This document shows positions 1 to 64,000 of a stretch of DNA of 64,000 nt, in pieces. Within the stretch, counting starts at the first letter, position 1, and the number at the start of each line of letters is the position of its first letter. Made by a program: the position numbers and the translations under genes. The notes under the pieces are model-generated. The model ran no database searches and had not been told where the DNA came from. It worked only from the letters and a program-made list of their open reading frames with translations. The stretch comes from an uncultured Bacteroidales bacterium (lineage in GTDB: Bacteria > Bacteroidota > Bacteroidia > Bacteroidales > VadinHA17): the NCBI GenBank assembly GCA_963816345.1, contig CAWFKI010000005.1, positions 2,399,572-2,463,571 on the forward strand, in the 5' to 3' direction.

Positions 1-801
1 GATTATCATGGCGACTATGAGAGCGGACTAGTGAAAATGTCCGTCATTGGCCTGGGTAAGGAAAAGCAGGCATCGGCAATCCACAGGTACGGAGTGTATG
101 GCTTAACCGTCCTGATCACTTTAACGGCAAAGCGGATAATTTCAACCGGAAAAATAATCGGAGGCCTGGCCCTTGTCGAAAATGCATATGATGAAACAAT
201 GCTGGTTACTGCCCTGAATGCAGATGAATTCCTGGAAAAAGAACCTGCCCTGCTCGAGATTGCCCGTAAAAACATGCCGTCTCTTCCTGCAAATGATATT
301 GATCTGCTGATAATCGACAGGATGGGTAAAGATATCAGCGGGGTCGGAATTGACACGAATATTATCGGAAGGATAAAGATAACCGGACAGAAAGAACCGG
401 AAAACCCGGCCATAAAGGCAATAATGGTATCCGACCTGACTGATGGTTCACATGGAAATGCAATCGGTATTGGTCTTGCAGATGTTATTACAGGAAGACT
501 ATACGATAAAATCGATTTCTCTTCAACTTATAAAAACGGGATTACAAGCAGCTTTCTTGAAAGGGCCAAGTTACCCATAGTTGCCGGAAACGATTGTGAA
601 GCTTTTGAGATCGCATTGAGAAGCTGCGGGTTCATAAAAGAAGGCCGGGAAAAGATCATCCGTATCAAAGACACACTTCATCTCGATGATTTATATGTAT
701 CAGGGCAGGTACTTGACTCAATCCGGTCCTCCGGCAGGATAACGATCATAGAAGAGAATGCAGCACTTTTTCAGTCTGAAACTGAATTTGCCCAATTTTG
801 A
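1..801 (+). CDS. Partial CDS (5' end outside window); possibly the C-terminal part of a LarA-like (DUF2088, nickel-pincer hydroxyacid racemase/epimerase superfamily) protein
   Basis: Frame 1 is open from base 1 (DYHGDYESGLVKMSV...) to TGA at 799-801, so the listed GTG at 31 is internal. The family call rests on my recollection of LarA-like C-terminal regions and of a LarA-like/DUF1537/PdxA neighbourhood. The diagnostic N-terminal motifs lie outside the window. Confidence 0.4.
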   Translation, partial: DYHGDYESGLVKMSVIGLGKEKQASAIHRYGVYGLTVLITLTAKRIISTGKIIGGLALVENAYDETMLVTALNADEFLEKEPALLEIARKNMPSLPANDIDLLIIDRMGKDISGVGIDTNIIGRIKITGQKEPENPAIKAIMVSDLTDGSHGNAIGIGLADVITGRLYDKIDFSSTYKNGITSSFLERAKLPIVAGNDCEAFEIALRSCGFIKEGREKIIRIKDTLHLDDLYVSGQVLDSIRSSGRITIIEENAALFQSETEFAQF

Positions 802-826
802 ATATAATTGAGATTAAACCAGAGTA

Positions 827-2146
827 TTGAAAAACATGGCTCCCTTTAATGCGCATAATGAGACAGCATCAGCAAAGCTTTTAATAGTTGCCGATGATCT
901 TACAGGAGCAGGTGATACGGGCGTTCAGTTCAGCAAAAGAGCATTAAAGACCATAATAATTACTGGTAATGATCATATCAAAAACTCTCTTAATAATTGC
1001 GACGTACTTGTAGTAAATACTGACAGCAGGCCGGATCCCCGGGAAGTAGCATATAATAAAGCCTATGAAGCCGGAAAGATCGTAAAACCGGAAAACATAA
1101 AATATTTCTACAAAAAAATTGACTCTACAATGCGGGGAAATATCGGAGCCGAGATATCAGGCCTCATGGATTCCCTTGGGATCAGTCATACCTTCGTGGT
1201 TCCGGCTCTTCCCTCTTATGGGCGTACAACGCTAGACGGAAAAGTCTTTGTAAATGGGATTCCGGTAAGTGATACTGAATTTGCCCGCGATCCGCGAAAT
1301 CCGGTAAATGAATCATACATTCCGGCAATACTTTCCCGTCAGACAGATAAAAGCATGGCTTTGATAACTCTGAAGGAGGTCCGATCCGGAAGAGAAGACT
1401 TTGTTCAGAAGATAGGATCCGAAATGGCTGCGGGAGCGCAAATCATAATTATTGATGCCGCCAGCAATGAAGATCTTGATCTTATAGCCTCCGTTATTGC
1501 CGGAATCAGGGAAACCATTCTGTTTTCAGGTTGTTCGGGTCTCGCCGGGTACCTGTCAGAATACCTGGATTTTAATAAAGAGAAAAAAAGCAGCATTGTA
1601 ATTGCAGGAAGTGTGAGTGAAGTAACCAGGAAGCAGACAGAGTTTGCTGCAGATAATATGCATGTCAGCCTGGTTGATATTGAAACTTTAAAGATATTTA
1701 CGGGTGAAAAGGAGGAAGAAAGAAAGCGGATTTTAGAGCTGGTAAGGGAAGCCTGCCTCCGGGGAGAGGATCTGATATTAAGAAGCGCCCCCACTGCTGA
1801 AGCCGTATCCGGAAGTGTTGAGAAAGGAAAAGAGACCGGCCTCGGCAGGTCTGAAGTAAGCGGGCTGATTGCGTTATTTCTTGGGGAAATTGCCAGGGAT
1901 ATAATCCTGAAATTCAGAATCAGGGGGATGCTTCTCACAGGCGGTGATACTGCTATAAAAGCTGCGAAATGTCTTAATGTTTCAGGCATTATCATCATGG
2001 ATGAGATACTGCACAGTATCCCTTATGGATATTTTGCAGATGAACAGTATAAAGACATAATAATTGTTACAAAAGCCGGGGGATTTGGTAGTGAAGATGC
2101 CATATTTCAGGTCCTGAACTTCTTAAAAAATTACAGACACAGATGA
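827..2146 (+). CDS. Four-carbon acid sugar kinase family protein (DUF1537, OtnK/DtnK type)
   Basis: 439-aa ORF with N-terminal 'LIVADDLTGAGDTGVQF' and C-terminal 'LLTGGDTA' motifs typical of DUF1537 kinases. Its stop overlaps the next start (ATGA at 2143-2146). The listed start is TTG; an ATG follows at 836. Confidence 0.85.
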   Translation: MKNMAPFNAHNETASAKLLIVADDLTGAGDTGVQFSKRALKTIIITGNDHIKNSLNNCDVLVVNTDSRPDPREVAYNKAYEAGKIVKPENIKYFYKKIDSTMRGNIGAEISGLMDSLGISHTFVVPALPSYGRTTLDGKVFVNGIPVSDTEFARDPRNPVNESYIPAILSRQTDKSMALITLKEVRSGREDFVQKIGSEMAAGAQIIIIDAASNEDLDLIASVIAGIRETILFSGCSGLAGYLSEYLDFNKEKKSSIVIAGSVSEVTRKQTEFAADNMHVSLVDIETLKIFTGEKEEERKRILELVREACLRGEDLILRSAPTAEAVSGSVEKGKETGLGRSEVSGLIALFLGEIARDIILKFRIRGMLLTGGDTAIKAAKCLNVSGIIIMDEILHSIPYGYFADEQYKDIIIVTKAGGFGSEDAIFQVLNFLKNYRHR

Positions 2147-3135
2147 TCCGCGTCAAAAGAACAATAGTAGGAATAACAATGGGTGATCCTTCGGGAATAG
2201 GTCCTGAAATCATTCTTAAAAGCTTTGAAAATCCTGAGATAAGGGCCTGTGCAATTATTGTTATTGGTGATTTCAGGGTTATGAAGGCTGCTTATGAAAT
2301 GCTAAAAATAAAATCATATGAACTGAACAGCGTGCCTGATATAACAAATGTCCGGTTCAAACCATCTGTTCTGAACATCCTCGATCTGAATCTTATGAGT
2401 GTGGAAGATATTCATCCCGGCACTGTTCAGGCGGCTTCGGGCGCTGCCGCCTTTCGATGTATAAAAAAAGCTGTTGAGCTTGTCAGGAACAAAGAAATAG
2501 ACTGCATCACCACTGCCCCTTTAAATAAAGAGGCTCTTTACCTTGCCGGATATAATTATCCGGGACATACCGAAATTCTGGCCGGCCTTACAGAGACAAA
2601 AGATTATGCAATGCTTCTTTACGATAAAAGGCTTAGTGTAATTCATGTCTCAACCCATGTCTCTCTTATGCAAGCACTTACCGGACTTAAGAGGGAGCGG
2701 ATTGAAAAAGTGATAGAGCTGGCAGATGGTGCAATGAAGAAGCTGAAAAACGGGGCTCCGAGGATTGCAGTTGCCGGTATAAATCCTCACGCCGGAGAAA
2801 ACGGTCTTTTCGGAACTGAAGAGCAGGAGATTATCAGACCGGCTGTCATGAACATGAAACAAAGAGGGATAAATGTTACCGGCCCTGTTCCTCCTGACAC
2901 CGTATTTTTGCAGGCAGTGCAGGGAAACTTTGATGTTGTTGTTGCAATGTATCATGATCAGGGACACATTCCCCTGAAGCTGCTTGGATTCAGCTCCGGT
3001 GTAAATGTTACAGTGGGACTTCCGTTTATAAGGACATCCGTAGATCATGGTACTGCCTTCGAAATAGCGTGGAAAGGCATTGCAAATGAAGAAAGTATGA
3101 TAAATGCGATAATGCTGTCAATAAAACTGGCTTAA
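2143..3135 (+). CDS. pdxA: PdxA-family NAD-dependent 4-phospho-hydroxyacid dehydrogenase (PdxA2-like in this context)
   Basis: 330 aa with 'NYPGHTEILA', 'MYHDQGHIPLK' and 'IRTSVDHGTAF' motifs characteristic of PdxA. Translationally coupled to the DUF1537 kinase. Confidence 0.85.
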   Translation: MIRVKRTIVGITMGDPSGIGPEIILKSFENPEIRACAIIVIGDFRVMKAAYEMLKIKSYELNSVPDITNVRFKPSVLNILDLNLMSVEDIHPGTVQAASGAAAFRCIKKAVELVRNKEIDCITTAPLNKEALYLAGYNYPGHTEILAGLTETKDYAMLLYDKRLSVIHVSTHVSLMQALTGLKRERIEKVIELADGAMKKLKNGAPRIAVAGINPHAGENGLFGTEEQEIIRPAVMNMKQRGINVTGPVPPDTVFLQAVQGNFDVVVAMYHDQGHIPLKLLGFSSGVNVTVGLPFIRTSVDHGTAFEIAWKGIANEESMINAIMLSIKLA

Positions 3136-3255
3136 TAACTGTTCCGGTGACACTTATAAAATAGTATCTTTACCAATCATTTTCGGGGATGTAGGGTGAA
3201 AAAAAATTGAGTATATTTTATTGTTAAGCATCATCAGGATCTAAAATTAATTTAT

Positions 3256-4152
3256 ATGGAAAAGTCGAACCGTCGTGAATTTATTCAGAAGAGTGTGGCC
3301 GGACTGGCCGGATTAGCTGCACTTTCATCAGGTTTTAAAGGTTTTGATCCGGGATCAGCCCTTGCAGAAATAGATAAAGTGGCTCTTGGTAATACCGGTC
3401 TGACAGTATCGCGTGTTGCCTTTGGGACTGGCTCAGCCGGCTGGAAACATGTCTCCAACCAGACAAGGCTGGGTATGAAAAAGTTTGTGGAGCTCTCCCG
3501 GCATGCTTACGACCGGGGGATAAAGTTTTTTGATACAGCTGATATGTATGGTTCTCACACTTATGTGCGCGAAGCTCTGAAGGTGATCCCCCGCGATAAG
3601 GTTACGATCCTCACAAAGGTAATGACATATAATCAGGAAGGCTGGTATACCACCGAGCCATTCCAGACAAGTCTCGACCGCTTCAGAAAAGAGATAGGCA
3701 CCGACTATTTTGATATCTTCCTTATGCACTGCATGACAAATGGCAAGTGGCCGACGGAATACAGAAAATATATGGATGGACTCTCCGAGGCAAAGCAAAA
3801 AGGAATAATCAAGGCAGTGGGTATCTCATGCCACGATATGGATGCTATGAGAGAGGCCGCAAATAATCCATGGGTCGATGTGCTTCTTGCAAGGATCAAT
3901 AACAAGGGGCCAAAGATGGATGGGACTCCTGAAGAGGTTGCGAAGGTTCTGGAAACTGCCCGTAAAAACGGGAAAGGAGTGATAGCCATGAAAGTTTTTG
4001 GCATGGGAGATCTTATTCAGGATGATCAGAGGGAAAAATCCCTGAACTTTGTTATCAAAAGCGGAAATGTACACTGTATGACCCTGGGTCTTGAGAGCAA
4101 TGAACAGGTTGATGATGCTGTAAGCAGGGTGATGAGGATCGTGAAAGCCTGA
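3256..4152 (+). CDS. Aldo/keto reductase with twin-arginine (TAT) signal peptide
   Basis: The N-terminus 'SNRREFIQKSVAGLAGLAALSSG' fits the TAT consensus. The body has AKR hallmarks ('LGNTGLTVSRVAFGTG', 'FFDTADMYGS'). Confidence 0.8.
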   Translation: MEKSNRREFIQKSVAGLAGLAALSSGFKGFDPGSALAEIDKVALGNTGLTVSRVAFGTGSAGWKHVSNQTRLGMKKFVELSRHAYDRGIKFFDTADMYGSHTYVREALKVIPRDKVTILTKVMTYNQEGWYTTEPFQTSLDRFRKEIGTDYFDIFLMHCMTNGKWPTEYRKYMDGLSEAKQKGIIKAVGISCHDMDAMREAANNPWVDVLLARINNKGPKMDGTPEEVAKVLETARKNGKGVIAMKVFGMGDLIQDDQREKSLNFVIKSGNVHCMTLGLESNEQVDDAVSRVMRIVKA

Positions 4153-4164
4153 AAATTTTTATTA

Positions 4165-5601
4165 TCACTTCACTTTCCACAGTTTCAACGCAATATCCTC
4201 AGTATAGGCAGGAGATGTGATCTGCATCCAGCCACCTTTATGACTGACTGCAGGAGCCTGGTTTTCAATACCTGTTTTCGTATCTGTCCATGCAATGTTG
4301 TATAAGCCCGGCAACAGTTCCACTTCAAGCTCCGATGCCATATTAACCGTATCTTTTCTGTGAAGATATATCGCATACAGATCATCTTTCCCTGCAAGTG
4401 CCTGCAATGATGTATTATATGCGTCGGTAAGCCTGATCTTTTCACCATTCAAAGGTTTCATGCTTATATAATCCAATGATTTCATAAATTCTGCCAGTAT
4501 CCTGAACTGATTACGCAGAGTTTTACCTCCCCCACCAGGTTGCCCCGGCTCAATCTTATAAGTACCATCCTCATTATCTGTAGTAAACGAATAATCGAGG
4601 TGATCAAAAAGGCCGCCACCGGCAAGGAGGAAGGCCCATGCTTCTGTCCTGTAATTTGAATCCCCGATGCCGTCAAAACCTGTTTCATTGTCTCCTATCA
4701 CTTTATTAAGATGATAGTTCATTTCAACAGTAAGCGGCGGTCTGGCATAGTGAAAATTATAGATTGAAACTCCCTGACGGGGCTCAGCAACAAGCTTGTG
4801 ACTATTGGCTATATTATTAGATATAAGATGTTTATATTTAAATTCTTTTTCTTCTTCTATCACCACCTCCGTCATATGAGCTTCCCAGTCCCTGAGAGCG
4901 ACTGTATCACCGAAGTAGGGTTCATTGCAGACTTCATAATACAGATTATCAAAGTCCTTTAGTTCGTGAATGATCTTTCTTACCATGTTTTCCTGGACAC
5001 TTACAACTTCCGGATGTTTCAGTGAAAGGACCTCCTTATGATCCTTAATATCACCGACACGGTTTATATTATTCAGGATATTCAATGGCGATAATTTCCA
5101 TTGCACAGTATCATAGTAATTCGAGAAGAGATCAAGCTCAACCACAATGTTTCTCTTTCCGGCTTCGGAAATAAAATCTTTTAGCCGCTTAAAATAAGCC
5201 TCATCCCACTCCGAGAGATCAAATTTATTCCCCCCGTTGGCGTATCCCGGCCGGGTACTTCTTGACCATGGACAAATATATCTTCCCGGTGCAGGCGCCA
5301 GAGTGTTCTTCTTTATACCAAATGCTTCGGGAGGTTCGACGTAAGCACCTGAAAAAGTGCGGGTAACATTAAATCCCGATCCGGCAATTTCATCCAGGTA
5401 AGTAATATAATTAAAATCGAGGTTCATTACTGCACCATAGTGTTCGGTTGAACCAATTAATATGGCAGGGTTTCCCCGGAAAAGGAAATAGTGAGGATTT
5501 TCCGGATTAAGCGAAAGGGGAACCCGCTCATTTTTTGTTCCTGAACAGGATAAAAGAGAAAGAAGGCACATAAATAAAAAAGCCGGCCTGATATAATTCA
5601 T
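4165..5601 (-). CDS. Clan GH-A (GH5-like) glycoside hydrolase lipoprotein
   Basis: Signal peptide with lipobox 'LLSCSG'. 'YYEVCNEPYFG' is an N-E-P acid/base motif and 'IGDNETGFDG' is a candidate nucleophile strand. Exact family not resolvable by eye. Confidence 0.55.
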   Translation of the reverse strand: MNYIRPAFLFMCLLSLLSCSGTKNERVPLSLNPENPHYFLFRGNPAILIGSTEHYGAVMNLDFNYITYLDEIAGSGFNVTRTFSGAYVEPPEAFGIKKNTLAPAPGRYICPWSRSTRPGYANGGNKFDLSEWDEAYFKRLKDFISEAGKRNIVVELDLFSNYYDTVQWKLSPLNILNNINRVGDIKDHKEVLSLKHPEVVSVQENMVRKIIHELKDFDNLYYEVCNEPYFGDTVALRDWEAHMTEVVIEEEKEFKYKHLISNNIANSHKLVAEPRQGVSIYNFHYARPPLTVEMNYHLNKVIGDNETGFDGIGDSNYRTEAWAFLLAGGGLFDHLDYSFTTDNEDGTYKIEPGQPGGGGKTLRNQFRILAEFMKSLDYISMKPLNGEKIRLTDAYNTSLQALAGKDDLYAIYLHRKDTVNMASELEVELLPGLYNIAWTDTKTGIENQAPAVSHKGGWMQITSPAYTEDIALKLWKVK

Positions 5602-5650
5602 AACTGTACTGTTTTGGTTCTGTATTTATTCAATCATTACGAATTGCCAA

Positions 5651-6418
5651 TCATTTATCTGCCATGGGTGCAATCTGCCCGGATGATATTACTCCTGAAG
5701 GTAACTCAATAATTCTTATATTCCTGAAATGTATCTCTCCTCCTTCCGATTCAAGACAGATGTAGCCTTTCCTCTGAGATGATGCTGAAATTCCGTTTAC
5801 AAATTTCCCATTCACCGATAGCTTAATCACGCCGTCGATGCAGACAACATCATATACATTCCACTCTCCTTTGCCCTTGCATCTGTTTTCAATTGATTTG
5901 CTTCTGGTGCCTCTGGGATTATCCGGGAGAGTCACCACACCTCCCACCCCAAAAAGTTCACCATGAACATATGCTTCAGGAGGTGTTACTCCATCTTTTT
6001 TATTCAGATTTATCCAGTCGAGCTCAAGCATCTGTACCTCCACTCCGTCAGGAAGACGGCTTTCTTCAGCCGGTCTTGCGGCACTCCATACGAAGGTTCC
6101 TGAATTGCCTCCCGATTCCATATGCATCCATTCAATGTGCAGAATGAAATTCTCATACTGTTTTTCTGACCTCATTACTCCGATAGGATGACCTGAACAG
6201 ACCAGTATATCCTTATCAACACGCCATGTGTCAGGCGAAGTGTTTACATTCTTCCAGAGTAAAGGCAGATCTTTCTCCCTGTTCATTGAGAGAGCTTTAT
6301 AAAGGCTCTCGGATTTTCCAAAAGAGATAATAGTTTCCTGCGCGAGGGATTCAATCCGGGAGGCTGTCAAGCATGACAGGCACAGCAGGATGATAATCAG
6401 AATCTTAAAATTTCTCAT
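5651..6418 (-). CDS. DUF1080 (3-keto-disaccharide hydrolase family) secreted protein
   Basis: Signal peptide. 'W..D..ILVCSG', '[10 protein letters not shown]' and the C-terminal '[13 protein letters not shown]' match the DUF1080 pattern. Confidence 0.8.
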
Positions 6419-6666
6419 ATTATAGAATTTATGATCTGAAAGTACAATTTATTTTGCACCAGAGCAACATAATCACAATAGCTATCTAAAATTTTATTGC
6501 TTCCTGTATTCCTTAAACCCTTATCCGTTATGAAATTAGATGTAAAAAAAAATTTGGTGGTGCAAACCCTTTCCCCCCCGGGGGAAATAAGAAAGGGGGT
6601 AAAAACGTGCAGAATAGGCCTGACCCTTCATGGTCACTTTCATCATGTTGCCCGTCATCTCAGTTT

Positions 6667-9645
6667 TTACCTTTCGGTTTCACGAAGATAAAATAACCAT
6701 CCTTTTTTAGGTTCAACAGGAATAGATTCCCCGGATTTGAAAACTCTCTCTTCCTGGAAATCCTTAATGTAAGGGGCAACAAGGGCAGCTTTGGTGGAAT
6801 CCAGTCCGAGCGCTTTCCAGTCAAAATGAAGTGAGAACGTTGCCGTCTCCTCAGCCCAGCTTCCAACTGATATCAGAGATTCTCCATTTTTCTGATAGAC
6901 AGTTGCTTTAATATCAGTGCGATCAGTTTTTACAGGACAGTCCTTCTCCCAGTATCCTTTCATAATTGAAGATTCAATACCAAATTCATCCCAGATTTTC
7001 CAGACAGGTCTTGGATCGCACCTCACTCCTTCGGTCAACCAGGGATGACGCACAGTCATGCCATAAACCATCCCCAGCCACCTGTTTCCTCCTCCCTGGA
7101 GCATATCTCCCATCAATCCGAAAGGAATCCCTGATACTTCAACGAGCCAGTTTTCAGGTGGCATATTATCGTATTGAAAACTCTCTCCAAACCATAGTTT
7201 ATCAACAAATGGAAAATACTCGGCGTATTGGTTTGCCGGCCCCTTTGAAAAACCTGTATTGGAATGCAGGTCAATCAGGCAGCCGGCTTTTTCCCTGTCC
7301 AGAACCTTTCTGATCCGCTTTACAGTGCGTCTGTCATAAGTAACATCATCGAGGTAAAGACCGTCAATATCAACGTTTCTAACCAACCACGAAAGTCCTT
7401 CAATATAATAGTTATACCATCTTGAATCTCCAGGGGCACTAAGTATTGAAGCATCTGCACTTTTATCCTCGAAATGCTGATACCATTGAGGATTGTAGCC
7501 CTCAATCAGGTGTTCACGCAACCAGGGAAAGCCCCCGCACTTACCATTGCCAAGTATTTCATCACCAAGGCTGCGAAGTGCCCATATTTCAGTAGTATAA
7601 TTAGTAAGTTCGCGGATTGTGTAGTAGATTTTCACTTTTTGTCCCTTGCTGTGCATCCTGTTCACAAACCATTTCATTGAGTCCACCGCAATAAAAGGAT
7701 AATTGATATGAGGATTGTAATTGTTGGCATGATGAAGGTTTACTATTTTTACCCCGCAGGCGAGATCAGAATCCGGGGGCATCGGTTTCTCTCCGTTATG
7801 ATAATATCTGTCAGAAAACTGACTCTTATAATTTATCTTCTTAACCGGCGTAATGAGTAACGACCACTCAAATTCCACTTTTTCACCGCTTTTCATGTCA
7901 CGTTCGCCACTATAAACTACAGCTTTTACCTCTCTTGGATCCTTTTTAATACTGAAGCCTCCCCGGCCTTCATTATACCATGATGAAGGAAAGGCCGGAT
8001 GGTAAAGGTTCAGGAGAGGGCCATGATAGCTGCTTCCCCTTAATTCACACCAGATCCCGGCAGATGTATTTCCGATCCAGAAACTGTCATGGGGCCCTTT
8101 CCAGCCTGATTGATGTTCCTGAGGAACAATTGTCCCCGGCAAACCCATTCCTATCATATATTCAGCAATGCTTTCTGAAAATGGTAATTCAAGCCGGATA
8201 TCCTTTATATTCAGATCCCTCAGGGCTGTAAGCGATACTTTATAATTAATGTATCCATCCGACTCAATAATACCAACACCATTCAATAAAATATTCCCCG
8301 AATGGCTTTTCCAGGAACCGCTCATTGCTCCAGGTTCATTTTTCAGCAGGGCAACATCTTCAGGCAAAGAGAATTGTTCTGTTCCGTTCTTTGTTTCGAC
8401 AACAAATGAGAGAGGACGAGCCAAGATTTCTGTACCTGATACCTTAATTGATCCCGGCATTCCTCCCGGATCCATAGTCAGTTTTTTATCTGTAAGCCGG
8501 TAAACATTGTTTCCCATGAATTCAATTGCATCATAGGGCTTTGTTGGCTTATCGTCAATACCCAGAGTTGAGTTCAGCCAGCGAAGACGGGAATGTCTCC
8601 ATGGCTCGCTGTCGCCACGATCTGCAAGTATTTTTTTCAGAATCTTAAGATTGATCTCCAGGACCTGAGGATCAGCGTTTTCAGGCCTTATGATTATTCT
8701 TCCCGTGTAGTTACCGGCAGGAATATTTTCCGGTATATCAATACCGATCCAGAGTGGCTGAACAGCTCCCTTAAGTACATCAACCCTCTTTTCGAATGAC
8801 CTTCCGTAAGGTCCTGTCCCCCCCGTGTTGAAGCAGGTAAGTGCTGATGCCGGAATATTGTAACTGCTGTTTTCAAGAGATGAAAATTCAACTTTTACAT
8901 TCATCAATTCCTTCTTCGAGGCATATACTCCGATCTGAAATGCATAATATTCGTTCCGGAGGGCTTCCCCGCTGAACTTTCCCGATGGTCCTCTCTCAAC
9001 CCATTTCAGTGGTATTTCGTCTTTCATCCTTACAGGGAAAGTTCTATCCTCCGGAAAGATCAGGTAGTCACTTGTAAATTTCGTGAGTAAGCTCTTCTTT
9101 TCTGAAGAGAGAGGAATAATTTCCATGGGATAGAAAGAGTCAAAAGCTGTCCTGGATTGAAATCCGGTGAGTTTTGCCAAAGAAAAGGATTTGAGTTTCG
9201 ACATATCTCCAGCCTTATTCAAATTAACCCATTTTCCTGAAGGTGATTTTTCAGGTTTCAGATAGTCTTTCCCATAAAATCCCCAGTCCTTCTGAACCTC
9301 ATACGGCAGATAGTAGAAATAGTATGTCCCGGCCTTTTTAACTGGCCCGAAAGCCAGACGGCAACGCTCATTAGTTACAGAATAACGTAAAATGTTTTCA
9401 ATGGTATCACCTGTTGAAGCTTCAACAATTATGAACCGTTTCTTCTGAGGATCCTTATCATGTCTTCTCCAGAGGATATCAAGAATTGCAACCTGATTTG
9501 CCCTGGATATCTCAAGGACTGCCCTGTGGTTTCCGAAAGATTCAGGCCAGAGTATTTCAGGCACTGAATAGGACGAATACTTTGGTTTTTCACTTCGCCC
9601 GACAATTGTCAGAGACAAAAGGAGAACCGAAATTAATATTTTCAT
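6667..9645 (-). CDS. Large secreted uncharacterised GH-like protein (paralogue of 23164-25791)
   Basis: The long ORF starts at a GTG at 9675. The ATG at 9645 gives the signal peptide 'MKILISVLLLSLTIVG'. It shares long collinear motifs with the 875-aa protein ('WLNSTLG.DD', 'HHA', 'DG.Y.DD', 'EVSGIPFGL', 'GGGN.W.GMVYG', 'GYW...CPVKT'). The family name is not certain. Confidence 0.6.
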   Translation of the reverse strand: MKILISVLLLSLTIVGRSEKPKYSSYSVPEILWPESFGNHRAVLEISRANQVAILDILWRRHDKDPQKKRFIIVEASTGDTIENILRYSVTNERCRLAFGPVKKAGTYYFYYLPYEVQKDWGFYGKDYLKPEKSPSGKWVNLNKAGDMSKLKSFSLAKLTGFQSRTAFDSFYPMEIIPLSSEKKSLLTKFTSDYLIFPEDRTFPVRMKDEIPLKWVERGPSGKFSGEALRNEYYAFQIGVYASKKELMNVKVEFSSLENSSYNIPASALTCFNTGGTGPYGRSFEKRVDVLKGAVQPLWIGIDIPENIPAGNYTGRIIIRPENADPQVLEINLKILKKILADRGDSEPWRHSRLRWLNSTLGIDDKPTKPYDAIEFMGNNVYRLTDKKLTMDPGGMPGSIKVSGTEILARPLSFVVETKNGTEQFSLPEDVALLKNEPGAMSGSWKSHSGNILLNGVGIIESDGYINYKVSLTALRDLNIKDIRLELPFSESIAEYMIGMGLPGTIVPQEHQSGWKGPHDSFWIGNTSAGIWCELRGSSYHGPLLNLYHPAFPSSWYNEGRGGFSIKKDPREVKAVVYSGERDMKSGEKVEFEWSLLITPVKKINYKSQFSDRYYHNGEKPMPPDSDLACGVKIVNLHHANNYNPHINYPFIAVDSMKWFVNRMHSKGQKVKIYYTIRELTNYTTEIWALRSLGDEILGNGKCGGFPWLREHLIEGYNPQWYQHFEDKSADASILSAPGDSRWYNYYIEGLSWLVRNVDIDGLYLDDVTYDRRTVKRIRKVLDREKAGCLIDLHSNTGFSKGPANQYAEYFPFVDKLWFGESFQYDNMPPENWLVEVSGIPFGLMGDMLQGGGNRWLGMVYGMTVRHPWLTEGVRCDPRPVWKIWDEFGIESSIMKGYWEKDCPVKTDRTDIKATVYQKNGESLISVGSWAEETATFSLHFDWKALGLDSTKAALVAPYIKDFQEERVFKSGESIPVEPKKGWLFYLRETER

Positions 9646-9699
9646 ACTGTACTTTTTACTTAAATTAAATCGCACCTGGATTCTGAAGTAACATCGTAT

Positions 9700-12102
9700 T
9701 TATTTCAATGTACTATTTGAAAACTGCACCTGCCAATCAATTACTCCACCCTGACTTCCGAGACTAAGTTTAAGCATATTACCTGTTAACATATTTGTCA
9801 CTTTTATCTTCTGACCATCAGATGCTGAGGCTGTTGCCATTGTAACGATCATCCCGTCAGGAATATAGACAAAAATTGAATACGGATCTCCCTTTATAGT
9901 TTCTGACTTTCCGCTGAGAGTTTTTTCACTGTTGTCCCACTTCAGACCAACAATTGAATGTACACCTGAAATATGTCTTGAATTGCCTATCAGCTGCGGA
10001 TGCCCCAGCAGCGGATGAATCAGCAGAACACGGGTATCATGGGGTTCAATATCAATTTCCATCTTATCGCGGTAGACACCAAGAAGCTTTTGATTCCAGA
10101 AATCAAAAACAACAAACTGTGTTTCACCAGGCAAACCAAGTTTTTCTGAGAAGGAGACTGATTTTAAGATTTTTTCTCCCCTCCAGTTGGTAAAAGCTGC
10201 AACATCATACACACCTGATATAGCATTTACCTTAAGATCAATAATTTCAGGATAGTCATGGATATAGTTATCAGGTGTGGTAAACTTAAATTTATCCCAG
10301 GTAATATCCGATCCCCTGCTGAAGAGATCAACAGGGATAACAGGCAGGGTTGGCATTGTCTTCTTCAATAGAGTGACCCTGTCGTCAGGAAGTCCGGGCA
10401 TGATGCTGGTAAGAGGGTACACCACACCGGTAAGTGATATGACAGAAACGAGCGTACGTGCTTCTGCAGGAGTTACCCCGAAGCCGGTGAATGGATCTTC
10501 ACGGGTCAGAGCAACCTCTATTGCCCTCGGAGCCATCTTGCTCCTGGCTTCCTCTGCACTCATAAGCGGCGATACATCTATTCCCTCGCCCGGCATAACA
10601 TAAATAGCCATATGGTTAAGGAATGCGTTGGCGTTGATGGAGCTGAAGACTGCGTATGAGCCTTTCCAGCTGTTGTACATATCAGCCCCGTTAAAGCAGG
10701 AATTGAAATAGCCTATTCCGTTCAGCGGTGTGCCGGCCACACATCCCTCAATAAAGGTCTCCGGACCAATAACACTACGGATCAGGCTCAACCTGTCGCG
10801 GTAGGCGGTCAGAGGATCGATGGTCTTGTCATATAGCCTGCTTAAATCCAGATCCGGAACATACTCAGGAAGTGACAGTTCTCCGTCGAACTTGAAGTAC
10901 TCAAAGCCCCAGCCTTTAAGTGTTGTGAACAGTTTTTTAAGCCATTCCTGAACTCCGGGATTTGTATGATCCAGGGCTGGTGTCTTGTAATCCTTGATTA
11001 TTTTCCCTGATTTATCATATAGATACCAGTCAGGGTGCTGTTTTAAAAAGCCTGCATACGAGTTTGGCACTAACCATAATCCGGGATGCAAGCCTTTTGA
11101 CTTAATATATTTTGCAAGCCAGGCCGGCCCATGGGGGAATAGTGTTTTATTCCAGTTTTCAATCCAGTAATGGCCTTCGTCTTTACCACGGTCATAGCCA
11201 TCATCAATCTGAACATACTGAAATCCATAAGGCTTAAGGTTTTCTGAAAGCCAGTCGGTATTTGCTACAATATCAGATTCACGCGCTTCGTAATAGTAAG
11301 CTGTCCAGCTGCCCCAGATAACGGGTGCCGAAGGAAATACAGAGTCATCGAATTGCGAATAAACAGGAACACCAAGTGTTCTTGTGTAATAGTCAGGTGT
11401 AAGCCTGATAATTGACTTCCCGGGTACAGGAATCGTCATATCCAGCATATCCGGATCAATACTGTCCCGTTTCATCAGAGTCATTGCGGAAAAGGTGATC
11501 GCAATATCCCTCTTGCGGTCAAACAGGCTATGCAGGTTGGAGGCAGATACCTGTCCCAGTGCAAAGGTCATCACCTCAGGATTTTCCGGAGGAAGAAATG
11601 AGGGATGCTGAGTATCTTTTCCATTCCAGGAGACTGAAATCTCATTTGTTCCACGCCAGGTGACAGGTATACCTTCAGGATCAAGGATCCTGGAAACGAC
11701 CCGGCTGGCAGGAGCCGGCGCTTTGGCAGTTATAACCATGCCGGCAGATGTAGCTGAGATTATTATGTTATTTTGGTTCAACGCAAATGTCCATTCTGAA
11801 AAGGGATTGGATGTCCTGATTACAAGCAGGTTCTCACTACCCTTACCTGCGGTCCACTTATTCAGGGGAGTCAGCTCATTATTGTTTTTAATATTCAGTT
11901 TTATTTCCTGCAATACAATTCCGAGGCTGTCGTGCGACAGGTTGATTATACCCGTTCCCGGATCTGCAGTAATGGTCCATCCTGAAGAGGTTAATGTTAC
12001 AGGTTCAGCTTCAGTATTCTGACAAAAAGCCGGAATCTCTATTATACAAATAATTGCAAAACAGAGGGATAATCTGACTGATGAATAAAAAACCTTCTTC
12101 AT
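9700..12102 (-). CDS. Clan GH-D alpha-galactosidase-like glycoside hydrolase (GH27/GH36-related)
   Basis: Signal peptide. 'YVQIDDGYDRG', 'FEYFKFDG' and 'NGADMYNSW' resemble the melibiase-type IDDGW / K.D / R..D motifs. Confidence 0.6.
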   Translation of the reverse strand: MKKVFYSSVRLSLCFAIICIIEIPAFCQNTEAEPVTLTSSGWTITADPGTGIINLSHDSLGIVLQEIKLNIKNNNELTPLNKWTAGKGSENLLVIRTSNPFSEWTFALNQNNIIISATSAGMVITAKAPAPASRVVSRILDPEGIPVTWRGTNEISVSWNGKDTQHPSFLPPENPEVMTFALGQVSASNLHSLFDRKRDIAITFSAMTLMKRDSIDPDMLDMTIPVPGKSIIRLTPDYYTRTLGVPVYSQFDDSVFPSAPVIWGSWTAYYYEARESDIVANTDWLSENLKPYGFQYVQIDDGYDRGKDEGHYWIENWNKTLFPHGPAWLAKYIKSKGLHPGLWLVPNSYAGFLKQHPDWYLYDKSGKIIKDYKTPALDHTNPGVQEWLKKLFTTLKGWGFEYFKFDGELSLPEYVPDLDLSRLYDKTIDPLTAYRDRLSLIRSVIGPETFIEGCVAGTPLNGIGYFNSCFNGADMYNSWKGSYAVFSSINANAFLNHMAIYVMPGEGIDVSPLMSAEEARSKMAPRAIEVALTREDPFTGFGVTPAEARTLVSVISLTGVVYPLTSIMPGLPDDRVTLLKKTMPTLPVIPVDLFSRGSDITWDKFKFTTPDNYIHDYPEIIDLKVNAISGVYDVAAFTNWRGEKILKSVSFSEKLGLPGETQFVVFDFWNQKLLGVYRDKMEIDIEPHDTRVLLIHPLLGHPQLIGNSRHISGVHSIVGLKWDNSEKTLSGKSETIKGDPYSIFVYIPDGMIVTMATASASDGQKIKVTNMLTGNMLKLSLGSQGGVIDWQVQFSNSTLK

Positions 12103-12173
12103 GTTCCTTAAAATAATGATGATAAATTTTATCTTTCTCCTTATGTTCCTTTTTGCATCCCTGAGATATTCAA

Positions 12174-13196
12174 TTACCTGAAATTTCTTGCGGTTTCGAT
12201 CAGAGTATGAATATTAACGGGAGGAGTTGTCGGAGGAATAGCACATCCGGCATTTAATATGAAACGATGAGAATTCCGGTAGATATCCAGCAGCTCCAGT
12301 GTTTTTTTCCTTACTTCATCCGGCGTTCCCAGGGCAAGGACCCCGCTGGGGTCAATGATACCTATAAGCGTAGTTTTGTCATGAAAAGCATCATAGATTT
12401 TCCTGATGTCTGTCTTATAGTCAAGTTCTATAGCATCAGCGCCGGTAGTGAGCATTTGTTCAAGAATGACATCCGTGTTTCCGCATATGTGCAGTGCATA
12501 CTTTACTCCTTCTTTATGCGCAACTTCAACCAGCCTTTTCTCAAAAGGCAATGCATATTTTACATACATGTCGGAGGAGATCATTTCAGGTCCTGCAGGG
12601 CTATCGCCGTTTGAGACCATATGGCAGCCTGTCTGAGTCATAAGCCTGATAAACTGTGAGCCTGCATCAAGACAATATTCCAGAAGAAAGTTTATCTGTT
12701 CGTCAGTCCCCATCATAAGGTCCAGCATCCATGTCTGGGCGCCCCGCATCATGCTGGCAAGGGAAAAGGGAGCCTGGTCGCAGTTTCCCCTGATAAATAT
12801 CTCATTTTTATAATAATCCATTAAGATGCGGACTGCCTCCAGCCAGATCTGAATGTACCTGTAGTTCTCAACCTTAACAGGTTTAAGATGATATACATCC
12901 TCCAGATTCTTAATGTTGCCCAGATGTGATCTTGCCGGGTCATCAGCTGGAAAATCGACCCGCACACCAACTGCTCCTGCAAGGGTAACAGTATCAATAT
13001 CAACGAGTATACCATCATATTTATACCTGTCAACAGCTGCAATAAAGCATTCCGCGATCAGCTTCGGATCATTCCGGTACTGATCCATTGTGATTTTATA
13101 TTCCCGGGCGGCAAGCATAAAGTTATGTAGCATCACAGGAACTTTATCAGGTTTTTCACCATTCAATGCGGCTGTAATTCGTTCGTATCCGTTCAT
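12174..13196 (-). CDS. Uroporphyrinogen decarboxylase (URO-D)/MtaA-like family protein, zinc-motif type
   Basis: 340 aa with N-terminal 'ERITAALNGEKPDKVPVM' typical of PF01208-type proteins. 'LHICGN' plus 'NAGCAIPP' form an H-x-C...C motif. It lacks the HemE 'MRQAGR' motif. Confidence 0.75.
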   Translation of the reverse strand: MNGYERITAALNGEKPDKVPVMLHNFMLAAREYKITMDQYRNDPKLIAECFIAAVDRYKYDGILVDIDTVTLAGAVGVRVDFPADDPARSHLGNIKNLEDVYHLKPVKVENYRYIQIWLEAVRILMDYYKNEIFIRGNCDQAPFSLASMMRGAQTWMLDLMMGTDEQINFLLEYCLDAGSQFIRLMTQTGCHMVSNGDSPAGPEMISSDMYVKYALPFEKRLVEVAHKEGVKYALHICGNTDVILEQMLTTGADAIELDYKTDIRKIYDAFHDKTTLIGIIDPSGVLALGTPDEVRKKTLELLDIYRNSHRFILNAGCAIPPTTPPVNIHTLIETARNFR

Positions 13197-13217
13197 ATTG
13201 AATTTATTGTTTATAGT

Positions 13218-14326
13218 TCAATTCCGGTATTTTCCATATTCGTTTACCAATTCTGAAACCCGTTTTACCCTTCTCTCCAGAGCGTCAGGCGGGACCTGGT
13301 CGGCAACACCAAGAACAAAGCGGGGTCTCCGGATCATAATTGAGAGAAGGTATTTTACATGCCTGTCAAATTCCTCATCATCAACACAACCTGTAAAATA
13401 AGAGCCGGGTATTCCACCCCAGAGTATGCTGTCAGAGTTCCCTGAAAGGGTTTCAATATCTTCAAACCTGACATCACCTACCGGATAAGGCGTCAGCGCT
13501 TCCAGTACCGTAAATCCTACGCCTGCCTCATGCTCCAGTAATCCCTGTAATGTTCCGTCGATATGGATAAATGAGTATTTTCCGGCATCTCTTATCCTGG
13601 TTGTCCATTCCTTCTGATAATCGTACATATATAATTTAAACAGATCAGGGCCAACCATTTCTGAGGAGAGATTCTCAGGAATCATAAGAACCTCTGCCGG
13701 ACTGTCGACAGCGATCCGGGCTGCCTTGTCAAATGCCGTTTTCATAGTATTCAGAAGATCCCTGAACTCATCTGACATTGTCAGTGCCGCCATCGTTACA
13801 GCCTCAATACCCGCCTCCAGAGCCATGAGATGCATAAAGGGGCTTTTAGGCAGATAACACAAAACAACTCCCTGGTCGCCGACCTGTTCTCTCCGGAGGT
13901 CTGGCAATATCATAATCAGGTTCAAAATGAGTGTTTTCATAGATGATATTTCATAACCGGTATGTCATTTCCTGATTTAAGGAAATGTTCCACAGGACCT
14001 TCTGAAAACGATGTCGGGATATATTCCCAGCATTCCCTCACCCGGCCTGCCGGAGTGATGATTTCCTTATAATGCCTGTGGCCTTCATGCCACTCATTTA
14101 CCTTGCAACCCGAGATAATCTGTTTGTACGGGAAGTATCCCTGCAGATAAAATCCGACACCAAGCCTGCGATGCCAGTTGATATAATCTTCAGAGAGAAT
14201 AAAACCCTCTGGCTTGAGACCTCTTTTGATGAGTGAGTTTGCCCAATAATCAAGATCTCCGAACCATGGAACCTGATCCGGTTGTTTTCCGGAAAGTATT
14301 GTCAGTAGTCTTTCCCGATGGGTCAT
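13218..14326 (-). pseudogene. URO-D/MtaA-like family gene split into a 129-aa N-terminal and a 240-aa C-terminal ORF (frameshifted, or naturally two-part)
   Basis: The N-piece ('MTHRERLLTILSGKQPDQVPW') and the C-piece together equal one URO-D-like protein. The junction is an ATGA overlap at 13937-13940, and the two pieces are in different frames. A third frame reads 'YENTHFEPDYDIA' across the junction, so two nearby indels are also possible. Confidence 0.6.
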
Positions 14327-14406
14327 TTACTTGTATAATTTGATGCTATTTATTAATTTACTTGTTAAATACAAAGGACACAATGGTTTAGCAAGGTCAC
14401 AAAGTA

Positions 14407-15759
14407 TTAATAAAGAACCTCTTTTTCAATCTGTTCGAGTGTTTTGCCTTTTGTTTCAATAATATTGTTCTTAAGATAGAAGAAGCCTATAAGTGTTACA
14501 CATGCGAGAAAGATGAATGCAAAGCTCATTCCCTTCTGCTGTTGTGCCAGTGTTATTCCGAACAGACCTACCACCTGGGGGAAGAGGAAGTTGAGAGAAG
14601 CGCTCACTCCCCAGTTGGCAAATGATCCGAGGGAAGCACCACGTGCCCTGATTATATTAGGAAACATTTCAGATAATAATACCCAGATGACAACTCCCAT
14701 TGATGCAGCAAAAAAAGCTATGTAGGCGACGAGCAGGAATACAAGCCAGTAACCTCTTATATTTCCGGAGAGCAGACCGTATCCGAACAATGCTAAAACT
14801 GTCACCATTCCCAGCTGACCTGTCAGCAACAGGTTCTTTCGTCCCACTTTGTCGATCACGGCCATTGCGAGCAGCGTAAAGACCAGGTTTGTCAGTCCGA
14901 GTATTACACTCTGAAGCATTGATGTGTCCGGTGAAAAACCTGCTATGCTGAATATCTGGGCTGAATAGTAAAACACAACTCCGATCCCTGTAAGCTGACT
15001 GAATATCCCAACAAATATCCCGATGAAGACAATCCTGCGGTAGGGTCTCTTAAACAGATTTATTCTCTTTGCAGCATTCTCGATATTGATTGATTCCTTT
15101 ATCTCAGTTATTGTTTGTTCGGTATCGATTTCATGCGAAGAGAGATCTTCAATATTCTTTCTGGCTTCTTCTATCCTCCCCTTTTTCACAAGCCAGCGGG
15201 GGCTTTTCCTTATAAAGAAAAGCATAAGGAAAAATACAACAGCAGGAATGGCACCACTGAAAAGCATCCATCGCCAGTTATTTTCACCTGTATTCAGAAG
15301 AAGATAGTTTGATATCAGCGACAATAAAATCCCGGTTACGATGGCAAGTTGAAATGTGGAAGCCAGCAACCCCCTGTGCTTTGGCGGAGATATTTCAGAG
15401 ATATACACAGGACAAAGCACTGAGGCACCGCCAATTGCCAGTCCTCCTATAAACCTGAAAAGAATAAATACATCGATTGTCGGCGCCAGGCCGCATCCGG
15501 CAGCAGAAATGAAAAACAATACCGCAAGAAGCTGTAACAGCCTCTGAGAGCCAAATATATCTCCCGGCTTTCCAATAAGAATGGTTCCGGCGATGCAACC
15601 CACAAGCGCCGAACTCACCGTCCAGCCCTGGATTGCAGGGGTCAGGTTGAAATGCCTTACCAGATCGAGCATTGCACCGTTTATTATGACGGTATCGTAG
15701 CCGAATAACAACCCGCCAAGGGCTGAAGCTATTGTACACTTGATGAGGACTCTGTTCAT
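14407..15759 (-). CDS. MFS sugar porter family transporter
   Basis: 450 aa with 'GGLLFGYDTVIINGA', 'PESPRWL' and 'ETKGKTLEQIE', which are sugar_tr signatures. Multiple TM segments. Confidence 0.9.
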   Translation of the reverse strand: MNRVLIKCTIASALGGLLFGYDTVIINGAMLDLVRHFNLTPAIQGWTVSSALVGCIAGTILIGKPGDIFGSQRLLQLLAVLFFISAAGCGLAPTIDVFILFRFIGGLAIGGASVLCPVYISEISPPKHRGLLASTFQLAIVTGILLSLISNYLLLNTGENNWRWMLFSGAIPAVVFFLMLFFIRKSPRWLVKKGRIEEARKNIEDLSSHEIDTEQTITEIKESINIENAAKRINLFKRPYRRIVFIGIFVGIFSQLTGIGVVFYYSAQIFSIAGFSPDTSMLQSVILGLTNLVFTLLAMAVIDKVGRKNLLLTGQLGMVTVLALFGYGLLSGNIRGYWLVFLLVAYIAFFAASMGVVIWVLLSEMFPNIIRARGASLGSFANWGVSASLNFLFPQVVGLFGITLAQQQKGMSFAFIFLACVTLIGFFYLKNNIIETKGKTLEQIEKEVLY

Positions 15760-15778
15760 ATCGGGATCAAGGTTAAAG

Positions 15779-15813
15779 GTATTCAGTATTCAGTATTCAG
15801 TATTCAGTATTCG
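15779..15813. repeat. Tandem heptanucleotide repeat (GTATTCA)x5; reads TGAATAC on the minus strand
   Basis: Read directly: gtattca gtattca gtattca gtattca gtattcg. It ends 20 nt upstream of the transporter ATG at 15759 on the minus strand. Confidence 0.95.
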
Positions 15814-15844
15814 GCATTTGCTTAAAGGTGTTTTGGTCGCAGCT

Positions 15845-15940
15845 CGGCGAAGTCTCCAGACTTCGCCGTTAAGCTTAAAGCTGTCATAACCAATCTGCGA
15901 AGTCCTTTGTTACTTCTAAAACGTTGTCTGAAGACTTCGC
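15845..15940. repeat. Two inverted repeats built on the GCGAAGTC/GACTTCGC motif
   Basis: 15845-15868 'cggcgaagtct cc agacttcgccg' forms an 11-bp arm palindrome. 15897-15904 'gcgaagtc' pairs with 15933-15940 'gacttcgc'. Both lie between the AGE gene end and the transporter. Confidence 0.85.
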
Positions 15941-15963
15941 TTAGCATAGCTTACCGATTACTG

Positions 15964-17225
15964 CTAACCGAGCATTTTATCAATTCTACTCATCATCTCC
16001 ATCATTGCTCTCCCGTTGTGATAGGGACATTTCCAGGGGTCAATTTTCCAGTCGTTCCGGTAATAAGGTGAAGGGTCATCTTCCGGCTCAACAAGAAAAG
16101 GAACTCCCAGGCGGTTCAGCTTGGTAAACCATTCACCCCTCTCATGGTCGATCAGGAAGGAATCAATAAAATTCCATGTCAGCTTAACAGTATTCCAGTA
16201 TTTTACATCGCCTGTCAGCTCAAAAGCATTCATGAATCCAACAAGGGTCTCGGCCTGTTGCCACCAGTGTTTGTTGGTTTTCAGATGGCTCCCGAAACGG
16301 GTTGACTCCAGAAAGAGACCGCCATCCTTATCAACTGCCACCCGTTCAATATTATCGACCATTTTAATTACCAGGGGGCGCATCCTTTCAATTATCCCGG
16401 CGTTCCCAAGTATCTCCGCTGCTTCCCACAGTAACCATGAACCTTCAATATCATGACCAAATGAGCATATGCCTTTTGAGGAATCAGCTTCCCGGAAATT
16501 TTCACCGAAGAAGATGCCAAAATGACCTTCCTTACGGATTATTCTGTCAAGGAACAAATTCATCATTTCCGTAAGTCTTCTCTCAACCAGGGGATCCTTC
16601 CAGACCTTATAAAGTGCAGCCCATGCCTCAAGAACATGCAGGTGGGTATTCATCGATTTAGGTTCATTGTTATCGGCCATCCTGTTTTCGCCATAAATTT
16701 TCCAGTCGCGCGTGAAAGACTCCAGGTAGCCTTCATTGACCGGATCCTTAGCCTTCTTCTCAAGGAGTAAGAAAAATCCTTTAATCTTCTGCATCACCTG
16801 AATCAAGAGGACGAAACTCATAATATTTACATAGAGAATAAATGACAAAGGCCTGAGCGTATGTATGCTTTATATCATTGGCTACCTTATTGTCAGCTGT
16901 CAGCTCCATGTAGTAGCCTCCGTATTCCTTATCTTCGAAATCTTCCGTTATTACCCTGTAAGCTCTGTCTGCGATAGCTGCATAAGCTTCGTTACCCTCA
17001 GGTCATTGCTGCAGCAGAAAATGTCCATAAGATCCTGGCATTCAGAACGCTTGTTTTATTTGCGGTAAGCACCGGGTTTCCATTGAGATCGACAGCACCC
17101 TGGAATCCATGGCCGTTTTTTTCAATTCCGTATTTCATCCAGTAGGAAAGAATATCACCGTGAAGTTCTTTATGGAATTTGTCACGATACAACCTTAATT
17201 CTTTTTCTGTTTCTGTCGTTATCAT
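15964..17225 (-). pseudogene. N-acylglucosamine 2-epimerase (AGE) superfamily gene (cellobiose/mannobiose 2-epimerase or mannose isomerase-like) with two frameshifts
   Basis: The N-piece ends '...NARILWTFSAAAMT*'. A third frame continues 'PEGNEAYAAIADRAY...DKEYGGYYMELTADNKVANDIKHTYAQAFVIYSLCKYYEF', then the 294-aa ORF resumes with 'KGFFLLLEKKAKDPVNEGYLE'. The shifts are near 17000 and 16800-16830. Confidence 0.8.
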
Positions 17226-17298
17226 TTTTGTCAGCTATCATATTGGAATCGTACCTCTTTAATTTTTCAAAGCCTTTAAGTGGCAAAGTACAAGGTGC

Positions 17299-19981
17299 TC
17301 ATTTGACAAATAACTTGATCGTTTCTATTGAATTATGACCTACTCTGAGGCCAAGAGTGTTTCCGCTTCCCGGGATCACCTTACCCTCCTCTTCAATCAT
17401 GTTGGTCAGCTCAGCCTTCCCGAATGGAGCCGAAACAGATATACCGGCATCACTGTCAGTACCTTCAATATCATAACATCTTACAATCACATTGTCATCA
17501 TCTTCGCATTTTTTAATTGTGCTCAGGATCAGGTTTTTATTCGCGACAGATATGAAGCTCATTGTTTCAGGCATTTTTCCAACAGCTGACGATGGCTTTG
17601 AAACCACGACCTTCAGTGGCTGATTTGACTGGGTTCCGTATCTGTATCCGCTTTTCCAGTCACCTTTGTATGAATAGAAAGAAAAGGTATAGGTGTGATC
17701 CCCCGGCTGCAGGTAGTAATTACCTTCGCTATGACAGCTCTTGCGGCTTGCAAGCAAAACAGGCTGAAGAATAGAATAACCGGCAGGATCTGAAGTAGGA
17801 TCAATCCAGTCAAAAACAGCTACATCCGAGCTTATTGTTATGCCGTTTTTTCCGTCGGAGGCCGAGAACCAGTCCTGAACTTCCCGGGGATGAACCTGGG
17901 AACATGGAGTACTATAGATCTGTGAAGCTTTTGAGAAGCCTGCCGCGCCTGCTATTTCATCCTTCCCTACCCTTACAACTCCCATCGGGACTTCATAGGC
18001 AATCTCAGATTTTGCCTGATCTACCGGAAAGGCAAGCCGGAATTCCCGGTATTGTTCTCCGTCAAATCCATTAAGATCAATATGCACATCTATCCGTTTG
18101 ATTGTTTTGTAGAAAATCAGTTGCTGAACAACTGTAACATGGCTGATCTCTTTCCGGAATTCATAAACATCTCTTACAGGGCCTGATGAAACGAGTGTCC
18201 ATGGCTGATTGTACCGGCTCATCTTTTCAAAACCATCCATTGTCGGCTGCTGGACATCAGTAAATTCCCCGGCGCCGTTACCAACAGACTGCATGGTGAA
18301 CAACTCGGCTCCAAGGAACTTGTCGGTTTTGAGAAGATTTACTGACAACTCTTTATCATACAACGATTTAATTCCTCCATCGGCAAATCCGACTTTATAA
18401 TAATTGTTTTCATAACTGTTGCTGCTGTTTTTAAAACCGGATGAAAAAGCAGCCGGCTTTCCTTTCTCGAGGTAGTATGTTTTATAGCCTATTGAAGGCA
18501 CTTTTTCAGCCACGAACAGAAATGTGAGAACTTCGTCCTTGTTACCCGATATATCATGTTCATCAATAAGCTGATACGGAATTTCATTATCATTTTCGTC
18601 GACCAGCCTGAAAATATCCTGATCATTGCCTTCAACATTCAGGGTAAATTTCACAACATCAGTACGCTCCCAGGAGAGAGTATTAAAAACTGTTACAGGT
18701 ATACCCTTATCGGAGAACTGTATTCTGGATGCGATACTGGTCAGTGATTTTTCAAGTATTCCGGATGCTATAGACCGTGCCTTTTCAAAAGCTGTGCGAA
18801 AAGCTCTGTCAGTCAGTGAACCATACTTGCCGCCCCATCCATGATCAGGATATATGGCATTCTCCCAGGCAGTTGTAAAAGATGCCTGCGGATAATCCTT
18901 AAATGATCCCGGACTGAAGGGCATCGAAGGTTGCAAATTTTTCCGCGGCTGTCAGGAGTCTCGATCCTTCTCTCGATGCCTTCAGAGCTTTCTGATGTGA
19001 AGGGCCATGTATATAAAGCCAGACATCGGGCCTCTCTCCCTGAATTTTATCAAATGAAGGATCACCTTTGGTAACTGCTTCAAACCATTCAGTAGCCGTA
19101 GAATAATTAATTAATGGTTTACCGCGTCTGACAGATTTTGAATTCCAGTCATTGAAGAAAGCGTCGTAATCGGGAGGAGTTGCAAAATCTGTTGAATAGA
19201 GAAACTGTAATTCAGGCTTTATGTTTCTTATTTTGAAATAGTTACTCCACTCTGACGACATTGCTGTAAAGGCCTTCGTGAGAGAATTAATGTCTGTCTT
19301 TGCTGCCCTGACAGGTATTCCGACTTCATCATATTGCCCGGGAGTAAAACATGTAATGTAGCTGCCATCGGGACTGTACCATCTGTAGATACCTGGCTGA
19401 TGCCGGCTGAACTGCATGTATGGTATGCCGGATTTTGAGAGTATCTGTGCCATTTGTAAGGATCTGCCGGGGACATCTTCATTCCAGTATGTCTTGAAAT
19501 CGCAGCCGGGAAGTGTTTTTTTCAGCCATTTCCGTCCCAGGTAAGCCTGTCTTATAAGAGACTCCCCGTCGTACATTGATTCATAAGGCTGTTTATAAGT
19601 AGCGCCCCATTCAAGACGACCTTCACGGGTATATTCAAGGATCTCGCTATATGAGTCAGGGTGTCTCTGAAGATATTCCCGCAGGCTCAGCCCGTCTTCA
19701 ACAGAGAATTTGAAATCACTATTGGCTTTAAGGCGTTCCAGTACCGGGGTAATCATCTTCTGATCACGGAACTCTATACATTTGCCGATGCTGTCCATCC
19801 ATGCTATATCCTGATGAGAAGATGGGACAACAAATATTTCTCCTCCCCTGAAATAGGAAAAGTCTCCTTTGCCAGCTTTCCCCGGGGAAGATTGCGATTG
19901 GCTTAAAGCCTGAAATTCAGGCCTGATAATAAAAACAACTGAGAGAATAATCAGTCTGCAAGTCGTTACTGCTTTCATCAT
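17299..19981 (-). pseudogene. GH38 alpha-mannosidase-like gene with one frameshift
   Basis: N-terminal 'VVPSSHQDIAWMDS', 'REGRLEWGATYKQPYESMYDGESLIRQ' and 'NEDVPGRSLQMAQIL' are GH38 N-domain motifs. The 379-aa and 545-aa ORFs overlap in different frames, and the join '...DALQSG/SFKDYPQ' sits at a CCGGG run near 18907-18913. The likely start is the ATG pair at 19981/19978 (signal peptide 'MMKAVTTCRLIILSVVFII'). Confidence 0.8.
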
Positions 19982-20009
19982 ATATAATTTTGATTTTAAA
20001 GGTAGAATG

Positions 20010-20029
20010 CCTGCCTGCCGGCAGACAGG
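20010..20029. repeat. Imperfect copy of the CCTGCCTGCCGGCAGGCAGG palindrome (core only)
   Basis: 'cctgcctgccggcagacagg' has one mismatch to the perfect palindrome at 21790-21809. It lies about 30 nt upstream of the GH38 start, in a divergent intergenic region. Confidence 0.8.
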
Positions 20030-20242
20030 GAACCACACATGATTGTAAATTATATTTTTTCATATTTGTGATTGTTGTCAATCATGTGGGTTTCATCTGT
20101 TCAGATTTAAAAATTCCTGATTAAAATACGGACAAAAACCAAATATACAAGTTTACAAATGCTCTAAATGGGTTAACCTGAGAATAAGAGATTTAAAATG
20201 CAGTTTATATATTACTTTATATTCTGGTATCTGTTTTTCAGA

Positions 20243-20250
20243 TAAGTTTG
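20243..20250 (+). promoter_or_regulatory. Candidate Bacteroidota-type -7 box (TAnnTTTG)
   Basis: 'TAAGTTTG' in the AT-rich 337-bp divergent intergenic region, 126 nt upstream of the GH29 ATG. Motif match only. Confidence 0.25.
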
Positions 20251-20375
20251 TGATAGAAAGTTAGTTTATTTTTAAAGGTAAATTTACAAATGGTTTTTTT
20301 ATTTTTCGCTTTTGCAGATCCCGGAATATTTATTTACCGGCTTAAAATAAAATCTTTAATTTAAATATTTTACCT

Positions 20376-21725
20376 ATGAAAGTACTATTATCCCTGGTTT
20401 TAATTTTTTCATTAGAGGCATGTAACATAACATATGGTCAGCAAATTGCCAACAAGCCTGAACGGGAACAGTGGTTCATGGATCTGGGCTTTGGGATGTT
20501 CATCCACTGGAGCATGGATTCCCAGCTTGGGGTTGTGATAAGCCATTCAATGGCCGGGGCATCTGAAGATTACCTGAACCGTTATATAAATGATCTCCCG
20601 GGATCATTTAATCCCGCGAAGTTCGATCCTGAAGAATGGGCTGTTCTGGCAAAGCTCTCGGGAATGAAATATGTTGTCTTCACAGCAAAGCATCACTCGG
20701 GTTTCTGCATGTGGGATACCAGGACAACAGGCTTCAGCATAACCGGTACCCCTTTCCATCGCGATATCCTGAAGGAGGTGATCGATGCTTTCCGTAAGCA
20801 GGGACTCGCTATCGGAATTTATTATTCTCCTGAGGATTTTCATTTCTTTTTTCAAAACCATATTCCTGTAGGCAGGCTGCAGAATCCTCAGCATTTTCCG
20901 GTTAATAATCCCGCTCTGATGGCTTATGATAAGGCTCAGATAAAAGAATTGCTCAGTAACTACGGAAAAATAGATATTTTTTTCTTTGACGGCCCGGCAG
21001 AGGAGCTGAAGGAACTGGCATGGCATCTCCAGCCGGATGTTGTGGTAACACGCGGACAAATGGAGACTCCGGAACAGAATATACCTGACAAACCAATGCC
21101 CGGTCCATGGGAAGCCTGTTTTACAATGGGAACCGACTGGCAGTATAAGCCTACGAATGATCCACACAAGAGTGGTACTGAAATAATAAATATGCTTATC
21201 GAAACAAGAGCAAAAGGAGGAAATCTATTGCTAAATGTAGGGCCAAAGCCCAATGGTGAGATTCAGATAGAGCAGGAAGCCCTCCTGCGTGAGATCGCAT
21301 TATGGAATTTTGTCAACGGGGAGAGCATTCACATGATCAGGCCCTGGGAAGTGGTAAGAGAGGGGGAGATTTGGTTTACACGAGCAAAGGATAAGAATAC
21401 TGTCTATGCATTTGTTCCTGCAGGGCCGGCCTGGAAATTCGGAGAACGTAAAGATTTTGTGTTTAAAACCTTAACGGGAAATGACAAGACTAAAATAAGT
21501 GTTCTGGGTTACGGCAGCGAACTGGTTGAATATAAGCCAGGAGTCGATGCGGGTGTGTACTTTAGCTCTACACCCTTAGGCCTGGTGGTCAGCGCTGTAA
21601 ACGGCCAGCGATTATATACTAATTATCAGTGGCCCAATCCGGTTGTATTAAAGATCGGGAATGTAAAGTTTAATCCTCCCAAACAGATCCGGGAAGTAAA
21701 AACCAACATTGACGGAGCGAAGTAA
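20376..21725 (+). CDS. GH29 alpha-L-fucosidase
   Basis: Signal peptide. 'GFGMFIHWSMDS', 'KYVVFTAKHHSGFCMWDT' and 'GGNLLLNVGP' are classic GH29 motifs. Confidence 0.9.
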   Translation: MKVLLSLVLIFSLEACNITYGQQIANKPEREQWFMDLGFGMFIHWSMDSQLGVVISHSMAGASEDYLNRYINDLPGSFNPAKFDPEEWAVLAKLSGMKYVVFTAKHHSGFCMWDTRTTGFSITGTPFHRDILKEVIDAFRKQGLAIGIYYSPEDFHFFFQNHIPVGRLQNPQHFPVNNPALMAYDKAQIKELLSNYGKIDIFFFDGPAEELKELAWHLQPDVVVTRGQMETPEQNIPDKPMPGPWEACFTMGTDWQYKPTNDPHKSGTEIINMLIETRAKGGNLLLNVGPKPNGEIQIEQEALLREIALWNFVNGESIHMIRPWEVVREGEIWFTRAKDKNTVYAFVPAGPAWKFGERKDFVFKTLTGNDKTKISVLGYGSELVEYKPGVDAGVYFSSTPLGLVVSAVNGQRLYTNYQWPNPVVLKIGNVKFNPPKQIREVKTNIDGAK

Positions 21726-21749
21726 ATAAGAAAGTCTCCCTGACTGATC

Positions 21750-21810
21750 CTTTGAGTAGCCTTCGTGTAAATCTTTGAGTACCTTCGTGCCTGCCTGCCG
21801 GCAGGCAGGT
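21750..21810. repeat. REP-like intergenic element: two direct repeats followed by a perfect 20-nt palindrome
   Basis: 'ctttgagtagccttcgtg' (21750-21767) and 'ctttgagtaccttcgtg' (21773-21789) precede 'cctgcctgccggcaggcagg' (21790-21809), which equals its own reverse complement. It lies between convergent genes and could act as a hairpin terminator for GH29, since it is followed by TTTAATAT. Confidence 0.85.
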
Positions 21811-21821
21811 TTAATATGAAC

Positions 21822-23033
21822 CTAGCGTTTCCGGGCCGGAGTCCAGACTGAACGGCCACCTGTTTCAGCGAGGAATTTCATAGCCTGCTGATGACAGATA
21901 AGCTGCGATTCGAGCAGATTTTCAGTTGTGAGCATAACAGGTTGTCCCTTCTCATTTTTACCTGAAAACGCATGACTCGGCGATTCTATAACCAGGCTCA
22001 GTGCACCACAGTTAAAATCAAGGGCGCCGTCGAGGTTGAAAACGCCATTTGTCGCAAGCTCCGGGTTTCCGGCAACCTTAGGATTTTTGGAATATTGCAG
22101 CCCTTTGACTGCAAGTTCTGAATGGACACACGTGAATAGCTTATCAAAAATGGGCCTCAGCACAGGTTCCCCGACAGGTCGATCCATCCTCATATACACG
22201 GCGCCTGTATGCATGTTCAGGATCAGATCAGGCTTTTCTCTTTCGGCAAGATCAAACAAGGCCTGTGTTTCAGGCTGACGTTTCCCAAAGAAATCATCAT
22301 GCTGAATATTCACTCCTGCATCATTCGGATAACCACCGGGAAATCCGGGACGGCTCATATCCATCGGGATAAACTCTTTGATCTGTGGCCACCCTGTAAT
22401 TGTACCGTCAGGTTTTCCTCCTGTATTTAGATATTCTGCAATGGTGAAATCAGTATCCCTGTATGCTTCCATCTTCAAAGGAATTCTGACCCTTCCGTCA
22501 GGATTGACTATCGGGATAAGAATTATCCTGTCAATTTTTGATACGATAGCTGTTATAGCCGGCCATTCTATACCCCGGAGATCCTTCCCTGTCTCGATAA
22601 CCGATATAAGGTTCACCATTCCCACGATCCCTTCAAATTCGCCACCATGGACAGCTGCCATACCCATATAAACAGTTTTACCGTTATCGGGACCACGGTA
22701 AGCTTTTATGTCTCCGAAACCAAGAGATCCGGAGAAGGTGGTAGTTCCCTTACCCTGCCGCGGCTGACCATAGAATACTGCCCGGATAGCTCTTCCTCCG
22801 GCAGAGGTGCCAATGACCTCAACCTTCCCCTTGTGAACTTTATTCCTGAGAAAATCAGTCACCTCATCATATGTTGATAGCCAGAAGCCCGGAATTGTAG
22901 CCGGCTGCTTCAGATAATCAGGAGGGATCTGATAGGTATGAACCACTGGCTTTAACGATTTCTGCGTCTGACAGTCCAGTTCATTAAACCGGACAAAAAA
23001 AGTAGTTAAGAAAATGATAAAGATTATTTTCAT
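21822..23033 (-). CDS. M14-like zinc carboxypeptidase / succinylglutamate desuccinylase-superfamily protein (secreted)
   Basis: 'AAVHGGEFEG' is a candidate H-x-x-E zinc motif and 'LILNMHTG' a later His motif. The ATG at 23033 gives the signal peptide 'MKIIFIIFLTTFFV'. The longer ORF to 23150 is probably not used. Confidence 0.5.
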   Translation of the reverse strand: MKIIFIIFLTTFFVRFNELDCQTQKSLKPVVHTYQIPPDYLKQPATIPGFWLSTYDEVTDFLRNKVHKGKVEVIGTSAGGRAIRAVFYGQPRQGKGTTTFSGSLGFGDIKAYRGPDNGKTVYMGMAAVHGGEFEGIVGMVNLISVIETGKDLRGIEWPAITAIVSKIDRIILIPIVNPDGRVRIPLKMEAYRDTDFTIAEYLNTGGKPDGTITGWPQIKEFIPMDMSRPGFPGGYPNDAGVNIQHDDFFGKRQPETQALFDLAEREKPDLILNMHTGAVYMRMDRPVGEPVLRPIFDKLFTCVHSELAVKGLQYSKNPKVAGNPELATNGVFNLDGALDFNCGALSLVIESPSHAFSGKNEKGQPVMLTTENLLESQLICHQQAMKFLAETGGRSVWTPARKR

Positions 23034-23163
23034 GCCAATATTCCTGATTGATGGATCGGGGCAATTATTATTACTGCCTTTCAACAATGTTCTGAACAGG
23101 GAAAGGCCATTTTTTCTTTGAAAAGAAACCGAAGCGATTGTTTTTTTCATAATAATTTCAATT

Positions 23164-25791
23164 CTAATTTTTATTTTTCTTCTTAAATACTATCAAAAAT
23201 CCCTCCTTTGCAGGAACAGATATCTTATTCAATTCAACAGATTTTTGTTCTGACTGAAAACCTTTTATACCGGGAATATAAATATCAGTAGCTGCTCTGT
23301 CATATCCCAGTTTTGACCAGTCAACAAGTAGGGAGCACACCTGGTCCCTGTCGCTCCAGCTGGCAACTGATACAATTGTCTCATCAGAACCTTTATAAAC
23401 AGATGCTATAATTAAAGGATTACTTGTTTTGACCGGGCACTCCTGATCCCAGTAACCTGTCATAATTTTGTCCCCGATTCTGTAATCATCCCAGAATTTC
23501 CATAATCCGGCGGGTGAATTACCTGCCCAGCCCGGACGATTTGTAATGCCATAAACCATTCCTCTCCACAGGTTTCCGCCACCTTCCAGCATTTGCCCGG
23601 GCAGGCCAAAAGGTATGCCTGATACTTCTATCAGCCAGTGATCAGGTGCCCGGTCATAATCCCTCCCCTCTCCGATCCATACAAGATCCAGATAGGGCAA
23701 TAAATCCATATAAATATTCAAACAGCTTGCAAATCCGGCCCATTTATTAAAATGATTCCAGCTGTGAAGATCCATTCTTCCTTCAGGGCGGTAATGATCG
23801 ATTATCTTTCTTGCCCTTCTGAGAGTATAACGATCAAGTGCCGAATCGTCAATATAAACACCGTCAATTCCAATATTCCGAACCATCCAGTCCAATCCGG
23901 CCACATAAAAATTATTAAGCCGGCTATCAGGTGTGGAGACAACAGAAAGGTCAGTTTCGCCCTTGAATTTTCCCTCTTTAATTATATTGTACCAGGCTGG
24001 AATATAATTTTCTCTTAAATTTTTTATATACCATTCTTTTGGTCCGTCGGGATTAATCACTGTTTTGCATGTGTTTCCCGGACCCGGATATATCACCTCT
24101 CCATTAAGGCTGTTAAAAGCCTGGAATTCGGGCAGGTTCTTGGTAAACTCACGGGTAGTATAGTAAAGCTTCAACCGGATATTTTCCTTATGTGCATTGC
24201 TGACGAGTTGCTTTAGTTCCGGAACATTGGCATCAAGGTAGGGATAATTAATAAAGGGATAAATATCTTCTGCATGATGGATATTCAGAATATTGGCACC
24301 CTCTTTTTTTGCCATTTCTACTTTGACTGAAGTATTGGTACCTCCACCGTGAAAGTACCTGTCACCAAATTTGATTTTTTTGTCGATAACCTTAAAAGGT
24401 GTAATAAGCAATTCAAAATTATAGTTGAGTATCTCTCCCGGTGTCATATCACGGCTTCCCGAAAAGGCATTAATGACAACCTCTCCGTTTTTTTCTGTTA
24501 CATTAACCCCTCCTTTACCCTCATTTCCCCAGGAGGGAGGCATTTTCAGCGGTCCGAATTCATAATAGACATTTATAAGAGGACGAATGTAATTCTCAGC
24601 CATCCATTTTACCCTGAGGCCACCATTAACAGATCCAACCCAGAGCATATCCTGGTCTTTTGATACATCCCATCTCCATCTCCATTCCGGAGGGCGTATT
24701 CCACCTTCATGACCCAATCCCATCATATATCCGGCTTTCCTGCTCTCCACGGGTATTTCAAGCCTTATATCTTTCACCTTTCCGCCGGTTTTTGCGATAA
24801 GCTTCAGACTGTAATTTATAAATCCATCATATTCCATCTGACCGGCAAGCTCAAGATCAAATCCGGCTGATGAATTAAGCACCTGCCAGGTAATCCCGGA
24901 CGGGGTCGTTTTTGTGAAAATAAGATTCCCCGGAACTAATCTGACTACTTCACCATTCTCTTTCTCAATAATGAACCGGAACGGATGACTGATTACCGGT
25001 TCCGCTTTATCCACAAGTGATTGATTGGATGGTCCGAAATAACTAAGAATGGAAGCAGGCAGACCATTACCGGCTATCTCAACAGTACGGCCGAGAATAG
25101 TTATCCTGTTCCCGTCATGTTTAACAGGGATAAAACCCCCTGTTATGTTATCATCGGACCCTAAAGTAGAATTTAACCAGTTAAGCCTTGATAAGTGTGA
25201 ACCTTCGTCATACCCATGATTAGGAACAGGATCCCCGTTAACATGCAACAACAGGGGGATTAGCTGGTCATCACCATTGGCGCCAACAGTTACTGAGCCT
25301 CTGTAGGTACCTGTCGCAACGCTGTCAAGATCAATACCTATCCAGAGAGCCTGTACACGGCCTCTGGTAATATTCAGGATTTTCCTTAAAGGATTTCCTC
25401 TGAAATCTATGCCTCCAAGGTTGTAGCATGTCAGCCGTGAGGAAGCCACTTTGATTCCATTTTTCGATGCCAGTTCTGAAAATTCAACTTTCAGGTCTCT
25501 GATATCACTTTTAATTGCCCATACACCTAACTGAAAGACAAAGAGCTCACCCGGTCTTCCACTGATCGTAAATCGATTAGGATGAATTGCTTCCTTTACC
25601 CTTGATTCAGGAATCGAATCAAACCACTTTAAAGGTTTCTCACGTACTTCGGGAAAAACAAAAAACGATTTATCTTTAAGAATGTCCTCATACTTTTTAT
25701 ATGCTGCAGACGTATAAATATTACCTGCAGGCCTCTCCCTGCAAGCCGAAATAAGAAGCACAATTAAGAGTAAAAATCTTATTTTAAACAT
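23164..25791 (-). CDS. Large uncharacterised GH-like lipoprotein (paralogue of 6667-9645)
   Basis: 875 aa with lipobox 'LLISAC'. It shares the motif series listed for the 1002-aa paralogue over the whole length. Confidence 0.6.
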   Translation of the reverse strand: MFKIRFLLLIVLLISACRERPAGNIYTSAAYKKYEDILKDKSFFVFPEVREKPLKWFDSIPESRVKEAIHPNRFTISGRPGELFVFQLGVWAIKSDIRDLKVEFSELASKNGIKVASSRLTCYNLGGIDFRGNPLRKILNITRGRVQALWIGIDLDSVATGTYRGSVTVGANGDDQLIPLLLHVNGDPVPNHGYDEGSHLSRLNWLNSTLGSDDNITGGFIPVKHDGNRITILGRTVEIAGNGLPASILSYFGPSNQSLVDKAEPVISHPFRFIIEKENGEVVRLVPGNLIFTKTTPSGITWQVLNSSAGFDLELAGQMEYDGFINYSLKLIAKTGGKVKDIRLEIPVESRKAGYMMGLGHEGGIRPPEWRWRWDVSKDQDMLWVGSVNGGLRVKWMAENYIRPLINVYYEFGPLKMPPSWGNEGKGGVNVTEKNGEVVINAFSGSRDMTPGEILNYNFELLITPFKVIDKKIKFGDRYFHGGGTNTSVKVEMAKKEGANILNIHHAEDIYPFINYPYLDANVPELKQLVSNAHKENIRLKLYYTTREFTKNLPEFQAFNSLNGEVIYPGPGNTCKTVINPDGPKEWYIKNLRENYIPAWYNIIKEGKFKGETDLSVVSTPDSRLNNFYVAGLDWMVRNIGIDGVYIDDSALDRYTLRRARKIIDHYRPEGRMDLHSWNHFNKWAGFASCLNIYMDLLPYLDLVWIGEGRDYDRAPDHWLIEVSGIPFGLPGQMLEGGGNLWRGMVYGITNRPGWAGNSPAGLWKFWDDYRIGDKIMTGYWDQECPVKTSNPLIIASVYKGSDETIVSVASWSDRDQVCSLLVDWSKLGYDRAATDIYIPGIKGFQSEQKSVELNKISVPAKEGFLIVFKKKNKN

Positions 25792-25827
25792 ATTAGATAT
25801 TCCTATAGTTATTAAAATTTAATATAT

Positions 25828-27162
25828 TCACCCTGAGAGGTTCTCCCCCAGTTCCTCAAGGGTTCTCCCCCTGGTCTCAGGAAAATACCTCCAAACCACA
25901 AATACCTGCAGTAACATCATAGCTGAAAAGAACATAAATGCATGGCCTACTCCAAATTGCGATAACTTTTCAACTACGGGGAACAGGAAAGTAATAAGCG
26001 CTGCAAAAAACCAATGGGTAAAACTTCCGAATGACTGGCCTTTTCCACGGACACTGTTTGGAAAAATTTCGGCAATAAGTACCCAAATCACAGCGCCGGT
26101 GGAGAATGCAAAAAACATGATGTAAATAAGCAGGTATGCCAATAATCCAAATCCTGAAAAATCCTGCGAGTAAAATGTTCTGGCTACAAGCGCCAGACAA
26201 ACAGACATCCCCATTGATCCTGCAATAAGTAATTTCTTCCTGCCAACCCTGTCAATAAGCGTAAGTCCGAGAATAGTAAATATTCCGTTTGTCACCCCGA
26301 TCAGTATCGATTGAAACATTGAATCGGAATTGGTAAGTCCGCTGAGCGCAAAGATGCGCGGAGCATAATACAAAATTGCATTTATGCCTGAGAACTGGTT
26401 GAACATCGCTACCAGGAAAGCGACAGAGATCGGCTTAATATACAAATGCGAAAAGAGGGTCTGCTTTCTGACGTCCGATTGCGATACACTTGACTTTATC
26501 TCCTCTATCTCCTTGTCAACCGATACTATTTCTGTCTTTTCCAGTATTGCCCTGGCCGTATTTATCTTCCCTTTCTTTATAAGGAACCGGGGACTTTCAG
26601 GAATAAGAAACAGCAGGACCAGAAACAGGAATGCCGGTATGCCGGCAACACCAAGCATCCACCTCCATGGTTCGGAACCTGCATCCCGTAAAAGGAAATT
26701 GGAAACATACGCGATCAGTATCCCCGAAATGACATTGAACTGGAACATTGCGGTCATTCTTCCCCTTATTTTTGCAGGTGAAATCTCGGCAATGTACATA
26801 GGTGCCACTACGGAAGAGGCTCCCACCCCAATGCCGCCCAGGAACCTGAATATTATGAACGAAGCCACATTACCCGAAAGAGCACTTCCTGCGGCCGTGA
26901 TAACATATAAGGCAGCAATAACAAATAAAATGGGCTTTCTTCCGTACCTGTCTGCCGGCCTGCCGGAGATGAGTGCCCCGGTTACAGTCCCGATAAGCGC
27001 TGAAGAAATTGTAAATCCATGCAGAAATGAAGATAACTGAAAAAGTTCCTGTATATGTTGTTCAACCCCTGATATCACAGCAGTGTCAAAACCGAAAAGA
27101 AACCCTCCCAATGCGACAATTATTGACCATGTAAAGACATTTTTGTTTATTCCGGTTATCAT
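25828..27162 (-). CDS. MFS sugar porter family transporter
   Basis: 444 aa with 'GGFLFGFDTAVISG', 'PESPRFL' and 'PETRGRTLEEL'. Confidence 0.9.
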   Translation of the reverse strand: MITGINKNVFTWSIIVALGGFLFGFDTAVISGVEQHIQELFQLSSFLHGFTISSALIGTVTGALISGRPADRYGRKPILFVIAALYVITAAGSALSGNVASFIIFRFLGGIGVGASSVVAPMYIAEISPAKIRGRMTAMFQFNVISGILIAYVSNFLLRDAGSEPWRWMLGVAGIPAFLFLVLLFLIPESPRFLIKKGKINTARAILEKTEIVSVDKEIEEIKSSVSQSDVRKQTLFSHLYIKPISVAFLVAMFNQFSGINAILYYAPRIFALSGLTNSDSMFQSILIGVTNGIFTILGLTLIDRVGRKKLLIAGSMGMSVCLALVARTFYSQDFSGFGLLAYLLIYIMFFAFSTGAVIWVLIAEIFPNSVRGKGQSFGSFTHWFFAALITFLFPVVEKLSQFGVGHAFMFFSAMMLLQVFVVWRYFPETRGRTLEELGENLSG

Positions 27163-27240
27163 CGAATAATTCTTAATAATTTGCTTTTAGCTGTTATGCC
27201 TCTCTTTACAGGGGATCCTGTAAGCAATATGAAATGAAAA

Positions 27241-28353
27241 CTATTTTTTGACATAATCAAACGGAAGGTTGTTATAAGATCTGGCAAGCAATGCGATATT
27301 CCTCTCATCTCCTTTCAGACTATCAACAGGGACTGAAAGGTAATACCTTACAGGCCGCATCATAGAACCGGCAACGGGTTTTGTGAAGCCATAAAGTCCT
27401 ACCTTATCCCTGATAGCAGCCGGAATTACCGCGGCGGCATCCTGCCCGTTCCAGTTGGCAAGGCATGTAACCAGCCGGGTATGACTGCCAAGCATGCTCC
27501 TGACAGATTCCGTTGTGGCAGTGTCACCTGCTTCATTAAGCACCCAGTCAACCTCTCTGAGCATATCAGAACCTGCAATGTCTCTGCTGGTCAGCTGGCA
27601 TGATGTAAGCCAGATTATGCATGAAGGTTTCGTCTCCTTTACTGCTTCTCTTATCCTTTTCCAGCACCTGTCTATAGCTTTACGGCGGAACCGGAGTTCA
27701 AGTTCCGGGGTTATCTTATCCATTCCCGGAAACGGCTGACCCATAAGCTCGCCATACATGGCCTGTTCACAATCAATCCATCTCAAAGGAGGATAAGGCT
27801 CCATAGTAGCCCCGGGATTCCATAACCAATCGATAAAGACACCATCCATATCAGTCTTTTCTATTGCATCCCTGATTGAGGCACAAAGGAAGTCAAGATA
27901 TTGAGTAGTGTAAGGTATATGAGGACTTGAGGGTATTCCATAGCTGAGATCAGGATGTTCCTCTCCCCACCTCGTATTGGACCCGGCACAGAAATACCCG
28001 AATACGATCATATTCTTCTTATGTGCAAGTCTGACCTCTTCCGTAAGAAAATCGTTTACCAGCCCGGGCTGTTCAGGTACTATTCCGTTTTTATACCAGG
28101 CATAACCATTGCATGAAACAGCAAACGACTGGATCACATTACATCCCATCTCAGCGTACCAGTTAACATGCTCAGCGGGGTCCGCATCCGCCCATAAACC
28201 TGGCTTTGCAAAACCGTTGGGGCCCCCTTCGCCCCAGTTGAAATCAATGTCATAAGCCTTGATCGGACCAGGTTCGTCCTTTCCATAACTGCCTTTGCAT
28301 CCTGACAAGAGTAAAACAGTAACAGAGGCAAGCAGAAGAATACATTTTTTCAT
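27241..28353 (-). CDS. Lipoprotein of unknown function, possibly a glycoside-hydrolase-like TIM barrel
   Basis: Lipobox 'LLSGC'. The beta/alpha-like alternation and acidic motifs ('DGVFIDWLW') are suggestive only. No family recognised. Confidence 0.3.
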   Translation of the reverse strand: MKKCILLLASVTVLLLSGCKGSYGKDEPGPIKAYDIDFNWGEGGPNGFAKPGLWADADPAEHVNWYAEMGCNVIQSFAVSCNGYAWYKNGIVPEQPGLVNDFLTEEVRLAHKKNMIVFGYFCAGSNTRWGEEHPDLSYGIPSSPHIPYTTQYLDFLCASIRDAIEKTDMDGVFIDWLWNPGATMEPYPPLRWIDCEQAMYGELMGQPFPGMDKITPELELRFRRKAIDRCWKRIREAVKETKPSCIIWLTSCQLTSRDIAGSDMLREVDWVLNEAGDTATTESVRSMLGSHTRLVTCLANWNGQDAAAVIPAAIRDKVGLYGFTKPVAGSMMRPVRYYLSVPVDSLKGDERNIALLARSYNNLPFDYVKK

Positions 28354-28386
28354 ATGCCAGGTTTAATTTATCCTGTCTGATAAAAG

Positions 28387-28394
28387 CAAAATTA
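28387..28394 (-). promoter_or_regulatory. Candidate -7 box (TAATTTTG on the minus strand)
   Basis: The plus-strand 'caaaatta' is the reverse complement of TAnnTTTG. It lies 34 nt upstream of the lipoprotein ATG at 28353. Confidence 0.3.
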
Positions 28395-28553
28395 TTTTTA
28401 CTAAGATATTTATTTATATTTACAGTGCATAGAGGGAGCTCTATGAAAAGGCAGGTGAATATTTCATAAGAAGCTTTTTTCTGCTTTTTTATTTAAATAT
28501 CCAGTGTGTTTATCGCTATTGATTATATCTCTAATGTACAGGAACAGGAAATC

Positions 28554-29228
28554 ATGAAAAGAAGTGAGGTAAATAAAATAATAACAGACGTGGCAGCATT
28601 TTTTGAGAAACACCATTTTATGCTGCCTGAATGGGCGTCATGGCCGCCTGAGAAATGGCGGGGGATGTACAGCCAGTGTTCTGAGATAGTCGATAATAAA
28701 CTTGGCTGGGACATCACCGATTTCGGAAGCGGTGACTTCCTGAGATGTGGTTTGTCACTCTTTACAATACGGAATGGCAACTGGGATAAAAAAGACAAGA
28801 TGTATTGTGAAAAGATCATGGTGTCCGGAGAAGATCAGGAGACGCCGATGCATTTTCACTGGAATAAGACTGAAGACATAATAAACCGCGGAGGAGGTAA
28901 CCTGGTCATGGAACTTTATCAGGCCAAAGCCGACGACAGATTTTCCGAAGAACCGGTGACAATAAGCATTGACGGGGTACAACGGACAATCCCTGCCGGT
29001 AAACCTCTGATATTGGTGCCGGGTCAGAGTATCTGCCTTAAATCAAGGGTCTATCACAGGTTTTATGGTCAGAAAGGGAAAGGCCCGGTTTTAACAGGAG
29101 AAGTAAGTATGGTAAATGATGATGCCAGCGACAACCGTTTTTATGACGAGATCGGCCGGTTCCCTGAAATCGAGGAAGATACCAAACCGGTTCACCTGCT
29201 TGTTAATGATTATGCGAAGTATCTATAA
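28554..29228 (+). CDS. D-lyxose/D-mannose isomerase family (cupin) protein
   Basis: 'YCEKIMVSGEDQETPMHFHWNKTEDIINRGGG' matches the D-lyxose ketol-isomerase family core. The ATG at 28554 is preferred over the upstream GTG at 28506 (shown as M in the ORF track). Confidence 0.75.
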   Translation: MKRSEVNKIITDVAAFFEKHHFMLPEWASWPPEKWRGMYSQCSEIVDNKLGWDITDFGSGDFLRCGLSLFTIRNGNWDKKDKMYCEKIMVSGEDQETPMHFHWNKTEDIINRGGGNLVMELYQAKADDRFSEEPVTISIDGVQRTIPAGKPLILVPGQSICLKSRVYHRFYGQKGKGPVLTGEVSMVNDDASDNRFYDEIGRFPEIEEDTKPVHLLVNDYAKYL

Positions 29229-29256
29229 CCAAAACCTTATATAATAGTTTGCAAAT

Positions 29257-30441
29257 ATGCCGGAAAAGATCATAGTATCAGGGGTTGGTTGCTGCCTGGT
29301 CGACCTCTTATTCAATAATGTTGATTTCGGAAGCGCCGGAATACTCCCCTACCTTTCATCAACACGGGGTGACGGAGGATTGACTCCCGGCCATCTTGTT
29401 TTTAAGGAAGAATTTGAAAGATTCAGTGGAGATTCTTTCGAATCAGTGCTCAACAGGATCACAGGTGGAAGAAAATATGACAAGATTAACATCGGAGGGC
29501 CGTCTGTTGTATCACTTATAAACGCAGCACAGCTGACTGATAATGAGCAGTGTGAAGTACGGTTTTATGGCCGGGGAGGTAACGATGAGATTGGCAGCTA
29601 TCTTTTATCAGCCCTTCAAAAGACTCCTGTGGTTTTAAAGGATTTCAAACTTATCGATAATCAGACTCCTTCCACTGTGGTGCTGTCAGATCCCTCATAT
29701 GAACATGGTCATGGTGAAAGAATGTTCATCAACTCTATCGGGGCAGCATGGGAATATGGCCCCGAAAATATTGACAATGATTTCTTTAATTCGGATATCG
29801 TCGTCTTCGGAGGGACAGCCCTGGTGCCGCAGATACACGACAGCCTGACTCACCTGCTTAAAAAAGCCAGGTCAAAAGGATGTATTACCGTAGTAAATAC
29901 AGTTTTTGATTTCAGAAATGAAAAAGCAAGTCCTTCAGGGAAATGGCCCCTGGGTGATAGTGATGAAAGCTATAATTACATCGATCTGCTTATTACTGAC
30001 CAGGAGGAGGCCTTCCGTCTCAGTAATTCCGGAAATCAACAGGATGCAATCAGGTTTTTCATCGAAAACAGGGTCTCATCATTTATCATAACTAACGGAT
30101 CAAAAGATATAACACTTTACTCCGACGGACGATTTTTCAAAAGCTCAGGAATAACGAAGATGCCTGTTTCAGAAAAGGTTATAAAAGAAAGAAAGAATAC
30201 GGGTGGAGACACCACCGGCTGCGGGGATAATTTTGCAGGAGGGGTGATAGCATCTATAGTGACTCAGATGAAAAATGGAGCATTTCATCCCGATATCACC
30301 GAAGCATGCTGCAGGGGAATTGTATCAGGCGGCTTTGCCTGCTTTTACCTTGGAGGTACCTATTTTGAAGATAACAGTGGTGAAAAACGGTCAAAAATGG
30401 AACCGTATTATGATGCTTACAGAAGACAGATCGAAGGCTGA
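29257..30441 (+). CDS. PfkB-family carbohydrate kinase
   Basis: 394 aa. 'GGDTTGCGDNFAGG' is the PfkB C-terminal ATP/anion-hole signature. Confidence 0.8.
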   Translation: MPEKIIVSGVGCCLVDLLFNNVDFGSAGILPYLSSTRGDGGLTPGHLVFKEEFERFSGDSFESVLNRITGGRKYDKINIGGPSVVSLINAAQLTDNEQCEVRFYGRGGNDEIGSYLLSALQKTPVVLKDFKLIDNQTPSTVVLSDPSYEHGHGERMFINSIGAAWEYGPENIDNDFFNSDIVVFGGTALVPQIHDSLTHLLKKARSKGCITVVNTVFDFRNEKASPSGKWPLGDSDESYNYIDLLITDQEEAFRLSNSGNQQDAIRFFIENRVSSFIITNGSKDITLYSDGRFFKSSGITKMPVSEKVIKERKNTGGDTTGCGDNFAGGVIASIVTQMKNGAFHPDITEACCRGIVSGGFACFYLGGTYFEDNSGEKRSKMEPYYDAYRRQIEG

Positions 30442-31633
30442 TGCCCGTAAAATAGTAATTTTCGGTGCAGGTAAAATAGGGCGGTCATTTATCGGCCAGT
30501 TATTCGGCAGCAGCGGATATGAGGTCATATTCATTGATGTTGACCAGGCTGTTATCGACCTCCTTAACAAAAGAGGCAGTTACCGGGTTGTGATAAAGGG
30601 TGAACGGGAGGAACAGATCAGGGTTCCGAATGTAAGAGCTATCTCAGCATCCGACAGGCCAAAAGTAATAGATGCAGTTTCTTCCGCGGGGATTTTAGCA
30701 GTATCAGTGGGTAAAAACGCTCTTGAAAAAGTAATCCCGCTTATTGCTGCCGGTCTTGTTAAAAGGTATGAGAAAAATTCGTCCGGACCGCTTGACATAA
30801 TACTGGCAGAGAATATGAGATCTGCAGCCGATTTTACAAGGGGCGAGCTTATAAAACATCTCCCCGGAGGATTTCCTGTTGAATCGTATGTCGGGCTTAT
30901 TGAGACAAGCATTGGTAAAATGGTTCCTATAATTCCACTGGCTGAACTGGAGAAAGATCCCCTCGTTGTGTTTGCAGAACCTTATAACACATTGATACTA
31001 GATGGTAAAGGCTTCAAATCGCGGATCCCTGAAGTAAAAGGTCTGGCTCCGAAAAATAATATAAAAGCCTGGGTCGACCGTAAAGCATTTATCCATAACC
31101 TTGGCCATGCGACAGCTGCCTATTATGGCTACTCACTTCATCCTGAAGCTGTATATATGTATGAGATACTTGATGATCCTGATGTTTTCCGGTTCACAAG
31201 GAAAGTAATGGTGCAGTCAGCAGCGATACTCAGGAAGGCATACCCCGATGAGTTTACTGCTTCAGATCTTGAGGAGCATATTGATGATCTTATTTCCCGC
31301 TTCAGGAACAAAGCACTGCAGGATACTATTTTCCGAGTGGGTCAGGATCTGCCCAGGAAGCTGGGCCCCGATGACAGGTTCATGGGTTCCGTTCACCTGG
31401 CAACAAGGTTCAGGATGCCTTACGACATGATAATTAAAGCAATGACATATGGTCTTTTCTTCAGGGCAACTGACGAGGAGAAAAATCCTTTTCCTCGTGA
31501 CAGCTCCTTCCTGAATGCAGTATCAAAGGACTTTGAATCGGCATTTATCAACACTCTTGGATTTAACAAGGCTACTGACCTGAAATTCATAAATGAACTA
31601 AGGGAGTTGTATAACACCCTCCGGCTAAAATAA
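30410..31633 (+). CDS. mtlD: Mannitol-1-phosphate 5-dehydrogenase family protein
   Basis: It aligns by eye with E. coli MtlD throughout: 'FGAGKIGRSFIG', 'LDIILAENM', 'VDRKAFIHNLGHATAAYYG', 'RVGQDLPRKLGPDDR'. The likely start is the ATG pair at 30410/30413, overlapping the PfkB gene end. The listed 30275 start is an out-of-frame overlap artefact. Confidence 0.8.
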   Translation: MMLTEDRSKADARKIVIFGAGKIGRSFIGQLFGSSGYEVIFIDVDQAVIDLLNKRGSYRVVIKGEREEQIRVPNVRAISASDRPKVIDAVSSAGILAVSVGKNALEKVIPLIAAGLVKRYEKNSSGPLDIILAENMRSAADFTRGELIKHLPGGFPVESYVGLIETSIGKMVPIIPLAELEKDPLVVFAEPYNTLILDGKGFKSRIPEVKGLAPKNNIKAWVDRKAFIHNLGHATAAYYGYSLHPEAVYMYEILDDPDVFRFTRKVMVQSAAILRKAYPDEFTASDLEEHIDDLISRFRNKALQDTIFRVGQDLPRKLGPDDRFMGSVHLATRFRMPYDMIIKAMTYGLFFRATDEEKNPFPRDSSFLNAVSKDFESAFINTLGFNKATDLKFINELRELYNTLRLK

Positions 31634-31654
31634 GACTTAAATCAAAATTATATA

Positions 31655-32326
31655 ATGATGAAAAATTTTGAGATCATAAGCAGCCACATAAAGGCATCGT
31701 TATCAAAATCCGGTCTGTTATTATTTCTCGCCGGATCCATGATCATTATGGGCATTATTACAAGTGAAATATTCTATAAAACGGAGTTCACCACGAAAAA
31801 TAATTATCTGAGCGAACTGGGCGTCCCCTTGTCTGCCCCGCAAACCGGACCTGTGATTGCCGCACTGATCTTTAACTATACCATGATCGTAACAGGTATT
31901 ATGATACTGATCTCTGCATATTTTGTTCAGGTGATATTTAAAAAACTGCTCACTGCCATACCTCTTGGATTGTTTGGTCTGGGAATACTGGGAGTTGGCA
32001 TTTTCCCCGGAAATATCCACCCCTGGCACGGCATCTTTGCCCTGGTACTATTTATTGCAGGAGGAACAGGAGCTATAACCTCCTATAAGATAGTAAGTGC
32101 ACCGCTCAGATACATTTTTATATGTTCCGGTATAATCACACTTGGATTTCTTATTTCCTATAAATATTTTATACCCTCGCTGGGAGTCGGTGGAACCGAA
32201 CGGTGGGTACTTTATCCTGCCCTTTTATGGATCATCGGATTAGGAGGGTATCTGCTTGGGATTAAAGATGAATACAAACATATTTCACGTGTAAGAAATG
32301 ATCCCGGCGTTCATGATGATGTATAA
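31655..32326 (+). CDS. Polytopic membrane protein (DUF998-like), function unknown
   Basis: 223 aa with about six hydrophobic segments. The family assignment is tentative. Confidence 0.4.
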   Translation: MMKNFEIISSHIKASLSKSGLLLFLAGSMIIMGIITSEIFYKTEFTTKNNYLSELGVPLSAPQTGPVIAALIFNYTMIVTGIMILISAYFVQVIFKKLLTAIPLGLFGLGILGVGIFPGNIHPWHGIFALVLFIAGGTGAITSYKIVSAPLRYIFICSGIITLGFLISYKYFIPSLGVGGTERWVLYPALLWIIGLGGYLLGIKDEYKHISRVRNDPGVHDDV

Positions 32327-32415
32327 ATTTAATTCTGAAACTTTGCCCTGGAAATTTAAATCCCATATAATATAATTCTGCTGAATCTGTTAAATGTTTT
32401 TTATGAATTAATATT

Positions 32416-33420
32416 ATGACCCGGAGGGAAGTTATAAAAAAAGTGCTGGACGGTAAAAAACCGCCCTACACGCCATGGTCGTTCAAATTTACGGTGGAGG
32501 CTAAAAGGCTGCTGCAGAATTATTACAATACGGAAGATCTTGATAACAACCTCTTTAATCATGTGCTGATGCTTGGGGCCGACATCGGCTTTTTTGACCG
32601 GATAGGAGATAATCTCTTCCGCGATGTTTTTGGCGCAGTATGGGACAGAAGTATTGATAAGGATATCGGCAATATAACAGGAAGCATAATAAGTGAACCT
32701 TCGCTTAAGAACTATACCTTCCCCGATCCCCTTGACAAGAGGATCTTCGTTGATATCGCGCCTTCAATCAAAGCCCATCCTGATATGTTCCGTCTTTTTG
32801 AGATCGGCTTTTCACTTTATGAGCGTGCATGGACCCTGAGGGGAATGGAGAACCTGTTAATGGATTTTATGGTTAATCCTGGTTTTGTGCATGAACTGAT
32901 GACAGCTATTGCAGATTATAATATTTCCCAGCTGAGAGAGGCTGCGAAATATGATATCGATGCGGTTGCCTTCGGAGATGACTGGGGACAGCAAAGCGGT
33001 CTTATCATGGGTTACGCTACATGGAAGGAGTTCATATATCCTCAGCTGAAGCGTATGTATAAAGCCGTGCATGATGAAGGCAAGTACGTATTTATCCATT
33101 CATGCGGAGATGTCGACGAACTATTTGATGATCTGATAGATATAGGATTGAATTGTTTTAATCCATTCCAGCCGGAGGTAATGGATGTACTGGCATTAAT
33201 GAAAAAGTACCGCGGCAGGCTTACATTCCACGGAGGGTTATCAATTCAAAAGACGCTCCCGTACGGGACCATGGAAGAAGTGAAGGCTGAATCTGAAATG
33301 CTTCTAAGGGCAGGTTCTGAAGGGTCATACATCTTCTCACCTTCCCATGCTGTAGAGGGTGACACATCGCTTGAAAATATGCTCATTTTCATAAATGCGG
33401 CGCAATCCCAGTTAAAATAA
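32416..33420 (+). CDS. URO-D/MtaA-like family protein (H-x-C ... H variant)
   Basis: 334 aa with N-terminal '[18 protein letters not shown]', then 'IHSCGD' and 'SPSHAVEG'. No HemE 'MRQAGR' motif. Confidence 0.75.
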
Positions 33421-33433
33421 GCCAGATTCAATT

Positions 33434-34837
33434 ATGACTGATAATAAAAACATCAATACCGGATATGTGGTGTTCCTCGCTCTTGTATCCGCAATGGGCG
33501 GACTGCTGTTCGGATACGACTGGGTAGTTATCGGGGGAGCCAAACCCTTCTATGAACGGTACTTTGATATCGCATCATCTGCTACATACCAGGGTTTTGC
33601 AATGAGCAGCGCACTTTTTGGCTGTATTATCGGATCAGCCGTTTCAGGCAGTATAACCGATAAATACGGAAGGAAGATTCCCCTGCTCTTTTCTGCCTTC
33701 CTCTTTATTATTACCTCCATCGGAACAGGCGCCTTTAATTCGTTTGCTTCCTTTATGATCTTCCGGATTATGGGAGGTATCGGCATAGGAATTGCTTCCA
33801 ATGTTTCGCCTGTTTACATTGCTGAAATATCTCCTGCGCACATGAGAGGCAAGCTTGTCTCGATAAACCAGTTTACAATCGCTTTTGGTGTTCTGGCAGC
33901 GCAGCTTACAAATATGATTATTGCTGAACCTGTTGCTGTCGGAGCAACTGATGAGCTGATTCGCAATTCATGGAACGGACAGATGGGATGGAGATGGATG
34001 TTCTGGGCATGCAGTGTTCCCGCTACCCTCTTTTTTATACTAATGTGGCTTGTTCCTGAAAGCCCCAGATGGCTGACCAAGGCAGGCAGGAAAGATAAGG
34101 CGATGAGGGTTTTTGAAAGGATCGGTGGAAAAGAATATGCCATAACAGAAACCGATGATATAAGCCTCTCATTATCAATGTCTGAAAAACAGGGTACAAA
34201 AGAGAAATTCAGCAATCTCTTTACAGGACAGCTGGCACCTATAATCACCCTTGGTGTAATCCTTGCAGTGTTTCAGCAATGGTGTGGAATAAACGTGATT
34301 TTCAATTACGCGGAAGAGATATTTTCAGCAGCCGGTTATGGAATCTCAGGTACTCTCTTTAATATTGTCCTCACCGGAACCGTAAGCCTCATATTCACAA
34401 TTCTTGCAATGTTTATTGTCGACAGGTATGGCCGGAAGATCCTTATGCTGACCGGTGCCGGAGGACTGGCAATAGTCTATGTAGTTATTGCCACTGGTTA
34501 TTACCTGCATTTCAGCGGTATTTTTATGGTATTCTGGGTCGTTACTGCAATAAGTATTTACGGTCTTACCCTGGCGCCGATTACCTGGGTTCTGCTTTCA
34601 GAGATATTCCCGAATAAAATACGCGGCCATGCCATGTCTGTTGCTACTTTTGCGCTCTGGACATCATGTGCCATACTTACATTATCCTTTCCATTCCTTA
34701 ACAGGGGCCTGGGGACATCGGGTACATTCGGCGTTTATGCCGCAATCTGTTTCATGGGATTCTTTTACATACTCAAAAAGCTGCCGGAAACAAAGGGTAA
34801 ATCGCTTGAACAGATTGAGAGGGAACTTACATCATGA
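33434..34837 (+). CDS. MFS sugar porter family transporter
   Basis: 467 aa with 'GGLLFGYDWVVIGGA', 'PESPRWL' and 'PETKGKSLEQIE'. Confidence 0.9.
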   Translation: MTDNKNINTGYVVFLALVSAMGGLLFGYDWVVIGGAKPFYERYFDIASSATYQGFAMSSALFGCIIGSAVSGSITDKYGRKIPLLFSAFLFIITSIGTGAFNSFASFMIFRIMGGIGIGIASNVSPVYIAEISPAHMRGKLVSINQFTIAFGVLAAQLTNMIIAEPVAVGATDELIRNSWNGQMGWRWMFWACSVPATLFFILMWLVPESPRWLTKAGRKDKAMRVFERIGGKEYAITETDDISLSLSMSEKQGTKEKFSNLFTGQLAPIITLGVILAVFQQWCGINVIFNYAEEIFSAAGYGISGTLFNIVLTGTVSLIFTILAMFIVDRYGRKILMLTGAGGLAIVYVVIATGYYLHFSGIFMVFWVVTAISIYGLTLAPITWVLLSEIFPNKIRGHAMSVATFALWTSCAILTLSFPFLNRGLGTSGTFGVYAAICFMGFFYILKKLPETKGKSLEQIERELTS

Positions 34838-34894
34838 CTGAAATAAAACTATCAGTTTAGAGTTAAGATTACGAAGAATAAAAAAATAAGCAAC

Positions 34895-36079
34895 ATGAAT
34901 TCAAAAGAAAGGATGATTGCGGCAATGAGCCATGAGACTCCTGACAGGGTACCGGTTATGTGCCAGCTATCGCTTGGTCATTATTTTTTGAACTGCAAAT
35001 ACAAGCCATCGGAAATCTGGTTTGATTCCGATACATTTGCCAGGGCGCTGACAGACCTCCAAAAGGAATATAACTTTGATGGCATCCTGGTAAATCTGCC
35101 CGGAAGACCTCACGATTGGGAAAAATACCTGGCATCCAGGGAGAAAGCAGACGGTTCTGAAATACTTGTGTGGAAGGATGGTTATGAGACACATGTCCCT
35201 CCTGATGATAACGCCCATACGTTTCTTCCGGGTAAAGTTCCTCTTCCCCGCGCCACATTTGAATTTACTGATCTGAAAAACCCCGCTGAATTTATAACAC
35301 GCGGCTATATCTGGAACACCTATCATATGCCCGGATTATGGGGTTTTGATAGTGATGCCGATTTAACTGATCCTGCTTCATATCCGGCATCGTTCACAAA
35401 CGCTGTGAAAGCAGTTAAGAAATATGCCGGCGATATTTCAATTCATGCAGAGGTCTTTTCCCCTTTTACCCATTTACTTGAACTGTTCGGTTATGAAGAA
35501 GCTTTGATGGGAATGATGGTCTATCCCGATCTCTGCCGGGAGCTGCTTGCGTATTTTACAAGGATTGCCCTGGCAGAAGTAAACGTCTATGCCAGGGAAG
35601 GAGGCATCGATGCAATACTGGTAAGTTCAGCATTTGCCGGTGCAGGTTTTATAAGCCGGAATGATTACAGGCAGTTTGTAATGCCTTTTGAAGAACCTGT
35701 CTACAAAGAGATCAGGCGGTTCGGCCTGTTCAGCTATGTGCATACCTGCGGTTCCATTGGCGACCGTCTCGACCTGATGGCTGAAATGTCAGTCGATGGC
35801 ATTGATACCCTAGATCCCCCGCCCCTCGGAACTGTTCATCTTGAAGAAGCAAAGGAAAAATTCGGAAAGAGATTCTTTCTGAAAGGAAACCTCGACTCGA
35901 TAAATGAATTACTCAATGCTGACGATAAAACCTTTGAAGAAGCAGTGACGGGGAGAATCAGGACAGGAAAGCCTGGCAGCGGCTATATTCTGTCCACTGC
36001 CTGCAGCGTATCTCCATACGTTAAACCCGAAAGGCTGAAACGACTCGCTGAGCTTTCGGTCATGTATGGCAAATATTGA
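34895..36079 (+). CDS. URO-D/MtaA-like family protein, zinc-motif type
   Basis: 394 aa with N-terminal 'ERMIAAMSHETPDRVPVM'. 'VHTCGS' plus 'STACSVSP' form an H-x-C...C motif. Confidence 0.75.
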   Translation: MNSKERMIAAMSHETPDRVPVMCQLSLGHYFLNCKYKPSEIWFDSDTFARALTDLQKEYNFDGILVNLPGRPHDWEKYLASREKADGSEILVWKDGYETHVPPDDNAHTFLPGKVPLPRATFEFTDLKNPAEFITRGYIWNTYHMPGLWGFDSDADLTDPASYPASFTNAVKAVKKYAGDISIHAEVFSPFTHLLELFGYEEALMGMMVYPDLCRELLAYFTRIALAEVNVYAREGGIDAILVSSAFAGAGFISRNDYRQFVMPFEEPVYKEIRRFGLFSYVHTCGSIGDRLDLMAEMSVDGIDTLDPPPLGTVHLEEAKEKFGKRFFLKGNLDSINELLNADDKTFEEAVTGRIRTGKPGSGYILSTACSVSPYVKPERLKRLAELSVMYGKY

Positions 36080-36092
36080 TTTAAATATGCCC

Positions 36093-37331
36093 TCACCTGG
36101 TCAGCTTTATTGTCCTGATCTTTACAGACTGCAGATCCGGTAAATTATCTATCGGACTATCAAGGTAGAAATAGGCTGTTGCAGCGAGGTCGTCAGACCT
36201 GTAGAAATTTGTCCAGGCATTGGGCAATGACGGATCCTTAAGATTTACAGTGCTATCTCTTTTATAGATATGGATCATTTTTGGTGCGTCGTGGATTGTC
36301 ACAGGTATTAACCTGACATTTTCTTTCTGAAGTTCTATCACCTTATCCTTTGTGTTTCCACCTATCTGTTGTATTGTTACCCTGCAATCCGTGGCAAAAT
36401 AGACCGGGTCGGTAATATGATACCTGTAAAAAGCCCATTGCAGGTTCTTGCTGTCTGCCACAAGGCAGCCGGTGGTATTTGTAAAGAACTGACCCTGTCC
36501 CCAGGCTGTTCCGATATAATCTTCGGTCCCCGAACCGACCAGGGTTGGATCCTGTCCATCACCGTCGAGGTAAACCTTAACTTCACCCTCACCCCACCAG
36601 CAATCCTTATAATCGGGATTTGCATTTATGCTGATATTTGAACCAAGGAACCTGCCTTTCCCTTTCACAGAGGGCATGATCTCAAAATCCTTTGCCAGTG
36701 TTGTTGCCGTATCCCTGTGCCAGTAGCTGTGAAAATAGAGGAAATTATCGTCCCATCTTTTCAGCAGCTGCAGATCAATGTCAAAAAAGACCATGGGCAG
36801 ATCGACACCCGATTCGTTCACAAGCTCAACACGGGCAGCTGTTTTAAAAGGCATCTGGATAAAGCAGTTAAATGAACGTCCTTCCGGATTTGCAAAGAGG
36901 GCATTTTCATAAACGGCTGTTTTGCCCAGTCCGATACCGAAAAAATCACCAAAAGGTACAGAAACGGCAGGTTTTTTTTCATTATCCCAGTACATTTTAA
37001 GGACAAGGCTCCTCAGCATCACCGGCGAACGGTCACTTATAGTAACCCACATCCTGTTGATCACACCGGGTCCGGTCATATTCAGAATGGTTTTTGCCGA
37101 TCCGGCTCTTATGCTGTCGCAAGCATGACCTTTGGCCCCGTTATTCTCCATTCCTCCCCTGCCCTTTTCCCCTTTTATGTTTTCAAAGCTTACCCATCTT
37201 GGCTCAATATTGTTGCTGTACTCAAACATGCTTGAAGGGAAAAGATCACCTGATTTCACAGCTGCCTGGTCTTTACTGTTGCAGCCTGCCAAAGCAGTAA
37301 TCAGGATAACGGATAGTAATAAGTACTTCAT
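36093..37331 (-). CDS. GH172 (DUF2961) glycoside hydrolase lipoprotein
   Basis: Lipobox 'ALAGC'. 'GPGVINRMWVTI' and 'GSGTEDYIGTAWG' match DUF2961 signatures. Confidence 0.8.
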   Translation of the reverse strand: MKYLLLSVILITALAGCNSKDQAAVKSGDLFPSSMFEYSNNIEPRWVSFENIKGEKGRGGMENNGAKGHACDSIRAGSAKTILNMTGPGVINRMWVTISDRSPVMLRSLVLKMYWDNEKKPAVSVPFGDFFGIGLGKTAVYENALFANPEGRSFNCFIQMPFKTAARVELVNESGVDLPMVFFDIDLQLLKRWDDNFLYFHSYWHRDTATTLAKDFEIMPSVKGKGRFLGSNISINANPDYKDCWWGEGEVKVYLDGDGQDPTLVGSGTEDYIGTAWGQGQFFTNTTGCLVADSKNLQWAFYRYHITDPVYFATDCRVTIQQIGGNTKDKVIELQKENVRLIPVTIHDAPKMIHIYKRDSTVNLKDPSLPNAWTNFYRSDDLAATAYFYLDSPIDNLPDLQSVKIRTIKLTR

Positions 37332-37358
37332 TGTTTTTATTTTAAGTATCTGATTATT

Positions 37359-38853
37359 TTAATACAACGACTTTAATACCGGGTAAAGCTTCTTATAGAT
37401 GCTGAATTTTCTATCGTAATAATCTTTCTGCATTGGTTCAGCCCGGGAAACAGGCTTTACCCACCGGGCAGCAATTTTGCCAACATATTCACCTGTGTCG
37501 TGGGCTTTTGCCAGCATTGCTACTCCCATGCATCCCGCCTCAGTCACGTCCGGAATTGTAACCGGCATTCCAATCACATCGGCTTTCAGCTGAACCTGTT
37601 TTTTGGATCTTGCACCTCCTCCTATCATTCTCAGCTCCTTTACCTCATATCCCGATTCCCTCAGGATTTCGAGATTCAGCCTGATCTCAAGAGCTACTCC
37701 TTCCAGCAATGCTTTCAGTATATCCTCCCTCGTAGTAGTAAGATCCATACCTGTTATTGCTCCTTTTACCGATACATCAAAATAGGGAGTGCCTGATGGG
37801 GTGAAATATGGAAGAACAAGCAGATCCGAATGTTTTTCAGGCATGGCATCAATTAGCAGCTCAAAAGGATCTCTTTTTTCTATCCTGGCCCTTTCAACTT
37901 CGGCATCTCCGAACTGATCCCTGAACCATTTTAGTATATTTCCGCCTGTCAGACTGAAGGCAACTGTCGCATACATACCGGGAGCTGTATGATCATAGGT
38001 GCAGAGATTGTTTTTGCGAAGTTCCGGTGTAAAAACCGCTCTCTCAAATGCCGGCGTAATACACTCAACGGTTCCTGATGCAAAAACAGCCATGCCGGGT
38101 TCAATAGCTCCGGCTCCCAGGGCTGAACAGGGCTGATCATGCCCTCCCGTAACAATAAATGTGTTTGCAGAAAGATTCAGCCCCGGTGCGATCCGTGGAT
38201 CAATATAACCTGCAAGTAAACCTGACTGAAGAGGAACAGATAGTTGCCCTGCCGTCAATCCGGCAGCATCAAGTATTCCGGTGTCCCATTTATGGTTTAC
38301 AACGTCGAAGAGCATTGTTCTCCCGGCAAGCGGCCAGCCTATTGAGGGATTTTTTATGCCTAACCGGTATTGCAGGAGATCTTCAAAGCAAAGTATCCTG
38401 TGAGCCTTCTCCCATATTTCCTTATAATTTTCTCTAATCCACAGCAACTTGAACAATGAGAACATCGGATGGGGAGTGTGTCCGGTAATACTGTAAAGTT
38501 TCTCTTCCCCGAACCTGTCTGTCCATGGTTTTATAAGTTCATTAGCCCGTATATCTGATGAGACAAGGGCATTACAAAGTGCCTTACCTTTTTCATCAAT
38601 TATGGTGAATGCCTCGCCCTGGCTTGATATCCCTAATCCCCTGATTGACCTTTGAATCAATTCCTGATGCAGATTCGCGAATCACATCAAAGCATTTATT
38701 AATGACCTCATCGGTATCAAGCTCAGCCCATCCCGGATGTTGTGAGATCAGGTCATAACCCCTGTAGGAATCCGAAACCTGATGTCCGGCTTCATCAAAG
38801 ATCACAGCCTTGCAACCGCTTGTCCCGATATCTATTCCGAGGTAATAGTTCAT
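37359..38853 (-). pseudogene. FGGY-family carbohydrate kinase (xylulokinase-like) with one frameshift
   Basis: N-terminal 'MNYYLGIDIGTSGCKAV' (ATG at 38853) and C-terminal 'IGGGARSKKQVQLKADVIGMPV'. The ORFs 38596-38931 and 37359-38660 are in different frames, and the join '...SASGIDSK/IRGLGISSQGE' is near 38625-38650. Confidence 0.85.
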
Positions 38854-38896
38854 CTCTGTTTGTAATGTTCCGTTCCGGGTGTAAAGGGTTAAATCT

Positions 38897-39901
38897 TCAG
38901 ACGTACCAGAGGTTGAGGTAATCAAGTACAATTTTCTTCATCTCTTCAAAAATAATATCCTGCCTGTAAAGAGTTGTATAATGCGATAGTGATGCCTTCC
39001 CTGTTTTATCCGCATTATCACCGAGGAGACCTTCCCGGAACATAGCCTCAGCCTTTTCCTGTCCTGTTATTTTTGAAGCATTCCTTACCATATCTTCAAA
39101 AAGGACGGGGGAGCTGTTCCTTTCCAGAATTGTCCAGATATTGACTTTTGCTATCCCGTCGTTAAAAAGATTTCTGATCTGGTCATTCCCTACCGACGAT
39201 GTTCCGTGCAATACCAGTACAGTACCTGTCAGCCTGCTTATCTCCCTTGCCAGTTCTCCGTGATATTTAAGATCGGCAGCGCTTGCCCTGTGTTCGGTTC
39301 CAAGGTTGGCAACAATAAAATCCGCTCCTGTCTGCTTCAGGTATCTTAATGCCTGGTCTGGTGTTGTCAGATCGCTCCTTGTATCACCCGTTGCATCCAC
39401 AATCTCATCGCAGGCGCCCTCAATTACTATCTGGCGTCGGTTTTTTTCAATAAATTCTGCTGTCTTTTTTATATTCTCTTCAAAAGGCAGTGCAGATGCA
39501 TCATACATGATCATTGAAAACCTGTCCATATCCCATTCCAGCAGAGGCCGGTCAGCATCCCACTGGGTATGATCGAGGTGGATCATCACATTGAGTTTTT
39601 CAAACGGGGATCCCCTGCCAGTCAGTATATCCAGATCGGCAAGAAAGAGCCTCAGCCCTATATCCCATTTTCTGGTATGGGTATAATAAACTGACTGGCT
39701 GCGATGGCTGTACTGATTGGTAATACCTATCGTAACAGGCAGATGAGGAAAATCTATTGTCTCGCTGTATTCAAGGGCAGCAGATAAGATAGCTTCTGTC
39801 GTCGTGAGATTTTCACTGTTAAATGTAGGGATTACCCATTTTTGTTCACCGGCTTCCCTGTAAATATCCAGAACATTGTTTCTATCAAGAATTAGTGGCA
39901 T
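38897..39901 (-). CDS. Class II ketose-bisphosphate aldolase family protein (FBA/tagatose-bisphosphate aldolase type)
   Basis: 'IHLDHTQW', 'MYDASALPFEENI', 'LGTEHRA' and 'LVLHGTSS' match class II aldolase metal and phosphate-binding motifs. The ATG at 39901 ('MPLILDRNN') is preferred over the TTG at 39949. Confidence 0.8.
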   Translation of the reverse strand: MPLILDRNNVLDIYREAGEQKWVIPTFNSENLTTTEAILSAALEYSETIDFPHLPVTIGITNQYSHRSQSVYYTHTRKWDIGLRLFLADLDILTGRGSPFEKLNVMIHLDHTQWDADRPLLEWDMDRFSMIMYDASALPFEENIKKTAEFIEKNRRQIVIEGACDEIVDATGDTRSDLTTPDQALRYLKQTGADFIVANLGTEHRASAADLKYHGELAREISRLTGTVLVLHGTSSVGNDQIRNLFNDGIAKVNIWTILERNSSPVLFEDMVRNASKITGQEKAEAMFREGLLGDNADKTGKASLSHYTTLYRQDIIFEEMKKIVLDYLNLWYV

Positions 39902-40056
39902 ATAAATGATATAAGTTAAATTTTTAATTGTGAGCCCCGGTGAGCTCAAATCCCGGATTTTTGCAAAGTTGAAATTAAAATATTTACTGACTTAAAGATA
40001 AACAATCCCGAACTCCATGGAAAGGGCAGATGAATTTTATTTAAAGCTTTGTGTTC

Positions 40057-40106
40057 CTTTGAGATATCCTTCGAGTCTTTCGTGCCTGCCTGCCGGCAGG
40101 TAGGTT
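40057..40106. repeat. Third copy of the REP-like element (flank plus near-perfect palindrome)
   Basis: 'ctttgagatatccttcgag tctttcgtg cctgcctgccggcaggtagg tt'. The palindrome at 40085-40104 has one mismatch. It is in the same orientation as the 21750-21810 copy but sits inside a minus-strand operon. Confidence 0.85.
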
Positions 40107-40163
40107 AAATAATATTAATTTAAACAGAAAGCAGTACAGAGGTTCACACTAAGTGCACACTAT

Positions 40164-41018
40164 TTAATGAATTGTCCAGGTTATTTCCCAGGCCATAGGT
40201 TTTCCTGGTCCGACTGAGAGGTAACTGCCATCCCTGAAGGATTTTGAAAGATCGCTGCAGGTTCCGGGTATTGGCTCAAATGCACATTCGCTCCGCACAA
40301 TGCCTCCCTCAGGATAACCTGCATTATTCCACCAGATACCCAGGGTCGGGAATAGCTTATGATCAAACCTGATCGAGAGAGTTGATCCATTAATAAACTT
40401 CAATTTTACGGAACCATCGATAATGTTTCTTAACAGAAGCATAGAAAAAGATCCCGGTTGAAAAGCAAGCAGATATTCCCCCGAGTCTGCAGAGCTTTTC
40501 ATACCGGGATCTACTGATTTAACTTCATCAAATATTGTCCTGCACCCGGGGAGTTCAAGAGCTGTAACTTCACGAAGCGGTAAAAGGGCATGCATTACAT
40601 GAAGGAACACCGATCTTTTTTCCGACAGGGCTGAAGCTTCAAATCTCCAGGTCAGCCTGTTTCCCTCAAATGTGAGGATCCTTTTAAAATTCACCTCCGG
40701 TTGCTGACAATCAGTAAAAAACAGAAGTCTGTTTTTACCGATTTCTGTATCCCATTTCTGCCAGCAGAGCTGTCCGTGGTCCCTGCATTCAAAATCATTC
40801 CCGGGGTAAGTGCAGGGATCCACAGTAGGAAAGCAATCGTCATATCCATATACCGGCCTGGTTTCAAACTCTCCGTAAGGCCTGTCTGGAGGCCTGAATA
40901 CCGCCGGTTCAGAAGTAAGCAGCTCATGACCGGCATAATTCAGCGCCACTATCCGGGCCCCGTCATCCGGGTCATAATTAATTTGCCATTTCCCAAATTC
41001 TGCTTTCAGAATACCCAT
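40164..41018 (-). CDS. Galactose-mutarotase-like (aldose 1-epimerase superfamily) protein, tentative
   Basis: 'DDGARIVALNYAGHELL' and 'GYDDCFPTV...DHGQLCW' resemble aldose-epimerase-like proteins. The start ATG at 41018 overlaps the upstream stop (TGATG). Confidence 0.4.
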   Translation of the reverse strand: MGILKAEFGKWQINYDPDDGARIVALNYAGHELLTSEPAVFRPPDRPYGEFETRPVYGYDDCFPTVDPCTYPGNDFECRDHGQLCWQKWDTEIGKNRLLFFTDCQQPEVNFKRILTFEGNRLTWRFEASALSEKRSVFLHVMHALLPLREVTALELPGCRTIFDEVKSVDPGMKSSADSGEYLLAFQPGSFSMLLLRNIIDGSVKLKFINGSTLSIRFDHKLFPTLGIWWNNAGYPEGGIVRSECAFEPIPGTCSDLSKSFRDGSYLSVGPGKPMAWEITWTIH

Positions 41019-42406
41019 CAAAGAGCGATTGCTTTTATCCCTGTCAGTTCACAAAATGCTTTAAGCTCTTCATACAGATGGGCCCCGTATCCGAGACAGG
41101 CGTACTCATTGTTCCATGACTGCAACAGGGATTCGATATCGCATTCAGCTTTTACGAAGCCATGAGGCCAGAATGGAATGCCACATTCGTTCTTTCTCCG
41201 TTCAAGTTCACCGGCAGGCGGTTCGAATATTGTGCAACGTGTAATGACCATTTCAAAGAGGCCATTATTCCTTCCCAGTCTGGCAAGAACTCCTTCACCT
41301 ACCTTGCAAACGAGCTTTATTGATAAACCTCCGGCCTCGCCTTCTGTCGGGATGCCATGTTCCGCAAAACCTGCGGGTCCAAGCTTTCCGGCCAGTGAAG
41401 GCGGACAGGCGCCATCACCAATAATCTTAATCTCATTGTTCGATTTATCAATATGCTGAAGATCACCATAATAAATCGGATCAGCGCTTAAATCCGTGAG
41501 ACATTTTACCGTCAGTGCGGTATTGAAATCCCCAAGGGTCGAGGTACCCATGCCATCCTCCAGGATCATGCTCTGGGCAAAGCATGTAGCACTGTACTCA
41601 TCGCCCAGTCCGGGGAATGACTGAATTGTATAAAAGTCCCACTCATTCTTTTTTACCAGTTTCTTAATCGCCAGATAGAGCCGTATTGATCTTTCAGACT
41701 GATCATTTTCAGGAATTGGTTCGGAAAAAAGTTTCTGAATCCGTTTTTTTGCTTTAGTTATCTCCTCCGCTGTTATCTTTTTTGCTGTATCGAGTAATTC
41801 CGATGTATCTCTTGAATCAATATCTATTCCAAAGGTCTTCATCCATTGTGAAGGATCGGCAGCTCCGCATGTCTGGCCCATTCCTCTTCCTCCGAATGTG
41901 CCAATGGTGCTCATGTTCAGGGAATTTTTCATGGCGCTTGCCCGGCAGTAAGAGGTGATCTTTTCAACCTCCTCCGGGTCCTCAAAGCTCCCGTAGACAA
42001 ACCGGTGTTTTATTCCTATCTCTTTAAGGGCTCCCTGCATTACCAAGCCCCCTACCGGTCTCCATCCCTGGCTTCCCGGATTGGTCCAGAGGATAATTCC
42101 CCTGCCGGTAGTGGCAAAATCGCGGATAGCTGCTATAAGATGGGCTGCCCATACCCAGGTGCCGGAAAACAGGATCACAGCATCAACATCGTTCATTTTT
42201 TTGAATTTATCAAAGCAGTCCCTCGCCTCCTTTTTTGAGGCAATCACCAGTTCATGTTCCACGAGATCGATGCCGCTTTTCCTGAGGGCTTCTTTCGCAC
42301 CACTCACAATACGGTCATCAATAAAAGGTGTTCCCATCGGATCCTGCAGTCCGTCCTTATGAACACCATAGACTATAAATCCAACCCTGGCTTTGATCAT
42401 ATGCAT
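41018..42406 (-). CDS. L-fucose/L-arabinose isomerase family protein, tentative
   Basis: 462 aa with an N-terminal Rossmann-like 'VGFIVYG...DAVILFSGTWVWA' region and a central 'TFGGRGMGQ', as in FucI/AraA-like sugar isomerases. The start overlaps the amidohydrolase stop (TAATG). Confidence 0.5.
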   Translation of the reverse strand: MHMIKARVGFIVYGVHKDGLQDPMGTPFIDDRIVSGAKEALRKSGIDLVEHELVIASKKEARDCFDKFKKMNDVDAVILFSGTWVWAAHLIAAIRDFATTGRGIILWTNPGSQGWRPVGGLVMQGALKEIGIKHRFVYGSFEDPEEVEKITSYCRASAMKNSLNMSTIGTFGGRGMGQTCGAADPSQWMKTFGIDIDSRDTSELLDTAKKITAEEITKAKKRIQKLFSEPIPENDQSERSIRLYLAIKKLVKKNEWDFYTIQSFPGLGDEYSATCFAQSMILEDGMGTSTLGDFNTALTVKCLTDLSADPIYYGDLQHIDKSNNEIKIIGDGACPPSLAGKLGPAGFAEHGIPTEGEAGGLSIKLVCKVGEGVLARLGRNNGLFEMVITRCTIFEPPAGELERRKNECGIPFWPHGFVKAECDIESLLQSWNNEYACLGYGAHLYEELKAFCELTGIKAIAL

Positions 42407-43498
42407 TATTTTAATGTTAAATTAATTTCATTTTTCAGAGAAGGTATTATTCTCAGTATATTTTCATAATATACTCTCCTCAGAACCTCCGGGGGAAGAC
42501 CTATTCCGCAAATCGGCCATCGCGACCTCTCAAAAGTGCCGTCATAATCGGGGGAATAAAATGACTCATCATAAGTTTCAAGGAACCTGAAATAAGTGCG
42601 GTACATCTCAACGGAACTATCAATATTCGCCGGCATATCGGTCCCGAAAATAATCCTGTCCTGGTGCTTTATGAAGAATTCTCTGGCAGTATATGGCTGC
42701 CGTCCCAGTTCATCCAGCCTGGCAGAGAAATCGATATAGACATTTGGATTATCAGTAAGTAATTCCGAAACATACCTGATATTTTCAGGCATAATTCCCG
42801 AAATGAGGCAGAATAAAAGTTGTGCCGGGATGCTGCCTGATAAGATCATCGCGTCTTTTTAGCAAATCAGTCTTGCGCGGATATTTCGGATCGGCAAAGC
42901 TCCATGACGGGATATTTCTTCAGTGATTCAAAATGTTCATTTTCAGGAGTAGCCGGTTCAAAAAAACCTGACGGATCTGCCTGGTGTATCAGTACCGGCA
43001 TATTCAGCCGTCCGGCTTCTTCCCAGATCGGAAAAAGCCTTGGGTCATTACAGTTGATAAGTTCACCGGCTGCATCCCTGTAATGAAGTCCAAGCTCCTT
43101 GAGAATCTTAAGTCCTTTTGCTCCCTGCTGAACATGAAGATTCAGAGTCTCAATACACTCATGCCACAAACTGTTTATGATCAGTAAAAAGCGGCCTGTC
43201 TGCACGGCCTGGCAAAATCAGCCATTGTAAAACAGTAGAAACGCCCGGGATATTTATGTGCGCAATTCTGAAAGAAATCCCGAATATTGCCCGGGTTTAT
43301 TACATATCCTCCTTCAGAAAATTCAATATGAACATTCCCGGTCAGATCACAATAGCTTACTACCCCAACTTCATCAAGTGTTTCAATGACCCTCGATACC
43401 TGCCAGTTTCCCCAGAGATGGTTATGTGCATCAATAACAGGGAATGCTGCCCTGACTATCTCAGTCTGATTATGAACCAGCCAGTTCTTTTTTGCCAT
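42406..43498 (-). pseudogene. Amidohydrolase-2 family (PF04909-like; lactonase/decarboxylase type) gene with three frameshifts
   Basis: 'VIDAHNHLW' at the N-terminus. The pieces 43181-43537, 42867-43205 and 42406-42849 are in three frames. A further stretch, 'SWSFADPKYPRKTDLLKRRDDLIRQHPGTTFILPHFGN', reads in the frame between the last two. The shifts are near 43195, 42895 and 42790-42805. Confidence 0.8.
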
Positions 43499-43562
43499 TA
43501 TGGTTTTTTTTCTTAATTTATCTATAAAAATGCCCAATGACGATAAGGTAGATTATATTCAC

Positions 43563-43570
43563 CAAAAGTA
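43563..43570 (-). promoter_or_regulatory. Candidate -7 box (TACTTTTG on the minus strand) for the amidohydrolase operon
   Basis: The plus-strand 'caaaagta' is the reverse complement of TAnnTTTG. It lies 65 nt upstream of the ATG at 43498. Confidence 0.3.
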
Positions 43571-43594
43571 TCTTTTAGGAATCGATTTTTATGA

Positions 43595-43602
43595 TAGTTT
43601 TG
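43595..43602 (+). promoter_or_regulatory. Candidate -7 box (TAGTTTTG) for the AraC-family gene
   Basis: A TAnnTTTG match 26 nt upstream of the ATG at 43628, in the divergent intergenic region. Confidence 0.35.
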
Positions 43603-43627
43603 TATTAAATAATAACACTATATTGAC

Positions 43628-44483
43628 ATGTTACCTAACCTTGAAAAGGTTGAAGCCAATATCAACCATTCCTTTCACATTAATCATATGAAAGTTGATT
43701 TTTTCCCTTCACTGCGTCATTTTCATCCTGAGGTTGAGATACTGCTTGTAGTACAGGGAACAGGCACCAGGTATGTAGGTGACTCGGTTGAATCATTTGC
43801 TCCGGGTGACCTGGTGATGATCGGGCCCGAATGTCTCCCACGAGTGGTGCAGTGACAAACCGGCCGGAAACAGTTGCTCAGAAGCTATCTATATACTGTT
43901 CAATACTGAAATTATGGGAAATGAATTCTGGAATCTTCCGGAGTCCAAGATCATTCTGAAAATAATACAGCAGGCAGGCAGGGGAATCAAACTTACCGGC
44001 AGGACAAGGGATGAAGTGGCCTCTCTGATGAAACGTATCGACACTTCCTACGGGTTTACCAGGATCACCCTGCTTATGACAATCCTTGAAATGATAGCTT
44101 TTAACGGAGAATATCAGTACCTGGCCACTCCTGTTGTACAAAACACAATTAATGAAAGGGACAGTGAAAGGCTCAATAAAGTATACCGTTATGTTCTGGA
44201 CAACTGTCAACAGGATATAAGTCTCGGAAGGGCTGCATCATTGGCCAATCTTTCAAAACCTGCATTCTGCAGGTATTTCAAAAAGAGAGCAAACAAAACC
44301 TTTGTGAGTTTTTTAAATGAGATAAGGATAGGACAGGCATGCAGATTTCTTGTTAATGAAAACTATTCAATTGCTGAAATATGCTACTCCTGCGGGTATA
44401 ACAATATTTCATATTTTATAAGACAGTTCCGTGCAATAACCGGCTTCACTCCTCTTGGCTACCGGAAGAAATTCGCTGATTAG
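43628..44483 (+). pseudogene. AraC-family transcriptional regulator (cupin + HTH) with one frameshift
   Basis: The cupin part 'HFHPEVEILLVVQGTG' ends prematurely ('GPECLPRVVQ*'). Shifting one base at the GGGCCC run (43823-43828) restores 'GPNVSHEWCSD...' in the frame of the 189-aa HTH ORF ('AEICYSCGYNNISYFIRQFRAITGFTP'). Confidence 0.9.
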
Positions 44484-44524
44484 CAGATTGTCAAATAGAA
44501 TTTTATCTGCTGCAATAATTTAAG

Positions 44525-46527
44525 TCATTTGAAATTAAACTTACGGATTATCTCCTTTGATCCCTTATCATTGCTGGCTACGACTCTTATAGCTCCCTGG
44601 GTGAGGGCCATCTTTGTTCTGTCAAGGGTATCTCCCCCGAACTGCTCAAGGAAGTATCCCTCATCACTGACCGGTAATTCTTTTCCGTTCACCACTATTT
44701 TAGTTCCGGGCTCCGTCCACCCGAATACTTCAACTGAAGAGTGCTCTGTAAGAGGTGAGTTTTCCAGTGGGACTGTCTGTACATAGATCATAGGACTTTT
44801 GTCAAATCCGGTCAGCTCATCAAGTAACTGTTTTTTAGCGTCATACAGTACTGCCGGATCATCGGAATGTTCTGATCAATTGTCATCACAACCCTGCCTG
44901 AGATCTCATGTCCGCGCTGCCTGGGATCAATCCATTCAGCATGTTTTCCCAGGGAGTCTTTCAGGTTGCGGATTTTATTCTCCAGCATCATGAAGCAATC
45001 GTAGTCCTGAATGCCATTCCTCATCTCCTCCCAGCGCAGTGAGTTGATAACGCCATCCTTAACGGGATAAACATGCCATCCATCGCCGATATGCATTCCA
45101 ACCTCCTTATAAGGATCTTCCGTCCATTGGTTCCACCCCCAGTGAAGATAGCCGGTTGCATCAAATCTGTAATTAAGCCAGTGCATTATTCGGCTGTTCA
45201 TAACCGGCATGTCAATAGTCTTATTCGGAAAAAGGCTTCCCTGGTAAATCCCGACTGTATAAAACCATAGTTCCACACCTTTATGCTGTGCTTTCCTGTA
45301 TTCATCATACCAGGTACCGAAAGCATCAAGTTTTGGTACTGCAACCTCTATATCATTAAGCAGGTTAGTCGTTTCAATGGCATCAATCCTTATGAGATCG
45401 GGTGCGTACTTATGGACATACTGTGACATCTCGACCCACGACAATGAATTATGCATAGATGGCTCATCCTTGATATGGAAGAGTGTATGCTTCAGCCATC
45501 CCTTTGCTCTCAGATGATCTTCAGTTGCTGACAATAGAGCGGGAGCAACTTCATTTCCGGCAATTTTTTCAGTTTTTCCCGTAACAGCATCCTTTACCCT
45601 GAAATCCCTGAGTTTAATATCCGTACTGTACCATGCGTCACTTCCAAATCTTGTCAGTTCTCCGGTCTCCAGATAGTCCATATTTTTTGTATTCCAGAAT
45701 ACCTGGGCAATCTGGTCGAACCTCGTGAAATCGAAAGTTAATTTACCATCTTTTGACTTCTGAATTTCTATTGCCTCCATCGGCACCTGAAATACATTCT
45801 GCCTGTGTGATGCCATGTTTTCCGCGTATTTTCCGAGCATCGCGAACCAGGCCGGGGAATATTCCTCATTAATACCGTGAAAGTGTGCAAAATCACTGGT
45901 GTTATACCATTCCGTCACTTTAAGGTTCCTTTTTTCCGGAAGTGTTAACGGATATACAGTAAGCGATACAGGAAGCCTTGCTTCTCCCTGCTGGCTTGTA
46001 ACTGTGATCTCACCTGTATAGCTGCCCGGTAAAGAGGATACGGGAATATTAATTGTGATCCAGATACCTTTGCAGGATTTTTCTTTTAATGTGAGCTGCC
46101 TTTCCTGCATGAGATAATCAGGAAACATAGCCGGAGCCTTTCGTACCACTGCCCTGACCGGCTGATTTGGCGTGTTTTCGGTGAGAGGTATGCTGCCTAC
46201 AAAGTTCCATTCCACATTTATTGCAGGGAAAATATTGCCTGTGCTTTTATCACTCAGAGCTCCAACCACGGCAGTAACATCTGTCTGAGCCCTGGTTGCC
46301 TGAACGGCGCACTGCCCTGATAGTATTTCGCCCCTTATCCCAAAAAGCTTAAGAGTATCAGCCATTAAAGGTAACTGATAGCCATCTTCAAAGACCCTTT
46401 TCAGGTCGCTTACAGCTTTAATCTTCAAGGGCTGGGCAGAAAGGAGAGCCGATGAGAGAAATATGATCATGAGCGCCATCGGGCGGGACACCGATAAACG
46501 GGATGAGAGGAATCTGAATTTTTTCAT
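44525..46527 (-). pseudogene. DUF4091-type (GH123-like) glycoside-hydrolase-domain protein with a C-terminal frameshift
   Basis: The 571-aa ORF with a signal peptide ends '...TIDQNIPMIRQYCMTLKNSYLMS*'. The adjacent frame reads 'SEHSDDPAVLYDAKKQLLDELTGFDKSP' directly into the 88-aa ORF 44525-44791. The shift is near 44870-44878. The family call is from memory of DUF4091 proteins. Confidence 0.55.
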
Positions 46528-46549
46528 TTTGTTTAAGTTTTACTATAAA

Positions 46550-48634
46550 TCAATCCTTATTTAATCCAAAGGTCTTATAAAAATCGGGAAGAGTTTCTTC
46601 TGCGCCTGTTTCAATCCTGGTGCTCTCCATGCCCTTTATCTGTATATTCTGCCAGAATTGTATTTCGTGGTCAAATCTTGACAGTGCGGCACCCAGTTTA
46701 AATCGGGTATATTCATTCAGATATGCCTTTTCATAATCGCTTTTCAGTTCGCTGTAGTAGTCAATAAGATCAGTCGCTTTGGAATGACAATGTCCGGCCA
46801 GATCGTAAAAAAGCAGGAATCCGTTATATTTTCCTTTTTCCACAGGGCTTGTCCACCTGTTGTGAATATATTCTGCGAACAGGGCGCGCATGGAGGTATA
46901 CTCAATCATTCTGCAGACTACATTCAGGGTTTGCATCATATGGTCGTCAGGGTATTTCTTTTCCAGGGTTATCAACTCCTCAAGGGCGTCCTCTGCCGCA
47001 ATCCTTGATTTTTGAAGAACTTCCTTATTCTCACGGACCATTTTCAGATAATATTCCTTGAAAGGATCCACCCATGCCTGGTTCTGGGAAGCCTGAGAGA
47101 AAACTTTTGTCAGGTAATCGTTCGACTCCTGCACCTTATTTAAAGCTTTAATCATTTTGGCCCTGTAGAACGGGTCGTCATAATGCAGATATCCGTATTG
47201 TTCAACAAAATGTTGTTTATCAGGGTTGTCTTTCTGCCACGAGCCAGCTGCTGTATAGGCTATCTGAACCAGTGAGGGTCGTGTAAGAGTTATCATAGCA
47301 TCCGTCCACAGACACTGGGTCATTCCGAGTGCGCCTTTTCTCTTTCCCAGGGGCAGGAAAAGATCAGCATTAGTATAAGTAAGCTGTGTACTGTAAAAAT
47401 CGTTCCAGTTATCAATGGAAGGCTGGACAAAATACTTCAGTTTATTCTTGTTCATAACATCGATCCACTTATTCATCTCCGTTGTATCAGCATCATAATA
47501 CCATGCCGGGTAATAGAAATCCTTTGGTACTTTTTTAAACTGATCCATCAGGCTCTCATTGACGAAAATATCCATCCATGCCATCCCTGTTTTGCCATTC
47601 TCCCTCAGAAGTCCGGCGACATAATCAAGTTGTTGCAGGAAATAGGCATTTGCGTCAATAACCTTACCGTTTTTCAGCGGTGCCACTCCATCAGCCTGCA
47701 TGCGCGAAAGCCGTCGTGTAAACCATGTTTCATCAAAACCTATGTGGAAAAAAGGACTCGGGAAAAGATCGGATATCTCCTTCACCATCTTTCTCACCAT
47801 ATCTCTTGCTTCCGGATTTGTCGGATCAAATTCAAATCCGTACTGCCCTGTGCTAAGTGAAGAATACTTCTCGATCCTGAATATGTCGTGAAGATGACCA
47901 TAGAGTGCCTGAAAGGGCACTATATCCACATGTCTCTCCCTTGCATATGCGATCAGGCTACGGATAACTTCTTTGGGGACTTTCGATTTGTAACCTACCA
48001 GCGGGAACGAATCAAGCTCAATACTCGATTCCGAGTAAAACATGAGCTGATTGCTCTTGAACATTGCCAGTTCATCAATAATTTCGCAGGTAAACTGCTC
48101 ATTATAGATGGCTCCTTCGCCAAAAGCGACAAGCAATCCCCTGTATGGTAGTGCGGGATAGTCGGTTATCTCTACCTCAGGTAAAATGAACTCCTTACCT
48201 CTCTCTTCAGGTAGCTGCCTGAGGCTCTGAATTGCATACCAGGCCGCTGCAGAGGAGTTGCCCGTGATATAAACACCATCCTTTCTGATACTTAATTTAT
48301 ACGCTTCCCTGCTTCCGGGGCCGGCTGATTCATTCAGCCCTGGCACTGGAGGAAGATTTCCATGATCGATGATGACCTGTTTCCCTTTTTTCTCCTTTAT
48401 GACAGGTACTGAAATCCCGGTACGGCTCTTCAGGAAAGCTGCCAGCTGACCCGCATTGAAGATATCCTCCTGCCCGGTACCGGACGGCAGGTAAATAGTG
48501 AGATCTGAGATCAGCAGCTGACCAGAGCCATACTTAATCTGTTGTGGCTGAGGCAATAATACAGGATGTGGCTGGGACAATGCAGGAATACTGAATAAAA
48601 GCAGAATCAGAAATTTTATCGCTTTTTTCATCAT
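46550..48634 (-). CDS. GH20-like beta-N-acetylhexosaminidase family protein
   Basis: Signal peptide. 'ITDYPALPYRGLLV' and 'FFHIGFDETW' resemble the GH20 'D.P...RG' and 'H.GGDE' motifs, and the D-E pair is retained. Confidence 0.65.
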   Translation of the reverse strand: MMKKAIKFLILLLFSIPALSQPHPVLLPQPQQIKYGSGQLLISDLTIYLPSGTGQEDIFNAGQLAAFLKSRTGISVPVIKEKKGKQVIIDHGNLPPVPGLNESAGPGSREAYKLSIRKDGVYITGNSSAAAWYAIQSLRQLPEERGKEFILPEVEITDYPALPYRGLLVAFGEGAIYNEQFTCEIIDELAMFKSNQLMFYSESSIELDSFPLVGYKSKVPKEVIRSLIAYARERHVDIVPFQALYGHLHDIFRIEKYSSLSTGQYGFEFDPTNPEARDMVRKMVKEISDLFPSPFFHIGFDETWFTRRLSRMQADGVAPLKNGKVIDANAYFLQQLDYVAGLLRENGKTGMAWMDIFVNESLMDQFKKVPKDFYYPAWYYDADTTEMNKWIDVMNKNKLKYFVQPSIDNWNDFYSTQLTYTNADLFLPLGKRKGALGMTQCLWTDAMITLTRPSLVQIAYTAAGSWQKDNPDKQHFVEQYGYLHYDDPFYRAKMIKALNKVQESNDYLTKVFSQASQNQAWVDPFKEYYLKMVRENKEVLQKSRIAAEDALEELITLEKKYPDDHMMQTLNVVCRMIEYTSMRALFAEYIHNRWTSPVEKGKYNGFLLFYDLAGHCHSKATDLIDYYSELKSDYEKAYLNEYTRFKLGAALSRFDHEIQFWQNIQIKGMESTRIETGAEETLPDFYKTFGLNKD

Positions 48635-48816
48635 ATATCCTTATTAAAGATTATTGTTATTAAGGGATCCGGTGTAATTTCCCAATATAAATAAAAATGA
48701 GGTCAGTTGATCCAAAGTGATAAAAAAGTTAAAGGCTGACCCTGCAGCGAAAGAGGACAATAGCCTGAATTCCTGAAATACTTTTTATGTTCAATGGATT
48801 AAATTTATTGAAACCT

Positions 48817-50330
48817 CTATTTGCTGTTGCAGTTATTAGTCACTCTGGTACATGACTTAAGCAAAACCGGAGGCACTGCCGGATTCGAGGGGGACGATAC
48901 TGCAGTCATATCATTAAGTATCAGGTTATCGACCTTCACTGCCATCAGTGCATTTGTGTAATACGGGGCCTCCACTCCGTCCCAGTTAATGGTCCCCTGA
49001 TTAAAAAATACGTTTCTCGCATTTTCTATATAAACTACCGGGATATCCGATTTATAAATTTCCTTGCCTTTAATAATATTCGGCCTCAGATCAAAATTAC
49101 CACCGCTGACCTTGTCCAGTGTACTTTTTCCAATACAAAATCAAAGTTGGTGAAACTGATATTCTCTAATTTTGTCTCATCCGATGCATACATCAGTATT
49201 GAATTCTCACCCCGGCAGGTAATATTATCAAAATAAATATTCCTGATAAATCCGACAGGATCATCTTTGACACCGCGCATTGCCGAAATTTTTATGGGTT
49301 CTCCGTTACCCCACCAGTCGCCGGTATGCATCCGGGTCTCAATGCGGATATTTGAAAAATTTACATTCTGAACCGACCCGGAGTCACGTACTGTTATGTT
49401 AATGCCGCAATTGGAATCATAGATGGTTATATTGTCAAAATTATAATTGGACATTGAGTTCTGATCCCATCCCCCTATTCTTATGGCACTTGACCTGGAC
49501 CTTAATATGCAATTGGAGATATTGATATTTTTCGATGGTTTTATAATATCCTTATAACCGGGATCACCAAAATGGTGAGCATATCCTGCGAGTACTATGG
49601 CATCATCGCCGCATGAGATTATGCATCCTGAGACATTGACATTGCTGCTGGAATTTATATCCAGACCGTCGCTGTTTGGGATCAGCAGGTTATTGTCTAT
49701 CGATACATCAGTTACATATACCCTGTCGCAATGAACAATAAGGAAAGTCCAGTAAGGAGCATCGACCACCTCAAAATCCTTAAGGGCGACATTAGTGCAG
49801 TTGCTGAATATTATCATCTGATGATATCTCTCCCTGGGCATTACCGGGCCGTCGCCGATTCCCTTTTCAACTTTCCGGAAGTCATATTTCTGGCGGATAT
49901 ATTTATTTACCTCTCCCCTGATAACCTTTGCACTGTCTCTGTACATGAATTCCATTCCCTGGCCAAATATTCTGCCCTGACCCGTTATGGATACATTCCT
50001 GGAATCTTCGGTATAGAATACTCCGGCAAGCTGTTCATTATGTTTCTGATATGCAGACAGATCAGTGGTGGCTTTCAGCACTGCCCCGCTCTCGAGATGA
50101 AATTCAACATTTGATTTCAGATTCAGAGTTCCCACAAGGTATTCACCACAGGGAACATATACGACACCTCCGCCATCGAGGGCGCATCTATCAATAGCAT
50201 TCTGAACAGGTACCGTTGTAAGTTCCCTGCCATTGTTGATGGCTCCATAATCCATAATGTTGTAAACAGCTGATATTGATTTAAGACCGGGAACCACAAG
50301 CAAAAAACAGAACAAAACCTTTCTGATCAT
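48817..50330 (-). pseudogene. GH28 polygalacturonase-family gene with one frameshift
   Basis: 'YGAINNGRELTTVPVQNAIDRCALDGGGVVYVPCGEY' and 'NSDGLDINSSSNVNVSGCIISCGDDAIVL' are GH28 motifs. The ORF ends at 49086, but the next frame continues 'STLDKVSGGNFDLRPNIIKG...TRVTNNCNSK*' to 48817. The shift is at the T5 run 49125-49129. Confidence 0.85.
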
Positions 50331-50374
50331 AATGATGCGTTATTATATTCTTTTAATTCAGGACAGGCTGAAGA

Positions 50375-52585
50375 TCAGTTCCGGAACAGGCTCTTATTGG
50401 GCTTGGAATCCATCGTGAAATCCAGGGTACCGCCATTCATTATCTCATCGTGGGTAATATATGACCTGTTGAGAGTTACTCCGTTAAGCTTTACTTCCCT
50501 GATGTATTTATTATCTGCCGAAGCCATTGGAGCATTAATAGTAAAATATTTACCCGGAGCTACTTCGATCTTTGCTTCCTGAACAAACGGGGAGCCAAAC
50601 TGGTACTTAAGCTCTGAAGGATTCACCGGATATAAGCCCAGTGAGCTGAAGACGTACCATGCTGACATCTGCCCGCAGTCTTCGTTTCCGCATAATCCGT
50701 CAGGAGCGCTGCTATACATCGTAGTCTGGATCCGACGGTTAAGCTCCTGGGTACGCCACGGCATTCCACAATAGTTAAACAGAAATGTTGTATGATGGCC
50801 GGGCTCGTTCCCCTGGGCATATGCGCCTATTAATCCCGTTATATCAGGAGAAGCCTCATTTCCCCTGACCCCGACCCTGACTTCAAAGAGTTGTTCCAGT
50901 TTAGCGGCAAATCGCTCCTTGCCGCCTAGCAATTCTATCAATCCATCCACATCCTGTGGTACAAGCCACAGGTATTGCCATGCATTACCCTCCGTGTAGT
51001 CACTTCCTTCATGTCTGGAATAAACAGGATCAAAGGGTGTCGTCCATTGACCGTTACTCAGCTTACCCCGCATAAAGCCTGTACTGCTGTCAAAATATTC
51101 CCTGTAGCTTTTCGACCGCTTTAAAAAATATGCCGCATCTTCCATCTTTCCAAGCTTAGCTGCGACTGCAGCCACAGCCCAGTCATCAATTGCTACCTCG
51201 AGTGATTTCGAAACAGACTGCTGGACCTTATCGGCAGGCATGTAGCCCAGTTTCATATATAATCCCATTCCGTCGCGGTCAAAGAGGGATGTTTTTTTCA
51301 TGGCCTCATATGCGAGATTCCGGTCGAAATCTCCTATCCCCTTCAGGATTGCCTCAGCAATAACAGAAATGGAATGATTTCCCACCATGCAGAAAGTTTC
51401 ATTTCCTTCAAGCTCCCAGACAGGAAGAATACCGCACTGCTTATAATGATCCAGCATTGATTTTACCATATCATTTACTCTCGGCTGCTGGGTTAGGGTA
51501 AAAAGAGGGTGCAGGGCGCGGTATGTATCCCAGAGTGAGAATACCGTGTAGCGGTTATACCCCTCAGCCTTCTGAATATCACCTTTCAGACCTTTGAACT
51601 CCCCGTTCAGATCAGAGAAAAGGGCGGGAGCTATCATTGTATGATAAAGAGCCGTATAAAAAACTGTCTTTTGATCCGCATCATTTGACTTGATCCTGAT
51701 TTTGCCAAGCTCCTTTTCCCAGGCGGCATCAGCAGCATTCCGGGTTGCTTCAAAGTTCCATCCGGGAAGAGATTCGCTCAGGTTTTCAAGTGCATCTTCC
51801 GTGCTTATTGAAGATATGGCTACCTTTGCCATTATGACTTTATCCCGGAATTTGAAATAACCTGCAACCTGTTCTTCACCTCCGGTATTTGTTATCTGAT
51901 ATTTCGAAACCGGCTTTGAGAATTTAACTGCAAAAAAGACATGCTGGTCGGCTGCCCATCCTGTTGATAGCCGTGTACCCGTGACTAGCGAATCATTGAC
52001 GACTGTCAGTGAAGTTTTATATGGCTTATCCCAGTTAATAGCAAAGCCCAGGTTTATAAGAAGGTTATTCTCTCCTCCTGCCGGGAATGTATAACGGTGG
52101 AGACCAGCTCTTTGTGTTACTGTAAACTCCGCCATTATCCCGCTGTTTTTAAGAGTCACGGCATAATAACCCGGTCTGGCAGTCTCACCGTCATGACTAT
52201 ATTTACCTGCATATCTTGATACAAAACCTGCATTGCTCTCACCTTCACGGAAAGTCACCTCAGAGGCTACCGGGAGAAAAGAAATATCTGCCAGATCTCC
52301 GATACCGGTACCGCTCAGGTGCAGATGGCTGAAACCCGCCAGAACACTATCGGAATAATTGTATCCGGAACACCAGTCCCACCCCTGAGTGCCATTATCC
52401 GGGCTAAGCTGGATCTGCCCGAAAGGCCAGGCAGCACCGGGAAATGTGTGCCCGTGAGCAGCAGTTCCGATAAAGGGATTAACGAAATCAGTAAGCCGGT
52501 CTGTCATAGAAACTTTCTGCCTGGAACAGGAAAATGCTGAGATAAGAATGAAGGTTCCGGCTATAAAAGAAAGATAATTCCTCAT
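50375..52585 (-). CDS. GH92 alpha-mannosidase
   Basis: 'FVNPFIGTAAHGHTFPGAAWPFGQIQLSPDN' is the GH92 N-terminal signature. 736 aa with a signal peptide. Confidence 0.9.
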   Translation of the reverse strand: MRNYLSFIAGTFILISAFSCSRQKVSMTDRLTDFVNPFIGTAAHGHTFPGAAWPFGQIQLSPDNGTQGWDWCSGYNYSDSVLAGFSHLHLSGTGIGDLADISFLPVASEVTFREGESNAGFVSRYAGKYSHDGETARPGYYAVTLKNSGIMAEFTVTQRAGLHRYTFPAGGENNLLINLGFAINWDKPYKTSLTVVNDSLVTGTRLSTGWAADQHVFFAVKFSKPVSKYQITNTGGEEQVAGYFKFRDKVIMAKVAISSISTEDALENLSESLPGWNFEATRNAADAAWEKELGKIRIKSNDADQKTVFYTALYHTMIAPALFSDLNGEFKGLKGDIQKAEGYNRYTVFSLWDTYRALHPLFTLTQQPRVNDMVKSMLDHYKQCGILPVWELEGNETFCMVGNHSISVIAEAILKGIGDFDRNLAYEAMKKTSLFDRDGMGLYMKLGYMPADKVQQSVSKSLEVAIDDWAVAAVAAKLGKMEDAAYFLKRSKSYREYFDSSTGFMRGKLSNGQWTTPFDPVYSRHEGSDYTEGNAWQYLWLVPQDVDGLIELLGGKERFAAKLEQLFEVRVGVRGNEASPDITGLIGAYAQGNEPGHHTTFLFNYCGMPWRTQELNRRIQTTMYSSAPDGLCGNEDCGQMSAWYVFSSLGLYPVNPSELKYQFGSPFVQEAKIEVAPGKYFTINAPMASADNKYIREVKLNGVTLNRSYITHDEIMNGGTLDFTMDSKPNKSLFRN

Positions 52586-52636
52586 TGTCTGTGTGTTTGA
52601 TACATATTTATTGATGAAAGTAAAAATAGGCAGATT

Positions 52637-53314
52637 TTATTCTTTTATCCGGCCGTTTTCAATAATGAAAATCCTGTCAGCAATATTTTCAGGAATATTT
52701 CCATGCGTAGCTATTACAACAGTCACTTTTTTCTCATTCCTTAAAAAGAGAAGATGGTCCATGATTTCACCTGCTGTCACCTCATCAACCGATCCGGTGG
52801 GTTCATCAGCAAATATGACTGATGGATGTTTTACCAGTGATCTGATGATGGCAACTTTCTGCTGCTGACCTGCACTAAGTTCAGAGGGCATCAGGTCAGC
52901 CTTATCCTTCAGACTGAACTGACCGAGAAGAGCGAAGATGTCATCCCTTATAATGCCTCTGTTAGATTTTTCCGGAACAAGCGCTATCTCTATATTCTCA
53001 TAAACAGTATACGTGGGCAGGAGATTAAAGCTTTGAAATATAATACCAATTTTTTCCGACAACAGATTGCTCAGCAAATTGTCAGACATATCGCTTATAC
53101 AATCACCATCAATAATGACCCTGCCATGAGTCGGCCTGATCAGCCCGCACATCAGATTGAGAAGGGTGGATTTCCCGGCTCCTGAACGGCCTTTGATAAG
53201 CACCATCTCATTCTGCTTTATGGAAAGATTAATGTCATCCAAAGCTGTAACAATTTGGTTTTTGCTACTGTACTGCTTTGTAAGAGAAACACATTCTATA
53301 TGGTTCTGAGCCAT
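52637..53314 (-). CDS. ABC transporter ATP-binding protein (MacB/LolD-like)
   Basis: Walker A 'GRSGAGKSTLLN', signature 'LSAGQQQKVAI' and Walker B 'VIFADEPTGSVD'. Confidence 0.9.
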   Translation of the reverse strand: MAQNHIECVSLTKQYSSKNQIVTALDDINLSIKQNEMVLIKGRSGAGKSTLLNLMCGLIRPTHGRVIIDGDCISDMSDNLLSNLLSEKIGIIFQSFNLLPTYTVYENIEIALVPEKSNRGIIRDDIFALLGQFSLKDKADLMPSELSAGQQQKVAIIRSLVKHPSVIFADEPTGSVDEVTAGEIMDHLLFLRNEKKVTVVIATHGNIPENIADRIFIIENGRIKE

Positions 53315-53331
53315 AATTGCTATATGGTGTA

Positions 53332-54531
53332 TTACATGTAATTATTTATCATATCACCGGCTCTGGTCCTGTAGAGTTTCAAAATCGGAAAAATTCCGGC
53401 AATCAATCCCCCAGCTAAAGGCAGGAGAATAAGTACCGTGATGCTGCCTGCCTGAAAATGAAATTCAATCAGCCTGAACAGCTTTACCTGGTAACTGTTC
53501 AGAAGGGATATCAGTATAAATCCGGACAACACTCCCAGAGAAGCTCCGATTAAAGACTGTAACAGGGATATAAGTAATATCTGGCGGCTCAGCCTGGCGT
53601 TCGACCAGCCAAGTGATTTCAGGATACCTACCTCCCTGAATCTCTCCATAAGAGACGTTAATTGTGTCTTCGCCGAAAATATGATAAGGAATAAGAAGAT
53701 CAGAACAGTAAGAATTGCAGATGTACCTTCCATTATATTCATCACCTCACCCGCGGGCTGATAGCAGTTGTAACTTGAAACGGCAAGATAGTTCATCCTC
53801 TCCCTCAGCTGCTTTATTACACGCTCCTGTATTCTTGCATCTGTTACTTCAACAAGCACTATGTTCATATCAAATCCCGTTGATATGCATTTCATCCTCT
53901 CTTTCAGAATGGCTCTCACATTATCTATAGGCGCATAGAGATCAGCTTTCCCCGGTTTAATCCCAGAATTTACAATTCCTGCAAGAGTCAGCCTGCTGCC
54001 GTATGTTTTCAGCGTATCTCCGACAGACAGTCCGTGTGCCTTTGCAAATGATTCTTCTGCAACGATTTCATCAGGCTTGCCGGACAGATACCTTCCCTCA
54101 ATAAGGTTTGTTACGGCACAGACATTATTTTTTGTTGCAATACTGTTAGTATCTATGCCGCCCAGGGAGACCTCAGCCTTCAATTTATCATCATAGATTC
54201 TGTACAAAAGATACGGGGCAGCATCCCTCACTCCATCCATTTCCCTGATGGAGGCAAGCAGGTCACTGTTCAGCATCAGTGTAAAGACTCCCTCAGCCAT
54301 CAGCGAGCCGCCGGAACTCTCGCTGTCGCAGCTTACACAACAGGAGGTATTGCTTGGGATATATACTATGAAGTGCGTACCGGTCCCTTTAAGTATGCCA
54401 ATCGAGTCTTTCTCATTGGAACGGGTAACAGATAAAACCATAAGAATAAAAAGCGTTGCAATTATATAACCGCTTATCCCTGCAACCGTTCTCCACCTGT
54501 GACGTAATAATTCTTTTATTAAGTAATTCAT
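53332..54531 (-). CDS. FtsX/MacB-type ABC transporter permease
   Basis: 399 aa: an N-terminal TM segment, a large extracytoplasmic domain and a C-terminal FtsX-like three-TM bundle ('REVGILKSLGWSNARLSRQILLISLLQSLIGA'). Confidence 0.85.
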   Translation of the reverse strand: MNYLIKELLRHRWRTVAGISGYIIATLFILMVLSVTRSNEKDSIGILKGTGTHFIVYIPSNTSCCVSCDSESSGGSLMAEGVFTLMLNSDLLASIREMDGVRDAAPYLLYRIYDDKLKAEVSLGGIDTNSIATKNNVCAVTNLIEGRYLSGKPDEIVAEESFAKAHGLSVGDTLKTYGSRLTLAGIVNSGIKPGKADLYAPIDNVRAILKERMKCISTGFDMNIVLVEVTDARIQERVIKQLRERMNYLAVSSYNCYQPAGEVMNIMEGTSAILTVLIFLFLIIFSAKTQLTSLMERFREVGILKSLGWSNARLSRQILLISLLQSLIGASLGVLSGFILISLLNSYQVKLFRLIEFHFQAGSITVLILLPLAGGLIAGIFPILKLYRTRAGDMINNYM

Positions 54532-54613
54532 CCGGCAAAATTCAGATCACAAAGATATTCATTTTCATGAGGTGGTCGAAAATGAGCCGTTGAATATGGA
54601 AAGTGTATCTTTT

Positions 54614-57130
54614 TTAGTCAGCGAGTTTCTTTTCAGTGCCTGACACCATTACTTTTTTAGCATCGATCGTTCCGTAAACAACTTTCATAAATGGCTGGCC
54701 ATTTTTGAGTCCGACGTTGCCAAAACCTGTATCGGTTGAAAGGAAGCTGGTGAAATCACCTATCCTTGAATCGATGAATAATGTCTTATCAACGGCATCA
54801 TACCTGACGCCTGTAAGCCCTTCAAGAATTGCATAACTTGACATTGCCCGGGCATACCAGTTCCCGCATTCATACTCATTGAACGGATTGCGGACCCTGC
54901 CATCGTACCTTTCACGGCATTTCCTGACAATTTCAAGTCCCTTTTCCACTTCTCCCTTGAACATTAGATGACTGGCCACCTGGTACTCTATTCCTGTCCA
55001 CACTTCGTTACTATAAACGAATGGCAATGATAACTGTCCTCCTTTTGGCCAGGTGCATAGCAACAATCCTCCGTCCTTTCCGTCAGCATATGTGGGTCTC
55101 TGAGGATTTGAATGATTATACAGGACCTGTCTGAGGTTATATTTATGAACAGAAACAATATGACTTGTCACTTTTTGATTATCAAGCGCTTCATTCAGTC
55201 CGCAGACAGTTGCCATCCACATGCCGAGTATTCCGTCGGAAAGACATCCTTTGCCATACTGATATTTAGGTCCCTCCTTTTTCATCAGCTCCAGAGCCTC
55301 AGAGGAATAGGTAGTCATTAAACTTGTTTTTGCGGCCTCAACAGGACTTGGCGCTCTCAGCCCTTCCCATATTACCTTCTGGATGAAGTATTCGCCATCA
55401 TATAATTCAGATTCCATAAAGGTCTTCCCTTTCTTAAGAAGCATTTCATATTCGTCATATGGCGCATTTACCGCTTTGCTCATCTCAATTATTGATGTAA
55501 GGGCACCAAGGTAAAAACTTGTGCACATTCCGTCCGGTCCCCAGAATTCTATGTCGTATGTATTATGATGGGGTTCCACAAGGTAACCCTGGTGTTTGGG
55601 ATCCCAGGTCTCGGTGCAATAATCGAGACTTTTTCTGACATATGGGTAGAGGCTGCTCATCCATTCTGTATTTCCACTGATCCTCCATTCCCTGTAAACT
55701 TTCATAATGCCACCAAGCTGACCGTCGGCCGCCGCATAAAAATCATGCACAGGCTCAGCTATGGGCAGGGCTGCCCTGAAAACCTGATGTCCCTGATCGT
55801 TCTGGCTGACCCTGAATTCCGTCTCACGGAGGCTCCTCTCAAGTGAGGGAAAAAGGTGCGAAATAGCCTGGGCATAATTCCAGACATGGGTGCAGCTGCC
55901 ATGACAGCAGCCCTCATTATCACCGCAACCTTCCCATCCCCAGAGCCGTCCATCACTCTGCCTGAGAACAGTCGGTGATTTCAGTATCGTAAGGTTGGCA
56001 GCTACAGCTTCCATGGCCTCCGGTGGCAGGGTGGATGAAAAGAAAGCATCACGGAATAGTTCGCTTTTCTGCTTCAGATCAGAATAGTTGGCTGACCAGT
56101 AATCTGTTACTTCATTCAGGTTCCTGAATCTTTCAGAATACCAGGGTTTATAAAATCCCATTTTGGCATCGAGAACAGGATTGACTCCTATTGTAAGACT
56201 TGTCTGAGGCATATACCACGCCAGATTTACCACAACAGTCTTTTCTTCTCCCGGCTTTAACCTGAAAGGCACAAAGATGGAGGCTCCCGGAGCCGGTGTT
56301 TCAACGGGTACATTGTCGGGCATTTTGCAGCCTGCAATATTTTCCCACAGGATCATGTGGGGATCGAACCATGCGCCCCTGAACCAGCAATAATCAATTT
56401 TGGCATTATCATCCCTGACTGATGCAGAAAATCCTGTTACTCCTGCCGGTGTTCCATCCATGCCGTTTTTTGTCAGAACAAATCCGTTTTTTATTGCAAG
56501 AATCCGGCCGGTATTTTCGGATATGATATTCCTTGAATTCCATGAAAAAACTGCCTCAATCTCTTTTGAGGAATTATTTGTAAACTTATATTCCATGGCT
56601 CCGACAGGAAGACTGGAATTATCCGCATCTGTAGGAATGAAAGGACTCCATCCTGTTATTTCCACAGCCATGGGAATGTCACTATCTTCGAGCTTCAGTG
56701 TTGCAAAAGGGAACCGCGGAAGGAACCTCCCGTTTTTAAAACGGGGGAAACCATAGTTTTTTCCTGCCCCTCCGTTTCCGCTACCGGGCTGACCAAACAT
56801 CTTCCATTCGGGAACCTGCGCTTCCAGTACCTTCGCTCCATCCTTTATCCCCTTTACACTTATTGCTGCAAATGAAAAAGGTTCATTGAAGATCTCAGGC
56901 CTGTTATTAACTGAAAGATGAGATAGTGAACCTGTTCCATCCATACAGAACATACCGGCCCCTATACCGCCGATAGGAAACGAGACCCTGTCAAGGAATT
57001 TTCCCGTATAGTCGCCATTAAATTTATGATCATTTGAATCAGCTTTTTCCTTTTCTCCGGAGCAGCTGAATAATAACAAGCCTGCGAAAAAGAAAAGGAT
57101 AAGGTAAATTGGTTTGCTTTTTGGTTTCAT
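54614..57130 (-). CDS. GH116-family glycoside hydrolase (GBA2-type beta-glucosidase family) lipoprotein
   Basis: 'FPIGGIGAGMFCMDGTGS' is the GH116 N-domain motif and 'VEPHHNTYDIEFWGPDGMCTSFYLGAL' the catalytic-domain motif. The ATG at 57130 gives 'MKPKSKPIYLILFFFAGLLLFSCSG'. The ORF extension to 57199 overlaps the upstream gene. Confidence 0.8.
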   Translation of the reverse strand: MKPKSKPIYLILFFFAGLLLFSCSGEKEKADSNDHKFNGDYTGKFLDRVSFPIGGIGAGMFCMDGTGSLSHLSVNNRPEIFNEPFSFAAISVKGIKDGAKVLEAQVPEWKMFGQPGSGNGGAGKNYGFPRFKNGRFLPRFPFATLKLEDSDIPMAVEITGWSPFIPTDADNSSLPVGAMEYKFTNNSSKEIEAVFSWNSRNIISENTGRILAIKNGFVLTKNGMDGTPAGVTGFSASVRDDNAKIDYCWFRGAWFDPHMILWENIAGCKMPDNVPVETPAPGASIFVPFRLKPGEEKTVVVNLAWYMPQTSLTIGVNPVLDAKMGFYKPWYSERFRNLNEVTDYWSANYSDLKQKSELFRDAFFSSTLPPEAMEAVAANLTILKSPTVLRQSDGRLWGWEGCGDNEGCCHGSCTHVWNYAQAISHLFPSLERSLRETEFRVSQNDQGHQVFRAALPIAEPVHDFYAAADGQLGGIMKVYREWRISGNTEWMSSLYPYVRKSLDYCTETWDPKHQGYLVEPHHNTYDIEFWGPDGMCTSFYLGALTSIIEMSKAVNAPYDEYEMLLKKGKTFMESELYDGEYFIQKVIWEGLRAPSPVEAAKTSLMTTYSSEALELMKKEGPKYQYGKGCLSDGILGMWMATVCGLNEALDNQKVTSHIVSVHKYNLRQVLYNHSNPQRPTYADGKDGGLLLCTWPKGGQLSLPFVYSNEVWTGIEYQVASHLMFKGEVEKGLEIVRKCRERYDGRVRNPFNEYECGNWYARAMSSYAILEGLTGVRYDAVDKTLFIDSRIGDFTSFLSTDTGFGNVGLKNGQPFMKVVYGTIDAKKVMVSGTEKKLAD

Positions 57131-57186
57131 CTCAAATGAAGTTAGGTTAATCAAATCGGTTATCATAAATGAAGTAATGCGCAGAT

Positions 57187-58515
57187 CTATTTTTTCCAAA
57201 GCAACTCTATCTCTTCCAAAGACTTACCTTTTGTCTCAGGAACGAACATCAATGTAAACAGCCACTGGATAAACGACATTAAAGCAAGGAAAAGAAAGGT
57301 GATCGCTCCTCCCAGAAGGGCAAGAAAGTGCGGAAAAAGCAATACAACAAGAAAATTGAATATCCATTGTGTAAAAGAGGCAAATGCCAGCGCCTTTCCC
57401 CTTATCCTGTTTGGAAATATTTCTGATACCAGTGTCCAGAATACCGGGCCGATGCAGGAAGAGAAAAATGCCAGGAAGAGCATGATACAGATCAGTGTAA
57501 ATATTCCCTCCATTTTCAGATAGAACGACAATGCCAGCAAAACCAGAGTAACCGCCATTCCCATTGAACCTATCAGATAAAGGATTCTTCTGCCAACCTT
57601 ATCAATTAAAAGTATGGCGACAAATGTGAAAATAAAGTTGATAAGACCGAGCAGGGAGGTCTGAAGCAGTGCATTTTTTATCTCCACCCCCGCAGCAAGT
57701 AATATCTTTGGTGCATAGTCAATAATTGTATTTATACCGCTGATCTGCACCAGTATGGCAAGAAAAAATCCAACAAGCATCACTTTCCTTGATGAGAGCC
57801 TGAACAGCTCTCCTCTTGCAGCCGGCTTATCGTTGCCGCCCAGTGATTCTGCTATCTCCCTGATCTCGGAATGTGCCAGGGTCTCACCACCAATTTTTAT
57901 CAGAACCTTCAGGGACTCAGCTTTTTTCCCGGCTTTATAAAGCCAGCGCGGGCTTTCAGGGATAAAGAACAACCCGGTAAAAAACAGCACTGAGGGTACG
58001 ATCCCTGTGGCAAACATCCACCTCCAGTTGTTTTCAATACCGTGAAGCCAGTAGTTGATCGTATAGGAACATAATATGCCGAGTACTATTGTGAGCTGAT
58101 AGACAGCCACCAGCATGCCCCGGATATCAGGTGGTGCCACTTCCGCGACATACATCGGGGACAAAACTGAAGCTGCACCCACAGCCAGTCCGCCAAACAG
58201 GCGTGCGGAAATAAAAAGAACCGAAGAATCTGCCAGAGCTGTCAACGCGCATGAGACAGCAAAGAACAGTGCCACTACTATCAGAACTCTTTTACGTCCG
58301 TATTTATCTGTAAGGATCCCGGAGCCAAAGGCCCCGACGACTGCCCCCACAAGGAGAGAGCTTACACCCCAGCCAAGCTCCAGTTCATTCCATCCGAAAT
58401 AGGTTTGTATAAATGGTACTGCCCCTGATATAATCGCGATATCAAACCCGAACATCAGCCCGCCCATTGTCGCAACCATACATATAAAATACAAGTATCC
58501 CCTGTCCCTCTTCAT
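57187..58515 (-). CDS. MFS sugar porter family transporter
   Basis: 442 aa with 'GGLMFGFDIAIISGA', 'PESPRWL' and 'PETKGKSLEEIE'. Confidence 0.9.
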   Translation of the reverse strand: MKRDRGYLYFICMVATMGGLMFGFDIAIISGAVPFIQTYFGWNELELGWGVSSLLVGAVVGAFGSGILTDKYGRKRVLIVVALFFAVSCALTALADSSVLFISARLFGGLAVGAASVLSPMYVAEVAPPDIRGMLVAVYQLTIVLGILCSYTINYWLHGIENNWRWMFATGIVPSVLFFTGLFFIPESPRWLYKAGKKAESLKVLIKIGGETLAHSEIREIAESLGGNDKPAARGELFRLSSRKVMLVGFFLAILVQISGINTIIDYAPKILLAAGVEIKNALLQTSLLGLINFIFTFVAILLIDKVGRRILYLIGSMGMAVTLVLLALSFYLKMEGIFTLICIMLFLAFFSSCIGPVFWTLVSEIFPNRIRGKALAFASFTQWIFNFLVVLLFPHFLALLGGAITFLFLALMSFIQWLFTLMFVPETKGKSLEEIELLWKK

Positions 58516-58540
58516 AATTTTTAATGTCAGTGTATGGTAA

Positions 58541-59452
58541 TCAGATACCCATTGTTTTTCTCATATAGTCCCTGCTCATCTTCAGGCTCTCCCTGAGTGG
58601 TCTTGTAGTAACAAATCCGTTTTCATGAGCAAGTTCTATAATGGCATAACCCTCAAAGCTGATCTCATTAAGTACTTCAGCAATTTCCCTGAAATTCACA
58701 TTTCCTTCTCCCATTGATTCCGGCCATTTCCCATCAGCCAGCTGATCACGGAGATGCAGAAAGACTATCTGTTTCCTGAATTCTCTCAGAAAATCAAGAG
58801 GATTAATACCTGCCCTCAAAAGCCAGTTCAGATCTGGACCAAGCCTGATATCAGGTATCCTCTTAAGCGTCCCTCTCAGATCGTACATATTATTTTTGAC
58901 TTCCGCCGTATGGTTATGAAGGTTAAGTACGATGCCTTTTTTTTCTCCCATGGAAATCAGTTTCCTGAGCAAGGCAGCCTGAGTATCAAATTCCTTTTCA
59001 GTTTTCTCACGGCCGGAAGGCTCACCGACTGAGACACCAAAAGTTCTGGCCCCCAGGGATGCCATATTTGTAAAGATCAGATCGACATCCTCGGTGATCT
59101 GATTGAATTTATCCTTATCCCACATCTCTCCCGACCAGGAACTTCCTATCAGTTTTATTTTATACTGATCAATTAATTCCTTTATCTGCCTGGTATAGAC
59201 AGTACTTCTCAACGGTTGCTCCATAGTTTCCACACCGTCAAAACCGGCATACGATACATCTGAAAAGATCCGCTCCAGAACCGGTGATACATCATATCCG
59301 GGCAAAGTACTTGCATAGACCCAGACATGAGCCCCTGTTATAATTTTTTTACTGCCGGGGACTTTTAAGGTTCCGAAAGGGAATGCCGGCTTTAACAAAG
59401 ACATTGCCAGCATGGACATTGATGAATTACGAAGAAATTTTCTGCGATCCAT
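58541..59452 (-). CDS. Xylose-isomerase-like TIM-barrel protein (sugar phosphate isomerase/epimerase family) with TAT signal
   Basis: 'MDRRKFLRNSSMSMLAMSLL' is a twin-arginine leader. 'FDGVET', 'LNLHNH', 'VFLHLRD' and 'AIIELA' are the beta-strand-end motifs of this fold. Confidence 0.75.
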   Translation of the reverse strand: MDRRKFLRNSSMSMLAMSLLKPAFPFGTLKVPGSKKIITGAHVWVYASTLPGYDVSPVLERIFSDVSYAGFDGVETMEQPLRSTVYTRQIKELIDQYKIKLIGSSWSGEMWDKDKFNQITEDVDLIFTNMASLGARTFGVSVGEPSGREKTEKEFDTQAALLRKLISMGEKKGIVLNLHNHTAEVKNNMYDLRGTLKRIPDIRLGPDLNWLLRAGINPLDFLREFRKQIVFLHLRDQLADGKWPESMGEGNVNFREIAEVLNEISFEGYAIIELAHENGFVTTRPLRESLKMSRDYMRKTMGI

Positions 59453-59508
59453 AAAAATAACTTATTACAGCAACCTGTTGAATGAAAATTTATTATAAAT
59501 ATAAATGA

Positions 59509-61011
59509 TCAGGAGGGCATTGACGGCAAGCTCCATCCCTCCCTGTAATTATGCCTGATATACCCTTCAGCACTTTCCAGGGCGTTGAAGGTCACATATT
59601 TTTTGTCGAAAGTCGGATGACCGTCAACGACTTTGAAATCGTCAGTCAGCATTATCTTCAGCTCCTCCGAAGGTGAAATATTGGTAAATCTCATTTTCTC
59701 ACCGTCCCACTGAAGAGCCTTGTTCAGTCCCTGCAGCCTTACGGCCAGAACGCCCAGCAGTACCATTTCATTAAATGGCCCTGAATAGGCAAAATTTGAT
59801 GTACCCTCGGTCCTGCTTCCGGACGGTTCCTTGCAAGCCCTTATCCAGTCCTGTTCGTGAGGTCCGTCAGGATAGAAGGTGTCACCTCCGGGGATACGCC
59901 GGAGATAAGGAGTGACATTGGGTTTACGACCCGAGAGCAGGCGCGGGTTATATCCTCCGCATCCGCACATCAGTGTATCTTTCGAACCAATGAACAGACA
60001 ACCACCCAGGCCGTCAGCCATCAGATTTTCTCCCTCCGGCAGCAGGTCAGTAAGGTTTGGTAATAATCCTCCGTCGTACCAGTGTACCTTAACCGGCGGC
60101 AGTGCCAGCTTTGGAAGATTATCGCGGGATGGAAACGAGAACTCCACAGTTTCGGCCTGGGGAGCCGACTCTGTATTTACAGATGTTGAGCTACCCCTTA
60201 CCTTGTCAGGATACCCAAGCTTAAGAGAGCGGTAAACAGGATCAAGAACATGGCATGCCATATCGCCGAAGGCCCCGGTGCCAAAATCCCACCATCCTCT
60301 CCAGTTCCAGGGTGTATATATTTCATTATACGGTCTTACAGGGGCGGGACCAAGAAAGAGATCCCAGTTCAGTGTTTTCGGCACAGGCATTACCTTCGAA
60401 GGGCGAGGGATGCCCTGGGGCCATATCGGACGGTCAGTCCAGGCGTGCACCTCGCGAATCTCACCTATCTCGTCATTCCAGATCCATTCGCAGAGTTGCC
60501 TCACTCCGTCGCTTGAATTGCCCTGGTTGCCCATCTGGGTGGCAACTTTATGTTTTGCTGCAAGCTTTGTAAGCAACCTTGACTCATACACGGAATGGGT
60601 CAGTGGTTTCTGACAATAGACATGCTTTCCCATAGTAAGCGCCGTGGCGGCAATAGGGGCATGTGTATGATCGGCAGTGGCAACCATTACGGCATCAATG
60701 GAGCTGCCAAGCTCATCAAACATCCTGCGCCAGTCCTGGTAGCGTTTCGCACCGGGAAATTCCTTAAAGCAAAGATCTGCATATTTCCAGTCCACATCGC
60801 ACAGACCTATAATATTCTCGGAAGCCATTCCCTTCAGGTTAATATGCCCCTTGCCACCGATTCCGGCACCTGCAATATTTAATTTGTCACTCGGGGCTTT
60901 ATGTCCGAAACCGCTAATTACATGTCCCGGGAGAATTGTAAAACCGGCTGACATGAGGCCGGCTTTTTTCAGGAATGAACGTCGTGTCTTATCCGGTTTT
61001 TTCGTTTCCAT
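59509..61011 (-). CDS. Gfo/Idh/MocA-family oxidoreductase with TAT signal
   Basis: 'KTRRSFLKKAGLMSAGF' is the leader and 'NIAGAGIGGKGHINL' the Rossmann GxGxxG motif. 500 aa. Confidence 0.85.
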   Translation of the reverse strand: METKKPDKTRRSFLKKAGLMSAGFTILPGHVISGFGHKAPSDKLNIAGAGIGGKGHINLKGMASENIIGLCDVDWKYADLCFKEFPGAKRYQDWRRMFDELGSSIDAVMVATADHTHAPIAATALTMGKHVYCQKPLTHSVYESRLLTKLAAKHKVATQMGNQGNSSDGVRQLCEWIWNDEIGEIREVHAWTDRPIWPQGIPRPSKVMPVPKTLNWDLFLGPAPVRPYNEIYTPWNWRGWWDFGTGAFGDMACHVLDPVYRSLKLGYPDKVRGSSTSVNTESAPQAETVEFSFPSRDNLPKLALPPVKVHWYDGGLLPNLTDLLPEGENLMADGLGGCLFIGSKDTLMCGCGGYNPRLLSGRKPNVTPYLRRIPGGDTFYPDGPHEQDWIRACKEPSGSRTEGTSNFAYSGPFNEMVLLGVLAVRLQGLNKALQWDGEKMRFTNISPSEELKIMLTDDFKVVDGHPTFDKKYVTFNALESAEGYIRHNYREGWSLPSMPS

Positions 61012-61026
61012 GACAGGGATAATTAA

Positions 61027-61773
61027 CTAGAGGAGTTTGATCTTAATTGACCGGTACCATACTTTTGTTCCATGGTTCTGGAGTGAAATATATCCCTGGT
61101 CGAATTTGCCCCAGTCAGGAAATTGTGCCCATTTTCCGCTATTCCTCAGCTTTTTCCATTCATCGGAATATTTCTCATACTTTACCACTACCACCCCATT
61201 GATAATCTGAGTTACCATATTACCTTTTACTACCAGCATGAGCTGATTCCAATCCCCGAGAGATTTGGCAGGTTTTGCAATTGGAGGGTACATGGCATAG
61301 TTTGCGCCATTGATCTGCCAGTCAGCCAGCGGATCGGGCCAGTTAGTATCATCTATGATCTGAAATTCCGGACCGGTTTCATAAGGAAATTTATATTTAG
61401 GATCCTCTGCGACCTGGAAAATCACACCACTGTTAGCTCCCCTGGTAAGCTTATATTCAAGTGTAAGGGCAAAATCGCGATATTCCTTATTTGTTATAAT
61501 ATCCTGGCTTTCAGCAGCTCCCGTAGTATTCATAGTAAGAGAGCCATCTTCGATAGCCCAGCTGTCAGGAAATATTTTCATATTATAACCATGCCAGCCT
61601 TCGGTTGTTTTTCCGTCAAAAAGCAGCTTCCAGCCTTCTTTTTTCTCACTGGATGATAATGTATTAGGCACAAGATTCTTGTCAACTTCCGCATAAAGTC
61701 CCAGTGCATCTTTGGGTTTTGATTGTCCGCATGAAATAATGACTGACATCATTATCAGCCAGAGTATTCCCAT
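61027..61773 (-). CDS. DUF1080 (3-keto-disaccharide hydrolase family) lipoprotein
   Basis: 'GWKLLFDGKTTEGWHGY', 'RGANSGVIFQV' and the C-terminal 'LQNHGTKVWYRSIKIKLL'. Confidence 0.85.
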   Translation of the reverse strand: MGILWLIMMSVIISCGQSKPKDALGLYAEVDKNLVPNTLSSSEKKEGWKLLFDGKTTEGWHGYNMKIFPDSWAIEDGSLTMNTTGAAESQDIITNKEYRDFALTLEYKLTRGANSGVIFQVAEDPKYKFPYETGPEFQIIDDTNWPDPLADWQINGANYAMYPPIAKPAKSLGDWNQLMLVVKGNMVTQIINGVVVVKYEKYSDEWKKLRNSGKWAQFPDWGKFDQGYISLQNHGTKVWYRSIKIKLL

Positions 61774-61813
61774 TGTGATTTTTTCATCTTACCTGTTTTT
61801 ATGATTAGTAATG

Positions 61814-63289
61814 TTATTTTTTAATTGTTAATTGATTCTCCGGGGTTTTAGTCAGTGTTCTAACACCTGTATTTCCACCTTTGGATAAACTTATATCCAC
61901 AGGAGAATTCGATTTGTACGAGCCACATGTAAAATCAGGTACCTGGATGGAGTTGGAACGGTTTGCAACTGACCATTCGCTTAAAGGGGCAATGCTGCTC
62001 CAGAGTGCAGCGTCATAAACATCCTGATCCAGAGGTAATCCGTTTCTCAGACAATCGATCAGACGCCAGTCCATCATAAAATCCATCCCTCCGTGGCCTC
62101 CTATCTTCTTAGCCATTTCGCCGACCCTTTTTACAATTTCAGGAGTATATTGTTCCTGCAATTCGGTCATCCTGGCTTCGTCAAACCATTCATGGCCCAG
62201 GGCAATCCTTCCCGGCTCGGGATACTTTACAGCTACCCCTTTGGTACCACTTATCAGGTGGATACGTGAATACGGACGCGGCGAAGTGGTATCATGTTGA
62301 ATCATAATTGTCTTTCCCTTCTCAGTCCTGACTGTCGATGTGTTCATATCACCCCTGTAACCGTTTGTTGCAAAAGGCTTGTAAAAATCATCTGTTGCAG
62401 CCAGCTCCTCAGCTTCCTTTGCCAGCATGAAGTCATTGCCTGACATTGAGGTCATATAATCCATCCTGTCGCCACGGTTGATGTTAAGCGCCTGGCATAC
62501 AGGACCAAGGCCATGGGTGGGATAGAGATTGCCGTTCCTGTGCTGGTTCTGTTTCAGACGCCACATATCGACATATCCCTTTTTATTGAACAATAGTTCC
62601 CTGAGATCATGTATATAAGCTCCTTCTGCATGAATAAGCTCACCGAAAAATCCCTGCCTGACCATATTGAGAGTGAGCAATTCGAAAAAGTCATAGCAGC
62701 AGTTCTCAAGCATCATGCAGTGTTTTTTTGTCTTTTCCGATGTTTCAACAAGCTGCCAGGCTTCATCAAGAGTAGTGGCAGCTGGTACTTCCGATGCCGC
62801 ATGTTTGCCATTTTCCATGGCAAAAACTGCCATTGGCGTATGAAGTGGCCAGGGAGTGCAGATATAGACCAGGTCAATTTCATTACTCTGACAGAGTTCT
62901 TTCCATATATCCGCTGTACCTCCATAGGACCTGGCCGGTGGCAGACCATGAGCTGCAAGAATCTTTTGTGCCTTATCAACCCTGTCCTGGATCATATCGC
63001 AGAGAGCCCTTATCTCCACACCTTCAATATTTGCCATCCGTTCCACGGCACCTGGCCCGCGCTGGCCCAGACCGATAATGCCAATTCTTACTGTTCCGAT
63101 CTTCGGAGCAGCATAGCCGCTCATATTGAAACGCTGCGTATGAACTCTTGTGGCAGCTTCTTCAATGAAAGCTAATGGCGTTGATTTCTTGTTTTTTCCC
63201 TCAGGGACGCATGAAGTCAGATTGCCTGACACGATCCCGGCACCGGCGACTCCGGCAATTTTAAAAAAATTACGGCGGTTGGTTTTCAT
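61814..63289 (-). CDS. Gfo/Idh/MocA-family oxidoreductase, GH109-like, with TAT signal
   Basis: 'NRRNFFKIAGVAGAG' is the leader and 'VRIGIIGLGQRGPG' the Rossmann motif. Its length and 'MMLENCCYD' region resemble NAD-dependent GH109-type glycosidases. Confidence 0.7.
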   Translation of the reverse strand: MKTNRRNFFKIAGVAGAGIVSGNLTSCVPEGKNKKSTPLAFIEEAATRVHTQRFNMSGYAAPKIGTVRIGIIGLGQRGPGAVERMANIEGVEIRALCDMIQDRVDKAQKILAAHGLPPARSYGGTADIWKELCQSNEIDLVYICTPWPLHTPMAVFAMENGKHAASEVPAATTLDEAWQLVETSEKTKKHCMMLENCCYDFFELLTLNMVRQGFFGELIHAEGAYIHDLRELLFNKKGYVDMWRLKQNQHRNGNLYPTHGLGPVCQALNINRGDRMDYMTSMSGNDFMLAKEAEELAATDDFYKPFATNGYRGDMNTSTVRTEKGKTIMIQHDTTSPRPYSRIHLISGTKGVAVKYPEPGRIALGHEWFDEARMTELQEQYTPEIVKRVGEMAKKIGGHGGMDFMMDWRLIDCLRNGLPLDQDVYDAALWSSIAPLSEWSVANRSNSIQVPDFTCGSYKSNSPVDISLSKGGNTGVRTLTKTPENQLTIKK

Positions 63290-63328
63290 TTACACTGATA
63301 TTTTAATTATAGATTAACCCTGTTATTA

Positions 63329-64000
63329 TCAATTATTTATTGCTCCACCGACTAATACACCGAATTTCCATTCCGTATCATCCTTTGCGGCATTCTGTGT
63401 CTGCTTCATGAGTACACCGATCAGATCTTCTTTCGGATCAGCAAAATAACTGGTATTAAAATAACCGCCCCAGCGGAAGGTCCCGACGCTGCCATTTCCA
63501 CCTTTATCCTGTCCCCGTTTTGTTGTAACCGAAAATGCCAGGCCATAATAGCTTTCAGCATCCTCTCCCCAGACCTTATGATTCTGATTGCTCATTATCG
63601 CTTCAATAGTGGTACGGCTGAGTATCCGTTTCCCGTTAAGCTCACCACCGTTGAGATACATCTGTAAAAATGTCGCATAGTCCTTTGCAGTACTTGATAG
63701 CCCCGCTCCTCCCGCAAAATATTTTTTTGCACCAGTGACGGGATAATTCACATCGTAAAAGGTATCGGGATATCTTGTCCAGGAGCCATCCTCCGGCTGC
63801 TGAACAGATACAAGCCGGCCGGCTTTGCTTTCGGGGAGATAAAACCAGGTATCGTCCATTCCGAGGGGATCAAAAATACGTGTTCTTAAGAAAATATCGA
63901 ACGGAATTCCCGATATTACCTCAATCAGATAGCCCAGTACATCCAGTCCTTCGCTATAGGTAAATTGCTCGCCCGGGTTATGATGCAGGGGCATTTTTGC
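63329..64000 (-). CDS. Serine hydrolase of the beta-lactamase/transpeptidase-like family (partial, N-terminus outside window)
   Basis: The frame stays open to base 64000. 'PGEQFTYSEGLDVLGYLIEVISG' matches the conserved 'PG..F.YSN.GY.LLG' region of class-C-like serine hydrolases. Confidence 0.65.
   Translation of the reverse strand, partial: AKMPLHHNPGEQFTYSEGLDVLGYLIEVISGIPFDIFLRTRIFDPLGMDDTWFYLPESKAGRLVSVQQPEDGSWTRYPDTFYDVNYPVTGAKKYFAGGAGLSSTAKDYATFLQMYLNGGELNGKRILSRTTIEAIMSNQNHKVWGEDAESYYGLAFSVTTKRGQDKGGNGSVGTFRWGGYFNTSYFADPKEDLIGVLMKQTQNAAKDDTEWKFGVLVGGAINN

Follow-up and report, generated by a model that had tools for sequence, protein, structure and literature searches.

What are two members of the URO-D family doing immediately downstream of a sugar importer, inside an operon for glycan degradation? 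The question is raised by a 64,000-nucleotide stretch of DNA from an uncultured Bacteroidales bacterium (hereafter the window), on whose minus strand the order GH38, cellobiose-2-epimerase-like AGE, sugar-porter MFS, URO-D-2, URO-D-1 and more glycosidases is found. An earlier note, made from the letters alone, had pointed to this URO-D pair; the coordinates of all its open reading frames are borne out in the window, and the Pfam families agree.

Gene Content of the Locus

The first module comprises, on the minus strand:

17299..20038, minus strand: GH38 alpha-mannosidase (Pfam Glyco_hydro_38N, 38C and 38C2), in ORFs 20038-18899 and 18936-17299, split by one frameshift; signal-peptide-like N-terminus
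15964..17225, minus strand: AGE-superfamily epimerase (Pfam GlcNAc_2-epim), cytoplasmic; two frameshifts
14407..15759, minus strand: sugar-porter-family MFS importer, 450 aa (Pfam Sugar_tr, 5.6e-104, full length)
13218..14326, minus strand: URO-D-2, highly divergent URO-D-fold protein, 368 aa in its intact form; broken in the window
12174..13196, minus strand: URO-D-1, 340 aa (Pfam URO-D, 3.2e-65, full length)
9700..12102, minus strand: Melibiase-like (alpha-galactosidase-like) glycoside hydrolase (Pfam Melibiase, 6.3e-11, and Melibiase_C)
6667..9675, minus strand: GH123_N-family glycoside hydrolase, 1002 aa (Pfam PF19543, 1261 bits)
5651..6418, minus strand: 3-keto-disaccharide-hydrolase-like gene (DUF1080; Pfam PF06439, 5.7e-28)

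The porter scores 350 bits against the TIGR00879 sugar porter model, above its cutoff of 238, and its best equivalog matches, XylE and GlcP, are both below cutoff. By sequence the epimerase is closest to cellobiose 2-epimerase, its intact orthologue in locus L001 matching PDB 3wkf, a cellobiose 2-epimerase, at 2.4e-83 and NCBIfam EpiA at 1.8e-87 (below cutoff). The Melibiase-like hydrolase, which has a signal-peptide-like N-terminus, is syntenic in L001, L005-L007, L068, L085 and L090; the GH123_N gene is so across many related loci, and the DUF1080 gene, the last of the same-strand run, in L001, L005-L009, L086 and L087.

The module that the earlier note described is real, though it is not the only one, as a second lies on the plus strand of the same window:

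32416..33420, plus strand: URO-D-3, 334 aa (Pfam URO-D, 8.9e-23), directly upstream of the second porter
33434..34837, plus strand: second sugar-porter MFS, 467 aa (Pfam Sugar_tr, 5.1e-105)
34895..36079, plus strand: URO-D-4, 394 aa (Pfam URO-D, 7e-30)

This second porter, 36% identical to that of module 1, thus has a URO-D paralogue on each side. In the paralogue alignment the ligand positions are His/Cys/His in URO-D-3 (motifs IHSCGD and SPSHAVEG) and His/Cys/Cys in URO-D-4 (VHTCGS and STACSVSP), and the sets of the paralogues differ overall (H/C/C, H/C/H, H/D/D, H/D/H).

URO-D-2 had been noted as split. It is indeed broken in the window, but over three reading frames rather than two, by single-base insertions near 13945 and 13904 that are not in the four orthologues compared. 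The AGE and GH38 genes are similarly disrupted: tblastn recovers the epimerase in three pieces lying in different frames, and with the 893-aa intact GH38 orthologue of L001 as query it finds one frame matching residues 1-358 and another matching 358-893, at 94% identity. In a Logan short-read contig whose URO-D-1 is 100% identical, the adjoining URO-D gene is unbroken, at 368 aa. With three genes broken alike and the short-read gene intact, errors in the long-read assembly are the most likely cause of these breaks, rather than pseudogene formation.

Conservation of the URO-D/Porter Linkage

Relatives of URO-D-1 are encoded in 477 species-level loci, 80 of which were retrieved, with a porter in 53, an AGE gene in 47 and GH38 in 44. 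Among the 73 species-level loci with sufficient flank, the gene immediately upstream of URO-D-1 is the porter in 26, URO-D-2 preceded by the porter in 15, AGE in 12 and GH38 in 3; in 41/73, then, either URO-D-1 itself or the URO-D-2/URO-D-1 pair immediately follows a porter. An independent collection of metagenome loci, centred on URO-D-2, shows a porter next to this gene in 30/38, and these porters belong to two different porter clades. The linkage to the transporter is therefore conserved, and the arrangement is far beyond chance, recurring across dozens of species. The two URO-D genes, which the earlier note took together as a pair hard-wired to the importer, are not fixed partners. Among 41 loci with full flanks, 25 have no URO-D gene other than URO-D-1 within 8-10 kb, and in 19 of the 41 URO-D-1 is the single URO-D gene adjoining the porter. 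L086, L087 and numerous loci from metagenomes have URO-D-2 beside a porter without URO-D-1. Since each is also found alone beside the porter, the pair is not obligate.

URO-D-1 and URO-D-2 Are Not HemE

Public annotation pipelines label such proteins as HemE, the uroporphyrinogen decarboxylase of haem/corrin biosynthesis, and both the Pfam URO-D match and JGI names such as 'uroporphyrinogen decarboxylase' speak for it. HemE and URO-D-1 do belong to one superfamily and share the TIM-barrel fold (TM about 0.8). Nevertheless, URO-D-1 scores 96.6 bits against the hemE equivalog, whose cutoff is 302.95, and URO-D-2 has no such match; both lack the N-terminal substrate-binding motif of HemE, an MtaA-type metal motif is found where HemE has no metal site, and the four URO-D paralogues of the window all reside in sugar loci. 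Pfam annotation finds no tetrapyrrole gene in the 64 kb, as the earlier note had observed of haem genes. A HemE identity is thus ruled out for practical purposes, its residual probability being negligible.

URO-D-1 is instead MtaA-like, with the His-x-Cys...Cys signature that the earlier note had recognised; every motif quoted there (PDKVPVMLHNFML, PDQVPWFGDLDYW, LHICGN, NAGCAIPP, IHIDGT, GVADQVPP) occurs in the translations. It scores 159.5 bits against NCBIfam MtaA/CmuA (cutoff 235), and falls under the curated cutoff of each named NCBIfam subfamily. Its best PDB relative is MtaA of Methanosarcina mazei (4ay7; profile E 6.9e-20), to whose LHICGN and GCGIAP its own LHICGN and GCAIPP align, so that H236-x-C238 and C318 fall on the His-x-Cys and Cys motifs of MtaA. 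The AF2 model (pLDDT 85) matches MtaA in Foldseek with a TM of 0.83. A putative zinc site would be formed by H236, C238, D259 and C318, a tetrad retained in 92/101 aligned sequences (URO-D-1 and 100 diverged relatives, 25-53% identical to it). The zinc ligand set of MtaA (MT2-A) is the same as that of MetE (PMC539065).

URO-D-2, aligned to URO-D-1 via hhalign, has an invariant His/Asp/Asp where MtaA has His-x-Cys and Cys; H254, D256, D342 and Q343 are invariant across the 1669 proteins of its family. No significant full-length match was found in NCBIfam; ORF 13940-13218 matches the C-terminal part of Pfam URO-D (1.5e-10), and ORF 14326-13937 alone has no Pfam match. Its AF2 model (pLDDT 81) displays a URO-D fold (TM about 0.6) with an inserted beta subdomain.

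Corrinoid Genes in Related Loci

The earlier note saw no corrinoid protein in the window, and tblastn likewise returned nothing across the 64 kb for corrinoid proteins, activation domains, Pterin_bind or MTHFR; the source contig (3,183,188 bp) is not among the best 120 matches listed in a saturated corrinoid-protein search. Corrinoid genes lie within 10 kb in only about 10% of related loci. Specifically, a 222-aa corrinoid protein (CP; PF02310 and PF02607, motif GDLHDIGKN) is found in 8/80, immediately beside URO-D-1 in L016, L030, L064 and L073. Orthologues of both URO-D genes share single-strand operons with the CP, together with genes for an activation domain of the MetH type and for a methyltransferase that serves a methyl acceptor. 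L064, L073 and L110 have the order S-methyl_trans–AGE–porter–URO-D-2–URO-D-1–CP–MetH_act–GH35 on a single strand; L014 and L030 have porter–URO-D-1–AraC–CP–Pterin_bind–MTHFR(–MetH_act–URO-D). In L157, with gaps of at most 22 nt, GH2–GH38–MFS–URO-D–CP–URO-D–136 aa–CobW::Met_synt_B12 is followed by a URO-D-2 orthologue, and a URO-D of the L030 type recurs within the CP/activator core of both L030 and L157. Other URO-D paralogues accompany a CP set amid sugar-transport and glycoside hydrolase genes in L046 and L072. In the Bacteroidales loci L088 and L089 a CP–Pterin_bind–MTHFR–Met_synt_B12 cassette stands without any MT I, which would then be encoded elsewhere; L088 shares an ENA assembly record with the URO-D-1 locus L003.

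A Proposed Role in Sugar Demethylation

The corrinoid genes in these operons point to an undescribed oxygen-free sugar demethylation, and give indirect though strong support to removal of O-methyl groups from methylated sugars, a role that the earlier note had considered. In this context, we put forward, with slightly better than even confidence, that URO-D-1 and URO-D-2 may be substrate-specific corrinoid-dependent methyltransferases that hand the O-methyl groups of sugars taken up by the cell to one common corrinoid protein. The exo-glycosidases GH38, the Melibiase-like hydrolase and GH123_N, secreted by the cell, would free monosaccharides, part of them O-methylated, and the porter, placed by family, would take them up. 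URO-D-1 and URO-D-2 would act in the cytoplasm as metal- and corrinoid-dependent members of the URO-D/MtaA superfamily, with parallel specificities and not as an obligate pair: each would serve one kind of methyl-sugar, whose ether oxygen its metal would polarise. The methyl group would pass to the Co(I) form of the ~220-aa corrinoid protein, an MT I role that reverses MtaA/MtsA chemistry. The methyl-Co(III) protein would be unloaded onto tetrahydrofolate via the Pterin_bind methyltransferase, followed by MTHFR, or alternatively onto homocysteine via the S-methyl_trans protein, and oxidised cobalt would be repaired by the MetH-type activation-domain protein. Genes for unloading and activation are present in related loci; here they would have to lie outside the window. 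The demethylated sugar, probably mannose, would then be processed by the cellobiose-2-epimerase-like AGE protein.

We infer the methyl-sugar substrate from the neighbouring genes alone. Against this reading stand the lack of corrinoid genes in the window and their scarcity near related loci and, for the MT I role, the nearness in sequence of URO-D-1 to MtaA, an MT II. A His/Cys/Cys zinc site is classically thiol-activating, demethylation of an aliphatic sugar ether involves a poor leaving group, and we know of no URO-D/MtaA-family enzyme demonstrated to perform it. In favour of an MT I role are the loci in which URO-D-1 or URO-D-2 is found alone and the MT I-less cassettes of L088 and L089; MT I enzymes of the URO-D family are established in other systems (PMC13222342). 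Our literature search found no paper on such a sugar-linked corrinoid methyltransferase system, and a 2025 paper terms anaerobic sugar demethylation undiscovered.

The same sugar-linked system might also run with URO-D-1 as the MT II, delivering to tetrahydrofolate or a thiol, and URO-D-2 or other paralogues as MT I. MtaA is its nearest relative by sequence and fold, an MT II function is established for MtaA/MtqA homologues of bacteria (PMC13222342), His/Cys/Cys zinc is of the thiol-alkylation type (PMC539065), and the order URO-D-2–URO-D-1–CP–activator in L064/L073 could correspond to the classical set MT I/MT II/CP/AE. A generic MT II, however, is expected beside the CP and not, as in the 19 loci above, alone beside a porter; loci with URO-D-1 already have MT II candidates in Pterin_bind (L014, L030) and S-methyl_trans (L064), and the L030-type URO-D of the CP/activator core is a better one than URO-D-1. 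We regard this assignment as possible but rather unlikely. Also unlikely, in our judgement, is that the paralogues are corrinoid-independent metalloenzymes acting on the imported sugar (an isomerase, epimerase, decarboxylase or MetE-like direct alkyl transferase could be envisaged), with corrinoid neighbours by coincidence. The window and about 90% of related loci are without a corrinoid gene within 10 kb, the superfamily includes cofactor-free HemE and corrinoid-free MetE, and the ligand sets vary as described. Yet URO-D-1/URO-D-2 orthologues directly adjoin a CP plus activation domain, on the same strand, in no fewer than four different arrangements and lineages (the L064, L014/L030 and L157/L158 types, and the L046/L072 paralogues), which by estimate, not by a computed statistic, is far above chance because corrinoid proteins are rare genes; moreover, the CP–MT II–MTHFR–activator cassettes without an MT I require one elsewhere.

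A corrinoid-dependent system might, in turn, draw on a donor other than an O-methyl hexose, such as an O-methyl-inositol (pinitol, for example), a methylthio-sugar or some other small methylated molecule that sugar porters carry. The module-1 porter is assigned to family level only, and His/Cys/Cys zinc fits sulfur ligands, the methylthiol enzymes of the MtsA type being an example. An SCMT clade has been described (PMC10418091). The constant company of GH38, a cellobiose/mannose-type 2-epimerase and exo-glycosidases argues instead for glycan-derived aldoses, and we consider such a donor distinctly improbable.

Comparison with Known Systems

The proposed sugar demethylation by URO-D-1 and URO-D-2 can be set against the methanogen enzymes MtaA/MtbA/MtsA (4ay7), which share with URO-D-1 the fold, the closest sequence relationship and the aligned His-x-Cys...Cys with an acidic residue between and MetE-like spacing, and with related URO-D loci an MtaC/MtbC/MtgC-type corrinoid partner. 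Identity to MtaA is only ~21%, in line with the sub-cutoff subfamily scores. Unlike these enzymes, URO-D-1 occurs in Bacteroidota and Ignavibacteriota, for which we know of no coenzyme M synthesis, in a glycan-degradation operon with an adjoining sugar importer, and its proposed reaction is demethylation of an O-methyl ether as opposed to MtaA's thiol methylation.

In acetogens and Desulfitobacterium, anaerobic aryl O-demethylation and the chloromethane system (OdmA-D, VdmB, MtvABC, CdmBCA) rely on four components, a URO-D-family MT I acting with a CP, an MT II and an activator; there are many MT I paralogues per few corrinoid/MT II sets, and some MT I carry zinc (PMC13222342). L064 and L157 similarly hold all parts within a single operon. 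URO-D-1 is much nearer to MtaA (75 bits) than to the aryl-type MT I CdmB (32 bits). Aryl O-demethylases and the chloromethane system act on phenyl methyl ethers and halomethanes, with good leaving groups, whereas the URO-D context suggests aliphatic sugar ethers. The sugar-linked loci have a MetH-type activation domain, sometimes CobW-fused, in place of the RACE/RamA ATPase, and belong to non-acetogen hosts, with THF/MTHFR or homocysteine as the observed acceptors of the methyl group.

Type 1 mlp clusters (Kountz and Balskus) combine MtaA-like proteins with a corrinoid protein and a RACE activase, and resemble the related URO-D loci in being non-methanogen, with several MtaA-like URO-D proteins per corrinoid protein (PMC10418091). 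They differ in being defined by >25% identity to coenzyme M methyltransferases, in their tie to methyl-sulfur/methyl-selenide metabolism (PMC10418091), in their activase and in lacking any sugar transporter or glycoside hydrolase nearby.

A functional parallel is the P450 CYP236A, which in aerobic marine bacteria demethylates 6-O-methyl-D-galactose from porphyran and, like the job proposed here, clears catabolism-blocking O-methyl groups from within polysaccharide utilisation loci (PMC6292453; PMC12316285). It is of an unrelated family and oxidises the methyl group to formaldehyde with O2; the URO-D system, in contrast, would be oxygen-independent and would retain the methyl group, in the form of methyl-THF or methionine.

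Gene Order and Sequence Integrity of Module 1

ORF calling shows that every long ORF between 5651 and 20038 is on the minus strand, with short gaps between the genes. The order, confirmed from the ORFs and their family assignments, is the one reported in an earlier note around the porter and the URO-D genes, and all the URO-D motifs quoted there were found in the window translations.

Genes of the minus-strand run 20038-5651, in run order
First gene, minus strand, GH38 (Pfam/NCBIfam assignment)
Second gene, after GH38, minus strand, AGE-superfamily epimerase (Pfam/NCBIfam assignment)
15759-14407, minus strand, sugar porter of the MFS, 450 aa
14326-13218, minus strand, URO-D-2, broken frames, 368 aa in its intact form
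13196-12174, minus strand, URO-D-1, 340 aa
Directly after URO-D-1, minus strand, melibiase-like GH
After the melibiase-like GH, minus strand, GH123_N protein
Last of the run, minus strand, 3-keto-disaccharide-hydrolase-like protein

A scan for sigma-70 promoters and terminators returned intragenic matches only, the sigma-70 model being ill-suited to Bacteroidota promoters.

The reading of URO-D-2 is spread over three frames (residues 1-127, 128-141, and 142-368), and DNA alignment with four orthologues shows that the window has one extra base near 13945 and another near 13904. In a short-read contig (run ERR11594405) URO-D-1 is 100% identical and the adjoining URO-D gene is unbroken, at 368 aa. 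Furthermore, the same type of frameshift occurs twice in AGE and once in GH38 (15964-20038). Since the gene is intact in this independent contig and AGE and GH38 carry similar single-base breaks, the breaks in all three genes are most likely long-read assembly errors, not gene decay. We thus reject a pseudogene, and the "split" described earlier is an artefact; our analyses of URO-D-2 used the reconstructed 368-aa sequence. The PfkB and mannitol-dehydrogenase ORFs elsewhere in the window (29257-31633) overlap by 167 nt and may represent another such break, and in the L002/L007 relative other genes are fragmented in a similar manner.

URO-D-1 and URO-D-2 within the URO-D Superfamily

We assigned superfamily membership on a PF01208 score above the gathering cutoff (23.9 bits) together with the URO-D TIM-barrel fold. 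URO-D-1 matches PF01208 end to end (220.9 bits, 3.2e-65), and URO-D-2 reaches 41.1 bits, with only its C-terminal 200 residues matching. The AF2 models of both have the fold when compared with MtaA and UroD. For URO-D-1 (pLDDT 85) the best match is MtaA (TM 0.83), followed by HemE structures; the URO-D-2 model (pLDDT 81) combines a URO-D barrel (TM ~0.6) with an inserted five-strand beta subdomain. Neither protein has a signal peptide.

The NCBIfam models closest to URO-D-1 are MtaA/CmuA (TIGR01463, 159.5 bits, cutoff 235.4) and methylcobalamin:CoM methyltransferase (PRK06252, 151.6 bits, cutoff 244), and its best solved relative is Methanosarcina mazei MtaA (phmmer 4.4e-16; profile 6.9e-20). 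Because it is nearest to MtaA/CmuA, yet scores far below the cutoffs of these models and of hemE, URO-D-1 is, as judged from sequence, a subfamily of its own, on the side of the superfamily to which MtaA belongs. Its likeness to MtaA lies in the fold and the aligned motifs, not in a subfamily score. URO-D-2 belongs to a distinct, well-conserved family. The protein database search yielded 1669 homologues, the best of them 76-86% identical, and the corresponding search with URO-D-1 yielded 3627. The URO-D-2 fragment scores 23.7 bits against the MtaA/CmuA models, below cutoff, and P0142, an intact orthologue, has no match to them. As the URO-D-2 profile is nearly blind against PDB sequences (MtaA, E 0.029), we assigned the protein by fold comparison.

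Public annotations name both proteins uroporphyrinogen decarboxylase. We reject this identity on score, N-terminal motif, and gene context, in agreement with the earlier note. Against hemE (TIGR01464), URO-D-1 scores 96.6 bits, the equivalog minimum being 302.95, and URO-D-2 gives no match. HemE carries an Arg-rich, carboxylate-binding N-terminal motif (...RQAGR...), which is missing from both proteins: their N-terminal sequences are PDKVPVMLHNFML and PDQVPWFGDLDYW. The annotated window ORFs include no tetrapyrrole genes.

A Conserved Putative Metal Site

The His-x-Cys...Cys zinc-type motif previously recognized in the 340-aa protein aligns with that of MtaA (4ay7): H236 and C238 of URO-D-1, in LHICGN, fall on LHICGN, and C318, in GCAIPP, on GCGIAP. 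In an alignment of URO-D-1 with 100 full-length sequences (25-53% identical to it), each representing a 50%-identity cluster, 92 of all 101 sequences, URO-D-1 included, retain H236/C238/D259/C318. The spacing of these putative ligands, H-x-C-x20-D-x58-C, resembles that of the MetE zinc site. The zinc ligands of MT2-A (MtaA) are the same as those of MetE (PMC539065). At the ligand positions URO-D-2 has invariant H254, D256, and D342 in place of the His-x-Cys...Cys motif. Throughout an alignment of URO-D paralogues from the window and from five related loci (L014, L030, L046, L072, and L085) the first His is invariant, and the other two positions are Cys/Cys, Cys/His, Asp/Asp, or Asp/His. This variation is consistent with a putative metal site that has been retained and tuned to different substrates. 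Zinc has been found in some O-demethylases and is absent from others (PMC13222342).

Conserved Linkage to Sugar Import

The porter of module 1 passes the TIGR00879 sugar porter cutoff (350.3 bits, cutoff 237.8) and falls below those of the XylE and GlcP equivalogs, so that it is assigned to family level only. Scanning a single genome for each GTDB species gave 477 loci with a URO-D-1 relative. In the best 80 of these (URO-D-1 63-86% identical), from Bacteroidales, Prolixibacteraceae, Mariniphaga, Draconibacterium, Lentimicrobiaceae, Paludibacter, Ignavibacteria, and Melioribacteraceae, we called and clustered the ORFs. The commonest neighbor families are the sugar porter (53/80), AGE (47/80), and GH38 (44/80); the URO-D genes are linked to an importer, an aldose 2-epimerase-like enzyme, and exo-glycosidases. 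Seventy-three loci extend at least 1.6 kb upstream of URO-D-1. Here the gene directly upstream is the porter in 26, URO-D-2 in 15 (in every case with the porter before it), AGE in 12, and GH38 in 3. When JGI metagenome contigs were scanned independently with URO-D-2 as the anchor, 302 relatives were returned, and a sugar porter directly adjoins URO-D-2 in 30 of the 38 loci flanked on both sides. These porters form two clades, one 80-90% identical to the window porter and upstream of URO-D-2, the other 35-37% identical and downstream. The association with a transporter, singled out earlier from this one sequence, is thus conserved.

The fixed pair of URO-D genes envisaged at the same time is not. 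Of 41 loci with full flanks, 25 have URO-D-1 as the sole URO-D gene within 8-10 kb, 19 of them with the porter just upstream. Conversely, URO-D-1 is missing from L086, L087, and many metagenome loci that have URO-D-2, and URO-D-2 is directly followed by a URO-D-1 orthologue in only 21 of 56 loci. Some loci (L085, L090) have three URO-D paralogues. URO-D-1 and URO-D-2 are not an obligate pair.

Corrinoid Machinery in Related Loci

Corrinoid methyl transfer involves a corrinoid (B12-binding) protein (CP), a methyltransferase from substrate to CP (MT I), and one from CP to the acceptor (MT II). As the earlier note had stated of the CP, none is present in the window: a tblastn search over the 64 kb found no CP, MT II, or activator, so that only URO-D genes are represented. 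A corrinoid profile run against a set of 5.8 billion proteins gave at least 8000 near-equal matches, with none of the best 120 from the window's contig.

The related loci are richer. A 222-aa CP with both B12-binding domains and the Asp-x-His-x-x-Gly motif (GDLHDIGKN), grouped by NCBIfam with the methyltransferase-cognate MtgC, MtbC, and MtaC, occurs in 8 of the 80 URO-D-1 loci, and a MetH-type activation domain (PF02965) in 5. The CP is adjacent in L016, L030, L064, L073, L110, and L157.

Gene orders in related loci with corrinoid genes
L064, L073, L110 (Lentimicrobiaceae type), one strand: S-methyl_trans–AGE–porter–URO-D-2–URO-D-1–CP–activation domain–GH35
L014, L030, L016: porter–URO-D-1–(AraC)–CP–Pterin_bind–MTHFR–activation domain–another URO-D
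L157, L158, gaps of at most 22 nt: GH2–GH38–MFS–URO-D–CP–URO-D–136-aa ORF–CobW::Met_synt_B12–URO-D-2 orthologue (65% identical)
L046: SSF symporter–GH130–URO-D paralogue–CP–S-methyl_trans–activation domain
L072: MFS_2–…–URO-D paralogue–CP–MtaB
L018: CobW–MtaB–CP, a few genes from AGE–GH38–URO-D-1

Linkage to a CP, methyl-acceptor methyltransferases, and an activator is therefore recurrent. A four-component set is found together in L064 and L110 (two URO-D genes, CP, S-methyl_trans, and MetH-type activation domain) in L014 and L030 (URO-D, CP, Pterin_bind, MTHFR, and activation domain), and in L157 (three URO-D genes, CP, and CobW::Met_synt_B12). The S-methyl_trans of the L064 type belongs to the homocysteine S-methyltransferase family, and the Pterin_bind protein of the L014 type passes the methyl-THF:corrinoid methyltransferase cutoff (273 vs. 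259 bits). Since all genes of the L064 type are on one strand, the corrinoid genes lie between sugar genes. Corrinoid proteins are rare genes, and by our own uncomputed estimate their recurrent direct adjacency in several unrelated arrangements is not plausibly due to chance.

A compact, conserved CP–Pterin_bind–MTHFR–Met_synt_B12 cassette also occurs in Bacteroidales MAGs (L088, L089) without a substrate-specific methyltransferase. Its MTHFR carries an N-terminal DUF5981, and its fourth gene is the MetH activation domain.

Coordinates of the four-gene cassette
L014, 12170-15174
L030, 3197-6996
L088, 10001-13712
L089, 10001-13697

L003 (AGE–porter–URO-D-1–GH38, with no corrinoid gene nearby) and L088 share the ENA assembly record ERZ21878447, on two contigs that may belong to one genome, which fits a hub-and-spoke layout.

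Other features accompany these genes. The L089 cassette adjoins a CE15 glucuronoyl esterase and a GH115 gene, families that act on xylan bearing 4-O-methyl-glucuronate. Strong homologues of MtaB, the methanol:corrinoid methyltransferase (Pfam 1.5e-160), lie beside CPs and near URO-D/GH38 in one Prolixibacteraceae and one Melioribacteraceae MAG (L018, 852-2228, minus strand; L072, 19312-20079, plus strand), which suggests that methanol-derived methyl groups may be used outside acetogens and methanogens. CobW-family metallochaperone GTPases accompany corrinoid genes in L157 (8397-9980), L054 (10616-12225), and L018 (1-851); that of L157 (527 aa) is fused to a MetH-type activation domain and might act as an atypical factor for reactivation or metal insertion.

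A Second Module and the Wider Window

The window contains four URO-D paralogues and four sugar porters in total, two of the paralogues flanking the second porter in a plus-strand module (28506-36079).

Genes of the second URO-D/porter module
28506-29228, plus strand, D-lyxose/mannose-type isomerase, start of the module
Between the isomerase and URO-D-3, plus strand, PfkB kinase, mannitol-dehydrogenase-family gene, and DUF998, in that order
32416-33420, plus strand, URO-D-3, His/Cys/His at the ligand positions
33434-34837, plus strand, second sugar porter (Sugar_tr)
34895-36079, plus strand, URO-D-4, His/Cys/Cys at the ligand positions

At the left end (827-4152, plus strand), a four-carbon-acid sugar kinase (SBD_N/NBD_C), a PdxA-family dehydrogenase, and an aldo-keto reductase form a trio that resembles threonate/erythronate-type catabolic modules and is syntenic with the URO-D locus in the related loci L001 and L002. 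Two large GH123_N-family paralogues and a protein with a GH123 catalytic domain are also present (6667-9675, 23164-25791, 44812-46527), as are GH29, GH20, GH92, GH109-like, GH116, GH28, and GH172/DUF2961 genes. No SusC/SusD pair was found among the annotated ORFs of the window, and so this dense glycan-degradation region appears to be served by MFS porters, not by a classical PUL layout.

A Candidate Route for Sugar O-Demethylation

In this context, we consider a corrinoid protein a probable partner of URO-D-1 and URO-D-2. Which step they would catalyze is less clear-cut, as the URO-D superfamily includes both MT I enzymes (CdmB, MtvB, OdmB, VdmB, MtoB, CmuA) and MT II enzymes (MtqA, CdmA, bacterial MtaA) (PMC13222342). 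We favor the MT I role because each gene stands alone beside a porter, because fuller loci hold dedicated MT II candidates (Pterin_bind, S-methyl_trans), and because a third URO-D type, that of L030, recurs inside the corrinoid core. Set against this are the following points: the nearest characterized relative of URO-D-1 is an MT II, His/Cys/Cys sites such as that of URO-D-1 classically bind thiolates, and aliphatic ethers are chemically hard substrates. On balance, we lean slightly toward URO-D-1 and URO-D-2 as MT I candidates that demethylate imported O-methyl sugars. The interpretation given in the earlier note is in large part upheld and made stronger by these results, with corrections to the pair and to the split gene.

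If they are substrate-specific MT I enzymes, the pathway might run as follows. The glycosidases, whose N-termini read by eye are signal-peptide-like, would release monosaccharides outside the cytoplasm, and the porter would bring these into the cell. There the metal would stabilize the leaving sugar alkoxide while the Co(I) of the CP takes the methyl group, which would be passed on to THF and then MTHFR, or to homocysteine; the activation-domain protein would rescue oxidized Co(II). The nearest relative of AGE with a solved structure is cellobiose 2-epimerase (2.4e-83), and AGE would convert the freed sugar, probably mannose. Speculative substrates are methylated sugars, among them the O-methyl-mannoses found in glycans of algae, molluscs, and mycobacteria. 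More broadly, we see an even chance that the loci represent a widespread, undescribed B12-dependent sugar O-demethylation in anaerobic Bacteroidota and Ignavibacteriota, in which diversified URO-D methyltransferases, encoded beside the importers of glycan loci, would move methyl groups from glycan-derived monosaccharides to a shared CP, the methyl group being kept as methyl-THF or methionine.

Significance and Comparison with Known Systems

Glycans of algae, plants, fungi, invertebrates, and bacteria contain O-methylated sugars, and the methyl group blocks ordinary sugar catabolism. To our knowledge, the one enzyme described as removing this group is an oxygen-dependent P450, and methanol (MtaB) is the known non-aromatic C-O substrate of corrinoid methyl transfer. 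If true, our proposal would provide an oxygen-free counterpart of the P450 enzymes and extend corrinoid methyl-ether cleavage to sugar ethers. Confirmation would add B12 to the requirements of glycan breakdown by Bacteroidota that live in sediments, peat, digesters, and possibly guts, and would show how methyl groups of glycans can enter C1 metabolism and methionine; the "uroporphyrinogen decarboxylase" mis-annotation of these proteins would be corrected as well. The locus family offers testable candidates, namely two enzyme families, a cognate CP, methyl acceptors, and an activator, together in some operons.

Literature searches, which also covered corrinoid-dependent sugar demethylation and MtaB or O-demethylases in Bacteroidota, gave no description of this system and no paper in which URO-D-family genes, or corrinoid proteins, are linked with glycan loci or the transport of sugars. 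A 2025 paper explicitly treats anaerobic sugar demethylation as an undiscovered mechanism (PMC12316285). The closest known systems are MtaA/MtbA/MtsA, the mlp clusters described by Kountz and Balskus, and, in acetogens, the four-component systems for aryl O-demethylation and chloromethane; a functional analogue is the P450 enzyme with which aerobic marine bacteria demethylate sugars. The corrinoid methyl-transfer logic is already known from such systems; what is new is the proposed substrate class and the genomic and taxonomic setting.

Follow-up and report, generated by a model that had tools for sequence, protein, structure and literature searches.

The window, as we call the whole 64-kb stretch of DNA analyzed here, encodes four URO-D-like proteins (A to D) and four MFS sugar porters (MFS1 to MFS4), an enrichment already pointed out in the preliminary description (Table 1). 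Three plus-strand genes, there termed module 2, have exactly the boundaries, lengths and strand reported for them: the outer two, C and D, are URO-D-like (PF01208 cut-off, 23.9 bits) and the middle one, MFS3, is a Sugar_tr/MFS porter. A conserved operon for sugar catabolism, about 7.6 kb long (28.5-36.1 kb), ends in module 2; the operon genes are co-directional and separated by gaps of only 13-89 bp. The host is an anaerobic bacterium, probably of the Bacteroidales.

Table 1. Genes of the two URO-D-like modules, of the operon containing module 2, and of the remaining sugar porters in the window.
Feature	Position	Strand	Remarks
MFS sugar porter MFS1	14407..15759	-	Pfam Sugar_tr 349 bits
URO-D-like B, HxD..D variant	13218..14326	-	Frameshift, giving 129-aa and 240-aa ORFs in the assembly
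URO-D-like A, 340 aa, full MtaA-like HxC..C	12174..13196	-	PF01208 220.9 bits, full length
MFS sugar porter MFS2	25828..27162	-	Sugar_tr 371 bits; no adjoining URO-D-like gene
D-lyxose/D-mannose isomerase-like	28506..29228	+	Pfam Lyx_isomer 323 bits
Divergent PfkB-family sugar kinase	29257..30441	+	Pfam PfkB 57.5 bits
Mannitol-1-phosphate 5-dehydrogenase-like (MtlD-like)	30275..31633	+	Pfam Mannitol_dh and Mannitol_dh_C
DUF998 polytopic membrane protein	31655..32326	+	Pfam DUF998 43.9 bits
URO-D-like C, 334 aa	32416..33420	+	PF01208 81.3 bits
MFS sugar porter MFS3, 467 aa	33434..34837	+	Pfam Sugar_tr 352 bits
URO-D-like D, 394 aa	34895..36079	+	PF01208 104.6 bits
MFS sugar porter MFS4	57187..58515	-	Sugar_tr 392 bits; no adjoining URO-D-like gene

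All genes of Table 1 outside the operon, MFS4 included, lie on the minus strand. Coupling of module 2 to the isomerase, kinase and MtlD-like genes had been proposed, and gene order argues for it: the order LyxIso-PfkB-MtlD-DUF998-C-MFS is kept in at least eight independent contigs, and the operon is retained in loci L086-L093, L005 and L049. The isomerase-like gene, first in the operon, likely starts at the ATG at 28554; its product scores 281 bits with the NCBIfam model LyManIsomGneg, below the equivalog cut-off of 350, and its synteny is preserved in L087, L089-L091, L005 and L049. In relatives too the PfkB kinase adjoins the isomerase, at 69-94% identity. The MtlD-like gene probably has its real start near 30410, and the protein reaches 223 bits with the NCBIfam MtlD models, below their cut-offs. 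Directly 5' of C lies the DUF998 gene, which also precedes C homologs in L086-L090, L092 and L093. MFS3 belongs to the sugar porter family TIGR00879 (330.7 bits, above the subfamily cut-off of 237.8) and falls below the XylE equivalog cut-off (384 against 608 bits). The porter is directly 3' of C in nine of the 13 informative loci of C's own clade (at least 71% identity). A Pfam search of the window ORFs found no SusC or SusD domain, and the window thus lacks the SusC/SusD pair that marks a Bacteroidota PUL; homologs of both C and A occur in SusC/SusD loci elsewhere. In a Pfam census of 125 neighbours, MFS_1 (9), B12-binding (7), Sugar_tr (6), DUF998 (5) and SSF (4) came out on top, followed by sulfatases and glycoside hydrolases.

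None of the four URO-D-like genes is a true hemE: with TIGR01464 they score 22-97 bits, below the cut-off of 303 (21.9 for C, 33.1 for D and 96.6 for A, equivalog cut-off 302.95). C and D have PF01208 and the fold in common with HemE, but their scores of 22-33 bits and their place in sugar catabolism rather than tetrapyrrole synthesis set them apart. HemE has no metal triad. The motifs claimed for C and D are present, align to the HxC...C of MtaA (PDB 4ay7) and are conserved across both families. In C the triad His228-x-Cys230...His311 is invariant family-wide, with His311 at the third position, where MtaA has its second Cys. D carries VHTCGS and STACSVSP with the metal ligands of 4ay7 in register, and its H283, C285 and C370, conserved across the family, constitute an MtaA-type His-x-Cys...Cys triad; metal binding is predicted from the sequence. 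Over 5000 homologs of D were found, with HTCG and STACSV invariant. A also has the complete triad, whereas B carries HxD..D.

By sequence as well as by fold, MtaA and UROD are the nearest proteins of solved structure. MtaA, an MT2 enzyme like MtbA and MtsA (PDB 4ay7/4ay8), has the URO-D (beta/alpha)8 fold in common with the window proteins; it is the best PDB sequence match of C and D and the top fold match of D, and its zinc triad is in register in D and A. Identity to MtaA is only 16-25%, however, and C, D and A score 70-160 bits with the MtaA/CmuA model TIGR01463 (70.4 for C, 73.0 for D and 159.5 for A, the most MtaA-like of the four), below the subfamily cut-off of 235.4. The AF2 model of D (pLDDT 79) has MtaA and UROD as its best Foldseek matches (TM 0.64-0.77), with MetE and the MetH homocysteine domain also among the matches, and contains a beta-rich insertion (about residues 79-110) relative to MtaA. 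The model of C (pLDDT 56) is too poor for inspecting the active site. MtaA also comes from a methanogen, whereas the proteins described here belong to a glycan-degrading bacterium, are coupled to sugar porters and lie in a window without a corrinoid protein.

Module 1 had been thought to repeat the architecture of module 2, and a whole three-gene module to have been duplicated. On such an account an ancestral set of zinc-type URO-D-like gene, porter and variant gave rise to both modules, with A orthologous to D and B to C, and the zinc-type and variant proteins forming heteromers. The pairing of one full-motif and one variant protein in each module is real, and the N-terminal motifs PD(R/K)VPVM and P..PW are indeed shared; in addition, one module 1 locus (L171) is arranged UROD-MFS-UROD-UROD. 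But the N-terminal motif is general to the URO-D family and aligns to MtaA too, and module 1 reads MFS-B-A, that is MFS-UROD-UROD, against UROD-MFS-UROD in module 2. The four URO-D-like proteins share only 20-27% identity with one another (29-52 bits), B matching D (52 bits) better than C (30 bits), and each has far closer relatives elsewhere, as C does in corrinoid-linked homologs that are 62-71% identical. Of 200 NJ bootstraps, only 27-28% recovered the quartet that pairs A with D and B with C, whereas 50-68% recovered A/C|B/D. Nor were the porters duplicated together with the modules, since the porter most similar to MFS1 is MFS2 (40%) and that most similar to MFS3 is MFS4 (37.6%). Close syntenic relatives lack B and others lack D, and the D family has its centre in Planctomycetota, whereas that of the C family lies in Bacteroidota. 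We therefore regard whole-module duplication as very improbable; by sequence comparison, module 2 is not a copy of module 1. The recurring evolutionary unit in both is one cytoplasmic MtaA-like enzyme of the URO-D superfamily with one sugar transporter, and B and D are extra URO-D-like paralogs added in particular lineages.

The relatives of module 1 carry one, two or three URO-D-like genes around MFS1, which is directly 5' of A in L166-L171 as well. B is absent from L166-L170, including the closest syntenic relative of module 1 (L166, with an A 94% identical), and L171 has an intact 367-aa ortholog that is 78% identical over 366 aa. The C-terminal part of the window's own B scores 41.1 bits with PF01208. 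The split of B in the assembly could be taken to mean that the URO-D-like genes have lost their function and are decaying. We give this next to no credence: a short-read contig of ERR11594405 carries an intact 368-aa B just 5' of an A identical to that of the window, and homologs of C, D and A each number in the thousands, 60-90% identical and with invariant motifs. An FGGY kinase gene is split like B, and both splits are absent from the short-read assembly with identical neighbouring proteins.

D is a lineage-specific addition to the operon in one Bacteroidales sublineage. It follows MFS3 only in the window, in L086 and L088 and in four Bacteroidales MAGs, and is missing from most relatives with C and the porter. 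Its nearest outside relatives are Planctomycetota proteins (62-65% identical), and D may have been acquired from the gene pool of the Planctomycetota, Verrucomicrobiota and Lentisphaerota (PVC). In Planctomycetota it comes after a secreted PQQ-propeller/SAM-methyltransferase fusion, a context for which our best explanation does not account.

Links to corrinoid proteins were found in the C family. A 212-aa protein with B12-binding (PF02310, 104 bits) and B12-binding_2 (PF02607, 79 bits) domains and a DxHxxG motif is encoded in 20 of 83 C-family loci, all of them in a clade 62-71% identical to C; in 12 of the 42 informative loci of this clade it is directly 3' of the C homolog. Further 3' come either a Met_synt_B12 reactivation-like domain plus an HxC..C URO-D-like paralog or a glycyl-radical enzyme together with its activase. 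These loci sit within glycan-utilisation loci. The combination of a variant motif with a full HxC..C motif recurs in complete corrinoid-protein operons, and A clusters with their second URO-D-like protein. Within about 8 kb of C in its own clade, none of the 13 informative loci encodes a corrinoid protein; for this clade, corrinoid dependence is thus an extrapolation from the sister clade. Corrinoid proteins were likewise found in none of 82 D-family and none of six A-family loci. The 64-kb window itself has no corrinoid protein (Pfam on all ORFs of at least 90 aa; best tblastn E-value 4), no reductive reactivation factor (RACE/RamA or MetH activation domain), no pterin-type methyltransferase and no cobalamin riboswitch.

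The best explanation, to which we assign a probability of about one in two, is that module 2 closes a conserved catabolic operon, that C is a corrinoid-dependent sugar methyltransferase, and that B (in module 1) and D are lineage-specific additions. We infer that C is MT1-like and acts on an imported sugar, most likely as an anaerobic sugar O-demethylase; the context points to an O-methyl sugar as its substrate. Such sugars occur on many algal, plant, fungal and bacterial glycans. The adjoining porter would bring the O-methylated sugar into the cell, and C, with its invariant His-Cys-His(-Glu) site, would move the methyl group to the Co(I) of a corrinoid protein. A metal bound by C may, in the way known for Zn in the methanol:corrinoid methyltransferase MtaB, act as a Lewis acid, here on the oxygen of the ether. 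The hexose left after demethylation, which may be mannose, could then be isomerised and phosphorylated by products of the upstream genes. Genes for the corrinoid protein, for its reductive reactivator and for the methyl-acceptor transferase would have to lie outside the window. D could be MT2-like, passing the methyl group from the methyl-corrinoid to an acceptor; more probably it works independently, as an enzyme coupled to a transporter, with the same chemistry as C and a different substrate.

C and D might instead be cobalamin-independent metal enzymes, each acting alone on the sugar of its transporter, with the corrinoid linkage a specialisation of the sister clade. The reaction could be a direct alkyl transfer of the MetE kind, in which a metal-activated thiol takes the alkyl group of a protonated methyl ether, or some other metal-dependent reaction of a sugar derivative. 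C homologs next to an MFS porter never adjoin a corrinoid protein, and those next to a corrinoid protein never have the porter; members of the A and D families recurrently occur as a lone URO-D-like gene beside a transporter, with no corrinoid protein. The fold matches of D to MetE and MetH fit this account, and the UroD superfamily includes the cobalamin-independent MetE and epoxide:CoM transferase (PMC10418091). However, the two kinds of C homolog differ at only three fixed positions, all conservative, which together with their 62-71% identity suggests the same chemistry in both. Corrinoid proteins can also act in trans, and the nearest sequence relatives of known function are methylcobamide methyltransferases. 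We hold cobalamin independence to be possible but rather unlikely.

A sugar as the substrate of C is suggested by the conserved porter coupling and the placement in isomerase/kinase operons. Alternatively, the URO-D-like proteins could be corrinoid methyltransferases for non-sugar methyl compounds, such as methyl-sulfur or methyl-selenium compounds or methanol from methyl-esterified glycans, the adjacent porters reflecting co-regulation and not a common substrate. Clusters of several MtaA-like genes with a corrinoid protein and without folate methyltransferase are widespread and were proposed to serve methyl-sulfur/selenide metabolism (Kountz and Balskus, PMC10418091), and thiol activation is the role of the HxC..C site in MtaA. 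Like the families described here, these type 1 mlp clusters combine diverged MtaA-like paralogs with corrinoid proteins in anaerobes, their function being proposed only. They are found mainly in Firmicutes and use a RACE activase (PMC10418091), whereas our families occur in Bacteroidota and PVC bacteria, are linked to transporters and glycoside hydrolases, and have a MetH-type reactivation domain in their corrinoid-linked loci. Same-strand coupling to sugar porters, with gaps of 6-30 bp, in three independent URO-D-like families and the position of the genes inside sugar isomerase/kinase operons also make a non-sugar substrate distinctly unlikely.

More tentatively than for C itself, we suggest that the MtaA-like families coupled to transporters (C, A, D and paralogs) are the enzymes with which anaerobic glycan degraders demethylate sugars independently of oxygen. 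Each would be specific for its substrate and remove methyl ethers from imported methylated monosaccharides, with a corrinoid supplied in trans or, in clades never linked to a corrinoid protein, by a MetE-like cobalamin-independent metal-thiolate mechanism. Substrates would be, for example, O-methyl-mannose of microalgal and moss N-glycans or methyl-galactose of red-algal glycans. Only one sugar demethylase has been characterised, an O2-dependent cytochrome P450 that oxidises 6-O-methyl-D-galactose and releases formaldehyde (Reisky et al. 2018; PMC6292453), and anaerobic methyl-galactose demethylation "has not been elucidated yet" (PMC12316285, 2025). The P450 has the same proposed role, taking the methyl ether off a monosaccharide bound for central metabolism, and also occurs in glycan-utilisation loci, but its fold and chemistry are unrelated to the O2-independent methyl transfer that would operate here. 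C is a candidate for the still-unknown oxygen-free removal of methyl groups from sugars, and our literature search found no paper on this. A large, highly conserved MtaA-like family tied to sugar transporters and corrinoid proteins in glycan-utilisation loci supplies concrete candidate genes. If the reading is true, the anaerobic breakdown of polysaccharides in sediments and guts would gain a B12-dependent step, glycan use would be tied to cobamide availability, and the label "uroporphyrinogen decarboxylase" of thousands of genes would be corrected; dozens of sugar O-demethylase genes would then be unrecognised PUL components across Bacteroidota and PVC bacteria.

The bacterial and archaeal corrinoid-dependent aryl methyl ether O-demethylases (OdmB/VdmB/MtvB/MtoB, acting with a corrinoid protein, an MT2 and an activating enzyme), whose MT1 belongs to the URO-D superfamily (PMC10418091), follow the same logic of a methyl ether donor, a Co(I) nucleophile, a separate corrinoid protein and a reactivation factor. 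The system in this window is incomplete by comparison, its presumed donor is an aliphatic sugar methyl ether rather than an aryl one, and C-type systems are without a pterin-binding MT2 and embedded in polysaccharide-utilisation loci. Where the aryl systems have a RACE ATPase, the C-homolog operons encode a protein like the MetH activation domain. Like the aryl systems, these operons hold an MT1-like protein, a corrinoid protein, a reactivation domain and a second URO-D-like gene.

The three open reading frames of module 2 lie where the preliminary description placed them and have the lengths it gave, and its count of four URO-D-like genes and four MFS sugar porters in the window was also correct. 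C and D score 81 and 105 bits against the Pfam URO-D model, both above threshold, and the porter between them is a Sugar_tr/MFS protein (352 bits, Pfam). By NCBIfam models, no URO-D-like protein of the window belongs to HemE and none reaches the MtaA/CmuA cut-off. The sole solved structure found by sequence was MtaA of Methanosarcina mazei (PDB 4ay7), and no closer solved relative emerged when the PDB was searched with profiles built from the family alignments. In the alignment to 4ay7, VHTCGS and STACSVSP of D are in register with the MtaA His-x-Cys...Cys motif, and the last motif position in C is a His. The C and D motifs are each invariant across their own family. Structure prediction of C gave a pLDDT of 56, too low for use. 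The AF2 model of D (pLDDT 79, pTM 0.87) matched MtaA and UROD equally well; it places D only in the generic UROD/MtaA fold.

Positions in the window of the genes and gene clusters discussed in the text.
Feature	Position	Strand	Length (aa)	Motif
Four-carbon acid sugar kinase-like gene and PdxA-family gene	827-3135
3-keto-disaccharide hydrolase	5651-6418
GH123-related protein	6667-9675
URO-D-like A	12174-13196	-		HxC..C
URO-D-like B (broken)	13218-14326	-		HxD..D
MFS1	14407-15759	-
GlcNAc-2-epimerase-like gene (broken)	15964-17225
GH38 (broken)	17299-20038
GH123-related protein	23164-25791
MFS2	25828-27162	-
DUF998 membrane protein	31655-32326	+
URO-D-like C	32416-33420	+	334	HxC..H
MFS3	33434-34837	+	467
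URO-D-like D	34895-36079	+	394	HxC..C
FGGY kinase (broken)	37359-38931
Amidohydrolase (broken)	42406-43537
GH123-related protein	44812-46527
Second sugar-porter cluster	57187-63289
MFS4	57187-58515	-

Module 2 had been described as repeating the architecture of module 1 by duplication of a whole three-gene module. The first point is inaccurate, the gene order of module 1 being MFS-B-A, and the duplication fails on pairwise BLASTP identities, on the topology of an NJ tree and on bootstrapped quartets. By BLASTP, A, B, C and D are only 20-27% identical to one another (29-52 bits), and B scores higher against D than against C. The window porters are 35-40% identical, the nearest pairs being MFS1-MFS2 and MFS3-MFS4. 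In the NJ tree, built with 48 homologs and paralogs from related loci, A clusters with A-like proteins and B with a different set of paralogs, while C belongs to a large family of its own and D to another. The proposed pairing of A with D and B with C was not favored, as it was recovered in 27-28% of 200 bootstraps, compared to 50-68% for A/C|B/D and 5-21% for A/B|C/D. NJ quartets do not settle the deep branching order of the four proteins.

Gene content also varies between relatives. L166, a homologous locus with full synteny to 1-17 kb of the window and an A 94% identical, encodes MFS-A without B, as do four further loci (L167-L170). Another, L171 (6248-11023), has three URO-D-like genes around its MFS1 ortholog, in the order 355-aa URO-D-like protein (HxD..H), MFS, B, A, so paralog number at the MFS1 locus is fluid, varying from one to three. 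Only the window, the related loci L086 and L088, and four "uncultured Bacteroidales" MAGs have D after MFS3; other close relatives encode C-MFS without D. Together, the low identities, the tree and the variable gene content indicate that the conserved unit is a single URO-D-like gene with a single sugar transporter. Examples are the gene pairs C-MFS3 and MFS1-A, each named in gene order, and, in seven loci of the Planctomycetota-Verrucomicrobiota-Lentisphaerota (PVC) group, D adjoining an SSF symporter.

The deciding evidence on the nature of the URO-D-like proteins is in the neighborhoods of 83 loci with C homologs. Of the 13 informative loci in the clade that includes the window (≥71% identity), nine have an MFS3-like porter directly 3' of C and none encodes a corrinoid protein. 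In the sister clade (62-71% identity) a 212-aa corrinoid protein is encoded directly 3' of the C homolog in 12 of 42 informative loci. This protein, found in 20 of the 83 loci overall, combines B12-binding (104 bits) and B12-binding_2 (79 bits) domains with the motif GDLHDIGKN. Two gene sets are found 3' of it. One is a MetH activation-domain-like protein with a second URO-D-like gene, which has an HxC..C motif, is most similar to A among the window proteins and groups with A in the NJ tree. The preliminary description's pairing of a variant with a full zinc motif is thus also the composition of complete corrinoid systems. The other set, in the relatives' loci L117, L125, L142 and L153 (e.g. 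L125:8192-11040), is a radical-SAM activase and a PFL-like glycyl-radical enzyme, with two further URO-D paralogs upstream (HxC..H and HxD..H types) and an L-arabinose isomerase downstream. The corrinoid loci also hold SSF/MFS transporters, AraC regulators, L-arabinose isomerase and glycoside hydrolases. In an unbiased count over 125 neighbors of C homologs the most frequent Pfam families were MFS_1, B12-binding, B12-binding_2, Sugar_tr, DUF998 and SSF. C homologs linked to a corrinoid protein and those linked to an MFS porter are consistently distinguished by only three positions, all of them conservative, which argues that the two groups share one chemistry.

MT1 (substrate-side methyltransferase) genes usually adjoin the gene of their own corrinoid protein. 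C homologs of the sister clade are likewise found directly upstream of a corrinoid gene, so an MT1 role for C fits. In this role C would take the methyl from an O-methyl sugar brought into the cell and pass it to a corrinoid protein's Co(I), with a metal held by its His-Cys-His site polarizing the C-O bond, as Zn does in MtaB. The demethylated free hexose would then be isomerized and phosphorylated. We give corrinoid-dependent O-methyl-sugar demethylation by C a probability of about 0.5, because the key step is extrapolated from the sister clade. The window encodes no corrinoid protein by Pfam on all ORFs of at least 90 aa, by tblastn with a bona fide neighbor corrinoid protein, or by a scan for the DxHxxG...SxL...GG motif. 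Neither a reactivator nor an acceptor-side enzyme is encoded in it, and it has no cobalamin riboswitch or other Rfam family at gathering thresholds.

Four closely spaced same-strand genes lie 5' of C, encoding a D-lyxose/D-mannose isomerase-like protein, a divergent PfkB kinase, an MtlD-like dehydrogenase and a DUF998 membrane protein. At least eight independent contigs with C 82-97% identical keep the order LyxIso-PfkB-MtlD-(S15 peptidase-like)-DUF998-C-MFS, supporting the earlier proposal that the product enters hexose or ketose metabolism. On the opposite strand 3' of the operon are a GH172, an FGGY kinase, a class II aldolase and an isomerase-like gene. The window is rich in glycoside hydrolases (GH92, GH38, GH29, GH20, GH28, GH116 and GH123-like). 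Speculatively, N-glycans rich in O-methyl-mannose, such as those of Chlorella and moss (PMC6344472, PMC8773788), would suit its α-mannosidases and mannose isomerase. Counts from a sigma-70 promoter and terminator scan equaled chance expectation and so gave no information on where the operon begins or ends. The DUF998 gene encodes a polytopic protein, is directly 5' of C in eight loci of the MFS-linked clade, and could add a further component to transport, perhaps that of a cofactor or of the methylated product. In some relatives (L001/L003, L004 and L087), genes for an enoyl-CoA hydratase, an AMP-binding acyl-CoA synthetase, an ADP-ribosylglycohydrolase and a ~720-aa protein with a C-terminal FGE-sulfatase domain are found between MFS3 and D or after MFS3; the window has none of them.

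D has over 5000 homologs at ≥57% identity, and many residues are invariant among them. Its nearest relatives beyond its lineage (62-65% identical) are from Sedimentisphaerales, Phycisphaerae and Pirellulales. Members of the C and A families are plentiful in Bacteroidota, for instance in Prolixibacteraceae. In this lineage D could act on the acceptor side, as an MT2-like partner to C. We consider this unlikely, as 75 PVC loci with D have neither a corrinoid protein nor a C-type gene nearby and most C-MFS loci lack D. A corrinoid protein was never seen in D-family loci. An independently acting, horizontally acquired paralog better fits the evidence. In about 25 Planctomycetota loci, a D homolog is directly 3' of a gene for a secreted ~1078-aa protein, on the same strand with a median gap of 75 bp (within loci L006-L046, e.g. 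L029:76-3312). That protein has a signal peptide and PQQ/BamB-like β-propellers on either side of a class I SAM-methyltransferase domain.

The closest working likeness is to corrinoid-dependent methyltransferases of the URO-D superfamily, namely MT2 enzymes of the MtaA type and the MT1 component of O-demethylases. The window proteins fall below the curated family thresholds and lack a corrinoid partner in the window. The mlp clusters (Kountz and Balskus, PMC10418091) similarly encode multiple MtaA-like paralogs and no folate methyltransferase, but differ in taxonomy, reactivation factor and gene context. Full-text searches pairing these enzyme families or corrinoids with polysaccharide use or methylated sugars turned up no paper that describes these loci or that ties the proteins, or corrinoid proteins, to polysaccharide utilization loci. 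Anaerobic sugar demethylation has been explicitly called unsolved (PMC12316285), and the loci offer a plausible, testable lead on this acknowledged question.

At least five window genes are broken into neighboring ORFs (marked in the table). A short-read assembly of ERR11594405 has identical A and D, and next to them B (368 aa) and the FGGY kinase (523 aa) are both intact; relatives encode intact GH38 (~893 aa) and epimerase (~420 aa). Indel errors in the assembly, which is probably a long-read one, are therefore the most likely cause of the breaks, and not pseudogene formation.

Besides a 3-keto-disaccharide hydrolase, the second sugar-porter cluster codes for a xylose-isomerase-like TIM barrel and a pair of GFO/IDH/MocA oxidoreductases, one of them GH109-like. 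A further 3-keto-disaccharide hydrolase is encoded elsewhere in the window. Together these genes suggest that glycosides are cleaved oxidatively, by a 3-keto-glycoside route. Two of the three GH123-related proteins are very large and match PF19543 "GH123_N" almost end to end (1261 and 904 bits). Near the start of the window, a gene resembling those of four-carbon acid sugar kinases (SBD_N/NBD_C) precedes one for a PdxA-family dehydrogenase, a pairing known from threonate/erythronate-type catabolism and not from pyridoxal synthesis.

Follow-up and report, generated by a model that had tools for sequence, protein, structure and literature searches.

A conserved gene cassette in the window, by which we mean the whole 64,000-nucleotide stretch of Bacteroidales DNA that was analyzed, probably encodes an undescribed route for the consumption of D-arabinofuranose, a rare sugar of mycobacterial-type cell walls. 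The original prediction had tied a non-textbook isomerase/kinase/aldolase set to GH172 and to D-arabinofuranosides as a possible substrate; the set and its probable substrate stood, backed by GH172, GH116 and DgGH172c-type neighbors, but by curated thresholds the isomerase was not a FucI/AraA member, and GH172 was not part of the core. To the full scenario, in which exported exo-D-arabinofuranosidases free D-arabinose that is then imported and catabolized by isomerase, kinase and aldolase, we assign an even chance. Gene order, strands and families were as predicted, with matches for GH172, FGGY, PF01116, Amidohydro_2 and the AraC HTH domain, and the features of the locus are as follows.

36093..37331, minus strand: GH172 (DUF2961) lipoprotein, final gene of the run, candidate exo-alpha-D-furanosidase
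37359..38853, minus strand: FGGY carbohydrate kinase (FGGY_N and FGGY_C; 497 aa in relatives)
38897..39901, minus strand: class II PF01116 Zn aldolase of the FBA/tagatose-bisphosphate type, 334 aa
39902..40163: AT-rich spacer with GC-rich palindrome, between p285 and the aldolase
40164..41018, minus strand: galactose-mutarotase-fold protein p285, 284 aa (AlphaFold/Foldseek)
41018..42400, minus strand: aldose-ketose isomerase candidate, 460 aa, putative remote member of the FucI/AraA/SftI superfamily
42406..43498, minus strand: Amidohydro_2-fold metal-dependent TIM-barrel enzyme, cassette gene 1 (362 aa in relatives)
43499..43627: divergent intergenic region of 129 bp, between AraC and the amidohydrolase
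43628..44483, plus strand: AraC-family regulator (cupin sensor plus HTH_18/HTH_AraC), divergent from the cassette (284 aa in relatives)
44525..54531, minus strand: GH123, GH20, GH28, GH92, ABC ATPase and FtsX permease (Pfam), exported glycosidases and an ABC pair
54614..57127, minus strand: GH116 subfamily-4-like lipoprotein, candidate exo-beta-D-arabinofuranosidase, beyond the genes of the original prediction
57187..58515, minus strand: XylE-like sugar-porter MFS transporter, probable importer of the freed monosaccharide

The two 1-nt stop/start overlaps noted earlier, in the TAATG region (amidohydrolase/isomerase) and at TGATG (isomerase/p285), were both present, and the reported hairpin corresponded to a 20-nt GC-rich palindrome (40085-40104) in a 214-bp spacer. 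Signal peptides were found on all glycosidases of the locus and on none of the five cassette proteins. The AraC gene (HTH_18, 71 bits on 43914-44483) was divergent from the cassette in 15 related loci as well, and the promoters and operator for both presumably lie inside the 129-bp region, where a sigma-70-type scan, a model that is not informative for Bacteroidota, scored not above shuffles. The window followed an extended synteny of MFS-GH116-FtsX/ABC-GH92-...-AraC-cassette-GH172, the intervening genes at 44525..54531 being syntenic with the related loci L001, L018, L021 and L022. Judged by this gene order, 36.1-58.5 kb is a single conserved locus.

To follow the cassette, we compared 78 distinct loci around isomerase orthologues, which were 73-93% identical and labeled as nine phyla. 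The core consisted of amidohydrolase-isomerase-(mutarotase-like)-aldolase-kinase, with amidohydrolase in 63, FGGY kinase in 60, aldolase in 56 and p285 in 37 loci; these partners were always co-directional and tightly spaced, the aldolase adjoining the kinase. Since the arrangement recurs in dozens of unrelated MAGs, it is far from chance. As in the window, the cassette adjoins enzymes known to cut D-arabinofuranose in many uncultured anaerobes. GH172 was the commonest accessory (17 of the 78 loci, 20 genes, at least five subtypes and positions, three phyla), followed by GH116 (10 loci), a XylE-like MFS porter (7) and GH29 (4). The predicted tie to GH172 thus held as that of an add-on but not of a core gene. 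In favor of a link to D-arabinofuranose, well-supported branches of the isomerase tree required the GH172/GH116 label to change independently at least eight times. Against it, no more than roughly one locus in four carried GH172 or GH116, and neither occurred in the 15-member second clade of that tree.

The accessory genes point to D-arabinofuranose. [quoted passage not shown] Closer inspection of these subfamily 4 copies revealed that the residues by which ExoMA2 recognizes beta-D-Araf were intact, with Glu431, His446, Arg483 and Asp557 kept throughout and, in the window copy, the nucleophile WEG, His446 (CTHVW), Arg483 (QVFR) and acid/base NTYDIE motifs. The window porter, whose cluster scored 373 bits for XylE and 398 bits for sugar porters, was 78-86% identical to the porters that immediately precede GH116 in L007, L022, L023, L031 and L038. 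In three loci (L038, L031 and L018), a GH172 stood between GH116 and the cassette, directly ahead of the latter, and matched DgGH172c, an alpha-1,5-D-arabinofuranosidase of proven activity, at 531 bits. Orthologues of the window-type GH172 followed the kinase in L001, L017, L018, L021, L022 and L072. As background, GH172 loci in this genome number about 4 in every 5 Mb. A search of the genome for a GH183/DUF4185 endo-D-arabinanase found none, which would count against the D-arabinofuranose reading, although the positive control of that search likewise gave no match.

The locus at about 36.1-58.5 kb would accordingly be pictured as targeting glycans that bear D-arabinofuranose, with the cassette as its distal, catabolic half. 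The GH172 lipoprotein and the GH116 subfamily-4 enzyme, working at the cell surface or in the periplasm, would free D-arabinose, the XylE-like porter would bring it in, and the AraC-type regulator would sense the sugar and drive the divergent operon. In the cytoplasm, p285 may equilibrate ring forms or anomers, the isomerase would convert D-arabinose to D-ribulose, the FGGY kinase would phosphorylate the ketose, most simply at C1, and the aldolase would split the product into DHAP and glycolaldehyde, with the amidohydrolase, translationally coupled to the isomerase, adding a further step. The E. coli fucose pathway acts on D-arabinose by the same logic, for which non-orthologous substitutes of FucI, FucA and FucU would serve here. 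D-arabinan loci described in 2023 combine GH172, GH116 and isomerase/kinase genes (PMC10509167), and the cassette locus would be a variant of these; in D. gadei grown on D-arabinan, fucose isomerase was the most abundant such protein (PMC10115798).

The copy in the window is not intact. Whereas the families and places of the predicted genes held, the amidohydrolase, kinase and AraC genes were not intact open reading frames when mapped against the 93%-identical relative L001. Four single-base insertions (about 43203, 43163, 42906 and 42787) divided the amidohydrolase into four frame segments, and one extra base each was found in the kinase (about 38648) and in AraC (near 43822-43828); with the L001 AraC as tblastn query, the alignment (95% identity) shifted from frame +2 for residues 1-67 to frame +3 for residues 66-284. 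GH123 and GH28 were frame-broken near 44876 and 49150. The locus might therefore be read as a decaying, non-functional remnant in which the breaks in all five genes are real mutations, a tentative and rather unlikely reading. It would account for the clustering of the eight breaks, since of the roughly 17 kb of coding sequence that shares synteny with L001 one 1.1-kb gene alone had four, while 9.6 kb of neighboring genes had none, and for the fact that no extra base was situated in a homopolymer. It is also favored by the single-copy state of isomerase, p285, aldolase and kinase in the genome, and by the cassette being dispensable, as most same-genus species are without it. Against it, dN/dS versus L001, with each fragment in its own frame, was 0.04-0.19 (amidohydrolase fragments 0.11-0.15), like the 0.08-0.15 of intact neighbors, so any inactivation would be very recent. 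Moreover, GH172 and DUF5107 paralogues elsewhere in this assembly of seven contigs, of long-read type, likewise fell into pieces in neighboring frames, a pattern suggestive of consensus indels across the genome. As all fragments are under purifying selection, the breaks in amidohydrolase, kinase and AraC are most likely consensus errors or very recent decay.

L-fucose, L-galactose and D-arabinose have the same C2-C4 configuration, and the cassette probably also accepts the first two, which would explain why, in the four close relatives L001, L005, L017 and L072, a GH29 gene lies within it, flanked by p285 and the aldolase. That the cassette is mainly an alternative, GH29-fed pathway for L-fucose or L-galactose, yielding DHAP and L-lactaldehyde or L-glyceraldehyde, with the GH172 and GH116 neighbors being coincidental members of mixed glycan loci or acting on L-fucofuranosides or L-galactofuranosides, whose ring geometry matches that of D-Araf, is an improbable alternative. 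The shared configuration and the position of GH29 fit it, and all four logical functions of a fucose pathway, mutarotase, isomerase, kinase and aldolase, are there, while D-arabinose could be managed by an isomerase and a kinase alone. GH29 occurred, however, in only 4 of the 78 loci, whereas GH172 was present in 17 and GH116 subfamily 4 in 10; the linked porters are XylE-type rather than FucP-type, and the GH116 copies retain the D-Araf-binding residues of ExoMA2. Several PF00596 aldolases are encoded in the genome too, as is a canonical FucI-FGGY pair apart from the cassette, which is therefore not just the fucose operon of this organism.

The cassette enzymes fit a D-arabinose pathway less smoothly. 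The isomerase had been called FucI/AraA-like, a family membership that curated thresholds did not uphold: all Pfam scores were below cut-off (Fucose_iso_N1 24 bits, AraA_central 22, Fucose_iso_C 19), PDB sequence matches were to AraA only (23-25 bits), hhalign gave no match to the genome's own FucI, and the position aligned to Glu306 of AraA was an invariant Leu. Its best NCBIfam match was the sulfoquinovose isomerase SftI (80 bits, cut-off 700, E 1.7e-22), which acts on a D-gluco sugar and so counts against D-arabinose. It is a candidate remote member of the FucI/AraA/SftI superfamily, at sub-threshold scores. Its homologues formed 941 50%-identity clusters (E<=1e-3) among 1.84 billion representatives. 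The aldolase matched PF01116 (123.5 bits), in agreement with the predicted FBA-type rather than FucA-type enzyme, remained far under the cut-off of all NCBIfam equivalogs (best 97 bits versus 343), was 95% identical to the L001 copy and showed the motifs HLDH, GTEH and LVLHG by eye in translation. Known PF01116 aldolases form or split ketose phosphates of 3S configuration, but both D-ribulose-1-P and L-fuculose-1-P are 3R, which counts against the proposed scenario. FGGY_N and FGGY_C were matched on both pieces of the kinase; full-length L001 kinase reached no equivalog and was nearer to xylulokinase, a C5 kinase (XylB 277 bits, cut-off 380), than to fuculokinase (129 bits), which also counts against that scenario. 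A simple route from D-arabinose to Ru5P would need neither aldolase nor amidohydrolase, a further point against the D-arabinose reading.

These features would be accommodated if the amidohydrolase were a non-hydrolytic ketose(-phosphate) 3-epimerase, turning the D-ribulose made from D-arabinose into D-xylulose, which the FGGY kinase would convert either to D-xylulose-1-P or to Xu5P, the latter then entering the pentose phosphate pathway. D-xylulose-1-P is 3S,4R and cleavable by an FBA-type aldolase, and PF01116 stereochemistry suits 3S ketoses; XylB is the best model for the kinase; no other gene is as closely tied to the isomerase as the amidohydrolase, which accompanies it in 63 of the 78 loci with a stop/start overlap in the window; and one same-genus genome holds the amidohydrolase-isomerase-kinase trio, with no orthologous aldolase found there. 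The superfamily contains uronate isomerase, a proton-transfer isomerase, and the enzyme has a full set of metal ligands without a close relative of known function: PF04909 was matched at 32 bits on the C-terminal fragment and also in intact orthologues, D23, H25, H27, H171, H222/H231 and D286 were invariant, and PDB and NCBIfam searches gave no sequence match. Nevertheless, we know of no Amidohydro_2 member that is an epimerase, and its structural matches are hydratases, decarboxylases and lactonases (model pLDDT 88; weak matches, TM ~0.5, to LigJ, decarboxylases and ACMSD). As about 15 loci without an adjacent amidohydrolase still hold aldolase and kinase, and the proposal is built wholly by inference, we regard it as decidedly improbable. 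The lactonase role hinted at earlier found no support, because the cassette has no dehydrogenase.

The window GH172 (DUF2961 231 bits; lipoprotein signal MKYLLLSVILITALAGC) had ExoMA1 (8ic8, 1e-41) as its nearest relative of known structure and kept the catalytic motifs WWGEGE and GSGTEDY, with Gly (TAWGQG) at the specificity position, as Gly299 in alphaFFase1, where ExoMA1 has the Fruf-excluding, Araf-specific Asn253. The neighboring genes favor a D-arabinofuranoside substrate, but this Gly leaves room for fructofuranoside-type ones. Very improbable is a window-type GH172 that is an alpha-D-fructofuranosidase/difructose-dianhydride enzyme like alphaFFase1, or another ketofuranoside enzyme, beside a cassette for some other rare sugar such as a 6-deoxy or D-gluco/D-xylo aldose: the Gly that in alphaFFase1 admits the fructofuranose 1-hydroxymethyl, SftI as the only significant characterized relative of the isomerase, the XylB-like kinase and an aldolase suited to 3S,4R ketose-1-phosphates would agree with it, but fructose requires no aldose-ketose isomerase, the GH116 subfamily 4 and DgGH172c-type partners point to D-Araf, and sulfoquinovosidase or sulfonate-handling genes were absent among the recurrent neighbors in the 78 loci. 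Nor is Asn needed for D-arabinofuranose, since DgGH172c is an Araf-ase with Cys at this position and the active site of alphaFFase1 itself accommodates D-Araf.

For p285, called mutarotase-like in the original prediction, the name applied to the fold but not to a sequence family, as Pfam, NCBIfam and PDB sequence searches gave no match. Its AlphaFold model (pLDDT 95) confirms a predicted galactose-mutarotase (GalM) fold, with Foldseek matches to 3dcd, 3k25, 3nre and GalM 1l7k (E 1e-13 to 1e-10, TM 0.6-0.73), and H82, H141, H144, E245 and E249 were invariant.

The gene set and order that the original prediction assigned to this region were found to be correct, and the TAATG and TGATG stop/start overlaps it described are present in the sequence. 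The relevant features of the window are the following:

32416-36079, plus strand: URO-D/MtaA-like, XylE-like porter and URO-D-like genes, convergent to the GH172 gene
36093-37331, minus strand: GH172/DUF2961 lipoprotein
37359-38853, minus strand: FGGY kinase
38897-39901, minus strand: PF01116 class II aldolase
39902-40163: AT-rich spacer of 262 bp that separates the aldolase from the mutarotase-fold gene, with a REP-like 20-nt GC palindrome at 40085-40104
40164-41018, minus strand: mutarotase-fold protein of 284 aa without a sequence-family match
41018-42400, minus strand: isomerase-like protein of 460 aa
42406-43498, minus strand: Amidohydro_2 protein
43628-44483, plus strand: AraC-type regulator, divergent from the cassette
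44525-46527, minus strand: GH123, frame-broken
48823-50330, minus strand: GH28, frame-broken
52637-54531, minus strand: MacB-type FtsX permease and ABC ATPase pair
54614 to about 57127-57199, minus strand: GH116 lipoprotein, ExoMA2-like
57187-58515: XylE-like MFS porter

The extended order in the window is thus MFS porter, GH116, FtsX/ABC, GH92, GH28, GH20, GH123, AraC, the cassette (amidohydrolase, isomerase, mutarotase-fold protein, aldolase and kinase) and GH172, the 3' end of which lies 14 nt from the convergent plus-strand operon. Signal peptides were detected on all glycosidases of the locus and on none of the five cassette proteins, while no SusC/D pair was present in the immediate gene run. 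A scan for sigma-70 promoters and terminators, the former using a model unsuited to Bacteroidota, did not score above shuffled sequence. Among the 78 distinct loci that carry isomerase orthologues (designated L001 and so forth), the FtsX/ABC pair, which is without obvious partner proteins, was kept between GH116 and GH92 in L001, L018 and L022, and only an ABC-ATPase-like ORF occupied this position in L023. The URO-D/MtaA-like, XylE-like porter and URO-D-like genes also adjoin the cassette in L007, L017 and L018 (74-92% identity) and may be part of the same accessory island. A gene with an FGE-sulfatase domain (PF03781; 546-726 aa) is convergent to GH172 in L001 (17951-20131), L018, L021 and L022 and absent from the window.

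The GH172 protein is a clear member of its family by sequence and carries both catalytic Glu motifs. It matched the double-jelly-roll domain PF11175 (DUF2961) with 231 bits (cut-off 27), its PDB matches were four GH172 structures with the exo-alpha-D-arabinofuranosidase ExoMA1 as the nearest (1e-41), and its WWGEGE and GSGTEDY segments align with the catalytic Glu motifs of ExoMA1, DgGH172c and alphaFFase1, for which the Glu assignments (WWGEG and GTGTED motifs) have been published (PMC10115798; preprint 10.64898/2026.08.13.744632). At the position of ExoMA1 Asn253, the residue that blocks the 1-hydroxymethyl group of fructofuranose, the window protein and the six proteins orthologous to it carry Gly within TAWGQG, the residue also present in alphaFFase1 (Gly299), while DgGH172c has Cys. 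Since DgGH172c has been proven by experiment to be an alpha-1,5-D-arabinofuranosidase (10.64898/2026.08.13.744632), Asn253 is not required for activity on arabinofuranose (Araf), and as far as the alignment can tell the Gly is permissive of, not contrary to, such activity. The difructose dianhydride I synthase/hydrolase alphaFFase1 of Bifidobacterium dentium (7v1v; PMC8605356) has in common with the window protein the GH172 family, the catalytic Glu motifs and the Gly that discriminates fructofuranose from Araf. However, the two matched with 113 bits only, in three pieces, ExoMA1 is closer, and neither an isomerase/kinase/aldolase set nor GH116 is linked with alphaFFase1.

The second glycosidase of interest is the GH116 protein, orthologues of which adjoin the cassette in ten other loci. 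To our knowledge, ExoMA2 is the only characterized exo-beta-D-arabinofuranosidase. The window GH116 and its cassette-linked relatives scored about 340 bits to ExoMA2 (8ic6) and about 45 bits to GH116 beta-glucosidases. Glu431 (nucleophile) and Asp557 (acid/base) as well as His446 and Arg483, which bind O2 of Araf in ExoMA2, are all kept in the window protein and in each of the 10 cassette-linked GH116 proteins of full length; an eleventh, from L007 (596 aa), is cut at a contig end and is without the acid/base motif.

The same two families stood out in the neighborhoods of the cassette. GH172 was the most frequent non-core gene family within 10 kb (17 loci, 20 genes), with at least five subtypes and arrangements represented in Bacteroidota, Planctomycetota and Chloroflexota, and GH116 was the next glycosidase family (10 loci). 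Well-supported branches of the isomerase tree force at least eight changes of the GH172/GH116 label. In L018, L031 and L038 a gene for a GH172 protein with 531 bits to DgGH172c directly follows GH116 and directly precedes the cassette, and a XylE-like porter gene lies ahead of them. GH172, GH116 subfamily 4, isomerase and kinase were found together in the window (36.1-58.5 kb) and in L018, L021, L022, L023, L031, L038 and L041, while L007 has GH116 without GH172 and L039 has GH116 without the kinase. This combination of GH172, GH116 subfamily 4, isomerase and kinase is that of published D-arabinan loci (PMC10509167), and the cassette lies inside a variant of the D-arabinofuranoside utilization loci described in 2023. 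The D-arabinofuranoside pathway that had been proposed for 36093-44483 gained partial, independent support from gene context, but three of its genes proved to carry frame breaks and its isomerase could be assigned less firmly than was assumed.

Comparison with the characterized systems revealed both shared and distinct features. PUL42 of Dysgonomonas gadei (PMC10115798), which is a locus of a Bacteroidota member, likewise combines several GH172 exo-alpha-D-arabinofuranosidases, a GH116 candidate and an aldose-ketose isomerase for D-arabinose, and relatives of the window locus carry a close homologue of its DgGH172c (531 bits). In contrast, its isomerase is a canonical 591-aa FucI, the most abundant such protein during growth on D-arabinan (PMC10115798), where the window encodes a remote superfamily member of 460 aa; the D. 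gadei "fucose isomerase" was thereby ruled out as a member of the 460-aa family. The window locus furthermore adds the Amidohydro_2 protein, the GalM-fold protein, the PF01116 aldolase and the FGGY kinase, and is without a SusC/D pair in the gene run, import apparently proceeding via the XylE-like MFS porter. The cluster of Microbacterium arabinogalactanolyticum (PMC10509167) comprises ExoMA1 (GH172), ExoMA2 (GH116 subfamily 4) and EndoMA1/2 (GH183) as well as a putative isomerase and kinase. This organism is Gram-positive, with intracellular exo-enzymes, an ABC importer and D-ribulose-5-P as the proposed end point, whereas the window encodes exported lipoprotein glycosidases and an aldolase inside the cassette. 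No match to the GH183 (DUF4185, PF13810) endo-arabinanase was obtained in the window's genome, in a search of unproven sensitivity as the family was absent from the control genomes. Literature searches on the cassette, and on the catabolism of D-arabinose in connection with GH116, yielded only PMC10115798, PMC10509167 and work on sulfoquinovose.

In its distribution the cassette resembles an accessory module that is passed on by horizontal transfer. Species genomes contained 313 relatives of the isomerase, the best 79 of which, all from MAGs, were 73-91% identical and carried labels of the Bacteroidota, Planctomycetota, Chloroflexota, Kiritimatiellota, Lentisphaerota, Calditrichota, Balneolota, Ignavibacteriota and Actinomycetota; identity across these nine phylum labels was 73-93%. 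The conservation of the neighborhood, which had been named as a check on the prediction, was borne out by the recurrence of the cassette across the 78 distinct loci, in co-directional and tightly packed order (amidohydrolase in 63, kinase in 60, aldolase in 56 and mutarotase-fold gene in 37). At E<=1e-3 the isomerase family amounted to 941 50%-identity clusters among 1.84 billion and thus forms a compact group of sequences. Its occurrence is also sporadic. The isomerase exists as a single copy in the window's genome and was recovered from 2 of 151 genomes at the level of the order, from 3 of 121 at that of the family (about 2-3%) and, within the genus, from 2 species out of at least 22; at order and family level this rarity leaves a phylogenetic profile of isomerase versus GH172 without statistical power. 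A second isomerase clade (15 loci) has no link to GH172 or GH116 and is mostly without an adjacent amidohydrolase, and one genome of the same genus has only amidohydrolase, isomerase and kinase with no orthologous aldolase. A second amidohydrolase-isomerase pair (L002:3998-6462, also in L003 and L011), with identities of 68% and 80% to the respective members of the first pair, adjoins GH3, PIG-L deacetylase and Gfo/Idh/MocA genes; this other neighborhood implies that the pair was duplicated and recruited to another sugar context.

In E. coli, the FucU, FucI, FucK and FucA pathway also takes D-arabinose to DHAP and glycolaldehyde. The cassette resembles this system in combining a mutarotase, an isomerase, an FGGY-family kinase and a metal-dependent aldolase in an activator-controlled operon. 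However, only the kinase family is common to both, and even the kinase misses the fuculokinase model (129 vs 471 bits); the isomerase falls outside FucI, the aldolase belongs to PF01116 and not PF00596, the mutarotase is of the GalM fold and not RbsD/FucU, and an amidohydrolase comes in addition. Elsewhere the genome encodes a canonical FucI (600 aa), after which come genes for a membrane protein of 148 aa and an FGGY kinase of 471 aa (contig C3:438874-442680, with no FucA, FucU or FucP adjoining), as well as several PF00596 aldolases, and the cassette is therefore not the ordinary fucose operon. In the four closest relatives (L001, L005, L017 and L072) the cassette contains a GH29 gene, located after the mutarotase-fold gene and before the aldolase gene; its place is taken in the window by the palindrome-bearing spacer (39902-40163 vs L001:12238-13984, a cleanly delimited indel of about 1.5 kb). 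L-fucose, L-galactose and D-arabinose have the same C2-C4 configuration, which the presence of GH29 in the cassette fits.

Closer examination of the isomerase showed it to be no more than a remote relative of FucI/AraA, which misses every curated threshold of these families: Pfam scores were 24.1 for Fucose_iso_N1 (cut-off 28), 21.9 for AraA_central (24) and 18.6 for Fucose_iso_C (29.3), NCBIfam scores 36.5 for AraA (622) and 15.9 for FucI (775), and matches to AraA structures reached 23-25 bits. An hhalign comparison of its profile with the genome's canonical FucI gave no alignment (probability 0.4%). When the acidic and metal residues of E. coli AraA (Glu306/Glu333 and His350/His450) were compared, only the central domain aligned, with Glu306 corresponding to an invariant Leu289 adjoined by Asp291; D313, E323, H348 and H413 are likewise invariant. 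The only characterized family with a significant match was the sulfoquinovose isomerase SftI (NF048012; E 1.7e-22, residues 35-394), an aldose-ketose isomerase of 443 aa and thus close in length. A sulfoquinovose pathway was rejected: the match scored 80 bits where the SftI model demands 700, and the cassette neighborhoods are without recurrent sulfoquinovosidase, transaldolase/transketolase or sulfonate genes.

The remaining cassette proteins belong to recognizable folds or families, while none reached a specific functional model. The amidohydrolase matched PF04909 on a C-terminal fragment (32 bits) and on intact orthologues, and its invariant H25, H27, H171, H222/H231 and D286 correspond to the HxH/His/Asp ligand set. 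No match was found among PDB sequences, nothing placed the protein in a characterized lactonase, decarboxylase or hydratase subgroup, and model comparison suggested a weak structural likeness to LigJ hydratase and decarboxylases (TM about 0.5). The hint that this protein might be a sugar lactonase found no support, as the cassette has no dehydrogenase and no close known lactonase was found by sequence or structure. A paralogous amidohydrolase/EamA/DUF5107 region of the same genome (contig C5:3.06-3.09 Mb) encodes exported proteins and provided no functional clue. For the mutarotase-like protein the prediction held at the level of the fold, the 284-aa model (pLDDT 95) appearing to be of GalM type (TM 0.6-0.73), but not at that of sequence, for which Pfam, NCBIfam and PDB gave no match to the GalM family (PF01263). 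Several loci lacking this gene encode a DUF5107/TPR protein (1000 aa) before the cassette (L009, L028 and L030 at about 5700-8800, and L024 at 3-848, the contig start); a further copy lies at L002 14192-17323. The DUF5107-type structure 5cd6 was among the Foldseek matches of the mutarotase-fold model, which hints that the DUF5107 protein may functionally replace the mutarotase-fold protein; against this, the DUF5107 paralogues of the window's genome have signal peptides. The kinase matched FGGY_N and FGGY_C with 121 and 104 bits on its large piece (51 bits on the N-terminal piece) and reached no equivalog, but from its scores (XylB, the closest, 277 vs a cut-off of 380; fuculokinase 129 vs 471) it looks more like a C5 kinase. 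The aldolase was assigned to PF01116 (123.5 bits, cut-off 25.5) with HLDH, GTEH and LVLHG Zn motifs recognized in the translation by inspection; it did not match Aldolase_II (PF00596), members of which are encoded elsewhere in the genome, and did not reach the FBA, GatY or KbaY equivalogs.

The best-supported reading is that the cassette would follow the fucose-pathway logic of the original prediction, run by non-orthologous proteins. Exported exo-furanosidases would release D-arabinose, which the XylE-like porter would import and the GalM-fold protein equilibrate between ring forms; the isomerase would convert it to D-ribulose, the FGGY kinase would phosphorylate this product, and the class II aldolase would cleave phosphorylated D-ribulose to DHAP and glycolaldehyde. 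The amidohydrolase, the most faithful partner of the isomerase, has no role in this simple scheme. PF01116 aldolases are known for 3S substrates, and D-ribulose-1-P is 3R. A coherent alternative, which we purely infer, is that the amidohydrolase might be a 3-epimerase giving D-xylulose, or 6-deoxy-L-sorbose from L-fuculose; the 1-phosphate of its product would be 3S,4R and as such suited to an FBA-type aldolase. A still broader proposal, which we regard as unlikely to be correct, would make the cassette an undescribed route for D-arabinose and the L-galacto sugars (L-fucose and L-galactose), in which an SftI-like isomerase acts on D-arabinose, the Amidohydro_2 enzyme is non-hydrolytic (for example a ketose or ketose-phosphate 3-epimerase), and the PF01116 aldolase either uses the epimerized 3S ketose-1-phosphate or has 3R specificity; this module would move horizontally between anaerobic, glycan-degrading members of at least nine phyla and constitute a main sink of actinobacterial (mycobacterial-type) wall arabinan in anoxic sediments, soils and digesters.

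The enzymes degrading D-arabinan were identified only in 2023, and the fate of the D-arabinose they release has so far been assumed. The five-gene cassette is compact, very highly conserved and repeatedly tied to both known exo-D-arabinofuranosidase families, yet none of its enzymes could be matched to a characterized family at equivalog level. If the D-arabinose reading is right, the cassette would represent a new and directly testable pentose or deoxyhexose pathway, give functions to two orphan clades, one of isomerases and one of amidohydrolases, as well as to a divergent class II aldolase, and serve in anoxic environments as a marker of how mycobacterial-type cell-wall necromass is turned over. 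It would also pose the stereochemical question of a PF01116 aldolase acting on 3R ketose-1-phosphates versus an epimerase hidden in an amidohydrolase fold.

Even though the genes and their order are real, the amidohydrolase, kinase and AraC genes are frame-broken relative to L001, a close relative on a metagenome contig with a 93% identical isomerase. Single extra bases were located in the amidohydrolase (at about 43203, 43163, 42906 and 42787), the kinase (about 38648) and AraC (about 43822), none of the frame-break sites being a homopolymer. Each fragment in its own frame had a dN/dS of 0.04-0.19 versus L001, similar to the 0.08-0.15 of intact neighbors, and the breaks must therefore be either consensus errors or very recent. 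A real, very recent inactivation of the window locus would fit their clustering, as the amidohydrolase alone has four of them and the 9.6 kb of neighboring genes have none. Assembly error, in turn, is favored by other paralogues of this genome (seven contigs, 5.03 Mb) that are also split between adjacent frames, which suggests consensus indels across the genome. The split paralogues include DUF5107 genes as well as GH172 genes at C5:2464359-2465058 (two pieces, about 0.8-1.5 kb past the right end of the window) and C5:821391-822059 (four pieces), while the fourth GH172 of the genome (C5:65601-66371) is intact. The breaks in GH123 (a 2-nt insertion near 44876) and GH28 (near 49150), both intact in L001, belong to this wider indel pattern of the assembly.
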